DNA of 64,000 bases from NCBI RefSeq assembly GCF_030028105.1, contig NC_092379.1, positions 18,370,742 through 18,434,741 of the forward strand, read 5' to 3'. The position numbers and the translations under genes were made by a program. Under the pieces are notes generated by a model. The model searched no databases, was not told where the DNA came from, and saw only the letters and a program-made list of their open reading frames with translations. Each line of letters starts with the position of its first letter. The first letter of the stretch is position 1. Of the stretch, positions 1 to 64,000 are shown piece after piece. Origin of the DNA: Mobula birostris (taxonomy: Eukaryota).

Positions 1-281
1 CCGGTTCCTCGGCTTCTTTTGCCTGCGCCTGCGCGTGGAGCCAGTGGTCCCGCGCCGCGGTTGTTCGCTCGGGCCAGTTCTCCCGCCTTGAGCTGGCGGT
101 TTGTGTCGGACTATCTGCGCCTGCGCGTGGGCCAGGGGTCGCGAGCGCCGATTGTTCGCCGGGCGGCCCTCCCGCGCCGCGCCTGCGCGTTTCCCAGCGC
201 CCTCACGCGGCGATTGAGTCCTCCCGCGTCGCGCTTGCGCCGTGAGGCCGGCCGGTCCTCCCGCCCTTTTTTGGCGCCGCC
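1..281 (+). promoter_or_regulatory. CpG-island promoter/5' UTR of CCNB1IP1 with three NRF1-like GCGCCTGCGC sites
   Basis: Very high GC/CpG density. GCGCCTGCGCG occurs at ~25-35, ~117-127 and ~179-189. A strong Kozak context GCCGCCATGG precedes the ATG at 282. Confidence 0.75.
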
Positions 282-578
282 ATGGCCATGTGCGAGGATG
301 TGTTGCTGTGTAACTTCAGCCGTTGCCGGGCCCGCCTCTCAGGCTTCGCCTGGGTCACCGCCTGCTCACACGTCTTCTGTGACCAGCACGGCAGTGGCGA
401 GTTCAGCCGCTCGCCCGCCCTCTGCCCTGCCTGCAAGAGCGCGCTGGCCGGCAAACTGGACATTGTGCGCACCGAGCTGAGCCCGACCGAAGAGTACAAG
501 GCGATGGTGCTGGCGGGGCTGCGGCCTGAGATCATCCTCGATATCGCGTCCCGGGCTCTTGCCTTCTGGACCTACCAG
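282..578 (+). CDS. CCNB1IP1: E3 ligase HEI10 (meiotic crossover factor), coding exon 1 (RING domain)
   Basis: MAMCEDVLLCNFSRC...CSHVFCDQHGSGEFSRSPALCPAC...LAFWTYQ closely matches human HEI10 as remembered. 297 nt, ending CAG|GT at 578/579 (phase 0). Confidence 0.97.
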
Positions 579-950
579 GTCCGGGGTCACGAGTGGGATC
601 TGGATGTTGGGGGACACCAGTCCGTGGGTGGGGTGGGGTTGGCAATCGAGGTCTGGGAGGAGAGAGGGAGCATGTTTGAGGCGTGGGGTCTGGAACCGGG
701 GTGGGGTGGGGAGGAGATGGCAAGGATGGGGACAGTTAGCCCCAGCTTCACTAACTGGGGTAAGAAGTGTGGGAAAATCACCTTTGGCCCTGGTATCGGA
801 CCACAGGAGTTGGATCTGATCATATCCCTTGGATCCTAGTACCCGGAAAAGTGGTTGTAAAAGCCTTTGGGGGAAGTAGTGGGACCCCCGGGTATGTGGC
901 ATATGGGAATCTCCTGGGTCCTAACGCTCTCCTCCGCCCAATTCCTTCAG

Positions 951-1260
951 ATTCACCAGGAGCGCATGTACCAGGAGTACGCCTACAGCAAGGCGGAGGG
1001 CCGCCTGAGGCAGATGGAGAAGATGTACACCCAGCAGATCCAGGGCAAGGACATGGAGGTGAGCAACAGTCGCAGCGAGGTCAGCTCCCTGAAGAAGCTG
1101 TTGGAGGAGTACAAGAAGAAGTACAGTGAGATGTCGGAAAAGCTGATGGAGCGGAACCGGCAGTACCAGAGGCTGCAGGGCCTCTACGACAGCCTGCGGC
1201 TCCGCAGTATAGCCATGTCAGGGGAGGGGGAGCCCGGAATGGCCTACAGCCTGCCCACAG
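951..1260 (+). CDS. CCNB1IP1: HEI10 coding exon 2 (coiled coil)
   Basis: Acceptor ttccttcag|ATT CAC CAG gives IHQERMYQEY...QGLYDSLRLR. Donor ACAG|gtagcg (phase 1). 310 nt. Confidence 0.96.
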
Positions 1261-2329
1261 GTAGCGAACCACCTCCATCCCACACCTCCCAGTCTCCGCC
1301 TCTTCCCTCCTTAAGTAGAACATAGAGCAGTACAGGCCCTTCAGCCTACGATATAATGCCACTTTTTAATCTACTCCAAGACCAATCTAGCCCTTTCCTC
1401 CTACATAACTCTCATTAAGAGTCTCTTAAATGTCCCTAAAGTATCCGCCTTTGCCACCATCCCAACAATACATTCCACACACCCATCGAACTCAGCATAA
1501 AAAAAATCTCCCTTGGACATCCTCCGACATTTCCCTCCACTTAGCTTAAAATTAACCCCTCTTGTATTGACCATACCTTTTGGGGAGGTTGCATGAGGTG
1601 GAGGAAGGAAGAGTGGAGTCTGTGGAAGGGGTGTCAGAAGGAATGTGATGGTCATCAGTGAGGAGGGGTGTATTCAGTACGTAATGGGAAGGTCAGTGGA
1701 CTATCGGAGAGACAGAGAGTGGGATTGGGTTAGGATGTGGACGGGAGGAGGTTGGAAAGGAGTGATGGAGAGAGGGCCAGGACTAATGGTGAAATTTGGA
1801 TAACATGAGTTTGCAACTGGTGTTGGCATTGGTTCTAATATTGTCACATGTAACAAGGCACGGTGAAGCTCTTAGATTCGTATTGGTGTCCGTTTCAAAA
1901 CGCAAGTGTGTTGAGGCAGTACAAAGGAAAGACAGTAGCGGTGTGCAGAATAAATGCAGTGTTAGTAAATTTGTAGATTACTCTAAATTAGATTTTGTGA
2001 AGATGATTATTAGGAGGGTGCTTTATCAACTGGGTAAGTGGATTGAAGAATGGCAAATGGAGAATAATTTTGGATTTGCACAAAGTGTTTTTTGTGAAGA
2101 CTCATGAGGGTAAGACATTCACAGTGAACAGGAGGACCCCGGGGAGTGTTGTAGAACAGAAGGACCCAGGAATACAGGTACACAGTTTCCTTAAGTGAGG
2201 TTATGGGTAGACTGGTGAAGAAGATTTCTGGCATCCAGGCCTTCATCATTCAGTGCAGAGTAGATTTCCATTCCCATTCTGATGTGTTGGTCCATGGCCT
2301 CCTCTCGTATCAAGATGAGGCCACCCTCA

Positions 2330-2710
2330 GGGTGTTGATGCAACACCTTACATTCAGTCTGGCTAGCCTCCAACCTGCTGGCATGAACATGGATTTCTAC
2401 TTCTGTTTAAAAAAATTTCCTCCTCCCCCCCCCACTTTCCTCTATTCCCCGCTCTAACTTTAACCTCTTCTCACCTGCCTCCTTTTCTCCTTCCTCTCCA
2501 GTCTTTCACCTTTTCTATCCACTTGGCTTCATCTCTCACTTTCTAGCTATCCTTCCTCCTCCCCCCCACTAACCTTTTCATTTCTGACTTCTTTCCCCTT
2601 CCATTCCAGTCCTGATGAAGGGTCTTGGGCCGAAATGTCGACTGTTTATTCGTTTCCACAGATACTGCCTGACCTGCTGAGCTTCCCCAGCATTTTGTGT
2701 GTGTTACTGA
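2330..2710 (+). mobile_element. Penelope-like element 3' fragment with hammerhead-type terminal motif
   Basis: Encodes QHLTFSLASLQPAGMN, resembling the end of a Penelope GIY-YIG ORF. It is followed by CAGTC-CTGATGA-A-stem-GAAA-TGTC-GACTG at 2607-2644. Confidence 0.7.
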
Positions 2711-2828
2711 GTAGAAAAGTTGGGATGTTACGTGTCAGTTGTACATGTTGGTGAGTCCATTTTGTTATATTGTGTTCAGTTTTGGTCACTCTGCGATAGG
2801 AAAGATATCAGTAAGCTGGGAAGACTGT

Positions 2829-3585
2829 AGAATCAGAATCAGGGTTATTATCACCGGAATGTGACGTGAAATTTGTTAACCTAGCAGCAGCAATTCAATG
2901 CAATACATAATCTAGAATAAAAGATAGTAATAAATACACAAGTAAATCAGTTACAGAATACGTGTATTGAATAGATGAAAAAACGCGCAAAAAACAGAAA
3001 TACTTTATATTTAAAAAGTGAGGTAGTGTCCAAGGATTCAATGGCCATTTAGGAATCGGATGGCAGAGGGGAAGAAGCTGTTCCTGAATCGCTGAGTGTG
3101 TGCCTTCAGGCTTCTGTACCTCCTACTTGATGGTAATGGTGAGAAAAGGGCATGCCCTGGGTGCTGGAGGTTCTTAATGATGAACACTGCCTTTCTGAGA
3201 CACCGCTCCCTGAAGATGTCCTGGGTACTTTGAAGGCTAGTACCCAAGATGGAGCTGACTAGATTTATAACTTCCTGTAGTTTCTTTCGGTCCTGTGCAG
3301 TAGCCCCTCCATACCAGACAGTGATGCAGCCTGTCAGAAACCTCTCCACTGTACAGCTATAGAAGTTTTTGAGTGTACTTGTTGCCATGCCACTTCTCAA
3401 ACTCCTAATGAAGTATAGCTGCTATCTTGCTTTCTTTATAACTACATCGATATGTTGGGACCAGGTTAGATCCTCCGAAATCTTGACACCCAGGAACTTG
3501 AAACTGTTCACTCTCTCCACTTCTGATCCCTCTATGAAGATTGGTATGTCTTCCTTTGTCTTGCCCTTCCTGAATGACTTGAGGG
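2829..3585 (-). mobile_element. L2-clade LINE 3' fragment
   Basis: ORF 3038-3400 (NFYSCTVE..LTGCITVWYG...RFRNSFFPSAIRFLN) is a typical L2 ORF2 C-terminus, with an (ATTCTG)n-type tail near 2830. Confidence 0.75.
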
Positions 3586-3599
3586 ACTGAGTTCTGGAA

Positions 3600-3960
3600 T
3601 GAGGTTGCTAATTTATTCCTTGGAGCATGAGGGTTAATCATATAAAATCATGAGGGGCACAAGCAGGGTGAATGCACACAGTGCTTTTACCCCCTAGGGG
3701 TGGGGAATCAAGAACTGGCGGGCACAGGTTTAAAGTGAGAGGGGAAAGATTTAATAGGAACCTGAGGGGCAACCTTTTCACCCAGAAGGCGGTCAGAATA
3801 TGGAATGAGCTGCCGTACGAAGTGGTTGAGCCAGATAAATTAACAAGTATGAGTGTGTGGGAAGGTTTAGAGAGATAAGATAGGGGCAAGTGGAATAACT
3901 TATGGGTAATCTTGTTCAGTACAGAACAATTGGGCCGAGGGGCCTATCTCCATTCTGTGT
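3600..3960 (+). mobile_element. CR1 LINE 3' fragment
   Basis: GHRFKVRGERFNRNLRGNLFTQKAVRIWNELP is the CR1 ORF2 C-terminal signature. Confidence 0.8.
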
Positions 3961-4329
3961 GACACTTTACAGTGGGAGTGCAAAGCAGACAGCCACTAAG
4001 ATACTAGGACCACAGCAAGGTAATTTGTGAGGTCAAGAGTTCACCTTATTGTATCAGGGGACTGCTGAAGTGTATTATAACAGCAAGGTAGAAGCTGTCC
4101 CTGAGCCCGGTGGTGTGCGCTTTCCGGCTTAATATCTTCTGCCCGACAGCTGTCTAGGATGAATAGGGTCTTTAATTATGCTGACTACTTTCCCAAGAAA
4201 CCCATACTAGACGAATCTGCTAATTTTTTTTGAAGAGGTAACCAAAAGGGTAGATCAGGGTGGGGCAGTGGATGTTGTTTATTTCGGACTTTCAACAAGG
4301 TCTCAAAGGGTAGGCTGGTCTGCAAGGTT

Positions 4330-4905
4330 ATGTCCCATGGAATCCGAGGAGAACTAGTTAGATGGATTCAAAACCGGAGGAACTCAGCAGGCCAGGCAGA
4401 CTCTATCAAAAAGAGTAAACAGTCGATGTTTCTGGCCGAGACCCTTCATCGGGACTGGAAAGGAAGAAGTCAAAATAAGAAGGTGGGGGAGGGGAGGAAG
4501 GAGTACAAGGTGGGTAGGTGAAACTTATGGGAAGGAAAGAGCTGGGAAATTGGTGAAAGATCAAAGGGCTGGAGGAGGCAGAATCTAATAGGTGAAGGTA
4601 GGAGACGGTGGAAGAAAGGGAAGGGGAGGAGCACTAGAGGGAGGTGATGGACAGGTAAAAAGAGGTGTGAAAGGGAAACAAGAATGGGGAATGGAGAAGA
4701 TGGGGGGGGAGGGCAATTACTGGAAGTTCGAGAAATCGATGTTTATGCCATCAGTTTGGAGGCTACCCAGATGGAATATAAGGTCTTGTTCCTCCAGCCT
4801 GAGTGTGGCCTCATTGCGGTAGTAGAGGAGACTGTGGACTGACATGTCGGAATGGGAACGGGAAGTGGAATTGAAATGAGTGGCTACAGGAAGGCCCCAC
4901 CTTTT
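4330..4905 (-). mobile_element. Penelope-like element fragment
   Basis: Reverse-complement homologue of 2330-2710, with a degenerate hammerhead motif at ~4420-4457. Confidence 0.65.
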
Positions 4906-5409
4906 CTGGTGCAGATGCCAGATGAATTTAAAGTTGTCTCGGACGTAGGGTGTTGGTGTAAAGTTGTTCCTTAGAATTAAAGCCGGTAACTAACTAGTGG
5001 TGTTCTGCAAAGATTGGTGTTATTTAATTTGGATGCAAATGCACAAGTTGTGGTCAATAAGTTTGTAGATGACACAAAATTAGGAAATGTTGTTTGTAGT
5101 GAAGAAGATTGTCATGGATTACAGGGGGATTGAACAGTTAGAGAAGTGGGCTCAGGAATAGTAAATATATTTCAATTCGGATTAGTGTGAGGACATGTAT
5201 TTTGGAAAATCAGACTAGCGGAGGACTTGTACTATGAATGGTAGTGCACTAAGGAGTGCATTACAACTGAACCACCTAGGAGTACGACTGCATGGTTTGT
5301 TGTCACAGGGTAGTGAAAAAGGTGTTCAACCCATGCTGTCCTTCATCAGTCAGGGCACTGAGTACCGGAGTTCAGAAATTATGTACCAGGTGTGCAAATT
5401 GCTTAGGCT

Positions 5410-6876
5410 GAACGGAGTAAAGACCATTAGATTCAGGAGCAGAATTAGGCCATTTGGCCCATCAACTCTGCTCCGCCATTTCATCATGGCTGATCCAGTT
5501 TTCCTCTCAGCCCCAATCTCATGCCTTCTCCACGTATCCCTTCATGCCTTGACCAATCACGAATCTATCAACCTTTGCCTTACTTAAACATAAAGACTTG
5601 GCCTCCATAGCCATCTGTGGCAAGTAATTCCACAGATTCACCGCCTTTGGCTAAAGAAATTCCTCATCTCTGTACTAAAAGGACGCCCTTCTACTCTAAA
5701 GCTGTGTTCTTTGGTCTTAGACCCTCCCACCATAGGAAGTATCTTCTCCGCATCCACTATTATCAAGGTCATTTACCAATCCATTGGTGTCACAGAGGTC
5801 ATCCCTCATTCTTCTGAATTTTAGTGAATTCAGGCCCAAGACCATCAGATGCACTTCATATAACAACCCATTCAATCCTGGAATCATTTTCGTGAATCTC
5901 TTTTTAACCCTTTCCAGTTTCAGCACATCCTTTCTAAGATAAGGGGGCCCAAACCTGCTCACAATCCTCCAAGTATGGCCTCACCACTGCTTTATAAAGT
6001 TTCAACATTACATTGTTTATTTTATATTGTAGTCCTCTTGAAATGAATGCTATTATATTGCATTTGCCTTCCTCACTACAGAATCAATGTGCAAATTAAC
6101 CTTCAGGGAATCTTGCCCAAGGACTCCCAAGTCCCTTTTGTGCCTCGGAGTTTTGTATTTTCTCTGCATTTAGAAAATAGTCAGCCCTTTCATTTTTTTC
6201 TACCAAAGTACATGACCATATACTTCCCGACACTATGCCGCCTGCCATTTCTTTGCCCATTCTCCTGTCTTAAATCCTTCCGTAGCCTCTATAGTTTTGC
6301 AAAACTACCTGACCCTCCAGCTATCTGCATGTCGTCTGCAAACTTTGTGACCGAGCCATCAATTCCATCATACAAATTTATTGACATTAAAGGTAAAAGA
6401 ATCAGTCCCAACACAGATCTCTGTGGAACACCAGTAGTCACTGGCAGCCAACCAGAAAGGCTTCCTTTCTTCCCACTCTTTGCTTCCTGCCAGTCAGCCA
6501 CTGCTTTATCCATGCTGGAATTGTTCCTGTAATACCATGGGCTCATAGCTTGTTAAGTAGCCTAATGTATGGCACCTTGTCAAAGGCCTTCTGAAAATTC
6601 AAGTACACAACGTGAACCAATTCTCTTTTTTCTATCCTGCTTGTTACTTCTTCAAAGAATTCCAATGGATTTATCAGACAACTTTCTCTTGAGGAAACTA
6701 TGCTGACTACGGCCTATTTTATCATGTGCTTCTAAGTACCCTGAGACCCATCTTTAAAAATCAACTCCAACATCTTCCCAACCACTGAGGTCAGATTAAC
6801 TGGCCTGTAGTTTCCTTTTTTCCGTCTATCTCCCTTCTTGAAGAGTGGAGTGACACTTGCAATTTTTCATAACCTT
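5410..6876 (-). mobile_element. CR1 LINE, 5'-truncated and degraded
   Basis: Minus-strand RT fragments (LPVTTGVPQRSVLG, KFADD, PYLRKDVLKLERV) and a CR1 3' tail near 5420. Confidence 0.85.
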
Positions 6877-6884
6877 CTCTAGAG

Positions 6885-7145
6885 CAGTGGTCCTCAACCT
6901 CCAGACCACAGGCCGATACATTGCCGTGAAGAATGCAGTAGCGCAGCGGTAGTCAGAACGCACCCAGCATATCTTTAAGAAGAAAGCCGAAATAAACAAA
7001 CTAATTAATAGTGGCACCTAATTAATTAGCTTGTTTATTTCAACTTTCTTCTTAAAGATGTGCTGGGTGCGTTCTGACTACCGCTGCACCACTGCATTCT
7101 TCGCAGCCATGTCTCGGCCCGTGGTCCGGAGGTTGGGGACCTCTT
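6885..7145. mobile_element. hAT (Charlie-like) fold-back MITE
   Basis: Arms are near-perfect inverted repeats (CAGTGGTCCTCAACCTCC... / ...GGAGGTTGGGGACCTCT). 8-bp TSD CTCTAGAG at 6877-6884 and 7146-7153. Confidence 0.9.
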
Positions 7146-7284
7146 CTCTAGAGAAATGTGTAGTTTTGGTCATGCTGTTATAAGAATCAGAGTCAGGTTT
7201 ATTATCACTGGCATGTGTCATGAAATTTGTTAACTTAGAGAGGTGTGGTTAAACTGGAAATAGTACAGGAAAGATTTATGAGGA

Positions 7285-7510
7285 ATCAGGCACAAAATGC
7301 TGGAGGAACTCAGCAGGCCAGGCAGCATCTATGGAAATAAATAAACCATCAACGTTTTGGGCCGAGACCCTTCTTCAGTCCTGATGAAGGGTCTCGGCTT
7401 GAAGCATCAACTGTTTACTCTATTCCATAGATGCTGCCTGACTTGCTGAATTCCTGTAGTATCTAGTGTGTGTTGTGGTGGATTTCCAGCATTTGTAGAT
7501 TTTCTCATGT
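7285..7510. mobile_element. Penelope-derived palindromic terminal repeat
   Basis: Head-to-head copies of GCAGCATCT...GGGCCGAGACCCTTC and CTGATGAAGGGTCTCGG...AGATGCTGCC. Confidence 0.65.
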
Positions 7511-7900
7511 TTGAGATTTATGAGGAAGTTGCCTGGATTAGAGGACCTGAGTTATGGGGGGAGATTGGTCAGGCGAGGTCTTTAGTCCTTTGAGTGCAAG
7601 AGAATGCAGGGTGACCTTGTAGAAGTGTTTAGAATTATGAGAGGTGTAGATAAAGTGGATGGTAACAGTCTCTTCCCCCCAGGGTAGGGGAGTCCAAGCC
7701 CAGTGGGCAGAAGTTTAGAGTAGGAGGTAGAAGATTTAAAAGGAAACTGAGGGGCAACCTTTTCCACACAGAGGGTGTTAGGTATATGGAATGAGTTGCC
7801 AGAGATTGTCGTTGAGTTGAGGCAGAGTCAATAGTATAATTGCAGAAGCACTTGGAGGGGTGCATGGAGGAGAGGGCTTGAAGGGGTATGGGCCAAACTT
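7510..7900 (+). mobile_element. CR1 LINE 3' fragment
   Basis: Same C-terminal CR1 signature as 3600-3960, degraded. Confidence 0.7.
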
Positions 7901-8424
7901 AGGAAATTTAGACACCATGGTTGGCACTCACTGGTTGGGCATGGAGTCCATTCCATGCAGGGGAGGCTGGTGATCTGTTGAGCTGTGTCCAGTTTCTTGC
8001 AGTCACCACCAAGCCGTGCTGCATCCAGATAGATGTTTCCTATCTCTGAAGAAATTCGTGCAGGTCAGGAGGGATAGCCCTCCAAGGAAGCAGGGAAGTG
8101 TTGAGAATGGCTGGAATCGGGCTGAGAGACAGGGAATGGTTAAGGTTGTCTGTGGGTCGGTTTGGGGCCAATTGTTTACAGAGATCAGAGACAGGTTGGG
8201 TGTGTGAGATGGGGAGGAGGGGTGAGGGTGAGAGAGCTGGGGTCAGGTAGGTACAGAGGCAGGGTCAAGGTCAGCATCGGGGTGTGGAGTCAGGGGTCAG
8301 AGATGAGGGGAGTAAGGATGAAGGGGAAAGGGTAGGGGTTGGTGGTGGTGAGGTTAGGGATGAGTAGCCCTGGCAGGGACCTCCAACTGACCATTGCTTC
8401 TCTCCTCCACCCTCCCTACCTCAG

Positions 8425-8645
8425 CCTCAAGTGGCCTGAACAAGTTGCTGCCGGCAGACTCCCCGGGTCGGAGACACTCAGCTGAAGGCGACTTCCGCCT
8501 CCGACCCTCCTTCTTCAGCTCGCCGGCTCCAGAAGGTGCTGGCAGTTTCTTCAGCTTCTCTCCTGGTGACGACCAGGACCGGGAGCAGCATCAGCACCCC
8601 ACCCTCGCCGCAACCAGCAGCTCCTTCAGAATGAAGAGGATGTGA
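8425..8645 (+). CDS. CCNB1IP1: HEI10 coding exon 3 (disordered C-terminus, stop)
   Basis: Acceptor cctcag|CC completes a GCC codon in phase 1. DFRLRPSFF...SFFSFSP...FRMKRM* matches the remembered human tail DFQFRPFF...SFFSFVSP...FKVKRI*. Total CDS 828 nt = 275 aa plus stop. Confidence 0.92.
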
Positions 8646-8795
8646 GGAGAATGGGGATGAGAGGGTGAGGTGGTGGGAAGAGAGGGGATGAACTGGGGGG
8701 TGGTGGGGAGATGGGGGAAAGGAGAAAGGAGAAAGCATCCCACTGCTGGGAGTTCAACAGTATGTCCTGCTTTGTCTTTCCACAATGTTACCCTG

Positions 8796-8801
8796 AATAA
8801 A
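8796..8801 (+). terminator. Likely poly(A) signal of CCNB1IP1
   Basis: First AATAAA after the stop codon, ~150 nt downstream. Confidence 0.6.
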
Positions 8802-9034
8802 CTAGTCACTGGGAACTCATAACTATTTCTTCAGTCTGTTGTGGGCACTTTACACCCAGTGTCACCCATCATCCTGGGAGGAGAGCTGTTTGTGAAGGGG
8901 TTAAGCGAAGGCTTGAGCTTCAGAGGGTTGAGGATGGCAAGAGATTTGTGGGAACGGTTGAGAGCTGCGGAGGGGATCATGAAGGTTCACAGGCAGGGCA
9001 TCTGGCCTCCCTCGGTGAATGGGCTACATACAAT

Positions 9035-9550
9035 GCAGTTTATTACATCGAGTGTGGCGATTTACAGCCTCCTGTAAGCGGTTTATTACATAGAATGTGG
9101 TGATTTACAGCCTCCTATAAGCGGTTTATTACATCGTGGTAAATTACAGTCTCCTGTAAGCATTTTATTACAGTGAGCGTGGCGATTACAGCCTCCTGTA
9201 AGCATTTTATTACATCAAGAGGGGCAAATAACCACTTCCTGTAAGCGGTTTATTAGTGAGAGTGGTAATTTACAGCCTCCTGTAAGCTGTTTATTACAGT
9301 GAGAATGGTGATTTATAGCATTATAATGTGATTTATTACATCGAGAGTGCGAATTACAGCCTCCTGTAAGCAGTTTATTACAGTGAGAGGATGAATTACA
9401 GCCTCCTGTAAACGGTTTATTACAGCAGAAGTGTGGTAATTTACAGCTTTGGAACATGGTTTACTGCAGCAAGAGTGATTTACAGCCTCCTGTAACAGTT
9501 TATTACGGTGACAGCAGGAATTTACAACCCTCTGTAATATGGTTTATTAT
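9035..9550. repeat. ~42-bp minisatellite (~13 units) with an internal hairpin and minus-strand AATAAA
   Basis: Unit ~ATTTACAGCCTCCTGTAAGCGGTTTATTACA + variable ~10 nt. TTTATT at 9039, 9082, 9125, 9164, 9206, 9249, 9290, 9332, 9374, 9416, 9499 and 9543. Confidence 0.95.
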
Positions 9551-9973
9551 GGCTGAGCAAATATTTTCAGCTTCTTGTAAAAACATCTTTCTGCTAACCA
9601 TACGTGAAACATTCAGTTATCTATCAAAACAATTGAAAGACCCAGAGGCAGTGGAGAAGGATTTGGCATGAGGTTCAGTATGTAGAAGGTGTGGATTGAC
9701 CGCCATCTCCAGGTGGAGACGTTGAAAAATCAGTGTCAATTCACGACCAGGGTGCGCTCCCCCCACTTGCCTCTCCATGGTCCTGAAAATGTCCCCCCAC
9801 TGCGCCCTCAGTACCCCTCCACCACAAGGACCCAGTTCTCCCCCCACCCCATGGGTAGTCGGCCAGCGATCCCACAGGAAGCACCAACAGTAATGTTAAC
9901 TCCATGGGTTCCAGGATGTGGGGAGCAAATTGCTGTCTGGACTCAGTCCTGGAGAGGTCAGGTGAACCTCTCT

Positions 9974-10093
9974 TCACTCGCTGCAGGGTCTGTAGGCGAC
10001 GATGGCAGTGGCCTGGCAGCTGGCACTCTGCTTCCTGCCGTTCACTATCAGCACCAGTGGGGTCTCCACACGGACACTGTTGAAGGCAAACTT
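9974..10093 (-). CDS. TTC5: TTC5 exon 10 (last coding exon, OB-fold end)
   Basis: cccacag|AAG gives KFAFNSVRVETPLVLIVNGRKQSASCQATAIVAYRPCSE*. 120 nt; matches the remembered human C-terminus SVRVETPLLLVVNG. Confidence 0.93.
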   Translation of the reverse strand, partial: KFAFNSVRVETPLVLIVNGRKQSASCQATAIVAYRPCSE

Positions 10094-10373
10094 CTGTGGG
10101 ATGAAGGGAAAGAGGTGTCAGGCCTGAAGTAGAGGGAGTGGGGAGAGAAAGGTCAAAGTCCAGCATGCACGGAGGGTGGATGGGGGAAAGTGGGAAGTTG
10201 GGGGGGAAGAGGGGGTTGAGGATTAGTGGTAGGGAGAGGGGGTTTGAGTCCTGGTGCAGCAGGAGAGAGAGGTGTCAGTGCTGGTTTGGGTATAGATTTT
10301 GTCACAATCTACGTCGAGACACCACAATGGGTTGTGCTCTCTGCCCGGGGTCACACCCTGCTCTCACACTCAC

Positions 10374-10518
10374 CTTGCCACGGTGCTCCAGTCGATGCTC
10401 CTTGAAAAGGGGCTGGGGAATGGCCACCGTGTCTCCGATCAGCACCGCCCAGCTCTCTGCTATGTTGTACACCATCACCGCCACACAGGTCCCCTCACCA
10501 TCCAACAGACCGAAGGTA
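10374..10518 (-). CDS. TTC5: TTC5 exon 9
   Basis: cctaag|T ACC gives (F)[34 protein letters not shown]...HRGK, then |gtgagt. 145 nt. Confidence 0.94.
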
Positions 10519-10614
10519 CTTAGGACAAAGGAGGGACCGGTCAGTAACAGGGAAAGCGGGTTGAGTAGTGATGGCAGTCAACAGTACATCAGGGCCCCAG
10601 CCCCCACCCCCTGG

Positions 10615-10895
10615 GAACCGAGATCCATCCTCCCCCCAACCCCGGTAATCGAGATCCATCCTCTCTCCCCCACCCCCGGTAACCGAGATCCATCCTCTTC
10701 CCCCCCCCACCCCCGGTAACCGAGATCCATCTTCTTCCCCCACCCCCTGGTAACCGAGATCCATCCTCTCTCCCCCCCCCGGTAACTGAGATCCATCCTC
10801 TCCGCCCCCCCACCGGTAACCGAGATCCATCCTCTCCCCCCCCCCCCAGTAACCGAGATCCATCCTCTTCCCCCGCCCCACCCCCTGGTAACCAA
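10615..10895. repeat. ~33-bp C-rich (minus-strand G-rich) minisatellite in TTC5 intron 8
   Basis: Eight copies of GAGATCCATC (10620, 10651, 10685, 10722, 10756, 10788, 10822, 10855), each followed by a C-run and GGTAACC. Confidence 0.95.
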
Positions 10896-11235
10896 GGCCT
10901 TGGGTAACAAGACTACACCCTCCACCCCGTAACCAAGGCCACACCAGATCCAGTTACCACATACCCCTCTTCCCAGTATCCAAGGCCACACCTCCCTCAG
11001 TAACTATATCCCCATCTCTCCTGCTATTCAAGGGTCCACTCTCTCTGGTGACTGAGGACCCGAGTAACCAAGTCCACATTTGCCCTTGTAATAAAGCTCC
11101 ATTCAAAGCCCTGCCTGTCCCTGGTAACCAGGCCCCAACTCTCCTGGTAACTTGACCCGCTTGAACTGTGGTAACTGGGATCCATTCTCCAGACCTGCCC
11201 AGTGGTCCCCCACACTCCCCAGACCTTGTACTTAC

Positions 11236-11450
11236 AAGGGCACTTTGTCATCGGTTGTGAGGCTGAAGACCACCTTGCCCAGTACCACCAACCCAGGGTT
11301 GGGCCCGGGGCGGAGAGCAGAGAGGGGCCGCAGGCTAAGGGAGAGCGGCTGCCCACTCGGGCTGGAGTAGGAACGGCCCTGGTGCTGTGACAGCTCCCGG
11401 TTCACCAGTCTGGACACCATGGCATTCAGTCTCTTTGTCTTCAGCTTCCC
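11236..11450 (-). CDS. TTC5: TTC5 exon 8
   Basis: ttccag|GGG AAG gives GKLKTKRL...VVLGKVVFSLTTDDKVP, then TT|gtaagt. 215 nt. Confidence 0.95.
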
Positions 11451-11559
11451 CTGGAACCAGAGAGGAGGCAGAGTACACTCACACCACAGGCTCATCTGTC
11501 CTCATGAACAGTCCTAGGACACGGTCCCACTCAAGGGCACCCAAGAACCGACGGCTATT

Positions 11560-12335
11560 GTCATAGTCATACTTTATTGATCCCGAGAGAAATTGGTTTT
11601 CGTTACAGTTGCACCATAAATAGTTAAATAGTAATATGTAAATTATGCCAGTAAATTATGAAATAAGTCCAGGACCAGCCTATTGTCTCAGGGTGTCTGA
11701 CCCTCCAAGGGAGGAGTGGTAAAGTTTGATGGCCACAGGCAGGAATGACTTCCTATGACGCTCTGTGCTGTATCTCGGTGGAATGAGTCTCTGGCTGAAT
11801 GTACTCCTGTGCCCACCCAGTACATTATGTAGTGGATGGGAGACATTGACCAAGATGACATGCAACTTAGACAGCATCCTCTTTTCAGACACCACAGTGA
11901 GAGAGTCCAGTTCCATCCCCACAACATCACTGGCCTTACGAATGAGTTTGTTGATTCTGTTGGTATCTGCTACCCTCAGCCTGCTGCCCCAGCACACAAC
12001 AGCAAACATGATAGCACTGGCCACCACAGACTCGTAGAACATCCTCAGCATCGTCCAGCAGATGTTAAAGGACCTCAGACTCCTCAGGAAATAGAGACGG
12101 CTCTGACCCTTCTTGTAGACAGCCTCATTGTTCTTTGACCAGTCCAGTTTATTGTCAATTCGTATCCCCAGGTATTTGTAATCCTCCACCATGTCCACAC
12201 TGACCCCCTGGATGGAAACAGGGGTCACCGGTACCTTAGCTCTCCTCAGGTCTACCACCAGCTCCTTAGTCTTTTTCACATTAAGCTCCAGATAATTCTG
12301 CTCACACCATGTGACAAAGTTTGGGACCTGGGTGA
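11560..12335 (-). mobile_element. L2-clade LINE 3' portion in TTC5 intron 7 (sense to TTC5)
   Basis: ORF 11680-12414 (LELNVKKTKELVVDLRR...YKYLGI..DNKLDW...RLYFLR.LRSF) with an AATAAA-(TATGAC)n tail at ~11560-11580. Confidence 0.88.
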
Positions 12336-12430
12336 ATGCAAACCACCCCCTGCACCATTGACTGTGGCCCTCCCCACTCCCATGAGTCAGTCTCCCCCAC
12401 CCAGCTTCCCACATTCTGCCCCCTCTTCAC

Positions 12431-12577
12431 CTTTTGCTGCACCATGGTGCTGACCCGGTCCAGGAAGGAGAGCAGCTGCTGATGGCGGTGCGAAGCCTCT
12501 GAGGAGGCAGGGTCAAGGGCAGCAGCCCGAGCAAATCCTTCCAGCGCCGTTTGGTACCTCTCCTCATACCTGTGAAG
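12431..12577 (-). CDS. TTC5: TTC5 exon 7
   Basis: acccag|CTT gives LHRYEERYQTALEGFARAAALDP...LLSFLDRVSTMVQQK, then |gtgaag. 147 nt. Confidence 0.94.
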
Positions 12578-12950
12578 CTGGGTGTTTTGAGGGAACAGGG
12601 GTCAGGGATTAAAGCAGAAGCAGGAGTCTGCCCGCACCTTCCGCTGCCCTCAGACTCTCTGTCTGCTCAGGAGTCCCATTGCCCACCCCACTCATCCCAA
12701 CCTCTGCCATCCCTCCCTGCAATCCGCCTCTGTGCCCCCATCCCATCCTCTCCGGCATATCCCAAGCATTAGTGTGCCCCACCTCCAGCCTCTTGGGGTC
12801 CGCCCTCTCAGCAATCCCTCAAACACCCTCAACTCCATCACATTCACTGAGAGCCATCCTCACCCTCCCCGGGCAAGTCCCAATGATTCAGGAGCCCTTC
12901 TCAGTGAACTTTTATATCCACCCACCAGAGATGGGTGGGGGTGAACTCAC

Positions 12951-13007
12951 CGTGGACCTGTTGAAGTGGAGGTCTGGGTTGTTGTGGGAGGCTGTGTCAA
13001 CCTTCTC
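12951..13007 (-). CDS. TTC5: TTC5 exon 6
   Basis: ctccag|GAG gives EKVDTASHNNPDLHFNRST, then |gtgagt. 57 nt. Confidence 0.93.
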
Positions 13008-13596
13008 CTGGAGAGGGGGAGAGACAATGGTCAGGTCACGCTGTCTTCTCCCACCCTCCCAACAAACACCACCCTTACATCACAGGCCCTTCTCTAGAAT
13101 ATCACCCTCTTCCCCTCAACTGACCCAACACCTCACTCAATCCCATCACCAGAGCTTACTTCTCCAGCCTTCTGAAGCCAGTGCCCGATCCTGTTACCCC
13201 CGACCCAGTCACTCATCCCATCTCCAACCCCAACCCAGCCCCAACCTCTTAACCCAGTCACCTGACTTCCAACACCTTGAACTCTGACTCTGAGCATCAT
13301 TCTCCAATCATGTCACCGCGATCTCCCTCTTGTCACCCCAAACCTTCCCCTAACCCCCTGAACCCTGTCCTCAACCCCAACACCCCCATGACCTCCTACA
13401 ATCCCATCTGACTGACCTCCCGTTCCAAACCAGCCCCTGAACCCATCATCCCACCCAACCCCAAACCTCCAATCTTGCCCCAGCCCCTTCACTCCCGAAC
13501 ACCCTTTGACACCCCCCCCATTGCACCTGCAACCGCCCATCCCACAACTCAGTCACACCAATGGCCCTACCACACCCCCATCCTGGTGATACTCAC

Positions 13597-13688
13597 CGCC
13601 TGAGCGTAGGCACCCAGTGCCTGCTGACTGACCCGCTCACTCTGCCCAGTGAGGAAGAATAGTGACAGGTAGGCATTGCCCAGGATGT
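13597..13688 (-). CDS. TTC5: TTC5 exon 5
   Basis: caaacag|AC gives (Y)[30 protein letters not shown], then |gtgagt. 92 nt. Confidence 0.94.
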
Positions 13689-13966
13689 CTGTTTGGGGGG
13701 AAAGAGAGACGTTACTGCAGCTGAGCATGGTGGGTGGGTGGAGGGGGACAGGGGTTAACATCCTCACAGCTGGTCACGGGAGAAACTGGCATCCCCTTCC
13801 TCTCTACCCTCCCCCACCAACCCCTCTATGGGGCTCCTTCACTACTTTTCCTCCCACCCATGGCAATCCTTCCCTTCTCTCCTCCCTTCCACAATGCTCC
13901 CTTACTGCCCCCTTCTCCCATGGTGCTCCCAACCCCCCTCCCCCCCGGCAGCCAGGTCACACTCAC

Positions 13967-14114
13967 ACCAGGAGGTTCCGTCGGTGACATCCATCTGCAC
14001 CGCCACCTTCGCCTGCTCCACGCTGGCCAGGACATTCTTGGTGCTGTCCTCCCCCTGAGCCGGCAGCTGCCTCAGGACCATCGACAGGTTCCGCAGAGAC
14101 ACCTTGTTCTTGCA
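13967..14114 (-). CDS. TTC5: TTC5 exon 4
   Basis: ccacag|TGC gives CKNKVSLRNLSMVLRQL...AKVAVQMDVTDGTSW, then T|gtgagt. 148 nt. Confidence 0.95.
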
Positions 14115-14534
14115 CTGTGGGGTGGGGGTGGGACATGCCAGGTGGAGCCACAGTAAATATGGACCCCTCCCAAATCCCTCCCCCCCCACCTTTGCTCTAA
14201 CCCACTGTACCCATCCCTCATAAATCTCGTTCTATCACACACCCTGCCAGAACCGCCTTCAGCAGCCCTCCTCTCCCACCAAGGTCAGGATGGGATGCAG
14301 CACAGCACCAACAGGAAGCCCATTACCCCCACATATATAGTTCATGAGAAGGTTGAGCGCATCCAGGAGGCCAGTTCACTCCGCAGGGAGGTTGCAAGAC
14401 CTGTCAAGCAGTGAGATTGATTCCACGTGGCCAGGCGGGCTTCCTCTCTGGTCAGGATATCTCACCCAGTTCCCAGAACATGGGACGGACAGTACACAGA
14501 GGAGCACGGTTTCCCAACACTTGGCCCATATCAG

Positions 14535-15110
14535 ACCATAAGACATAGGAGCAGAATTAGGCCATTTGGCCTTTTAGTCTGCTCCGCAATTCGATCATGG
14601 CTGATTTATTTTCCCTTTCGAACCCCATTCTCCTGCCTTCTCCCTGTAACTTTTCACACCCTCACAGATTAAGTACTTTTCAACCTCTGCTTTAATTATT
14701 CCCAATAACTTGGCCTCCATAGCCATCTGTGGCAATGAATTACACAGATTCACCACCATCTGGCTAAAGAAATTTCTTCTCATCTCAGTTCTAAATGGAC
14801 GTATTCTAAGGCTGTGTCATCTGGTCCTAGTCTCCCACAACTGGAACCATCCTCTCCAGGTTTACTCTATTCAAGACTTCCAGTATTCAGTAAGTTTCAA
14901 TAAGATCCCCTGTCACTCCTGAACAGTGAGTACAAACCCAGAGCCACCAAACTCTCCTCACACATTAACCCCAACATTCCCAGAATCATTCTCGTGAACC
15001 TCCTCTGGACCTTGTCCAATGCTAGAACACGTTTTTTTCCCAGAGAACTGGCACAAAACTGCTCACAATATTCCAAATATTGTCTGACCAATGCCTCTAA
15101 ACTCACAATC
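14535..15110 (-). mobile_element. CR1 LINE 3' fragment
   Basis: RRNFFSQMVVNLCNSLP signature and a CR1 3' tail at ~14535. Confidence 0.8.
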
Positions 15111-15125
15111 CTTGTACTTTCCACA

Positions 15126-16440
15126 TCTATCCCTATATTACTAAAACTCTCATGCTCTGTTTGTCTGTTTGTGATCACCAATTAGTGCAAACGATGCATT
15201 ACAGCTGCACTATTTTTGGCTAAGTCGACTTAAAATGCGCTAACTTACAGGCATACAGGCAAAATTCAGGATTATATATTCGTATAAAATTGCTCAATTG
15301 CCAAAATCAACAGCCCTGCTTTCACCCGAGAGCCAATGTCAGCCATGATGGAAACCGCAATGTGACACCATGATGCATGCGCACAGCCACCCTCAGAAGT
15401 GACTCACGATGCTCACAGCATTGACACCAACTGGAGCAAAAGGGCAGGGCAGCTTGATTTCGAGCGCTCACATTCTGCTAATCACCATCAGCATGTGCAG
15501 GATTGGGACAGATCAAACTGAGACCCTTCAATAAGAGTTGATTAAATCTTATCGTAATGATGTACTTCGAGACTCCCATCAAACCCTTTGCTGAAGTCAA
15601 AGGACAGCAGTGACTATATCATGTCCATTTAGGAGAGCGCCAACTACATCATCAAGAATAATCAGCATCCTGGAGGCTTTGGTGTTACTGCTTCGTATCT
15701 TCTATCCAGCATTAGGGTAAAAAAAAATATGGTCAGCCTAATTATGCAGCGTGGAAAGAGGAGGGGGACATTGTGGTCAAGAGATAACTCCAAACATGGT
15801 TGGGAAGCAGCAAGGAGAGGGAGAGAACAAGAATCGGATGAGGCCAGGGCCGCACGACTCCAGGATCAAAGAGGACAAAAAAGATGAGAGAAGAAGAGAC
15901 AGAGGAGGAGAGGCATGCACGTCTCCAAAATCACAACTGTCATAGAGGAGGAGAGAGGAAGAGACAAAGGAGCTGAGAAATGCACGTCTCCAGGATCAGA
16001 CACAAACAATAAACAGCAGAAGAGATGGGGGATGAAAGGGCTGCACGTCTCCAGAATGACAAAAACAGGCACAGGAGGAGAGAGGAAGAGACAAGAGAGC
16101 AGAGAAATGCACGTCTCCAAGATCAAAGACAAACAACAAACAGCAGAAGAGATGAAGAGATGGCAGATGAAAGGACTGCACGTCTCCAGAATGACAACAA
16201 GAAGCAGAAGGGTGGCAGATCAATCAGAAATGATGCCATCAAAAGTGTCACTAAACGAGGAGGAGCTATATTTGCCTTGCTACGCGTCATTCTTCTTTAA
16301 TAAACTGAGGTTTTCTTCTTCAATTTCCAAAGCAAAGCAATACCAGTAGCATTCAGGAAAATTTAATGTTCATTCTGGTCACATCAGACTGCACTACCCT
16401 TCTCTCAAATGGTGCCCCAACGGGTCACCCCGTTGTCTAG
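15126..16440 (+). mobile_element. Non-autonomous Helitron in TTC5 intron 3
   Basis: A|TC 5' end (TCTATCCCTATATTACTAAAACTCTC). 3' hairpin CAACGGG-TCAC-CCCGTTG (16418-16435), then TCTAG|T. Internal repeats translate as ETREQRNARLQDQR-type units. Confidence 0.85.
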
Positions 16441-17209
16441 TAACTTCTTAAATGTAACTGAAGTAGCTGTCTCAATCACTTCCTATGGCAACTACTTCCC
16501 ACCTCTGTGTAAAAACAAACTTGTCCTTAAAGCAATGCTCACCAGTTATTGATTTCCAACTCTGGGGGAAAAAAAGACTACTCACCCTATCCAAGCCCAC
16601 CACCCCATGATTTTATACATCTCAAGGAGATCCCCAAGTTACCTACGCTCCCAGGAGGAAACCCTACCTGTCTAATCTCTCTCGAGTCCCGACAACATTC
16701 TTGTAAATCTTGTTCTGCACACTTTTCAGTTTAATCATGCCCTTCTTCTCAATACAGTTTTGTTAGAGGATGGAATTAAACTACTAGACGCTGTGTGAGC
16801 TGCCCCCCCACCCCACTCCATCCTCAGTCATCTTCCCCAGCCCAGCACATCCCCCCCAGCTCCCTCCCCTGGTCTCCTTAGGCCGACACAATAACTACTG
16901 CTTGCCATCAGGAAGGAGGTACAGGAGCTTCGAGAACCTCACCACCAGATCCAGGAACAGTTATTACTCTCAACCATCACACTTTTGAACCAGAGGGGAT
17001 AACTTCACTTGTCTTGTCACTGAACTGTTCCCACAACCTATGGATTCACTTTCAAGGACTCATCATGTTCTTGATGTTTATTGCATTGCTTGTTATTATT
17101 TTGTATTTGCAGTTTGTTAACTTTTGCACATCGGTTGTTTGTCCGTTTTGTTGGGTGCAGTCTTTCATTGATTCTAATTTGTTTTCTTTTGTATGCCCGC
17201 AAGAAAATG

Positions 17210-17850
17210 AATCTGAGCGCCTTTACTTCCTCAGAAAACTAAAGAAATTTGGCCTGTCCCCTAAAACCCTCACTAATTTTTATAGATGCACCGAAGAAAG
17301 CATTCTTCTAGGGTGCATCACAACCTGGTATGGAAGTTGTCCTGTCCAAGACTGAAAGAAGCTGCAGAAGATTGTGAACACGGCACAGCACATCACACAA
17401 ACCAATCTTCCGTCCGTGGACTCACTTTACACCGCATGCTGTTGGAGCAGTGCTCCCAGGATAATCAAGGACACAACCCACCCAGCCAATGCACTTTTCG
17501 TCCCTCTTCCCCCCAGAGAAGGCTCAGGAGTTTGAAGACTTGTACGGCCAGATTTGGGAAGAGCTTCTTTCCGACTGTGATAAGACTGCTGAACGGATCC
17601 TGACCCTGAATTGGGCCGTACCCTCCAAATATCCAGACCTGCTTCTCATTTTTTTTGCACTACCTTACTATCTATTTTTCTATTTTCTTTTATGATTTAT
17701 AATTTAAAATTTTAATATTTACTAATTTAAACTACTTTTAATATCTTTAATATTTGTAATTCAGGGAGCGGGAAGTGCAGAATCAAATATCGCTGTGATG
17801 ATTGTACGTTTTAGTACCAATTGTTTGGCGACAATAAAGTATAAAGTATA
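17210..17850 (+). mobile_element. L2-clade LINE 3' fragment
   Basis: RLYFLRKLKKFGLSPKTLTNFYRCTEESILLGCITTWYG...SFFPTVIRLLN, with an AATAAAGTAT tail. Confidence 0.85.
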
Positions 17851-17985
17851 TTGTGACACATGTACTTCAATAATAATTTTACTTTGAACTCCTAACCCTC
17901 TCGATCTCCCGACCACCCCCTCCACCCCTTCCCCTCACTCCATTTTCCCTCTGCCACCCCCGATCTTCACCCCTCACCCTCTAAC

Positions 17986-18197
17986 CTGGTTGAGGGCCCC
18001 AGAGAAGCAGGTATGGGCGGCAGACAGGTCCCCCTTCTTCCAGTACACCTCTCCCAGCTGGTTCCAGGCCTCGATCAGCCCCGGCTCTAGTTTGACAGCC
18101 CGTGAGAGCAGCTGCTCAGCCCGTGGGCTGTACTCAGGCATTATATTGAGCGCCCGGCCCTCCAGCACCAACAGGTGAGCCTTCCGCTGGGGGCATC
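17986..18197 (-). CDS. TTC5: TTC5 exon 3 (TPR)
   Basis: cccacag|GA gives (G)[17 protein letters not shown]...[24 protein letters not shown]...FSGALNQ, then |gttaga. 212 nt. Confidence 0.96.
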
Positions 18198-18807
18198 CTG
18201 TGGGAGGGATGAGAGCGTCAGTGATGGGGAGAAATGGGTATGCAGCATTGACAGTGGGGCACCGGTGATTGGGGGGGAGGGGCCAGTGACTGAGACAGGT
18301 GGGGAGGGGGGGGCGAGAGCCATTTGCTCATAGTATCAGCAATAGTCAACAACCAAGTGGAGCAGGGGCAAAATCGGTGGGGAGAGAGGATTAAGGATGA
18401 GGAGGGGGATGCATAATAACGGGAGGGTTAAGGATTGGTTCCTGCATAAGGATTAGATGGGGGGGGGGGTTCCTGGGCAACATCCCCTCTCATTTTTTTT
18501 CACAGCTGCGCAGACCAACCATTGCTCTGATCAGGAAACTTTTACATGGTCAAAAAAAATTGTGTGGCAACGAAGGCTATACGTGGGAACATTTCAGTTA
18601 CTGGGCGGCTGTGCATTTGTGCAGCTTAGAACAGTAACCCTAGGAGAGGAGAGGGATACGGTGTTGGTGCCTGGGAGGAGGGGATGAGGGCTTGAGGGTT
18701 TTCTCAAAGGGTGTGACAGGAGAGGACAGGGTAAAAGAGGGTATTAGGAGGGTGCACCTGGGGAGGGTTTGATGGAGGTTGGAGGAAGTTTCTTGGACTC
18801 TCCCTAC

Positions 18808-18940
18808 CCTCTAATTCCTGTAGGGCCTCCAGAGTTGCCTGCATGCGCTCCTCCAGATCTCGCTGCCTATTTCCAGCCTCCTCCATGCCATGAGTCTCGA
18901 AGTAGAGGTCCCGGAATGTGTAAAGCTCATCCACCAGCTC
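18808..18940 (-). CDS. TTC5: TTC5 exon 2
   Basis: acacag|GAG gives ELVDELYTFRDLYFETHGMEEAG...LQELE, then G|gtaggg. 133 nt. Confidence 0.95.
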
Positions 18941-19633
18941 CTGTGTGTGTATGGGGGGGTGGGGGAAGAAAGCTGGAGTTACACCTCACACCCTGAACCC
19001 ACTCTACAAGTGGACACCCCAGCAATACCTCTATATCCCCCCCCTCCTCTTCCCAGGAGGGTCCTCATCCGACCCCACCCTTTCTCCCTGTCACTATATA
19101 ACCCCACCCCCATCCCCTCATCCCTCCCGGGACATCCAAACCCTCCGCCCCTACTCCACCCTCCCCTTCCAGCAGATTCTTCCATCTCCGTCTCCTTGGA
19201 CCCCCCTCAACCCCCCCTCCCTATCATGGGAATACCCGGACAGTCCCCACCCCGGGGATCCTAGATCTCTTCTGTCGGCTGACGCCCCATCCAGCCTGAC
19301 CACATTCCCCATCCCCATCAGGAAACGGAGTAGGACTCCACTCCACAACAACCGTAACAGGCAGATATCTCTCCCCACTTCCCGGTCACACACTCCACCT
19401 CGGGGAGATTGTGTCTCTCTACCCAGGGAGACTTCGACACCCCGAGGAACCCCCCGCCCCCCGAACAACCTTCGCGCAGATATCCCACTTTCTCTTCTGA
19501 CTCCCTAATAACCCTTGTCCCCGGATTCCACTAGCCCCTTCCTGCTTCTCCGACAATGGGTCCCCCAGATACTCCCCCTGTATCCAGACTCCCCGTTGCC
19601 AGGGCTACATTCCCACCCCCCACCCCAGGATAC

Positions 19634-19693
19634 CCGGACTCTCCGCTCCCCGTCGCCCTCCGGTTCTTTCTCCTCCGCTCCACTCTCCGCCAT
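19634..19693 (-). CDS. TTC5: TTC5 exon 1 (coding part)
   Basis: AAGATGGCGG start in a CpG island gives MAESGAEEKEPEGDGERRVR, then a weak phase-0 donor |gtatcc. Total CDS 1329 nt = 442 aa plus stop. The N-terminus is poorly conserved, so this boundary is less certain. Confidence 0.75.
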
Positions 19694-20110
19694 CTTCAAC
19701 ACGGTCCTCCGCTTTAAACAACGGTCCTCCCGGGACAATAGCGGTCGGTCCTCCGAGGTGAACGAAGGTCCTCCCGCCGCAACGGCGGTTGGTCCTCCGG
19801 GGTGAAATAAACGTCCTGCGCTGTAAACAATGGTCCTTCCAAGAAAAGAGCGGCAGTTCCCCCCTTAAACCACCATAGAGACAAAAGCAGCCAATAGTCT
19901 TGATGTGGCGTCTAAGCCCGAAACGACAACTTCGCTCCCCTCCTTGCCAACAGTTTGATTGTTGCTCCGCAGACAAGTCCTCCTGCTGGTCCTCCACGGG
20001 CAAGAGCGGCCGCGACGCCAGCGAGGGCAGGGATTGGAGGGGAGCGCGCATGCGCCGCGTCTGCGGGTCGAGGGTGAAGATTCTTAGCGGGAGCTCCGCA
20101 GGTTAGAATC
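19687..20110 (-). promoter_or_regulatory. TTC5 CpG-island promoter/5' UTR with YY1, NRF1 and CCAAT motifs
   Basis: YY1 motif CCGCCATCTT over the start codon (19687-19696). Perfect NRF1 core GCGCATGCGC (20046-20055). ATTGG (CCAAT) at ~20033. Confidence 0.75.
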
Positions 20111-20119
20111 GGGTTTAAC

Positions 20120-20880
20120 ATCACCGGCATTTGTCGGGCAGTTTAACATTGCGGCAGCAGTCCAATGCAATATACGATGATATAGAAAAATGTAAATTAA
20201 TTACAGTAAGTATATATATGTATATTAAATAGCTATATTAAAAATAGTGCAAAAACAGAAATAAAAATGTGAGGTAATTTTATGGGTTCAATGCCTGAAT
20301 CGTTGAGTGTGTGCCTTCAGGCTTCTGTACCTCCTTCAATGAGAAGAGGGCATGTCCTGGGTGATGTGAGTCCCTTGAAAATGTCTTGGATACGTCAGAG
20401 GCTAGTACCCAAGATGGAGCTGACCAATTTTACAACTTTCTGCAGCTTCTTTCGATCCTGTGTGGTAGCCCCCTCCACCCCCATACCAGACAGTGATGCA
20501 GCCAGTCAGAATGCTTTCCACCGTACATCTGTATAAGTTTTTGAGTGCTTTAGGTGACAAACCTAATCTCAAACTCTTAATGAAGTATAGCCACTGTCAT
20601 GCTTCCTTTATAGCTGCATCAATATGTTGGGACCAGGTTAGATCCTCAGAGATGTTGACACCCAGGAACTTGAAATTGCTGACTCACTCCACTTCTGATC
20701 CCTCTATGAGTATTGGTTCATGTTCCCTCAACCTAACTTTCCTGAAGTCTACAATCAGCTCTTAGGTTTTACTGACATTGAGCGCAACATTACTAAGCTA
20801 GCTGGTATATCTCGCTCCTGTACCCCCTCTCGTCACCATCAGACATTCTGTCAACAATGGTTGCATAACAGGCAAATTTA
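20120..20880 (-). mobile_element. L2-clade LINE fragment
   Basis: Same family as 2829-3585, degraded. Confidence 0.7.
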
Positions 20881-20894
20881 TAGATGGCTGTGAA

Positions 20895-21410
20895 GGGGAA
20901 TAAACAGTTAATGTTTCAGGCCAAAACTCTTCATCAGGACTGGAAAGAATGTGGGGGCAGATGCCAGATTATGAACGGGCCCCCCACTTTAAACAACCCA
21001 GGGGTTTGGAGGAACACAAGCTGGCAGGTGAGAGGAGAGGGAAGGAAATAAGGCTGGAGGTGATAGGTGGAAGAGATAAAGGGCTGAAGGAGGAATCTAA
21101 CAGGAAAGGACAGTGAATCATGGGAGGAAGGGAAGGAAGAAAGGATCTAGAGGAGTTGGTGGACAGGTACGGAGAAGAGAAGGGGTGAGAGGATAACCAG
21201 AATAGGAAATGGAAAAAGAGGTAAGGAAGGAGGGTAGAAATGATGGGAAGTGGAGAAATCGAAGTTCAAGTCTTCAGGTTGGAGGAGGCCCAGATGGAAT
21301 GAGGTGCTGCTCCACCACACTGAGTTATGCCTCATCATAGTAATAGCAAAACCCTTGGGCAAACGTAAGACTGGGAATGGGAAGTAGGATTAAAATGGGT
21401 AGCCACTGTG
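20895..21410 (-). mobile_element. Penelope-like element fragment
   Basis: Homologous to 4330-4905. The minus strand carries CAGTC-CTGATGA-A-...-GAAA at ~20907-20945. Confidence 0.65.
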
Positions 21411-21996
21411 AGATTCACTACACGGCCAGAGGAACACCTCCATATATTGATTGAATCTTTTACTATTTGGGGGTGTTCCCTCTGACCCACCCCTTTCCCC
21501 ACCATGGTTGCAGGTTGTCACTGCAAGGTACCAAACTTTTCATCAATTGACTTCAATCCAGACACAAGCAACTGCAGATGCTGGAATCGAGAGCAACACA
21601 CAATCTGGTCGACGTTGCAATTACAGCAGCCAGTTTGACTGAAGCCGCAACACCTCATTTCAGCGGTGTTCCTCTGCCCCCCAGTGGTCGCAGGTTGTCA
21701 CTGCAAGGTACCAAATGCTTTCCGTCAAGTCAACTTCAATCCAGACACAAGAGACTGCAGATGCTGGAATCCAGACAAACACACAATCTGCTGGAGAAAC
21801 ACAGTTATTTCAGCAGCATTGATGGCTGGAAAGAAACTGTTGAATCCCTGCATCTGGTCAGTTCAAATTAGCATCAGGGTTACCACAGACAGAATGCAAC
21901 AATCACCAAAGCAAAATAAAACCTGCTCAGTTTACATTGCAGAGAAAAAATACCCTTCAAAGCACTGGACAGACAATATCCATGGTCATGGAGACT

Positions 21997-22180
21997 GGCC
22001 AGTGGTGTAATGGCATCTGCACCGGACTTGGAGGTGAGTGGTTCCATTTTCGAATCCAGCCGGCTCCTTGTAAGCTTTCCATCCGTGCTGGGTTGAGTGT
22101 CGAGCTAGCAAATTGGCTTCGTAAAAAAAAAAGACAAAAATGCTAAAGAAAGGCAAGGTTGCCGCCTGATGTGCCACAAG
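21997..22180 (+). mobile_element. tRNA-derived SINE
   Basis: A-box TGGTGTAATGG, B-box-like TTCGAATCC (~22049) and an A-rich run. No intact cloverleaf or acceptor stem seen, so not called a tRNA. Confidence 0.65.
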
Positions 22181-23639
22181 GTGTGGAAAACAAATCAGTG
22201 GTGAGGAAATTAAGCTGGCGCTGGTGGCAAATCAAACAAAGGAAATTAGTTAATTACGTTTAATTACGTTTTTTTCTGGTAAATGATCACTGCAAACAAT
22301 AGACTGTAACTTCCCTGTTGGAGTTGGTCTTCTGAACCATATCTACAACCCGGCACTTTTGCAGTGGCAACGGAATTCTCGAAGGTGCAGGGCTGCTGCG
22401 CACAGGCTGAACCAAGGCAGTGGGGTCTGGGTCAGAGAGTGGGGAATGAGCCAATGTTTGGCCGTTCCTGGAGTGAACTTGGAAGCAATTCGATTTGGCA
22501 GAACTGAGGTGAGGCGAACACAGGCAATGTGGAGTCGAGGCGGCAGGGACCATATTGGGGCCTGAGAGTGAGGAAAGACCTGAGGTTTAATCGATTTAAG
22601 TGCCCAGCCGAATTGGGAAAGTTGCATACCGACTGAATTGAGGTGGCAGGGCGTTGGCCTAAGGGGCATTTAAGCACTGGGCCATTTTGAAAAGGATGGG
22701 GTGTCGGAGCTGGAGGCAAGGCACAGGCCGGACCAAATCGCTGCTCTGTGAGGTTTGCTTGTCTCTGCACCAACTGCGGCTGTGTCCTGCAGCTATCACA
22801 GTGTGAACTCACTTCTGTGAACTTCCGTTCTGAATGCTATTTGCTTGCTTTTATTGTTTGCAGTTTTCTTTTTACCATGGAACCAACCCGTTCAAAGAAA
22901 ATCATCAAGCATCCCCCCAACACACACAAAAAATCATGCAAATGGCAACAAAAAATGAACGGAAACACAAAATGAAAAGGCATATTTCAGTACAGTTCAG
23001 CTCTGCATTCATTATCTCCTGGGCTCCCCGATTTAAAAACCGCCCAATAGTAACAAAAGAGAGCAACCATAACCCGAACTAGATACCAGGACACACCATA
23101 AACCTGAATTAGAGTCCAAATCTACGATCTGATCGATTAAACCTTGCTCCGGCACCATCTGCGGACAGCTGAGAGAGAGAGGGACCACTTGAATGCAAGG
23201 ACAGCGAGAGAGAGAGAGTGCCACATGCGGACCCCTCTGGCAGTGGCGAGCGGGAGTCTGGTAGACAGCACTAAACACTCGTCCCTGATTTCAATCTTCC
23301 TTGGCGTTTCAATCGGTGAGAGATGGAGTCGATCATGGGCCCACGCCCTGCCTCTGGATTTCCCGGCCTCCATGGTTGCAGCGTCTCGGAACCCTCTTGT
23401 GAAGCACCAGAGCGGCCCGAAAGCAAATCACCAGGATGTAGGTAACAGGCTCTAACAGTAGCAGAACCATATCTGAAGTGGAAAGCAGATATAAAAGAAA
23501 TGAAAAGAGTTGCTTCGTGACCCGTCTTGAGGATGTCATCTTCGGTAGCGTTGTTTGCTGGCGCCATCTTCTTCCAGTTCCAGTTACCAGAGGTTCGAGA
23601 AATTGTGTTCATGTTGTCAGGTTGGGGGCTCCCCAGACG

Positions 23640-23900
23640 GAATATGAGGTCACAGATGCAGATGCTGGAAATTCAAGCAGCACACTCAAAATGCTGAAGG
23701 AACTCAGCAAGCCAGACGGCATCTATGGAAAAGAGTACAGTCAACGTTTTGGGCCGAGACCCTTTTCCAGGACTGCTGTTGAAGAGTCTCAGCCTGAAAC
23801 ATCAACATCAACTGAAACATCATCCATAGATGCTGCCTGGCCTGCTGAGTTCCTTCAGCATTTTGAGTGCGTTGCCTGGATTATGAGATGTTGCCCCTCC
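23640..23900. mobile_element. Penelope-derived palindromic terminal repeat
   Basis: GCAGATGCTGGAAATTCAAGC...GGGCCGAGACCC and its inverse arm. Confidence 0.6.
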
Positions 23901-24556
23901 AACATGAGAGTGTCCTCATTGTGGCAGAGAGGAATAAATAGTGAAATTGAAATTGAAACTGGGAAATCCTGGCTATTGCAGATGGAGCAAAGGTGCTCAA
24001 CAAAACGGTCCCCCAGTCTACTTCAGGTCTCACCAATGTAGAAGGGGCTGCACCAGGAGCACTGGATACAGTAGATGATCAAGTTCAGGCTTACTGTCAT
24101 TCAACTGTATACATGTACACTACCAAACAAAACAATGTTCCTCTGGACCAAAGTGCACAACACAGTACACATAGTTCACACCCAACACATACCACAGTTA
24201 AATTTACAAATAATGAAATATATCCCGACAGACATGCAGATGAAGTGTTATGTCACCTGGAAGGACTGATTGGTTTGCAGAGGTAAGCGTTGCGAGGAAT
24301 TTTATAAGCGAATCACGGAGAGATCAATCCCTGGAGAAAGCAGAGAGTGGATACCCTGCCCTTTCCCTGTCTGCCACTTTCAGTGTGACATATTCATCTG
24401 AACAGCTTCTGCAGTTTTAGGACCTCCTGGCACAGTGGACTCCTGTGTACTGTTTCACCCGGATCCTCCAGCAACCCCTCTCTCTCGCGTTGTTACACTG
24501 ACACCCAGTGGCTTTTGGTGAGTATTACAGCAGCCGTCATGACTGAAACCTCAATA

Positions 24557-25357
24557 AATGGCTTCTGGTTAAATGGACAAATAGTTAACTAGGACATTCA
24601 CTTACTTGGACAATTCTTAAAGAACAAAAAACTCATAGAGAAAATAGCTGGGATTCCCTTCATTTATTTGGGACATTATGCCGATTAATTGGGACAGGAG
24701 ACTGTTGCCAAATAGTTTCTAACTAGCATCAGTGATGGGCACTTGTGTGACCATTAGACACTACACTATGCTCAAAGTAAACATTTTTAAAATAGCATCA
24801 GTTGCGTGTGTTTGTGTTCAAAAAGCAGTGATTTTTGTCACTGATAGTCGGTGAGAAATAAGCAGTAAGACAATTCAGAACTGTTTTCCTCCCTGTGGTT
24901 TCAAGCATTCAGGCTTAGAGATATCAGAAACAGCCGGGAGTGAAAATCGAACAATTTCACTTCTTTGACAAGTTAGAAACTGTGAAGAATTTGAAGGCAC
25001 CAATAATCATCTTGAAAAGGAAGATTTGGAGGATGTGATCGTTGAAAGCATTGTTTGAAGGTAGCAGTTCTTTATCTGCTCCAGGTGTCTGTGCTGATTT
25101 TGTTCATTTACAGTCAATCAAAAGAACACAGCAGTCTGCACTGAAAGAATTTGTCGATACACAGTTTTATAGCAGTGTTGATAATGTTCTAATTTGTTCA
25201 GTGTTTAATTTTCATACATAAGTTCTTAATCATTTAAATGGTAGTTTTATTTATAACTTTTTAACCATTTCCATGAAACTTCAACTAACTGAGGCAGTTG
25301 CTTAACTGGGCCAAAACATTCTGGTCCTGATGCATCTCAATTAACTGGAATGCACTG
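24557..25357. mobile_element. Tc1/pogo (Tigger-like) non-autonomous DNA transposon
   Basis: Degenerate TIRs (TGG.TTCTGGTTAA.TGG / CAATTAACTGGAATGCACTG) flanked by TA, with an internal acidic transposase-tail remnant. Confidence 0.6.
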
Positions 25358-26539
25358 TATTTAGCGGTACTCCTCTGACACCCAGTGGCTGCAGGTTATT
25401 AGTACAAGGAGCCAAATACTTTCCATCAAATCGACCTCAGCTCACATTGGTACCTGAGTTACAACAGGCAGAATTCAATCATTGCCAAAGCAGATAAAAA
25501 CTGCATCTGTTACAAATAAATGTTTGGAAAATGGCGGGAAACCAGGTCACACTGGGAAGTCAGGAGCAATCACAGGGACAATGTGCAAACTCCACACAGA
25601 CACCACATTCTTGTTTTGAGGACCAAGCAGAAAGGACAGTCTTCAACACCATTTCCACGTGGCAGTATTGGCAAACTGCCTGAAAGATTCTGGGGTCTAT
25701 TTTAGTCTATACATCCCATGAAGGTGCCTCCGAAAGGCGGGGTCCATTATCAAGGACCTCCAGCACCCAGGACATGCCATCTTCTCATTGTTACCATCAG
25801 GAAGGAGATACAGAAGCCTGAAGGCACACACTCAGTGACTCGGGGACAGCTTCTTCCCCTCTGCCATCCGATTCCTGTATGGAAATTGAACCCATGAGTA
25901 CTACCTCACGACTTTTTTAATTTCCTTTTTTTTGGCACTATTTATTTAATTATATTTTATCTCCATTATATTGTTAATATCACCTACATAAGTAATGAAA
26001 TTTGTTAAGTTTGCAGAAGCAGTACAATAGTGCGAGAGAGCAAAACTAAATTAAGAAACACTAGTGGATTTACTTAGTTTTTGTCTCTATTACCATTGTA
26101 CTGCCGCTACAAACTTAATAAACTTCATGACTTAATGCTGGTGCTAGTAAACTGCGTATGTAATAAAATTCCATGTAATACAGCGACAAGCAGCGTCTGT
26201 AGATAGAGTAACAGACTGACAGCTCAAGATAAAGCTTTAAACAGAGCTGAGGAAGTTAGAGATGTATTGAACACATACAGTAGCAGGAAAGCTTTCCACC
26301 TCACTGCTTATATTGACTCTCTACAATGACCAGGAGCCCGTGTCAAAAAATTCACAGTCACTATTGCACCTTATCCTTTAATAAAATGTTTTGCGGAAAT
26401 AAATAATTCTCATGAATAAAAGCACTGATTGCATGTTATGCAACTGTGACAAAGTTTGTGCAAGTATATCTGACTGAGCAATTGCATTTTAAGTGCTTGC
26501 TCATGCCAGTCTCTGCTGCCTTCTCTTCAGAGTGTGGAG

Positions 26540-26650
26540 AAACCGGAGCACCCGTACGTGGCTGTGGGGCGAATGTACAAACTCCTTACCGATGTGGGAA
26601 TTGAACCCTGATCGTACCGCTGTGTTAGCTGCCATGCGACTGTGCCGCCA
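26540..26650 (-). mobile_element. V-SINE (HE1-like) head fragment
   Basis: The minus strand has a tRNA-like head (GGTTCAATTCCC B-box) followed by GGAGTTTGTACATTC...GGGTGCTCCGGTTTC, the V-domain motif. Confidence 0.65.
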
Positions 26651-27209
26651 AACCAAGCACAACAGCAGGGGAAAGAAAACATTTCACTCTGATCTCCAAA
26701 AACTTGCACACACATGAATTCATAAATCCATAAACTCATGCTCCATGTTTCTAAATAAAATTTGCTTGGCAGAAATAAATGATTCTTCTGACCAGAGACA
26801 CTGATTACAATCTATGTGACTGTGATGACGTTTATTGATGAAACCTCGAAAAATCAATGAATTTGGGTATGTTTTTTCATACCAGTCTCTTTTAATGTCT
26901 CTCCACAATCCTTCAGCTGATCGGGACAGTCACCTCCTTTTGATTGTCACAATTGCTTTTCTTCTCCGTCCCTGAAGAGATGTAGTCTTAGAACGATACA
27001 GCAATGGAAAAGGTCCCTTCATTCCAGAGTCCACGCCAACCATCAACCACCCATCGACATTAATCCCATTATTTTAAATCTCACATTCTCTACAGTTTAC
27101 ATCCCAGATCCTCAAACCCCTCCCCCCACTTTGCTACATTGGAACACTTCACTTGTACACTAAGGGTAACTTATACCAGGTCAATTAACCGAACAACAAT
27201 CGTGTTGAA

Positions 27210-27490
27210 AGGGACACAATGGTAGTGTAGTGGTTAGCATAATGCAATTACAGGTCGGGGCATTGGAGTTCAGAGTTCACTTCCATTGACATCTGTAAGG
27301 GGTCTGTACTTCCTCCCCATGGAATACAGGGGTCTCCTCTGTGTGCTCCGGTTTCTTTCCACAGTCCAAAGACGAACTGCTAGGTAAATTGTCCCATGAT
27401 TAGTCTAGGATTAAATTGGGAGTTACTGGGCAACATGGTTCGAAGGACCAAGAAGGCCTGTTCTGCACTGTATCTCAATAAATAAATAAA
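27210..27490 (+). mobile_element. V-SINE (HE1-like) with CR1-like tail
   Basis: A-box TAGTGTAGTGGTTAGC, V-domain GTGCTCCGGTTTC, tail GGCCTGTTCTGCACTGTATCTCAATAATAAATAA. Confidence 0.7.
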
Positions 27491-27833
27491 TGTTTGGGAA
27501 ATGGCAGGGAGTCAGGAGTAATCACAGGGACAATGTACAAACTCCACACAGACAGTACCTTCTTGTTTTGAGGACCAAGCACAAAACCCATCAGAAAGGA
27601 CAGACTTCAACTCCATTTCCACATGACAGTATTGCCAAACTTCCTTGGAAAGGCTTGGATCTATTCTTTTAGTCTATACCTGCCATGACAGTGCCTCAGA
27701 TAGGTGGCGTCCATCATTAAGGACCTCCACCACCCAGGACATGCCTTCTTCTCGTTGCTACCATCAGGGAGGAGGTGCAGGAGCCTGATGACACACACAC
27801 CCAATGATTCTGCCCCTCTGCCACCTGATTTCT

Positions 27834-30800
27834 TTTTTTAATGTAATTTATTTTTATTGAATTTCATCATCAAAACAAACATTTCCATAAGGTGTATTTC
27901 AGATACTGTACATAGATATCATATAATCATATTTGTCACAAATCTCCACATAATATTTATCTGAAGTATACACTTATAGAAAGGAGAGGAGAGAAAGAAC
28001 AATCGAAAGAAGAAAACTATGTACAGAGTAGGGAGTGATCCTTTTTTACAACATATTCATTGACTTGTGAGAATAAAATCAGGCCTACGAGGTGTTATGT
28101 AGTTAAACCATTTTTTCCAGTATGAATAAAATTGTTCCAACTTATGTTGTTATCTTCTCCATTTTGTAAATGTCCATTGTAATTTCCATCCATACATTTA
28201 AAGTTGGGCTCTCATTTCCTGGTAACCACGAGGAATTCTGCAGATGCTGGAAATTCAAGCAACATACATCAAAGTTGCTGGTGAATGCAGCAGGCCAGGC
28301 AGCATCTCTAGGAAGAGGTACAGTTGATGTTTTGGGCCGGGACCCTAACTCTTCCTTCAGTTAGTCCTGACGAAGGGTCTTGGCCTGGAATGTCGACTGT
28401 ACCTCTTCCTAGAGATGCTGCCTGGCCTGCTGTGATTTCCTGGTAAGGGTCTTTTTACCAGCTACCAGCAGTACATTCATTAAATATTTATCTCTTTTTA
28501 ACCATTCTTGAGGTATATACCCAAAATATATGGTCTTACTCTCTAAGGGTATTTCACATTTAAAGATGTCTTGTAGGGCATTATGTATTCCACTCCAATA
28601 GTCTGTGATAATGGGGCATTCCCAGAAAATATGATAATGGTTTGCATTTTGATTTCCACAATTTCTCCAGCAAACAGGGAGGTTACTGTCATAATGGGAT
28701 TTCTGAGAGGGTGTAATAAAATATCTTATTAAGTTTTTCTACCTGAACTCCCTCCATTTCTGTGAACTGCTACACTTCCATTGATACCTCCATATTATTG
28801 TCCAGTCTTCCTCGGATATTATTATCCCTCCTTCCCTCTCCCATTTTGTTTTAATGTATGAAGTCGAATGTGTTTTAAAATTTGACAAACTCTTATACAC
28901 TCTTGAAATTATTCTACTACCGTTGTTTGAATTATATGCTTTTCTAAGTAGCTCTATCAGACATGTGCTTGCCTTGGTTACATTTTTAACTGTCCTATTA
29001 ACATACTGTCGCATCTGTAAATACCGGTGAAAGTCTTGTTTTTCTAACAAGTGTTTCTCTTTGAGCATTTCAAAACTGAACAGTGTTCCTTCTTTCATTA
29101 TATTGCAAATAGCTGTTATTCCTGTAGCTGTCCAGTCCTTAAATCTAGCTTCCAGTTTATTCAGCGTAAAATCCGAGTCTTATGCACACCATTTAAGAAT
29201 TGCAATGTCTCTCTCTAGTTTACATTCTTTTATAATAGTTTTCCATCTGTTAAGAGTCCATTTCACCCGCGGGTTGTCATTATTATTTATGTAACTTTGT
29301 AGGTTGTTATCAGCCAAAATTGCCTGTGTGGGGATGGAAAGTATCAATGTTTTCCCATTAAGTGTCATATGATGGCTCGCACCAGCATATCACAGCTCTC
29401 AACTGTGCCGCAAAATAATAATCTCTAAGAGAAGGTAGGCCCCATCCCCCCTTTTCCTTGGCTAATTGCAAAGTTTTGAGATGAACCCTAGGCCTTTTAC
29501 CTTGTCATATATATCTTGATAGTATCTTGTTCCATTCATTGAATTGATTTTGGTTAATCTGTATTGGTAGAGTCTGAACGAGATATAGTAGTCTGGGCAG
29601 TATATTCATTTTAATAGATTTAGCCCTTGAACTGAGACCAAGAAAAGGAATTAGGTTCCATCTTGTTATATCTTCCTTAATTTTTTATATATGGGCTGAT
29701 AATTGCATTCTGATAATTTTGCCACGTGTTTTGGCATAATGATGCCCAAATATTTGACGGATTCTGTTTGCCATGCCCAAGGATATCTACTTTCCATTTC
29801 TCTTGGTGGGCTATAGTTATATGAAAGTAGTTGGGTTTCATTATATTGAAATTCAAAAGCTTCCTGAATTTCACTTAGCTTAGTTTTTATCACTTTTGTT
29901 CTTGGATCCCTAATTCTATGAATTGTATTTTCTGCTATCTTTTTTTCTCAGTTTCCGCATCAGTAGATTTAGATCCACTTTCATAGTGTCTGTTTCAGAA
30001 ACATTAAATTTTTTCTAATTTCTTGTGTAACCAAATTATTAATTTCATTCCTAATTTTTAAAATTTCCTCTGGTGTATCCTGTGCCAAACTCAATTTGTG
30101 TTTTTCTTCTAGTTCCTTCAGTTTATTTTGTAATTCCTCTAATGTTTTATTCCTTATTTTTTTCTTATATGAAGATATCGCTATAATTTTCCCTCTTAAG
30201 ACAGCCTTCAGAGTATCCCATAGAATGGGAGATGAAACCTCTCCATTATCATTGAATTCTCGGTAAAGACCAATTTCTTTTTTAGTTTGTTCCTTAAAAT
30301 AGGGATCATTGAGTAGACTTGAATTTAGTTTCCAAATAGTATTCTTCGGTTGTAGGTCAAAATCAACAGATAAATATATAGGTGCATGGCCCAATTCCAC
30401 AGGTGATTATTTTGTTTCTATGTTTTCCAAATGTTATGAAATAGTCTATTCTTATATATACGGAATGGGGGGCAGAATAATGAGTGTAATCCCTTCTATT
30501 GGGGAAAAGCTCCCTCCATATATCAATTAGACCAACATTCTCAAAAAAAGTGTTAACTTTCTTATGTAAGGACTTTGTTTCATATGTTTTTCTATTGGAA
30601 GAGTCTAACTTTGGTTGTAATTGTAAATTTAAGTCTCCCCCACATATCAAGAGACCTTCTGTTTCCGTTACCATAATATTAGTAATTTTCTGGAAGAAAC
30701 TACTATCACTTCCTGGGGGTGCGTATATATTCAATAAAGTAACTGGATTTCCATCTATATTCCCCCTTACCAGAATATATCTGCCCTCCTTATCTCCCAT

Positions 30801-32565
30801 TTGGAATACTTTTTCAAAATTTAGCTTGCTTGAGATGAGGATAGCAACTCCTCTTCTATGTCCTGATTTATATGAGGAGAAAAACAAATTTATCACAAGT
30901 GAGTTTCCTGTAAATATATTACATGGGCTTGTTCTTTTTTCATTTTTGATAGAATTTTACTGCGCTTGACTGGATTCAACAGCCCATTGACATTAAAAGA
31001 AATGAATTTTACTTTGTCCTTAGCCATGTGTATGTATCTGTTAGTATATCATTGAGATTTGCAGAATATAACTTAATCGATCTACTCCCTGACCAAATAA
31101 GAGCCAGGAAATGTGAATATTAAAAAGAAAGGTAACGAAGGTGTGATTCCAAGGCTGGGGTCTCTAGATGACCCTGGGTTGACCTGGAAGAAACGTCTAG
31201 CCGTGGGCAATAGCCCATCCTACCTGTGAGTTGAGGGTCCCTGCTGCAGTATCTATAAAAGTGAGTAAAAACATCTATGTGATTTCCCTATGTATTCCTC
31301 CCATGTATATATTCTCATTTAGGTGGGGAAAAAAGAATGAATGAATGAGTTAAAAAAAATTGAGTAATATAAAATCCACATTATAATACGTATTTCTCGA
31401 GATAGGTATATCACTGTCTATTTTTGCTTCCATTTAGTTTATCAGCACTTTTAAAGTTAGCCAAACCTTTTGGCTCTTCTGGAGGAGGTGAGGGCTGCCC
31501 TTGGAGAACTCACAGTCTCTTCCTAATATCCTTCTCTCGTCCTGTTCCCGTCCCCTGTTCTCTTACTATTTCCCAAGCAAATCGGGATAACTGCTCAGCT
31601 GGTTTGACCATGCTAATGGGCATTCCTCTGTTGTTCATGTCTGTAGTCGCCTCTTCCACTGTCTGATATAGTCGTATCCCTTCTTGGTAAAATACCCTCA
31701 GTTTAACAGGGTACGGGGTTTGGAATTTAATCTTTACTTGCTTTAATATTCGTTTTGCTTTAGAACATTACTTCCGTTTCTGTAGGACCGCCGGGGGGTA
31801 ATCATGATCAAAGTACATTAACTTCCTGTTCTAAAAAACCCTCTTCTTACCCCAGGCCCTTTGTAGAATCTCCGCCTTGCTCGTGAATCGAAGGAATTTA
31901 AGTACTATTGAGTGCGGCTTGCTTTCCCTGTCTCCGGGAGGCCTTGAAACAAGCGAACGATGTGCCCTCTCAGTTACAATCTCCATAGTCGGGGGAACCT
32001 CCAGCACTTCCCGCAGAAGCTTTTCTCCAAAGTCTATCATCGACAATCCCTCCGCTCCTTTGGGAACATTATAAAGCCCGATATTTTTCCGTCGTGATCT
32101 TCCCTCCTGGTCAAGCAATTTACTTTCCTGTTGATTTAATATTTTTATCGTCTTACTTAGTACCTGTTCCACGTTTTGCACACAATCTTTCACCTTCTCA
32201 ATTCGAGCCTCTGCCACCGCTATTTTCTGATTGACATTGGCGAGCTCTGACTTTATATCATTGAGTTGCTGCTTTTTGGACTTCCCTTATCTCTTCCAGA
32301 ATCCTCATCATATTTTCTGCTTCGCCTGCACGAGGCCCTGTGTCAGCCTCGCCGCCACGCGCACGTGCAGGAGAGCCACGTGTTGTACCTCTCTCTCCCA
32401 TAGACTCCGCAGTGATGCTTTTTGTATCTCCATTCTTGCCCTCCTTATCAATTCAGATGTTGTCGAAAGATCTTATATTTGATGGATTAATGGGGCAAAA
32501 TATGCGTTTTTCCAGAGGAACTGTTGATTTGAGCTGCCGTTCTGAACGATGACGTCACCAGAACC
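27834..32565 (-). mobile_element. L1/Tx1-clade LINE with both ends but internal deletions (RT core missing)
   Basis: 16-bp TSD CTGCCACCTGATTTCT (27818-27833 and 32566-32581). ORF1 fragment (RRKNIGLYNVP...ERAHR...FLRF), endonuclease (GVAILIS...ICGGDLN...RIDYF), and an A-rich tail at the 27834 end. Confidence 0.9.
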
Positions 32566-32850
32566 CTGCCACCTGATTTCTGAATGGACATTGAACCCAT
32601 GAACACGATCTCGCTACTTTTTAACTTCCTTTTTTTTTGCACTAATTTAATATAATTATTAAATATGTGGATACTGTCATTCACAGTTTTCTTTTTCTCT
32701 CTGTTATTATATATTGCGTTGTACTGCTAGCACAAAGTTAGCAAATTTCATAACGTATGCCAGTGATATTAAACCTAATTCTGACTTTGAACTGCAGTGT
32801 CTCCATGCTGTGCTCAGGGACAGTTAGAGATAGACAAGGATATCGCTTGT

Positions 32851-33011
32851 CTTGGTGACGATGACAAAGTCTGGTGTAGAGGAAACTATTAAAAGTCACT
32901 GGAATCCCTGTAATGACCCATGGCCACTGGCTCTCCATGTAATTCCTCTGAATTCAGGAGCTTCCTGCTGCAGTGGAGCTGATTCCCAGGACGACAGGGT
33001 AATTCCTCAAC
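32851..33011 (-). pseudogene. Decayed Ig heavy-chain-type TM exon (paralogue of 60886-61028)
   Basis: Acceptor gttgcag| in phase 1, and the same frame ends ...FVIVTK in phase 0. It shares AGTTTCCTCTACA exactly and about 30 of 40 nt with the 3' end of the intact exon. It has two stops, compensating indels, and a donor mutated to ACAAGC. Confidence 0.6.
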
Positions 33012-33127
33012 CTGCAACCCACAGAAACACTGTCACTCCAGCCTCGGGCAGTGAGCTACTCTACACAGACTATGTTTCTGTATATGCTGTTCAGAGGCCG
33101 CACTCCAAATCAGCATCACTGAAATAC

Positions 33128-34269
33128 CTGAATTGTCGTACAGCAGCCATTGTTACATATCTCATGGATATCTTGTGACCGTCTTATGAGGATGATGTAA
33201 TGGTCCTGCAGAGGTCACATGATGTAATTTTCCCGCCGATGGGAGGTCGTGTGATGACCTGTTCTCACCAGGTATATAAGTGTAGATCCCTGGTGACGCA
33301 GTTAGGTTTTCCAGTTAGAACGTTAGCCAGATACTCCACTCCGCTGAGTATTTGCATTATGACGCAGTTTTGATTTAAAACGGAGTTTTACGTTGTATTG
33401 TAAGGTACAAAAGTGCTGGACCGGCAGTTGAACCAATTGCTGCCGGGTTTGTTGATGTATCTTTTCAGTAATATTGGAGAGTGAAGATGGGAGCCTGAAG
33501 GAGTCGTTCGTCAGTTTTGGAGAGAATCGAACATTATTGAATTCATTCAAATAAGATTGATCTGCATGAGATAGCCTCTCCTAAAAGCAGCAGACAAGGC
33601 TGTGCAGGATCTAGTATCCAGAGGGAAAGGTCAGTGCCTTTAAATCATTTTATTTCCGTCGTCGTGAATCCTGCGGACAAGGCAGGATCTGGCTGGGATT
33701 GGCAGTGACATCGTGTCTTTGAGGAATTCTTTACTTCAGGAAAGTCTCTACCAATTGACTGTATAAATCTCTTGGACTTTCAAATTTACCATTCTAAGAA
33801 CTGTGTTTGAATTTACCACTTTAAGAACTGTTTTCGCGTTTACCGCTTTAAGAACTAGTACTGAGTGGCGGTTTGTTAAATGGCCGCATAGCAGTTTACT
33901 TCCGGTTAAGATTTTCATTTGTTTATTTTTTTTATATTGATTGGAGTTTAATAAATGTTTGATTGCTTGTATAAAACCTGACTCAATTCTATATTCATTG
34001 TTGCCGGTCACATGACACCATTCCTCTCTCCACTTGCCCTGCTACACAGTTGCAACACTGAACAGTGAAGGTTTATGATGAGACTTTGGAAAACGTGACC
34101 TCAGGAGCCTCCTTGGAGAACTCGGAATCAGTGTTTGAGGATCTGGGGCTCCAGCATGTCTCGAAGCTCATCTTCTACCAGATGGTGAAGATCTGCCCCT
34201 GCTGTACATCCCTGAGACACCAAATACACACAGTGGCATCTTATTGGAGAGGTACCACCAATGCTGTCC
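33128..34269 (-). pseudogene. Putative Ig-domain-like pseudo-exon split by a solo LTR
   Basis: With the LTR removed, 271 nt lie between ttttcag| (34269) and |gtattt (33128). The phase-1 frame reads DATVCIWCLRDVQQGQIFTIW*K...TFTVQC, a C-x12-W...C spacing. Similarity is weak. Confidence 0.3.
33151..34017 (+). mobile_element. Solo LTR
   Basis: TGTTACA...CATGACA termini, 4-bp TSD CCAT, TATA-like GTATATAA at ~33272. Homologous to 44885-45722 in the opposite orientation. Confidence 0.85.
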
Positions 34270-35987
34270 CTGAAAAATCCTTCAAATTCACAGACAGATT
34301 CAAGTACATTTATTATCAAAGAATGTATAAATTATACAACCTTGAGGCTTACTTGCTCACAGGTAGCCACAGAGCAAGAAACCCAAAACAGCCCAATTCA
34401 AGAAAAAGGAAGAATAAAAATAAAAAACCAGCACCTGATGTAAGAGGCAGAAGAAAAACACAAATCACGTAAGCAATTGAAACGAGCAACAGCATTCCGA
34501 GTCAAAACGGAGTCCTCAGATCTGAACCCTGGAGCAGCCCAGAGTAGGCCCAAAGCCTCACTTCTCAGTTCATCATATTAGCAGTACAGAGCACTGCAGC
34601 CAGGGCAGTCTTCATAGGGCTCAGTGCCACAGAGATGGCCACCGCGGAGAACGGGCGGAATCAGCTCTTGTCCCAATGTTTAAGTTGACTAAACGGAACA
34701 GTGAAAGGCTCCGGTGTCTTGGAGAGAGGCATGAAGATTGCAGGGAGCGAGTGCACTTGGCTCTCGCCTCCGATCTGGGTCGGCATTTAAATTGGGTAAG
34801 TGACCCAGCTCAGCGTCCTCTCCCTAGGCCCACAGCTGAATTTAATAAGAGCAATGAGGTTCTAATTACACTTAAAGGGCTGCAGTGGCTGATCATTCTA
34901 TTTGTATAGACAAAGTGGTTTAAGAACTTTCTCAAACCCCGAAAATGTGTACCATCCCTCCCAGCATGGGAATCGCTGCCCTTGGTCGCTCACTGTAGAG
35001 CAGCAGCGTTTGGGAGGGCAAAAGAAACATGGAAAAGCCCAGTGTAAGTGGTGATCCTGTCAAAGTCCAGAGAAGGAATGACACAGGAAGAACAGGGAAT
35101 GCATGCATGCATTTACCCTTTCTGTACCCCTCATAATATTGTACATCTCCTATGCTCCAGGGGATAATATCCTATCCTATGCAACCTTCCCCTATATCTC
35201 ATGTCCTTAAGTCTTGGCTAATTCCTTGCATAGTTTCTCTGTACTCTTTTCAAACTTATTGTTTGCAGGTGATGAGAACTACTTATAGCATTCCAGATCT
35301 GACCTCACCAATGTCTTATACAACTTCAGCTCCTGTACTTATTGATGAAGGCCAGTGTTCCAAAGTGTCTTTATGATTCCTGGTCAGGTCACAGATCTCT
35401 CAATGGGTGAGCATCTGGGGGACAGTGACCACTGCTCCCTGGCCTTTAACATTATCATGGAAAAGGATAGAATCAGAGAGGACAGGAAAATTTTTAAGTG
35501 AGGAAGGGCAAATTTTGAGGCTATAAGGCTAGAACTTGCGGGTGTGAATTGGGGTGATGTTTCTGCAGGGAAATGTACTATGGACATGTGGTCGATGTTT
35601 AGGGATCTCTTGCAGGATGGTAGGGATAAATTTGTCCCAGTGAGGAAGATAAAGAATGGTAGGGTGAAGGAACCATGGGTGACAAGTGAGGTGGAGAGTC
35701 TAGTCAGATGGAAGAAGGCAGCATACGTGAGGTTTAGGAAGCAAGGATCAGATGGGTCTATTGAGGAATATAGGGTAGCAAGAAAGAAGCTTATGAAGGG
35801 GCTGAGGAGAGCAAGAAGGGGGCATGAGAAGGCCTTGGCGAGTAGGGTAAAGGAAAACTCCAAGGGATTCTTCAATTATGTGAAGAACAAAAGGTTGACA
35901 GGAGTGAAGATAGGACCGATTAGAGATAAAGGTGGAAAGATGTGCCTGGAGGCTGTGGAAGTGAGCGAGGTCCTCAATGAATACTTA

Positions 35988-38129
35988 GCTAAGATAGACT
36001 GGCAAATGACACTTAAAGGGTTGACGGTGGATATGCAATGGCAAGCATTTAAAGATTGCATGGATGAACTACAACAATTGTTCATCCCAGTTTGGCAAAA
36101 GAATAAATCAAGGAAGGTAGTGCACCCGTGGCTGACAAGGGAAATTAGGGATAGTATCAATTCCAAAGAAGAAGCATACAAATTAGCCAGAAAAACTGGG
36201 AGAAATTCAGAGTTCAGCAGAGGAGGACAAAGGGCTTAATTAGGAAAGGGGAAAAAAGGTCATGAGAGAAAACTGGCAGGGAACATAAAAACTGACTGTA
36301 AAAGCTTTTATAGATATGTGAAAAGAAAAAGATTGGTTAAGACAAATGTAGGTTCCCTACAGACAGAAACAGGTGAATTGATTATGGGGAGCAAGGACAT
36401 GGCAGACCAATTGAATAATTACTTTGGTTCTGTCTTCACTAAGGAGGACATAAATAATCTTCCAGAAATAGTAGGGGACAGAGGGTCCAGTGAGATGGAG
36501 GAACTGAGGGAAATATATGTTAGTAGGGAAGTGGTGTTAGGTAAATTGAAGGGATTAAAGGCAGATAAATCCACAGGGCCAGATGGTCTGCATCCCAGAG
36601 TGCTTAAGGAAGTAGCCCAAGAAATAATGGATGCATTAGTGATAATTTTTCAAAAGTCTTTAGATTCTGGACTAGTTCCTGAGGATTGGAGGGTGGCTAA
36701 TGTAACCCCACTTTTTAAAAAAGGAGGGAGAGAGAAACTGGGGAATTATAGACCGGGAAACTGCTATAGCAGTTATCAAAGATGTGATAACAGCACATTT
36801 GGAAAGCGGTGAAATGATCGGACAAAGTCAGCATGGATTTGTGAAAGGAAAATCATGTCTGACGAATCTCACAGAGTTTTTTGAGGATGTAACTAGTAGA
36901 GTGGATCGGGGAGAACCAGTGGATGTGGTATATTTGGATTTTCAAAAGGCTTTTGACAAGGTCCCACACAGGGGATTAGTGTGCCAACTTAAAGCACACG
37001 GTATTGGGGGTAAGGTATTGATGTGGATAGAGAATTGGTTAGCAGACAGGAAGCAAAGAGTGGGAATAAACGGGACCTTTTCAGAATGGCAGGCAGTGAC
37101 TAGTGGGGTACCGCAAGGCTCAGTGCTGGGACCCCAGTTGTTTACAATATATATTAATGACTTAGATGAGGGAATTAAATGCAGCATCTCCAAGTTTGTG
37201 GATGACACGAAGCTGGGCGGCAGTGTTATCTGTGAGGAGGATGCTAAGAGGATGCAGGGTGACTTGGATAGGTCAGGTGAGTGGGCAAATTCATGGCAGA
37301 TGCAATTTACTGTGGATAATTGTGAGGTTATCCACTTTGGTGGCAAAAACAGGAAAACAGATTATTATCTGAATGATAGCCGATTAGAAAAAGGGGAGGT
37401 GCAACGAGACCTGGGTGTCATTATACACTAGTCATTGAAAGTGGGCATGCAGGTACAGCAGGCAGTGAAAAGGCGAATGGTATGCTGGCATTTATAGCAA
37501 GAGGATTCGAGTACAGGAGCAGGGAGGTACTACTGCAGTTGTACAAGGCCTTGGTGAGACCACACCTGGAGTATTGTGTGCAATTTTGGTCCCCTAATCT
37601 GAGAAAAGACATCCTTGTCATAGAGGGAGTACAAAGAAGGTTTACCAGATTGATTCCTGAGATGGCAGAACTTTCATATGATGAAAGACTGGCTGAACTA
37701 GGCTTATACTCGTTGGAATTTAGAAGATTGAGGGGGGATCTTATTGAAATGTATAAAATCCTAAAGGAATTGGACAGACTAGATGCAGGAAGATTGTTCC
37801 CGATGTTGGGGAAGTCCAGAACGAGGGGTCACAGTTTGAGGATAAAGGGGAAGCCTTTTAGGACCGAGATTAGGAAAAACTTCTTCACACAGAGAGTGGT
37901 GAATCTGTGGAATTCTCTGCCACAGGAAACAGTTGAGGCCGGTTCATTGGCTATATTTAAGAGGGAGTTAGATATGGCCCTTGTGGCTACGGGGGTCAGG
38001 GGGTATGGAGGGAAGGCTGGTACAGGGTTCTGAGTTGGAAGATCAGCCATGATCATACTGAATGGCGGTGCAGGCTCAAAGGGACGAATGGCCTACTCCT
38101 GCACCTATTTTCTATGTTTCTATGTTTCT
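35988..38129 (+). mobile_element. Nested CR1 (second subfamily), 5'-truncated
   Basis: RT ORFs 36318-38033 and a (TATGTTTC)n tail. Very similar to 41060-43230, with two small internal deletions. Confidence 0.9.
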
Positions 38130-38638
38130 ATGTTTCTCTTCGGTATTCACCAATGAGAGGGAACTTGATGATGGAGAAGACAATATGAGTGAGGTTGATG
38201 TTCTGGAGCATGTTGATATTAAGGGAGAAGAGGTGTTGGAGTTGTTAAAATACATTAGGACGGATAAGTCCCCGGGGCCCGACGGAATATTCCCCAGGCT
38301 GCTCCACGAGGTGAGGAAAGAGATTGCTGAGCCCCTGGCTAGGATCTTTATGTCCTCGTTGTCCACGGGAATGGTACTGGAGGATTGGAGGGAGGCGAAT
38401 GTTGTCCCCTTGTTCAAAAAAGGTAGTAGGGGTAGTCCAGGTAATTACAGACCAGTGAGCCTTACGTCTGTGGTGGGAAAGCTGTTGGAAAAGATTCTTA
38501 GAGATAGGATCTCTGGGCATTTAGAGAATCATGGTCTGATCAGGGACAGTCAACATGGCTTTGTGAAGGGCAGATCGTGTCGAACAAGACTGATAGAGTT
38601 CTTTGAGGAGGTGACCAGGCATATAGATGAGGGCAGTG

Positions 38639-39482
38639 CAGTGGTAGTTTTCTTACTTTTTTCTTCTTACTTTTTTAACTTACGTCATTTGTTGTATTTT
38701 TTTCACGGTAACACATTGAAGCTGCACCCTTTCGAACATGCTGGTGGAGAGAGTTTTATTTGGGTTTTTAGCACTGGAAATAGTTACATTTGGACATGTC
38801 TCATTAGTGAGGCCGCAGTATGGTTGCATTGTTTATTCCAGGGACCAGCTGATTGCACTTACGCTGGCTGGTTTAGTGAACAGAGCGGCGGACACCCCTG
38901 CTGAAATCTGGAGGAAAACACACAGAGGATGCAGAGGGGTATCAAAAAGGCGGAGGAAAGAGGACCGGGTCGAGACAACAGAGACTTATGGAGAAGAGGA
39001 GTTCTCCACTTGGACTGCACGTGGACATACCCAACCAAAACTTTTCCATGGAGGGCTTCCAGACCGTTCGGGCTGACCGGAAGTGCACTGAGAGCGGTAA
39101 GCGTAAAGGAGAGGGGCTTGCTGTTCTGGTTAACAACAGATGGTGCAATCCGGTTCATATTACGATCGAGGAACGTCTTTGTAGCCCGGATATTGAACTT
39201 TTTGCTGTTGGACTCCAGCCATATTCCACCGAGATACAACACTGGGTGTCATGGGAGGTTATTTCTGCCTGTGGCCATCGAACTTTGCAGCTCCTTTCGT
39301 GAAGGGTCAGACACCCTGAGCCAATAGGCTGGTCCTGGACTTATTTCCATCTGGCATAGTTTGCATATTGTTGTTTGATTGTTTGTGGTTTTTGTATTTC
39401 TATATTTATGCATTATTCTTGGTTGGTGCAGCTGTAATGAAACTCAATTTCCCTTGGGATCAATAAAGTATGTCTATGTCTA
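38639..39482 (+). mobile_element. Nested internally deleted L2-clade element
   Basis: 5' end and endonuclease fragment (EGFQTVRADR...GLAVLVNNRWC) joined directly to a 3' end (PRYNT...FLPVAI) and an AATAAAG(TATGTC)n tail. Confidence 0.75.
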
Positions 39483-40219
39483 TGTGATCTGCATGGATTT
39501 TAGTAAGGCATTTGACAAGGTACCACACAGTAGGCTTATTCAGAAAGTCAGAAGGCATGGGATCCAGGGAAGTTTGGCCAGATGGATTCAGAATTGGCTT
39601 GACTGCAGAAAGCAGAGGGTGGTGGTGGAGGGAGTACATTGGGATTGGAGGGTTGTGACTAGTGGTGTCCCACAAGGATTGGTTCTGGGACCTCCACTTT
39701 TCATGATTTTTATTAACGACCTGGATGTGGGGGTAGAGGGGTGGGCTGGCAAGTTTGCAGACAACACAAAGCTTGGTGGTGTTGTGGATAGTGTAGAGTA
39801 TTGTCGAAGGTTGCAGAGAGACGTTGATAGGATGCAGAAGTGGGCTGAGAAGTGGCAGATGGAGTTCAACCCGGGGAAGTATGAGGTGGTACACTTTGGA
39901 AGGACAAACTCCAAGGCAGAGCACAAAGTAAATGGCAGGATACTTGGAAGTATGGAGGAGCAGAGGAATCTCGGGGTACATGTCCACAGATCCCTGAAAG
40001 TTGCCTCACAGGTAGATAGAGTAGTTAAGAAAGCTTATGGGGTGTTAGCTTTGATAAGTTGAGGGATAGAGTGTAAGAGTCGCGATGTAATGATGCAGCT
40101 CTATAAAACTCTGGTTAGGCCACACTTGGAGTATTGTTTCTAGTTCTGGTTGCCTCACTATAGGAAGGATGTGGAAGCATTGGAAAGGGTACAGAGGAGA
40201 TTTACCAGGATGCTGCCTG

Positions 40220-43200
40220 GTAAAAGTAAAAGGTAAAAAGTAAAAGTGGCAGGCCGGCAAATCCAGGGCAAAAATCAAAAAGGGCCATTTTTCAACATAA
40301 TTGTATAAGGGCTGAGAGTGTTTTAAAAGCAAGCCTGAAGGCTTTGTGTGTCAATGCAAGGAGCATTTGTAACAAAGTGGATGAATTAAAAATGCAGATT
40401 GTTATTAATGAATATGATATAGTTGGGATCACAGAGACATGGCTCCAGGGTGACCAAGGATGGGAGCTCAACATTCAGGGATATTCAATATTCAGGGATA
40501 GACATGAAAGAAAAGGAGGTGGGGTAGCATTGCTGGTTAGAGAGGAGATTAACGCAATAGAAAGGAAGGACATTAGCCGGGAAGATGTGGAATCGATATG
40601 GGTAGAGCTGCATAACACTAAGGGGCAGAAAACGCTGGTGGGAGTTGTGTACAAGCCACCTAACAGTAGTAGTGAGGTTGGGGATGGTATTAAACAGGAA
40701 ATTAGAAATGTGTGCAATAAAGGAACAGCAGTTATAATGGGTGACTTCAATCTACATATAGATTGGGTGAACCAAATTGGTAAGGGTGCTGAGGAAGAGG
40801 ATTTCTTGGAATGTATGCGGGATGGTTTTTTGAACCAACATGTCGAGGAACCAACTAGAGAGCAGGCTATTCTAGACTGGGTATTGAGCAATGAGGAAGG
40901 GTTACTTAGCAATCTTGTCATGAGAGGCACCTTGGGTAAGAGTGACCATAATCTGGTGGAATTCTTCATTAAGATGGAGAGTGACATAGTTAATTCAGAA
41001 ACAAAGGTTCTGAACTTAAAGAAGGGTAACTTTGAAGGTATGAGACGTGAATTAGCTAAGATAGACTGGCAAATGATACTTAAAAGGTTGACGGTGGATA
41101 TGCAATGGCAAGCATTTAAAGATCGGATGGATGAACTACAACATTTGTTCAACCCAGTTTGGCAAAAGAATAAATCAGGGAAGGTAGTGCACCCGTGGCT
41201 GACAAGGGAAATTAGGGATAGTATCAATTCCAAAGAAGAAACATACAAATTAGCCAGAAAAAGCGGCTCACCTGAGGACTGGGAGAAATTCAGAGTCCAA
41301 CAGAGGAGGACAAAGGGCTTAATTAGGAAAGGGAAAAAAGATTATGAGAGAAAACTGGCAGGGAACATAAAAACTGACTGTAAAAGCTTTTATAGATATG
41401 TGAAAAGAAGAAGATTGGTTAAGACAAATGTAGGTCCCTTACAGACAGAAATAGGTGAATTGATTATGGGGAACAAGGACATGGCAGACCAATTGAATAA
41501 CTACTTTGGTTCTGTCTTCACTAAGGAGGACATAAATAATCTTCCGGAAATAGTAGGGGACAGAGGGTCCAGTGAGATGGAGGAACTGAGGGAAATACAT
41601 GTTAGTAGGGAAGTGGTGTTAGGTAAATTGAAGGGATTAAAGGCAGATAAATCCCCAGGGCCAGATGGTCTGCATCCCAGAGTGCTTAAGGAAGTAGCCC
41701 AAGAAATTGTGGATGCATGAGTGATAATTTTTCAAAACTCTAGATTCTGGACTAGTTCCTGAGGATTGGAGGGTGGCTAATGTAACCCCACTTTTTAAAA
41801 AAGGAGGGAGAGAGAAACCAGGGAATTATAGACTGGTTAGCCTAACATCAGTGGTGGGGAAAATGCTAGAGTCAGTTATCAAGGATGTGATAACAGCACA
41901 TTTGGAAAGCGGTGAAATCATCGGACAAAGTCAGCATGGATTTGTGAAAGGAAACTCATGTCTGATGAATCTCATAGAATTTTTTGAGGATGTAACTAGT
42001 AGAGTGGATAGGGGAGAACCAGTGGATGTGGTATATTTGGATTTTCAAAGGGCTTTTGACAAGGTCCCACACAGGAGATTAGCGTGCAAACTTAAAGCAC
42101 ACGGTATTGGGGGTAGGGTATTGATGTGGATAGAGAATTGGTTGGCAGACAGGAAGTAAAGAGTGGTAATAAACGGGACCTTTTCAGAATGGCAGGCAGT
42201 GACTAGTGGGGTACCGCAAGGCTCAGTGCTGGGATCCCAGTTGTTTACAATATATATTAATGACTTAGATGAGGGAATTAAATGCAGCATCTCCAAGTTT
42301 GTGGATGACACGAAGCTGGGCGGCAGTGTTAGCTGTGAGGAGGATGCTAAGAGGATGCAAGGTGACTTGGATAGGTTAAGTGAGTGGGCAAATTCATGGC
42401 AGATGCAATTTAATGTGGATAAATGTGAGGTTATCCACTTTGGTGGCAAAAACAGGAAAACAGATTATTATCTGAATGGTGGCTGATCAGGAAAAGGGGA
42501 GGTGCAATGAGACCTGGGTGTCATTATACACCAGTCATTGAAAGTGGGCATGCAGGTACAGCAGGCGGTGAAAAAGGCGAATGGTATGCTGGCATTCATA
42601 GCAGGAGAATTCGAGTACAGGAGCAGGGAGGTACTACTGCAGTTGTACAAGGCCTTGGTGAGACCACACCTGGAGTATTGTGTGCAGTTTTGGTCCCCTA
42701 ATCTGAGGAAAGACATCCTTGCCATAGAGGGAGTACAAAGAAGGTTCACCAGATTGATTCCTGGGATGGCAGGACCTTGATATGATGAAAGACTGGATCG
42801 ACTAGTCTTATACTCGTTGGAATTTAGAAGATTGAGGGGGGATCTTATTGAAACGTATAAAATTCTAAAGGGATTGGACAGGCTAGATGCAGGAAGATTG
42901 TTCCCGATGTTGGGGAAGTCCAGTACGAGGGGTCACAGTTTGAGGATAAAAGGGAGGTCTTTTAGGACCGAGATTAGGAAAAACTTCTTCACACAGAGAG
43001 TGGTGAATCTGTGGAATTCTCTGCCACAGGAAACAGTTGAGGCCAGTTCATTGGTTATATTTAAGAGGGAGTTAGATATGGCCCTTGTGGCTAAAGGGAT
43101 CAGGGGGTATGGAGGGAAGGCTGGTACAGGGTTCTGAGTTGGATGATCAGCCATGATCATACTGAATGGCGGTGCAGACTCGAAGGGCCGAATGGCCTAC

Positions 43201-43230
43201 TCCAGCACCTATTTTCTATGTTTCTATGTT
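40220..43230 (+). mobile_element. Nested CR1 with near-complete ORF2 (APE endonuclease + RT), disrupted
   Basis: ORF 40344-41720 (NARSI, GITETW, MGDFN, SDH) followed by RT fragments with stops and frameshifts, and a (TATGTTTC)n tail. Confidence 0.92.
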
Positions 43231-43859
43231 TGGAGAGTATGCATTATGATCAGAGATTAAGGGAGCGAGGGTTTTACTCTTTGGAGAGAAGGAGGATGAG
43301 AGGAGACATGATAGAGGTGTACAAGATAATAAGAGGAATAGATAGAGTGGACAGCCAGCGCCTCTTCCCCAGGGCACCACTGCTCAATACAAGAGGACAT
43401 GGCTTTAAGGTAAGGGGTGGGAAGTTCAAGGGGGTTATTAGAGGAAGGTTTTTTACTCAGAGAGTGGTTGGTGCGTGGAATGTACTGCCTGAGTCAGTGG
43501 TGGAGGCAGATACACTAGTGAAATTTAAGAGACTACTAGACAGGTATATGGAGGAATTTAAGGAGGGGGGTTATATGGGAGGCAGGGTTTAAGGGTCAGC
43601 ATAACATTGTGGGCAGAAGGGCCTGTACTGTGCTGTGCTGTATTGTTCTATTGTTCTTTTGTTTGTCCATATATCTGTGATTCCACTTTCAAGGAATTAT
43701 GGATCTGTATTCCTAGATCCCTTTGTTCTACTGCACATCTCAGTTCCCTATTGAATTGCATTGACTTTATTTCTTTCATCCTTCACATACGTGAGGAGTA
43801 AAAGTCTTTACATTACATCTCTGTCTGAATGTGCAAATTATAGTAATTTGTAAAAAGTA

Positions 43860-44370
43860 GCATGTTCAGTATGATATACAACAGAACAGTCAATATAGCT
43901 TAGAAATGCAATTGTGTCGGTGTGAATTAATCAGTCTGGTGGCCTTGTGGAAGAAGCTATCCTGGAGCCTGTTGTCCTGGCTTTAATGCTGCGGTACTGT
44001 TTCCCGGATGGCAGCAGCTGGAGCAGTTTGTAGTTGGGGTGACTCGGGTCCCCAATGATCCTTCGGGCCCTTTTTGTAAATGTCCTGAGCAGTGGGAAGT
44101 TCACAACTGCAGATGTGCTGGGCTGTCCGCACCACCTGTGCCCTGTGATTGAGGGAAGTACAGTTCCCATACCAGGTAGTGATACAGCCAGTCAGGATGC
44201 TCTCACTTGTACCCCATGGAAAGTCCTTAGGATTTGGGGACTGATGCCAAACTTCTTCAACCATCTAAGGTGAAAGAGGTGCTGTTGTGCTTTTTTCACC
44301 ACGCAGCTGGTATGTACAGACCAAGTGAGATCCTCGGTGATGTGTATACTGAGGAACTTGAAGCTGTTCA
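43860..44370 (-). mobile_element. L2-clade LINE fragment
   Basis: ESILTGCITTWYG and FKFLSIHITEDLTWS motifs. Confidence 0.75.
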
Positions 44371-44884
44371 CCCTCTCAATCCTACCATTCACTGTGTTCT
44401 TGCCCTGGATTGTCCTGCCAAAGTGCAACACTGTACACCCATTGGCATTATTCCCCTCTGCCGTTATTCAGTCCATCTTCCCACTGGTTCAGACCATGCT
44501 GCAATCTTGCTGCATTGGTTTATTTTGATCGTACTGATGCTTACCAGAAGCTCCCAAATAATTCTTATCAGTGCTCCGTTATCCTTCCAGAACTCTGAGA
44601 TCTATCAGGTCCCCAGTGAATTGTTTTGAGCAACCTCTCATCTTTCTTTCCAGACCAGATGAAGGGTCTCAGCCCAAAATGTCGACCGTTTACTCTTTTC
44701 CATAGATGCTGCCTGACCTGCTGGGTTCCTCCAGCATTTTGTCTGTGTTGCTTTGGATTCCCAGCATCTGCTGTATTTCTCTTGTCTGTGATGCTGCGAT
44801 CTTTGTTAGCCTCCCCTACTACTTTCCCGTACTTGATCTCTTCTTCAAATTTGCTGATGCAGTTTCTAAACAGATGATGATCAA

Positions 44885-45722
44885 TGTCACGTGATCGGCA
44901 ACAATGAATATATCGAGTCAAGATTTATAAACAAACAAGCATTTATTAAACCCTGATAAACAATGAAAAAAACCGAAAACCTTAACCGGAAGTAAACGGC
45001 TATACAGCCATTCAGTAAACCGCTACTCAGTACTAGTTCTTAAAGCGATAAATGCCAAACCAGTTCTTAAAGCGATACATTCAAACACAGTTCCTCGAAT
45101 GGTAAATTTTAAAGTCCAAGAGATTTATATAGTCAATTAGGAGAGACTTTCATGAAGTAACGAATTCCTCGAAGACACGACGTCACTGCCACTCCCAGTC
45201 GGATCCTGCCTTGTCTACAGGATTCACGACGACGGAAATAAAATGGTTTTAAAGGCACTGACATTCCTCCGTAGAATAGATCCTGCTCAGCCTTTTCTAC
45301 CACTTTTGGCAAAGGCTATCTCATGCAGATCACTCTTTCTTGAATGAATTCAATAATGGTTGATCCTTTCCAAACCTGTCGAACGTCTCCTTCAGGGTCC
45401 CGTCTTCACTGTCCAATGTTACTGAAAAGATACATTAACAAACCTGGCAGCGATTGATCAAACTACCGGTCCAGACTTCTATACCTTACAATAGAACATA
45501 AAACTCCGTTTAAAATCAAAACTGCGTCATAATGCAAATATGCAGCGGAGCTGAGTATCTCATTGACGTTCTAACTGGAAAAACTAACTGCGTCACCAGG
45601 GGTCTTCCCTTTTATACCTGTGGTGAACTCACATCGGCAGGAAAATTACATCAGGTGACCTTCAAAAGACCATTACATCATCCTCACAAGACAGTCACAA
45701 GATCGCCATGAGGTATGTAACA
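44885..45722 (-). mobile_element. Solo LTR (same family as 33151-34017)
   Basis: TGTCACG...TGTAACA termini, ATCAA duplicated on both sides, and reverse-complement homology to 33151-34017. Confidence 0.85.
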
Positions 45723-46339
45723 ATCAACAACAGATCCAACGCTGACCCCTGCTGCACACCCCTAGTCACAGCCCTCCAGTCAGAGAGACTTGTGTACTTC
45801 CACTCTGTCTTCTCCCGCTAAGACAATTTACTACTGCAACTTCAACACCAAGTGACTTAATCTTCAGGATGAGCCCCCTGTGTGGTACTCTGTCAAAGGC
45901 CTTGCTAGAGTCCATGTAAACAAGGTTTTCCCTTCATCAACCTGCTCGGTTCTACAGACTTACCATGGGGAACATCCTGACAGGCTGCACCACTGTCTGA
46001 TATGGGTGGCGGCAGGGGCACGACTGCACAGAAGTTACAGTAAGTTGTAAAATTAGTCAGCGCCATCTCGGGTACCACCCTCCATAGTATCCAAGACATC
46101 TTCAAGGAATGGTGCCTCAGAAAGGAGCCAACATTAAGGATATCACTCAGGACATGCCCCCTTCTCATTGTTACCGTCAGGAACGAGGTACAGAAACCTG
46201 AAGGCACACACACAGTGATTCAGGAACAATTTCTTTCCCTGTCATCTGATTTCTGAATGGACATTGAACCCATGAACATTACTTCACTACTTTTTTATAT
46301 TATTTCTGTTTTGCACTTTTAAAATCTATTTAATACACA

Positions 46340-46911
46340 TGAAACACTCCGGTTCTGTCGGCTGTGTAAGCCTAGGGAAGACAATCTCCGGCCCCGCTAA
46401 ACGTGTGAGATTGAAGCGCAAACCCCTCAAATCCCTCTGTTTGTGTGGATGCTGTGTGATTCGTACCCCGTCACAAATAAGTACCAGAAAATAACAGACA
46501 GTACACCCCATACAATTAAATGATTTAGCTTTATAATTCTTAATTTGACTAAAGGGTTAGTAAAGAAAAAGCAAAAGAAAAAGAAAAGGGCCCATTTTAA
46601 TGAAATAGCCCAATGTGCACAAGTTGGAGCTCATGGTTTCCCCTTCGCTGATCCTCTTTTGATCTTCCTGGGCTTTGTCGGATCATGGCCCCGCTCCGGG
46701 TCGAGTCCTACGACCTCTTCTCTCCGGCGTCTTCTCCCTTCATCTCCCGCTGAACAAAAGACCCAGCTCACACCGGTGTCAGGCACACAACACGAAAAAC
46801 ACACTCCCTTCATTGGACATCTCACATTCCAAAGCACCCGTTATCTCTAATCATAACCCAAACACTGCTTCTACAGAAAGACCATTATGAAACATTTCCC
46901 AGGGTGTTACG
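46340..46911. mobile_element. Probable solo LTR of a second family
   Basis: Starts TGAAACAC and ends GTGTTAC(G), with imperfect flanks CACA/CATA. No coding capacity. Confidence 0.45.
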
Positions 46912-47059
46912 CATATGTATACTTTAATTGATTTACTTATTTATTTTTTTCTTTCTATATCATCATGTATTGCATTGTACTGCTGCTGCTAAGTTAACAA
47001 ATTTCACGACACATGCCAGTGATAATAAACCTGATTCTAATTCTGATTCTGGTAATGTC

Positions 47060-49320
47060 CTCAAAAAACTCTTAAGATCGGTTCAACACAATGTACCACG
47101 CACAATACATGTTGACTGTCCCTAACCAGGCCCTGACTATCCGGATGCTTATACATCCTGTTCAGTAGAATACCTTCCAATAATTTACCCACAATTAATA
47201 TCAGACTCACTGGCCCCTAGTTGCCTGGCTTGTTCTCAGAGCCTGTCTTGAACAATGGAACAGCATTCGGTATCCTCCAGTCCTCCGGCACATTGCCCGT
47301 GGTTAAGAATGTTTTAAGTAACTCTGTCACGGCTGCTGTGGTTTCTGGACTTGTCTCCCGTGAGGACCAAAGGGACACCTTGTCAAGCTCTGGGGATTTT
47401 TCCACCCTAACTTCCCTCAAGTAAACACCCCCTCATCTGTTATCTGGATACAGTCCATGGCCCCACTATTGTTTTTCCTCAGTTCTATGGAGTTTGTGTC
47501 TGTCTGCTGAGAAAGTACAGATGCAGAGAATTCATTTGAGATCTCATCCATCTTTTCCTGTTCCACACACAGATGACCATGCTGATCTTCAAGAGAAGCA
47601 ATTCTGCCCATTACTATCCTTTTGCTCTTAACATATTGATGAAATCCCCTGGGATTTTCTTTCACCTTGTCTGTCAGAGCAACATCATGTCTTCTTTTAG
47701 TTCTCCTGATTTCTGTCTTACATGTTCTTTTGCATTTCTCGTACTGAAGTGCCTCATTTGATCCTAACTCCCCATGCGTAATCTTCACCTCCTCCTTCTT
47801 CACAAGTGCCCCAATACCCTGAAAAACTAAGCTTCCCTAAATCCTTTAGCTGTGCCTTTGATCCTAGCAGGAACATACAGATCCTGGACATTCAATCTTT
47901 TACTTTTGAAGACCTCCCACTAACCAAATATCCCTTTGCAGGAGAACAACCTATCCCAGTCCATGTCTGCCTGATCTCTTCTGATGCCATCAAAATTGGC
48001 CTTCCTTCTGTTTTCAATGTCCACTCGAGGACCAATCCTGTCCTTCCCCATAATTATCCTGAAAACGATCAGTAGAGCAAAACAGTTTTCGCCTGCACAC
48101 ACGTCTGTCACCTGTCCTGTCTCGTTCCCTGAGGAGATCCACTATCCTGACCTCTGCATTTTGATTAAAGAATCTTTTAAGAACACATCTGACAAACTCT
48201 ATCACATGCATCGCATTTAGAGTAGGCACAGTGTCTGTATTCCTTCCACATCCGTCCCCACTCCATGGCAGCATATTACCTTCCTCCCGTACCCCCTTCA
48301 GGCCCTGCCCCTCCTCAGAATAACGACAAACCATGCAGATGGTAAAAACTATCATGGGGAATCTGATCAGGTTACACTGTGCTCTTTTGCTAGGGTTGCT
48401 TGAGCTGTTGGGGAGCATCTAAAATAACTTGCCAGGGAGATGGGAACTAGAGTGACAGGGCCGAGGATGGAGTAGTTGGTGTCCAACTAGATCCCGTGTG
48501 TGATGAGACTGTGAGGAAGGACAGGCAGATAGCAGGGCAAAATTGCATTCAGAATCAGGTTTATTATCACCAGCGGGTGTCGTGACATTGGTTAATTTAA
48601 CAGCAGCAATTCAATGCAATACATGATAATACAGAAAAAAATAAGCAGATCAATCAAAGTAAATATATATATAAAATAGTGCAAAACAAAAATGCTATTA
48701 AAATAGTGAGGTATTGTTCATGGGTTCAATACCAATTTTAAAATCGGTTGTCAGAGGAGAAGAAGCTGATCCTGAATCACTGAGTGTGTGCCTTCTGACT
48801 TCTGTACCTCCTTCCCAACGGTAACAGTGAGAAGTGAGATGGGTTAAAGTGAAACAGGGCAAAATCGAAAAGGGTGATGAATACAGGAGTGAAGGTGTTA
48901 TATTTGAATGCACTCACAGTTTACAGAATAAAGGCTGATGGTCTTGTAGGACAATTAGAGATTGGCAGATACACTGTTGTGGGCATCGCTGAGTCATGGC
49001 TGGAAGGTGATAATAGTTGGGAGCTTAGCATCCAAGGATACACATGGTATTGAAAGGACAGGCAGGTAGGCAGAGGGTTGGAGTGGCTCTGTCAGTAAAA
49101 AAATGAAATCAAATCCCTAGAAAGAGGTCATGTGGGACTGGAAGATAAGACCATAAGACACAGGAGCATAATTAGGCTATTTAGCCCATTGACACTTCTC
49201 TGCCATTTCATCATGGCTGATTTATTTTCCATCTCAGCCCCAATCTCCTGCCTTCTCTTCATATCCCTTCATGCCCTAATGAATCAAGAATTTATCAAAC
49301 TCTTCCTTAAGTATACCCAA
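47060..49320. mobile_element. Degraded CR1 and L2 fragments (mixed orientation)
   Basis: Minus-strand CR1 linker/RT pieces (47217-48060). Plus-strand CR1 ORF1 end and ORF2 start (48350-49140) interrupted by an L2 tail. CR1 tail at 49145-49326. Confidence 0.65.
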
Positions 49321-51129
49321 GGACTTACACATACACTCCAGGATATGGGCATGGGGAGCCTCCACAGGACCTGGCCCCAAGTCATCACCTGTTCCTGGAT
49401 CATTTCCCCAGTATCTGATTCAGTGCCATGCCCCCTCACGACCTGCTCTGCACTCCAGGTTATGGGCACAGGGAATCTCCTCCAATACGTGATCTTGGGT
49501 ACAGTCTCTAAAATCTGCTCCATATATATTTTCCCAAATGTCTGAACGTGGTGCATTTCTGAGATGTGGGGTTGGGAATCTCATTCTCTGATTCTTCTAA
49601 ATAACTGATTTTAAATTGTTTCCCTAAGATCAGTCGTACATTCCCAAGCTCTGTCGTATTCCCTTATGAATGAGGTTGAGAATTAACCACAATTTCTGGT
49701 TCTGTGGAGGGGTATTTTTCCCATTGTCTGGTCTTTCATAGTTTTCCTCAATGGCTATTCCTAGGGTATATTCTTTCAATATCTGGTCCTGTGTCTACCT
49801 CCAATGTCCGTCCCTTGGACTTACTCTGCTCAAATTAGGTGCTGGCTGTTGTATTCTATTCCCTTCTTGGTTTGTATTAATCTAGTACCTGTTTATGTTT
49901 TCTACTCCCGGTGTGTTTTCCTCAGTATCTGTTGTATTTTCCTGCATTGGCATATTTTCTCAAAATGTTCTCATGAAAACTGTAATGGTCGATCTCCAGT
50001 TCTGAGTCACCTGTACTTGTACCAACAGCTCCACACTCTCTGATGGGGGATGCTGCAGGATGCACAGAGTTTCCTTCAGCTAAACACCGAGCAGGCCAAA
50101 AGCTTTGGTCCCTGCAGTGAGTTCTGTTCCAGAGCACTGATGCTGTTGTCCCTTTTCACTGACCTGAGAACAAAAATTCTGGCTGGTGTTGCTGTTCACG
50201 GTAGCAGACTCCCCATTAGCACTTATTGTGGGGTCCTTGTGTTTCAATAATGATTCGTCTCGTAGTGTCACTCAGCCAAGACATTGATGTTCTGTTGGAA
50301 TTCCTATGGATAAACACTTGTTTCTGTCTCTGCATGAGATTCACTCGTTCTTCCGCTCCTGATTCAGTCGTCTGTCAGTGCATACTGTGTCAGTAGGACC
50401 CGAACATAAGTGGACCCAGCAGAGGTTCAACAGCAGCTTGGACATCGGTCGGTCAGAGACAAGGGTGCCTGCTATTCTCATTGATTGTCCAGAGGCTATG
50501 TTCCAAGTTTCTCACTGCAATGTTCTGAGTTTCTCTAGTGTATGTTCTGAGCTTCTCTGGTCTATGTTCAAGGTCTCCCATGGCCCTTCAGGTTTCCGAG
50601 GACTATTCCAGGTTTCTGAGTTTGATTCCATATTCCTGAGTTTACCAGCCCTGTCTCGGGTTCTCCACAGCTCCCTGGCTGCCTTCGGGATGGAGGTACT
50701 GTCATGTCCCCTGTGGGCCTGTGCAACATATTTGTTAATTGCGAAGTTCTTGTGCATTCTGTTTAGTCTTGTCAAGTGTATTTTGACTGGCACTGATTTT
50801 CCTCATACTGTGATTATTTAAAGCAGACTCCCAATTACTGGTTATCATGGGATCCTTGTGCTTCAAGAATGATTTATCTCACTGTGTTGCTTAGTCAAAT
50901 CACTGATGTTCTGTTGGGATTCCTAGGAATAAACTCTTATTTCTGTCTTTGCATGGGGTTCAGTCAGTCATCTGCACTGGGTTCAGTCATCTGTCAGTGC
51001 ACCCTCGTAACTCCTCTGTTAACTTCCTTCCATAGATATTGGGTTTACTGTGTCCATAGTTCCCAACATTTTATTTGTAGCCCTTCTCAAGTAAAGGAAC
51101 AGATCACAGATCTCCCAGAACGTATCTGA

Positions 51130-51420
51130 AATGTCGACAGAACTGAATTCTTGCTCCAAGTGCAAGGTTTCAGCAATGCATTAATCTACAACGTCCTCCA
51201 ATTTTTAACCTCACCAGCACATGGCATTGGGAATAATCCAGAGATTACCACTGTTGGGGTCTTACATTTTAACCTCTTTTCTAACTCCCTATATTCACTC
51301 CACAGCAGCACATCCATTTTTCTGCCAATCGTCATTTGAGCCAATGTGTGCAACCACTTCTGTCTGCTCACCCTCCCCACTGAGAATGTTCTGCAATCGC
51401 TCTGAGACATCCTCATCTGA
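51130..51420 (-). mobile_element. CR1 ORF1 (SGNH esterase) fragment
   Basis: DVSERLQNILSGEGEQTEVVAHIGSND...EYRELEKRLK...VVISGLFP across a frameshift. Confidence 0.75.
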
Positions 51421-51859
51421 ATAATACTCTATTTGTAATTCCTCATCTCACCCACCCAGCTGATCAAGATCCCACTGTAATTGTTGCTAACCTTCTTCTC
51501 TCCCCACGATAGCATCTGTTTTAGTGTCACTTGTCATCTAATACTCAGGAATATGGGAAAAATTCCCATCAGTGAGAGGACTCCTTCATCCAGGTATCAG
51601 CAGTCATTTGGACCAGAATAACATTCAAAGGAACAATTCTCAGTCCGTCTCCAGGGAAATGCTCCCTAATTCAGTGTTGTGTGAAAACATACTTGGATCA
51701 GATTTTGGAGACACATAGTGGGGGAAATAACACAGGGTGCAGAGCAGGAAGTGAAGAGCATGGCCCGGATTTGGATATTGGTCCAGTACCTGGCCTTAGA
51801 GGTGGCAGAGACTCCTTCCTTTCTCCTTCTTCTCCCTCTTACTCTACGATCTCCATGTG

Positions 51860-52930
51860 ATGTATTTGCATGGATAGAGAATTGGTTAATTAGTAGAAAA
51901 CAGAGTCGGGATACATGGATGTTACTCTGGTTGGCAATCAGTAGTGAGCGATGTGCCACAGGGGTCGGTGCTGGGCCTGCAACTGTTCACGATATACATT
52001 AACGATCTGGAAGAGGGGACAGAGTGTAGTGTATCTAAGTTTGCTGATGACACTAAATTGAGTGGAAAAGCAAATTGTGCAGAAGTTACAGAGTCTGCAG
52101 AGAGATATAGATAGGTTAAGTGAGTGGGCCAGAGTCTGGCAGATGGAGTACAATGTTGGTAAATGTGAGGTCATCCACTTTGGAAGGAAAAATGAAAGAG
52201 CAGATTATTACTTAAGTGGTGAAAATTGCATCATGCTGCTGTGCAGAGGGACTTGGAAGTGCTTGTGTGTGAATCACAAAAGGTTGGTTTGCAGGTGCAG
52301 CAGGCTATCAAGAAGGCAAATGGATTGTTGGTCTTCATTGCTAGAGGGATTGAATTTAAGAACAGGGAGGTTATGCTGCAACTATACAGGGCACTGGTGA
52401 GGCCGCACCTGGAGTACTGTGTGCAGTTCTTGTCTCCTTACTTGAGGAAGGATATACTGGCTTTGGAGGTGGTGCAGAGGAGGTTCACCAGGTTAATTCC
52501 ACTGTTGAGGAGAGATTGAGTTGCCAGGGACTGTACTCACTGGAATTCATAAGAATGACAGGAGATGCTATAGAAACATTTAAAATTATGAAAGGGATAG
52601 GCAGAGGCAGGAAAGTTGTTTCCACTGGTGGGTGAGACTAGAACGAGGGGACGTAGCCTCTAGATTCAGGGGAGTAGATTTAGGACGGAGATGAGGAGGA
52701 ACTGTTTTTCCCAGAGAGTGGTGAATCCGTGGAATTCTCTGCCCAATGAAGCAGTGGAGGCTACCTCAGTAAATATATTTAACACAAGGTTGGATAGGTG
52801 TTTGCATAGTAGGGGAATTAAGGGTTCCAGGGAAAAGGCAGGTAGGTGGTGGTGAGTCCATGGCCAGATCAGCCATGATCTTATCAAATGGTGGAGCAGG
52901 CTCGATGGGCTGGATGGCCGACTCCTGCTC
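51860..52930 (+). mobile_element. CR1 LINE 3' portion
   Basis: SKFADDTKL, RALVRPHLEYCVQF and RVVNPWNSLP motifs with a CR1 tail. Confidence 0.88.
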
Positions 52931-53139
52931 CTATTTCTTGTGTTCTTATCTCTCCCTCCTTGACCTTCCTCGCTTCTCTCTTTCTCTCTATCTGTCCACC
53001 CCCCTCTCTTTCTGCCTTCTCTAAGCTCATTTCAGACCTTCAAATCTCCAATTTGCTCCCTTATTTCTCTCTCCTACCCCACAGAACACGGGGTCAGAAG
53101 CTGGCTCTGACAAGCTGCCTGCACTTTGTACAATCAGAC

Positions 53140-53269
53140 NNNNNNNNNNNNNNNNNNNNNNNNNNNNNNNNNNNNNNNNNNNNNNNNNNNNNNNNNNNNN
53201 NNNNNNNNNNNNNNNNNNNNNNNNNNNNNNNNNNNNNNNNNNNNNNNNNNNNNNNNNNNNNNNNNNNNN
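53140..53269. other. Assembly gap (130 N)
   Basis: Run of N. Confidence 1.
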
Positions 53270-54289
53270 AGAAAATAAAAAGAATATTGTGAGCAGTGAA
53301 GAGTATAAAATATACCGGAGGACTGGCAGCACGTGCTCACTGAGGGAAAGAAGGAGGGAGCAAGCCAGTGTCGAGAGCTGACATTCCCAGAGGGGAGCAG
53401 AGGCCAGTGGCAGGGTAAGGTCCTCAGTTGTTGCACATCCTTGATTTGTAGTTGGCTGAAATGCAAGAGTGAGAGTTAGTTTGGCTGCTGAGCAACAGGT
53501 ATTGTTTATTGGCACAAAGGAAGTTGCCATGGTGGGGTGGAGGGAGGGGGAGTGGGGTGGGGGGGGCGGAGAGGAGAGGGGGAGAAGCTGCATTGACAAA
53601 CTGGAAAGAAGGAATAAAGCTACTGAAGGAGGAATGGTGTTAAAATGTCAAGGGCAGAGGAATCAAATGAAAGTTGTGTGTACAAGCTGGGGAAAGAGGT
53701 TTCACGAGGGGGTAGATTGAATGAATGTGTTGGAGAATGGCAGAGTGTGTGAGTGAGATGGGTACTGTGGCTGGAAATAAACACTGGACTGTCATTGTTG
53801 ATCTCTCTGTAATATGAAGCAGTATGGGCACATACAGACACAGTTTATGTTACTGAGAGTTTAATTGAGAAGCTGGGTTCGTGACATAGATACGTGAGTT
53901 CAGATCACATCACGGCAGCAGGGATGTGTAACTGAAGTCCTGTGTCAGTGACCGTGACTTAGAGAAATGGATTGGTGTCTAAATGCATGACTGACGTGTT
54001 TCAGGGAAGGGAATCTGCTGACTTTACCTGGTCTGGCCTGTATATGTCTCCAGGCCCTCAGTAAAGTAACTGACCTTTAACTGCACTGTGAAATGGCCCA
54101 GTAAACCACCCAGTTCAAGAGCAGTTGGGATGGTAAAGAAATGTTGTTCTACTCACATCCTGTGAATGAATAACTAAAAGTTATCTACAGTTATGTTGTA
54201 TCATGACCGATCTATCATTGTTTTGTTTTTAGATCTATCTACATGATTGGGATTGATTTTTAATTACTTCGCAATGTAATTAATTCATT

Positions 54290-55140
54290 ATTAAGAATAT
54301 TTGCCCTTCCCTTGGACAACATTGGTGTCGTGGAGAGGGGGGACTTGCAGCATGGGCAACTGCTGGTCTTCCATACAACCTTGCCCAGGCCTGCACCCTG
54401 GAGAATGAAGACTTTCCAGGCGCAGGTCCATGGTCTCGCAAGACTAACGGATGCCTTTACCTTAATAATATTTAGAAGGGGGAGGAGAAGACGGCAGTGC
54501 GACGCAGCGCGCGCGGCCGCTACAGAATGATATCTGTATTTGTTAAGTAGGGTACCATGCACAATTCTGATTTGATGGAGGCAGACGTGAGCAGCATGGA
54601 GAAACATCTGGAGAAACTTCTGAAATGCCTGCTTCGCTGCCGCTGCTACTGTGCGATTGAGAATCTCCGGAGGGGAAGGCCCCAAATCCTCGGCTTTGCC
54701 TGTTGCTTGGCGGCCGGGGCCGGGGTCGAAGCACTCGGCAGAGATGGTGCTTGGTGCTCGGTGTTGGAGGCTCGAAGTTTTCGGACGGACCCAAGAGTCG
54801 GCTGTGGTCAGGTGCTTCCAGGGTGCTGCATCGGCAAGTTTGCGGCGCTGGAGGTTCATGGCAGGGAGAGTTTTTCTTCCTTCTACTGTCTGCGTGAGAT
54901 GATGGGACTTTTGAGAGACTTTGAGACTTTTTTTTACCGTGCCCATAGTCTGTTCTTTATCAAATTGCGGTATTGCCTTGCACTGTTGTAACTATATGTT
55001 ATAATTATGTGGTTTCTGTCAGTTTTTCAGTCTTGGTCTGTCTTGTGTTTCTGTGATATCATACTGGAGGAACATTGTATCATTTCTTAATGCATGCATT
55101 ACTAAATGATAATAAAAGAGGACTGCGTGTCCTCATAATC
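54290..55140. mobile_element. LINE 3'-end fragment plus non-coding interspersed repeat
   Basis: CpG-rich start (GCAGCGCGCGCGGCCGC) and a long T-rich 3' part ending AATAAAAGAGG. Overlapping ORFs on both strands have no recognisable domain. Confidence 0.45.
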
Positions 55141-58100
55141 ATATTTCATGCCTGATTACTCTTTATTATTTTAGATTGTTATATCATGATAATGTAGTGA
55201 ATTGTTTCCATGGAAATTCCATGGATAAGTTGTTTCTTTTTATAAAACTGTGTGTGGTAGAATTCCCTCAGAGACGGCACTGGGAATGACTCTGCCAAAA
55301 TTCTATTGGTCAGACTTGCCATTACATGTGACAGGTAATCTCCATAGAATCTGGTCACAGTTATCACCGGTTCCTGCAATTACATCCCCCAGTACCTGAG
55401 TCAGTGCCATGTCCCTCACAACCTGCTCTACATTCCAGATTATGGGTGCAGGAGTTTCTTCCACTATGTGATTTTGGTTCCAGTCTCCAAACACAGTTCC
55501 ATATATATTTTCCAAATTGACTGAAGGTGGAGCATTCCCTGAGAATCTAATCCTCAAATCCTTACAAATAAGAGAATTTCTTGTATAAATTGTTTCTCAT
55601 ACATGGGAATCACAACCTTCCCGAAGATCAATTGTGCATTCCCAAGCTCTGTTGTATTCCCTCAGGAACAATGTTGAGAATTAACCACAATTTCTGGTCC
55701 TGAGAAGGGGTATTGTCTGGTCTTTCATAGTTTTCCCCAATGTCTCTTTCCATATAACCATATAACAATTAAAGCACGGAAACAGTCTATCTCGGCCCTT
55801 CTAGTCCATGCCGAATTCTTACTCTCACCTAGTCCCACTGACCTGCACTCAGTCCATAACCCTCCATTCCTTTCCTGTCCAATTTAACTTTAAACGACGA
55901 CTTCGTACCTGCCTCAACCACTTCTGCTGGAAGCTCATTCCACACAGCTACCACTCTCTGAGTAGAGAAGTTCCCCCTCATGTTATCCCTAAACTTTTGT
56001 CCTTTAACTCTCAACTCATGTCCTCTTGTTTGAATCTTCCCCTCTCTCAATGGAAAAAGCCTATCCACGTCAACTCTATCAATCCCCCTCATAATTTTAA
56101 ACACTTCTATCAAGTCCCCCCTCAACCTTCTACGCTCCAAAGAATAAACCTAACTTGTTCAACCTTTCTCTGTAACTTAGGAGATGAAACCCAGGCAACG
56201 TTTTAGTAAACCTCCTCTGTACTCTCTCAATTTTATTGACATCTTTCCTATAATTTGGTGACCAGAACTGTACACAGTACTCCAAATTTGGCCTTACCAA
56301 TGCCTTACACAATTTCAACATTACATCCCAACTCCTATCCTCAATGCTCTGATTAATAAAGGCCAGCAAACCGAAAGCTTTCTTCACCACCCTATCCACG
56401 AGATTCCATTGTAATGGAATTGCACATCAAGCATTTTTATGATTTATAATGGACATAAATAATCATCACAAACATCAGTAACAACTGCTTACAAATGGCT
56501 TAAGTTCCAATAGCCAGGACTCAGCTTTCACAGGTGCTGAACTCAATCAAATTAATATATTAAAGGACCACTTTTGATGGCTTCATTCAGTGGCCACTTT
56601 ATTAGGTACACTTGCTCTTTTCTGTAAATATCAAATCAGCCAATCATGTGGCATCAACTCAATGCATAAAAGCATTCAGACATGTTTGTTGTTCAGACCA
56701 AACATCAGAATGATGAAGAAGTGTGATCCAAGTGAGTTTGACTGTAGAAAGGTTATTGAGGCCAGATGGGGTGGTTTGAATATCTCAGAAACTGCTGGCC
56801 TACTGGGATTTTCACACACAACAGTCTCTAGAGTTCATGGAGAATGGAGCAAAAAACAAAAAAAAAATCAATGGACGTCAGTTTTGTGGGTGAAAATGCC
56901 CTGTTAACGAGAGAGGTCAGAGGCTGATGGCCAATATATACCCATTTCAGGGGTATATTCCTTCAATATCTGGTCCTGTGTGCATTCTTCCAATGTCTGT
57001 CCCTTGGAGTTACTCTGCTCAAATCAGGTGCTGTTGTCCATCAATGTATTCTATTCAATTCTTGATTTGCATTAATCTAGTACCTGTTTATGTTTTCTAC
57101 TCCTGGTGTGTTTTACCCCAGTATCTGGCATGTTTTCCTGCACTGGTATATTTTCTTAAAAATGCTTTCTCTTGCTGACATCACATTAAAACATGTACAT
57201 GGTCGATATCCAGTTCTGTGTCACCTGTACTTGTACCAACAGCTCCACACTCTCTGATGGGGGATGCTGCAGGATGCACAAAGTTTCCTTCAGCTAAACA
57301 CCGAGCAGGCCAAAAGCTTTGGTCCCCACAGTGAGTTCTGTTCCAGGGCACTGATGCTGTTCAGTCGATTTTCAGTGACCTGAGAACAAAAATTCAGACT
57401 GACTTGGCTGTTCACTGTAGTACAGAGGGACAGAGGTGCTGCCTTTCAGCTGAGACATTGAAGGGAGGTTGTGTGTGCAATGGTGAAGCTCCTGTACCCA
57501 CGGTTTTATAGGACATGGAGTGTGGAGATTAGGATAATGTGTTGAAATATGGATTGAGACACTCATTATGAAACATTCCATCAACATCTTGCTCTGGGAT
57601 GTGTAATGGGGTTCTGATAAACTCCTCCAATGAGCCTCTGTGCTTTCCTGAATATCTTTCTCGGGGTGCAGCACCCCAGTGTTCCCACTGTGAGAAATCC
57701 TTTATGAACATGAGCAGTACGTGTGGGGCTACACTCATATAGTACAGGCTGGGAATCTCTCCGATATTTGTCCCGGGATGCATTACCCACTCGTATGTGG
57801 AGGCAGATGGAATCTCTGCAGTGATGAGGGAACTAAGATGGGCTGAATGGCTTCCCTCAGTTTTATCAACTCCAGTCACTTCATGTTCTCCTTTTCTTTG
57901 TTTTTAATGAATAAAATTTCAAATCATGACATGACATAAACTCCAGCAGAAAACTGGAAGAAAAGTTATAGGCAATGATTTCCACAACATCTGATTTACA
58001 AAATTTGACAGAGCAAGATCCCAAACCCACTTTCCACCACATCCCCCTCCCCACGTCACCTTCTTGCTCCATAACAATAATAACCACTTCCTCACCTCCC

Positions 58101-58302
58101 CACTCTCCATCACAAACTACACCTCCATCCCCTGCTCCCCATTCCCATGCCTTAATCCTGCCTTCCTCTCCCCTCCTGTATACCCCCTCCAGTGTCACAT
58201 ATCCTGCCATTTTCCCAATGTATCATCCACTGCTGTCCCTCTGCCCACTGAACCGGCTCTGTGCCCCCATTTCCCATCTGGTATCCCCGGTACATTTAGA
58301 GG

Positions 58303-58445
58303 TTTATTTCCTGAAATGAGCAGTTGCAGTGCAGTAGCCTCAGATTGCCGAGTGAGTGAGATGGAGACTCCATTTCCAAACATCGCAGCCACAGGGGGAT
58401 TTCTTCATTGAACGTGGGGCGTGTGTCTGCTGGTCACTGCTGAGC
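58303..58445 (-). CDS. Candidate TM2/terminal exon of the Ig-like gene (AQQ*, 3' UTR, AATAAA)
   Basis: Acceptor ctcctgtctatatttcag|GCT CAG CAG TGA (58445-58434) fits the phase-0 donor of TM1. AATAAA on the minus strand at 58308-58303. Confidence 0.5.
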
Positions 58446-58639
58446 CTGAAATATAGACAGGAGAGTATGATATAGTACGTGACAAGGTGCAGCACAGAGG
58501 TTAACCTGTGAGAACAGGTGAACTAAATAACAGACGGTCTGTCCTCATTCGAGGAGATGAAGCCCCATGAAGAGGTGTCTGTCAGTATTCCCCGAGGTCA
58601 CCCCAAAACACGAATCTGAGTATCAGTTCAGACCTTTAG

Positions 58640-60600
58640 TGTGATCCATAGTTGGGCTAAAGTTTTATGTCCTGAGTAAGACCATAAGATAAGATATAGG
58701 AGCAGAACCGCCCCCATCTTTAATTATCGACTGCAACATTTTATTGCCAACCACCGAGGTCAGGCTAACTGGGCTAGAATTTCCTTTTGTCTGCCTCTCT
58801 CCCTTCTTGAAGAATGGCGTGACAATTACAATTTTCCAGTCCTTCAGAACTGTACCAGAATCTAGTGATTCTTGAAAGATCATTACTAACGCCTTCATAA
58901 TCTCTTCAGCCACCTCTTTCAGAATCCTGGAGTGTAGACCATCTGATCCAGGTGACTTATCTACCTTCAGACCTTTCAGTTTCCAAAGCACCTTTTCCCT
59001 GGTAATAACATCTTCACTCACTTCTTCCCCCTGACACTCTTGAACTTCCGTCATACTGCCAGTGCCTTCCCCAGTGTAGTCTGATGCAAAGTGCTTATTC
59101 ATTTCCTTGTCCCTCATTACTACCTCTCCAGCATCATTTTCCAGCACTCCAAAATCTCCTCTCACCTCTCTTTTACACTTTATGTATCTGAAGAAACTTT
59201 TGGTATCCTCTTTAATATTATTGGCTATCTTACCTTTGTATTCCTTCTTTTTCTTTCTGACTTTATTTAGTTGTCTTCTGTTGTTTTTTAAAAGCTTCCC
59301 AATTCTCTAACTTCCCACTAATTTTTGCTCTATTATATGCCCGTTGTTTGGCTTTTATGTTGGCTTTCACTTCTCTTGTCAGCCACGGTGTCTCATCCTG
59401 CATTTTGAATACTTCTTCTTCTTTGGGATGTGCCTTCTGAATTACTCCCAGAAACTCCAGCCATTGCTGCTCTGCTGTTATCCCTGCCAGTGTCCCCTTC
59501 CAATCAATTTTGGGCAATTCCTCTCTCATGCCTCTGCATTTCCCTTTATTCCACTGTAATACTGATACATCTGACTCTAGCTTCTCCTTCTCCATTTGCA
59601 GAGTGAGTTATATCATATTATGATCACTGGACCCTAAGGGTTCCTTTAGCTTAAGCTCCGTAATCAATTCCAGTTCATTGCACAACACCCAATCCAGAAT
59701 AGCTAATCCCCTGATGTGCTCGACCATGACCTGCTTTAAAAAGCCATCTTGTAGGCATTGTACGAATTTCCACTCTTGAGATCCAGCACCAACTTGATAT
59801 TCCCAATCTACCTGCATATTGAGATTCTCCCATGACTATTGTAACATTGCCCTTTTGACATGCATTTTCTATCTCCTGTTGTAATTAGTAGACCAAGTAT
59901 TTGCCACTGTTCATTATAGGGTCTTTTTACCCTTGCAATTCCTTAATTCTACCCACAATGATTCTACACCTTCCGATCCTATGTCATCTCTTTCTATTGA
60001 TTTGATTTCATTTTTTACCAACAGAGCTAATCCACCCCCTCTACCTACCTGCCTGTCCTTTTGATGCAATGGGCATCCTTGGACGTTAAGCTCCCAGCTG
60101 TAATCTTCTTTCAGCCGTGATTCAGTGATGCCACAACATCATGCATTCCAATCTGTAGCTGTGCCACAAGTCCATCCACATTATTCCATATACTGTGTGC
60201 ATTGAAATGTTACACCTTCACTTTTGTATTCATCACCCTCTCCTATTTTGTCCTCCTTTTACATTGCAACTCATCCTGTTGACTGCATTTTAGTCCAATC
60301 ATCAGTCTCTGCTTGCTAGCAACCTCGCTACATACTGCCTTTGTTAGTAAACCAATGACTAGATCCTCTGCCCTATCACTCCATTTCCTATCCCCCTGTC
60401 AAATTAGTTTAAATGCACTCGAACGGCTCTAGCAAACCTGCCCACTTGATATTTGTCCCCCTAAGGTTCAGGTGTTATCTGTCCCTTTTATACAGGTCAC
60501 ACCTTCCCCAGAGGTGATCACAGTGATTCAGAAATCTGCCTCTGCCCCCTACACCAGTTCCTCAGCCACACATTCATCTGCCAAATCATCCTCTTCTGAC
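58640..60600 (-). mobile_element. CR1 LINE fragments (ORF1 end, endonuclease, linker) in the TM1-TM2 intron
   Basis: LGSSDHNMI, ETPWLTREVK and GLHSRILKEVA motifs. Confidence 0.8.
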
Positions 60601-60885
60601 CCTTACCCTGCTGTTCTCTCAATACAACTCTTGCTTGATTTCCTTGTTTAAGTTCACAATTGTTGCTCTAAATACCCTTTCACATTCTGCCACCTTCTGC
60701 TTATCAAGGCCCAGAGGCTCGGAGTAAAGAGGAAAGGTGTAAAGTCCCAGGGGTTGTGAAGGCCTCAGACTGCGTTGTCTGTTGATTGTGCTGTCGTTGG
60801 GATTGCAGTGTCAGAGAATGCAATGTGAGATAAGGAAGCTGAAAGTTTGTGTTTCATGGGATGTCTCTGTTAGTCAATTAGTTAC

Positions 60886-61028
60886 CTTGACAACGGTGAC
60901 GAAGGTGCTGTAGAGGAAACTGATGATGAACAGAACGGCAAAGGCAGCAACTGTAAGCACATTGTCATCTCCACCCACGTGTCCCTGTTCTTCCTTCCCC
61001 TCCTCTCCTGTCATGTCTGTGCAGGTTT
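60886..61028 (-). CDS. Immunoglobulin heavy-chain-type transmembrane exon TM1, intact (isotype uncertain; IgW-like by inference)
   Basis: ctcactttctcaattctttcag|AA gives (x)TCTDMTGEEGKEEQGHVGGDDNVLTVAAFAVLFIISFLYSTFVTVVK, then |gtaact. Phase 1 in, phase 0 out, acidic spacer, CART motif F..LF..S..YS..VT..K, and no charged TM residue, unlike a TCR chain. Confidence 0.85.
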
Positions 61029-62959
61029 CTGAAAGAATTGAGAAAGTGAGATAGTTGATGTTTCCTGAAGATCAACAACATCCTAATCACATGAAGACAA
61101 CAGGAAGACAGGAAAACAGGAGGCCTGAGTCAGTTCCAACATTCAATGACATTGTAGTTGATCTTTGACCAAATGCATTGACCTGACTTTTGCCCAGATC
61201 CATTATTCCCAGTGATTATCCAAGCCATTAAATCTCATGTTTAAAATGACCTTCAGACCTGACACTGTGGAAGACTGTTCTGAACTTCCATGAACCTCTT
61301 CAAGTTGAATGTCTGTTTTTCTTTGCATTTCCGGCACTGTTTTTTTCTCTTCATTGTCTTGCATGATTTATGTAAAATTAGGATGTAGTGTGTTGTCTGA
61401 AGCTACATGCCTGTGATGCTGCAAGCAAGTTTCTGATTTTACCTGCCCCTCAAGGTAATTGTGCACATGACAATAAACTCGACTTAACTTGTTTCCTTAC
61501 AGCATGTCATTTGTAACTTGGGAGCCCCTAGACAGAACTCAATGAACTAGTTTTTCCTCATCGACTATGTTCACTCCACCGAAAATATTGACCAGATCTT
61601 CATTACAAATGCTACACTCTCATTTAACATTATCCCAACTTGTAATTTGCACTGGGGAGTGCATGTTTGTTCATCACTCTCTTCAAGACAGTTTGTCCTT
61701 TCCTGGATGTGGTCCCAAAACCTTGAATTGGTTCTTGCCTATTCATTTCATCGATTATCATCTCTGCAGTTAAAACACTACAGATTGCTGATAGATTTGT
61801 CAGCCTTGTGTGAGTGGCAAAGTTGTCACGTGGGTATCTGCCCAATATCAGCGCCGACTGCCTGTCTTTTGATCGCTGCTGGAGATGGATTCTGTGAGCG
61901 GCCTATTGCTGTGTGTCTCGCTGTGACAGGCGGGTCAGCCTCTCTGCCTCGTGTGGTGTTCCTCTCCTCTCTTTCAATGCATGTCGGTGATATCGGAGAT
62001 GGTATTGTGGATCTGTGTTTATGGATTGGACTGTTGTGTTTATGGACTGTGGACATTTTCAGACCTATCATTTTATATTCTGTGTTTTTTTTTTCGCCCG
62101 TTCCTTTTCGGTTTTGTTGTGTGAGGTGAGGGTGTTTGGGGGTTGGTGTTCTGTTAGTTTTTTGTGTGGACGAGGGGTTGCCTTTTGGGGTTTGCTGTTT
62201 CTGTTCCATTTTGTGTGGGGGAGGGTGTTTTTGGGGGGGTTTGATGATCGGGTGTTGTTCTTATTTATATGGGGGGTGGGTTTGCTGTTTCTCTGTGAAC
62301 GATTTTCATATACTTTCTTTGTTTTCGTGGCTACCTGGAGAATCAAATTTCAGAGTCGTATATGGATATAGTATATTGATAATAAAAGAACCTTTGAATC
62401 TTTGATCTAGTGAATAGTGTCAGCACTGAACACATGCTGCAGGTCACAGGGCATCACTGTCTACATATTGTCCCTTCTTTCTGTAACTCTCCACTTTCTG
62501 AATGAGTTCACTAATTGTCTTCACAAAGTTGATGAAATACCTTTCCCTGTCAATTAACCTTAGAAACTGTGGACCAATCCGGAATGTTCTATCATTTGCA
62601 CAGTGGAAACTATAGTACACATTGACCAAAATCTACTTGAATGTCTGTCTGTCTGTCTATACAATGAAGCACAGAACCAACCAGGCAACACTTCCAGCCC
62701 CTCAGGTTTAAGTCACACAAATGTATCCCAAAACATACCGGCACGGAACACTGGCAGCCGAATGCTTTCCATACCTTCTTTATTGAACTTTGATTACACA
62801 AACACAGGCTGACATTCAACCTGTCAAGTAGTCTACACAAGTTTCCAACACCATCAGACCTGACACAAGGAAGTTTTAACAAGAACTGCAGGATCTCAGA
62901 AATGTTAGTAATTTATTTTGATGCATTTAATCATGAAATATATATTTCCATTTTGAGCT

Positions 62960-63160
62960 AATGAGAAGGACTTGCAGGTAATCTTGCTTGTTTCAGTGAG
63001 GTAAACCACACTGTTGTAGGATCAACAATCAATTGAAGGTTGACAATTGGTGTTGTTGGCCACTCTGTCCATGGGAATCTCTGCTGCAGAGAACCCAGTG
63101 ACCCAACTTCTTTCCTTCTCATCTGGTGGGGAAGGGTAACTTCAGAGGGTTCCTATTGGG
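62960..63160 (-). pseudogene. Decayed Ig constant-domain exon (terminal CH-like)
   Basis: PSEVTL/PPDEKERS..VTGFSAAEI (63102-63076) resembles CH PSVYLLPP...CLVTGFSPADV. The Cys and Trp are lost, with a stop and a frameshift. Confidence 0.45.
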
Positions 63161-63349
63161 AATGGATTTTTTAATCATTTGTTGTTCACCTGGAATATTC
63201 TGCTCTTACTCCATCCAAGCCAATGTTTATACCACTAGCGATCTCACCGCATCTAAAATGTTAAGGCTTTTTACTTTTGGAAATGAAAGATAAATTGTGG
63301 AAAGTGTTCAGTGGGTTAGAAAACACTTGTGAACAGAGAAAGGGATAAC

Positions 63350-63568
63350 ATTGAGGTAGCATCACAAGTGTACTCTGTACCATTGCTTCAGCACTAGTTC
63401 TGTGCCTGGCTGAGTACTGTGCATCTCTCTGGTTGACTGGAACTCAACAACTGTCTGATGTCCAGTTACATTCCACAATGCCTGCTCCAGTGGAACTCAG
63501 TTCCTCCAGTTCTGCTGACAGATAGACTTGCTTCATGTCTCTGAGACGTTGGTGTGGAAACATTGACC
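63350..63568 (-). pseudogene. Decayed Ig constant-domain exon
   Basis: The phase-1 acceptor ctgcag| gives QVYLSAELEELSSTGAGIVEC (A/B strands), then QYSAR, and after a frameshift *SNGTEYTC (F strand, W-x-x-G-x-x-Y-x-C with TGG to TGA). Confidence 0.45.
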
Positions 63569-64000
63569 CTGCAGTCATTATTTCATCATTCCCTCACTGA
63601 CAAGGCCGGCATTCCTTGCTGTGCTCCAGCAGGTCCGTCACAGAGCAGTGAAGAGTTTGGTGTGGGACTGATGGATACGGGTAAACAGGGTAGGAAGGCC
63701 AGTGTCCTTCACCAAAGAACATCAGAGAAATAGTTTGTAATCTAAAACTAGAATCCGGCACAGTCACCTCCGGTTATGTGTTCACGCCATTGTCCTGAGG
63801 CTTGGGAACAGACTGTAGGTCAATGATCCTCGTGCTAGTACTGAGGGAGTGCTGCACTCTTGCACATCTGTCTGAGATGTGACAGAGGGGTCCAGATGGG
63901 TATTTACTGTTGGACAGACAGACCTTGTGTTGGTAGTTTAGAAGAGAGTTAAGTTTTGAAAGCATCGGATGAACTCTGCTTCTTTCCCACTCTCTGCCTC

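What the first reader, a model, noticed from the sequence alone, without database searches (positions are those of the whole stretch)
58303..61028. Intact IgH-type transmembrane exon hidden between repeats, next to TTC5 and HEI10
Seen: an open, correctly phased TM1 exon with the antigen-receptor TM motif, too short for the ORF track, plus a candidate TM2 giving the tail K-AQQ*. The TM lacks the W-(T/A)-TASTF start of IgM, and the spacer carries a Cys. Established: cartilaginous fish have many dispersed IgH miniclusters (IgM, IgW, IgNAR); human TTC5/CCNB1IP1 lie at 14q11.2 near TRA/TRD; IgH-TCR-delta linkage is known in sharks and amphibians. Inference: a divergent IgW-like or unassigned isotype marking ancestral IgH/TCR-alpha-delta synteny.
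Basis: partly seen in the sequence, partly recalled or inferred. Interest (0 to 1): 0.8.

Follow-up and report, generated by a model that had tools for sequence, protein, structure and literature searches.

The report
Ordinary IgW membrane-anchor exons in a ray
The short exon is real, and RNA shows it spliced on both sides, but it is simply the standard membrane anchor of the ray's IgW (IgD-like) antibody gene, and its position near TTC5/HEI10 fits an antibody/T-cell-receptor linkage already published in 2025.

Summary
Observation confirmed. On the minus strand, a 143-nt exon (61028..60886; AG acceptor, GT donor, phase 1 in, phase 0 out) encodes an acidic spacer plus a 24-residue membrane helix. 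It is spliced to a second exon starting at 58445 (A-Q-Q-stop), with AATAAA at 58308-58303.

RNA-type runs show exon depth 100-300 times intron depth, the exact TM1-TM2 junction, and TM1's acceptor joined to an exon ending ...IKKQVKNVQ that lies outside the window.

Interpretation partly supported. The isotype is neither divergent nor unassigned: it is canonical elasmobranch IgW.
- Identity over TM1+TM2 is 47/50 to Mobula birostris IgW gene models with the same AQQ tail, 36-41/50 to stingray, sawfish and shark IgW membrane forms, and 17/37 to human IgM.
- The spacer Cys is present in all three ray genera sampled and absent in the sharks sampled.

TTC5 (minus strand, 11.2-19.0 kb) and CCNB1IP1/HEI10 (plus strand, 0.3-8.6 kb) are confirmed. 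IgH linkage to TCR alpha/delta on the human chromosome 14 paralogon in sharks and a stingray was published by Flajnik et al. 2025.

The scan had already noted IgW TM1 exons at other clusters of this genome (about 160 kb and 4.2 Mb away). Whether this cluster makes a full heavy chain cannot be judged from the window. Low novelty.

The parts
60886..61028 (-). IgW TM1 exon: acidic extracellular spacer with one Cys, then a 24-residue membrane helix ending in K. Phase 1 at the acceptor, phase 0 at the donor.
   Evidence: Sequence and splice signals. HMMER hits to IgW C-termini, E 7e-19. PDB membrane IgM alignments ending at or within two residues of the M1 end. RNA depth 12844/8039 against about 43 in intron at 100% identity. 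Loose ends at 61030-61031 show the acceptor joined to ...IKKQVKNVQ.
58446..60885 (-). TM1-TM2 intron, 2,440 nt, GT..AG, filled with decayed LINE fragments in the gene's orientation.
   Evidence: Junction contigs skip exactly this stretch. RT- and endonuclease-like ORFs at 58665-59165, 59263-59595 and 59914-60069. blastn matches to other LINE copies in the window.
58434..58445 (-). TM2 coding part: Ala-Gln-Gln-stop. The cytoplasmic tail is therefore K-A-Q-Q.
   Evidence: The same AQQ C-terminus occurs in the Mobula birostris and M. hypostoma IgW models P0001, P0016 and P0021.
58285..58433 (-). 3'UTR of the membrane mRNA, with AATAAA at 58308-58303. The 3' end is approximate.
   Evidence: Depth 12000-13000 over 58211-58430 and 0 over 58101-58210 at 100% identity. 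At 95% identity there is a drop of roughly 50-fold into 58001-58200.
62979..63574 (-). Weak, colinear remnants of a C5-like and a C6-like (secretory-type) IgW constant exon pair, with stops and frameshifts, inside the intron upstream of TM1.
   Evidence: Permissive tblastn with IgW proteins: 63574-63500, 63420-63358, 63102-63049 and 63053-62979, E 0.05-1.2 in a 3-kb target, in gene order on the same strand. Six-frame reading. RNA depth is at intron level.
11235..18985 (-). TTC5 exons found: 18707-18985, 17977-18327, 13905-14189, 13570-13773 and 11235-11501. The 5' end of the gene faces the IgW gene.
   Evidence: PDB TTC5 hits: E 3.5e-14, 2.3e-12 for human residues 16-63, 9.3e-18 for residues 278-352. 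Exon scan.
282..8642 (+). CCNB1IP1 (HEI10) coding exons: 282-581, 948-1265 and 8364-8642.
   Evidence: 99% identity to Hypanus sabinus CCNB1IP1, E 1e-60, with 302 named homologues. tblastn exon map. Pfam zf-RING_5.

Best explanation
These are the two membrane exons (TM1 and TM2, plus 3'UTR and poly(A) signal) at the 3' end of an IgW heavy-chain minicluster of a devil/manta ray (genus Mobula, by the closest hits). IgW is the cartilaginous-fish orthologue of IgD. The V, D, J and constant exons lie upstream on the minus strand, beyond position 64000.

How it works:
- When the upstream secretory poly(A) sites are bypassed, the TM1 acceptor at 61028 is joined to the normal 3' end of a C4-type constant exon (shown in RNA here). 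In other gene models it is joined to a C2-type exon.
- TM1 is then joined to TM2 (shown).
- The product is a surface IgW chain: an acidic spacer, a 24-residue helix with the conserved polar face S..YST..T, and a four-residue cytoplasmic tail K-A-Q-Q.
- A tail that short cannot signal by itself, so signalling is inferred to go through CD79 alpha/beta, as in the solved IgM receptor. This step is inference, not shown here.

The cluster is the IgW unit nearest to TTC5 and CCNB1IP1. This fits the published antigen-receptor complex on the human chromosome 14 paralogon.
For: Anatomy: splice signals and phases are identical to IgM M1/M2.

RNA evidence:
- The TM1-TM2 junction is present, and exon depth is 100-300 times intron depth at 100% identity.
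- The acceptor is joined to ...IKKQVKNVQ, in two synonymous variants. This is the end of the repeated C4-type domain in the Mobula IgW models P0001, P0021 and P0027.

Identity:
- Only three hits in 1.84 billion proteins. They are Mobula birostris XP_072126131 (94%, same AQQ end), Hemitrygon 'pancreatic IgW...-like' and Pristis 'igW transmembrane form...-like'.
- The constant domains of these models hit curated IgW/IgNARC heavy chains at E about 1e-145.
- Isoform P0004 aligns end to end with Triakis IgW, including the secretory tail.
- Shark four-domain IgW Tm forms (Mustelus P0170; P0174) carry the same TM.
- Identity is 36-47/50 to IgW against 17/37 to human IgM.

Literature: shark IgW has membrane forms with two and four C domains made by alternative splicing (PMC5192425).

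Locus-specific expression: a contig carrying the window-specific letter at 60974 (Gly18) has depth 182 against 12.7 in intron in X2. In X1 about 1410 of 9346 depth carries it.
Against: The upstream V and C exons are outside the window and were not seen by me, so physical membership of an IgW cluster rests on RNA junctions and on unchecked scan notes.

Most TM1 RNA depth carries paralogue or allele letters (Asp18, Ile31), so this copy is a minor contributor. X3 and X4 show no window-type letter at 60974.

The window copy has two unique spacer substitutions. One of them (Gly18) falls at a position that is Asp or Glu in all 10 relatives.

The runs are only guessed to be RNA, and X2 is flagged 'probably DNA', though its exon contigs are 12-27 times deeper than its intron contig.

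A scan note says CH1 of this cluster is disrupted. I did not check this.
Confidence: 0.93

Rival explanations
1. Relic exon. The TM1/TM2 pair belongs to a dying IgW cluster and no longer contributes to a functional receptor. The spliced RNA seen comes from near-identical paralogous clusters or from sterile transcripts.
For: 85% (X1) to 100% (X3, X4) of depth at 60974 carries the paralogue or allele letter. Gly18 replaces an otherwise invariant acidic residue, and Met5 is also unique. Decayed C5/C6-like exons lie just upstream. An unchecked scan note reports a SINE and a stop in this cluster's CH1.
Against: The frame, both splice sites, the TM core and the poly(A) signal are all intact. An exact-match contig that includes the window-specific Gly18 letter is 14 times deeper than intron in X2, and the window letter has about 1410 depth in X1 against 43-105 in intron. 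Met5 is the letter seen in all laid contigs (no variant listed at 61014).
Confidence: 0.05
2. A membrane exon of a different or unassigned isotype (IgM, IgNAR, the non-rearranging UrIg2, or a new class) that merely resembles IgW.
For: UrIg2 also lies in this gene complex, has many repeated C2/C3 domains and has TM exons (PMC12227049). RefSeq names the Mobula models 'uncharacterized' or 'titin-like'.
Against: The same gene that ends in this TM (P0001) has an isoform (P0004) colinear with curated shark IgW through C5, C6 and the secretory tail. Curated IgW/IgNARC proteins are among the hits. Shark V-C1-C4-TM IgW forms share 22/24 TM-core residues. IgM shares only 17/37. The UrIg2 TM is described as only 50% identical to IgM, with a Leu-Leu-Ile-Phe centre that is not present here. 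No UrIg2 or IgNAR TM sequence was available for a direct comparison.
Confidence: 0.02

Closest known systems
Elasmobranch IgW (IgD-orthologue) membrane forms, e.g. nurse shark IgW Tm with two or four C domains; gene models Mustelus asterias P0170 and Chiloscyllium punctatum P0029
   Same: The GEEGKEE acidic spacer, the helix ..TVAAFA(V/I)LFI(I/L)SFLYSTFVTVVK, a three-residue TM2 tail, and TM1 spliced to the end of a C4-type (or C2-type) exon while skipping the secretory C5-C6.
   Different: Rays have x-C-T-D at the start of TM1 (a membrane-proximal Cys) where sharks have PPD/PQD and no Cys. The Mobula tail is AQQ rather than VQQ. This copy also has Met5 and Gly18.
Mobula birostris RefSeq models XP_072126131 (P0001) and P0021; M. 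hypostoma 'titin-like' XP_062916197 (P0016)
   Same: 43-47 of 50 residues identical over TM1+TM2, with the same AQQ end. The C4-type exon end IKKQVKNVQ, seen joined to TM1 in the RNA, occurs in these models.
   Different: No database protein carries exactly this copy's TM1, so it is a paralogue, an allele or an unannotated copy. Those models are unnamed or misnamed in RefSeq.
Mammalian membrane IgM M1/M2 exons (PDB 7XQ8, 7XT6, 8E4C)
   Same: The exon phases, the position of the exon end after ...K, an acidic spacer, the F-x-V-L-F...S-x-x-Y-S-T-x-V-T pattern, and a tail of only a few residues.
   Different: 17/37 identity. IgM has the W-(T/A)-TASTF start and a KVK tail. In IgM, M1 splices into a cryptic donor inside CH4 (textbook knowledge), whereas here TM1 joins whole-exon ends.
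Antigen-receptor complex (IgM/IgW/IgNAR/UrIg2/TCR alpha-delta/PSMB5 linkage) of Flajnik et al. 2025, PMC12227049
   Same: An IgW minicluster lies beside genes whose human orthologues I recall as being at 14q11.2 (TTC5, CCNB1IP1; my knowledge). In the stingray Hypanus sabinus, CCNB1IP1 and TTC5 are likewise adjacent and convergent.
   Different: The paper uses PSMB5 as its marker and never mentions TTC5 or CCNB1IP1. Linkage to TCR alpha/delta in this genome was not tested by me.

Membership tests
IgH membrane exon pair (TM1/TM2) | TM1 exon entered in phase 1 and left in phase 0, followed by a tiny TM2 exon (2-4 codons plus stop) and a poly(A) signal | tested here: met
   143-nt exon with AG/GT signals. 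TM2 is AQQ-stop, with AATAAA at 58308-58303. The junction is seen in RNA contigs.
IgH membrane exon pair (TM1/TM2) | Acidic spacer, then a hydrophobic helix of about 25 residues with the conserved polar Y-S-T pattern of antigen-receptor TM segments | tested here: met
   The PDB phmmer top six hits are membrane IgM, aligned over the TM. S36, Y39, S40 and T41 are invariant in 11 sequences.
IgW (IgD orthologue) isotype | The TM sequence is closest to IgW Tm forms, not to IgM | tested here: met
   36-47/50 to ray and shark IgW Tm against 17/37 to human IgM. All the proteins found at E<=0.001 in the two searches are IgW-type.
IgW (IgD orthologue) isotype | Genes carrying this TM have IgW constant domains and the IgW secretory tail | tested here: met
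   The P0006/P0001 domains hit curated IgW/IgNARC proteins. P0004 aligns with Triakis IgW through C5-C6 and the tail. This was tested on the closest Mobula paralogue or orthologue, not on this locus.
IgW (IgD orthologue) isotype | In RNA, TM1 is spliced to an IgW constant exon | tested here: met
   Loose ends at 61030/61031 read ...IKKQVKNVQ, the end of the C4-type domain of the Mobula IgW models. The donor exon is not in the window.
IgW (IgD orthologue) isotype | Physical minicluster V-D-J-C1..C6 upstream on the same strand | not testable with these tools
   It lies beyond 64000. Only unchecked scan notes describe it. The look-up of encoding contigs returned no DNA for the related loci.
IgM isotype | W-(T/A)-TASTF start of the helix and a KVK tail | tested here: not met
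   The helix starts N-V-L-T-V-A-A-F-A and the tail is K-AQQ.
UrIg2 (non-rearranging antigen-receptor gene) | Germline-joined VJ, no RSS, and its own TM (about 50% identical to IgM, with a Leu-Leu-Ile-Phe centre) | tested here: inconclusive
   No UrIg2 sequence was available. Indirectly excluded, because the models that carry this TM are colinear with IgW and the described TM centre is absent.
Antigen-receptor complex on the human chromosome 14 paralogon | An IgH cluster adjacent to orthologues of human chromosome 14 genes | tested here: met
   TTC5 and CCNB1IP1 lie 39-58 kb from TM2. Their human location is from my own knowledge.
Antigen-receptor complex on the human chromosome 14 paralogon | TCR alpha/delta locus on the same chromosome, within a few Mb | not testable with these tools
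   Only unchecked scan notes place TCR alpha/delta V segments 5.9-8.2 Mb beyond the window.

The most novel reading that the evidence does not exclude
The IgW cluster nearest TTC5 may be crippled in its own CH1/V region, as an unchecked scan note says, yet keep pristine and expressed membrane exons. This could be because they are still used through recombination or switching between IgW clusters, or in V-less transcripts. In addition, the ray-wide membrane-proximal Cys in TM1 resembles the x-C-x-D-T start of the C5 exon. It could give ray surface IgW an inter-chain disulfide that shark surface IgW lacks.
Probability: 0.1. Interest if true: 0.45.

Novelty: new member of a known kind. Interest (0 to 1): 0.15.

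Why it matters
Mostly as annotation. It fixes the 3' end (TM1, TM2, poly(A) signal) of the IgW cluster that borders TTC5/CCNB1IP1 in a Mobula genome. It shows that RefSeq names such as 'titin-like', 'uncharacterized' and 'mu/gamma/epsilon heavy chain-like' conceal IgW genes. It also offers TTC5-CCNB1IP1 as an extra marker for the edge of the elasmobranch antigen-receptor complex. It opens no new question: IgW membrane forms and the IgH-TCR alpha/delta linkage are both already described.

Tried and rejected
- Pfam has no family for the TM peptide.
- The ESM Atlas search of the HEI10 exon returned only generic RING clusters. The name was settled instead.
- The look-up of encoding contigs gave no DNA for the Mobula, Hemitrygon or Hypanus loci and no record for the Pristis model. 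Exon-intron structure could therefore not be compared across species, and the region beyond 64000 could not be modelled from a relative.
- The upstream donor exons were searched for in the window and are absent.
- Standard tblastn (E<=1) with IgW proteins finds only TM1 in the window. Only a permissive search shows the decayed C5/C6-like traces.
- An IgM reading was rejected on sequence. A UrIg2 reading was rejected indirectly. A chance ORF was rejected on the RNA junctions and on conservation.
- The supplement of PMC12227049 is not held, and no paper links TTC5/CCNB1IP1 with TCR.
Full report
**1. What is in the sequence**

The feature is on the minus strand. After a pyrimidine-rich tract and AG (61030-61029), an exon runs from 61028 to 60886 and is followed by GTAACT. 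It is 143 nt: two bases that complete a codon begun upstream, then 47 open codons ending in AAG. It is therefore entered in phase 1 and left in phase 0, as the IgM M1 exon is.

The peptide has three parts. It starts with a short stretch containing one Cys. Next comes an acidic G-E-E-G-K-E-E spacer. It ends with a 24-residue hydrophobic segment, L-T-V-A-A-F-A-V-L-F-I-I-S-F-L-Y-S-T-F-V-T-V-V-K.

2,440 nt downstream, a strong acceptor (tatttcag) precedes GCT CAG CAG TGA, starting at 58445. AATAAA lies at 58308-58303. The intron holds decayed LINE reverse-transcriptase and endonuclease ORFs in the same orientation.

**2. Transcription and splicing**

Four runs of one study and one organism hold this stretch.

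- **Depth at 100% identity.** In X1, TM1 bins reach 12844 and 8039, and TM2 plus 3'UTR about 12000-13000. Unique intron sits at 33-54, and 58101-58210 is empty.
- **TM1-TM2 junction.** Contigs join 60886 directly to 58445 (minus-strand GT..AG). Depth is 2039 in X1 and 62 in X3.
- **TM1 acceptor.** Contigs that end at the acceptor continue into sequence absent from the window. It reads ...I-K-K-Q-V-K-N-V-Q, and its last base supplies the G of the split Glu codon. Two synonymous variants are seen.

So TM1 is used with both of its splice sites, and its partner exon lies beyond 64000.

There are caveats.

- The runs are only guessed to be RNA. X2 is flagged as probably DNA, although its exon contigs are 12-27 times deeper than its intron contig.
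- Depth is summed over near-identical paralogues.
- Most depth carries other letters at 60974 (Asp18 instead of Gly18) and at 60936 (Ile31 instead of Val31), as in other IgW copies.

Support specific to this locus comes from two observations. An exact contig at 60944-60994 that includes the window letter at 60974 has depth 182 against 12.7 in intron in X2. In X1 the window letter accounts for about 1410 of 9346 depth against 43-105 in intron. X3 and X4 show a different intron haplotype (an 11-nt deletion at 61093 and a 14-nt insertion at 61596) and no Gly18.

**3. Which isotype**

- **PDB.** A sequence search returns membrane IgM as its six best hits, each alignment ending at or within two residues of the ...TLFK end of M1. 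E-values are only 0.09-0.3, and identity to human IgM is 17/37.
- **Exhaustive HMMER.** A search of 1.84 billion proteins finds three hits:
  - Mobula birostris XP_072126131: 94% identical, ending in the same ...VVKAQQ.
  - A Hemitrygon akajei model named 'pancreatic IgW, short secretory form-like'.
  - A Pristis pectinata model named 'igW transmembrane form...-like'.
- **Constant domains.** The Mobula model's constant domains hit curated 'IgW heavy chain' (Carcharhinus plumbeus), 'immunoglobulin W heavy chain' (Triakis scyllium) and 'IgNARC' (nurse shark) at E about 1e-145.
- **Secretory isoform.** Another isoform of the same gene, P0004, aligns end to end with Triakis IgW through C5, C6 and the secretory tail.
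- **Shark membrane forms.** A second search with the TM part recovered shark IgW membrane forms, including V-C1-C4-TM chains of 597 and 607 residues.
- **Alignment.** In an 11-sequence alignment, 26 of 47 TM1 positions are invariant. The window differs from sharks at two conservative positions in the 24-residue core.
- **Upstream exon.** The end ...IKKQVKNVQ seen in the RNA is the end of the repeated C4-type domain in the Mobula IgW models.
- **Literature.** Shark IgW has membrane forms with two and four C domains made by alternative splicing (PMC5192425). P0002 is a C2-to-TM model, and the RNA here shows C4-type-to-TM.

The isotype is plain IgW, the IgD orthologue. The missing IgM-type start is the normal IgW version of the motif. 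The spacer Cys (x-C-T-D) is shared by Mobula, Hemitrygon and Pristis and is absent from the shark genera sampled (Chiloscyllium, Mustelus and one unnamed sequence). In this sample it is a ray trait, not a peculiarity of this locus. Unique to this copy are Met5 and Gly18. Gly18 sits at a position that is Asp or Glu in all ten relatives.

**4. Rival identities**

IgM fails its defining features, the TASTF start and the KVK tail.

UrIg2 needed a closer look. It is a non-rearranging gene with many repeated C2/C3 domains and TM exons in the same complex (PMC12227049). No UrIg2 sequence was at hand, so the exclusion is indirect: the models that carry this TM are colinear with IgW, and the described UrIg2 TM centre is absent here.

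A relic reading cannot be fully excluded. It would say the exon is intact but the cluster is dead, and that all spliced RNA comes from paralogues. I give it about 5%, because the window-specific letter is seen at exon-level depth.

**5. Surroundings**

- **CCNB1IP1/HEI10.** Coding exons lie at 282-581, 948-1265 and 8364-8642 on the plus strand. Identity is 99% to Hypanus sabinus CCNB1IP1.
- **TTC5.** Exons lie on the minus strand between 11235 and 18985. PDB TTC5 E-values are 3.5e-14, 2.3e-12 and 9.3e-18, covering human residues 16-63, 129-183 and 278-352.
- **Arrangement.** The two genes are convergent, as in the stingray Hypanus sabinus.
- **Spacer.** TTC5's 5' end faces the 3' end of the IgW gene across about 39 kb of LINE-rich DNA with an assembly gap.
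- **Remnants upstream of TM1.** A permissive search finds weak, colinear traces of a C5-like and a C6-like exon, with stops, at 63574-62979 on the minus strand. Depth there is at intron level.

**6. Comparison with what is known, and novelty**

IgW membrane exons are long known. RefSeq models of two Mobula species already contain near-identical TM ends, although they are unnamed or misnamed.

Linkage of IgM, IgW and IgNAR clusters to TCR alpha/delta on the human chromosome 14 paralogon was published for three sharks and a stingray in 2025 (PMC12227049). That paper does not use TTC5 or CCNB1IP1 as markers, and no indexed paper connects them with TCR. Their adjacency is therefore a small extra detail.

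Earlier notes of this scan (unchecked leads) describe several related features:
- an IgW constant region 5-24 kb beyond the window;
- a C-domain pair 127 nt beyond it;
- further IgW clusters with TM1 at about 160 kb and 4.2 Mb;
- TCR alpha/delta V segments 5.9-8.2 Mb away.

My own data agree with the IgW assignment and with the decayed C exons. They do not test the other notes.

**7. Verdict**

It is a routine part of a known gene type. Interest is low.

Noticed in passing
window 62979-63574 (-): Colinear, decayed C5-like and C6-like (secretory-type) IgW exon traces lie between the window end and TM1. This suggests the ancestral ...C5-C6-TM1-TM2 order survives here as pseudo-exons, while working secretory exons lie further upstream.
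   Followed up: partly
window 61029 (junction contig in run X1): One RNA contig joins ...N-S-G-T-T-F-S-C-V, from inside the secretory C6 exon, to TM1 out of frame, giving K-P-A-Q-T-stop. This is an unproductive use of a phase-0 GT inside C6 with the TM1 acceptor. Its depth is not given.
   Followed up: partly
window 61015-61026 (-) and proteins P0001, P0002, P0020, P0004: The ray TM1 exons start x-C-T-D-(L/M)-T-G. This resembles the start of the C5 exon (D-D-C-S-D-T in Mobula, D-E-C-L-D-T in shark). Shark TM1 has P-P-D with no Cys. Ray surface IgW may therefore keep a post-C4 Cys that shark surface IgW lacks.
   Followed up: partly
proteins P0016, P0019, P0022, P0032-P0043 (RefSeq names): IgW genes of rays and sharks are labelled 'titin-like', 'uncharacterized protein', or 'immunoglobulin mu/gamma-1/epsilon heavy chain-like' in RefSeq. 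Ray models have up to about 12 repeated C3/C4-type domains.
   Followed up: no
window 61093, 61578-61608, 60974: Runs X3 and X4 carry a different haplotype or copy of the intron upstream of TM1 (an 11-nt deletion, a 14-nt insertion and two substitutions) together with Asp18. X1 and X2 match the window.
   Followed up: no
window 35500-43600 (+): Two or three young LINE copies with long endonuclease and reverse-transcriptase ORFs (for example 458 aa at 40344-41720) fill much of the TTC5-IgW spacer. An N gap lies at about 53.1-53.3 kb.
   Followed up: no
window 282-18985; Hypanus sabinus locus of P0050: CCNB1IP1 (+) and TTC5 (-) are convergent neighbours both here and in the stingray, where an importin-like gene lies on the other side of CCNB1IP1.
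   Followed up: partly
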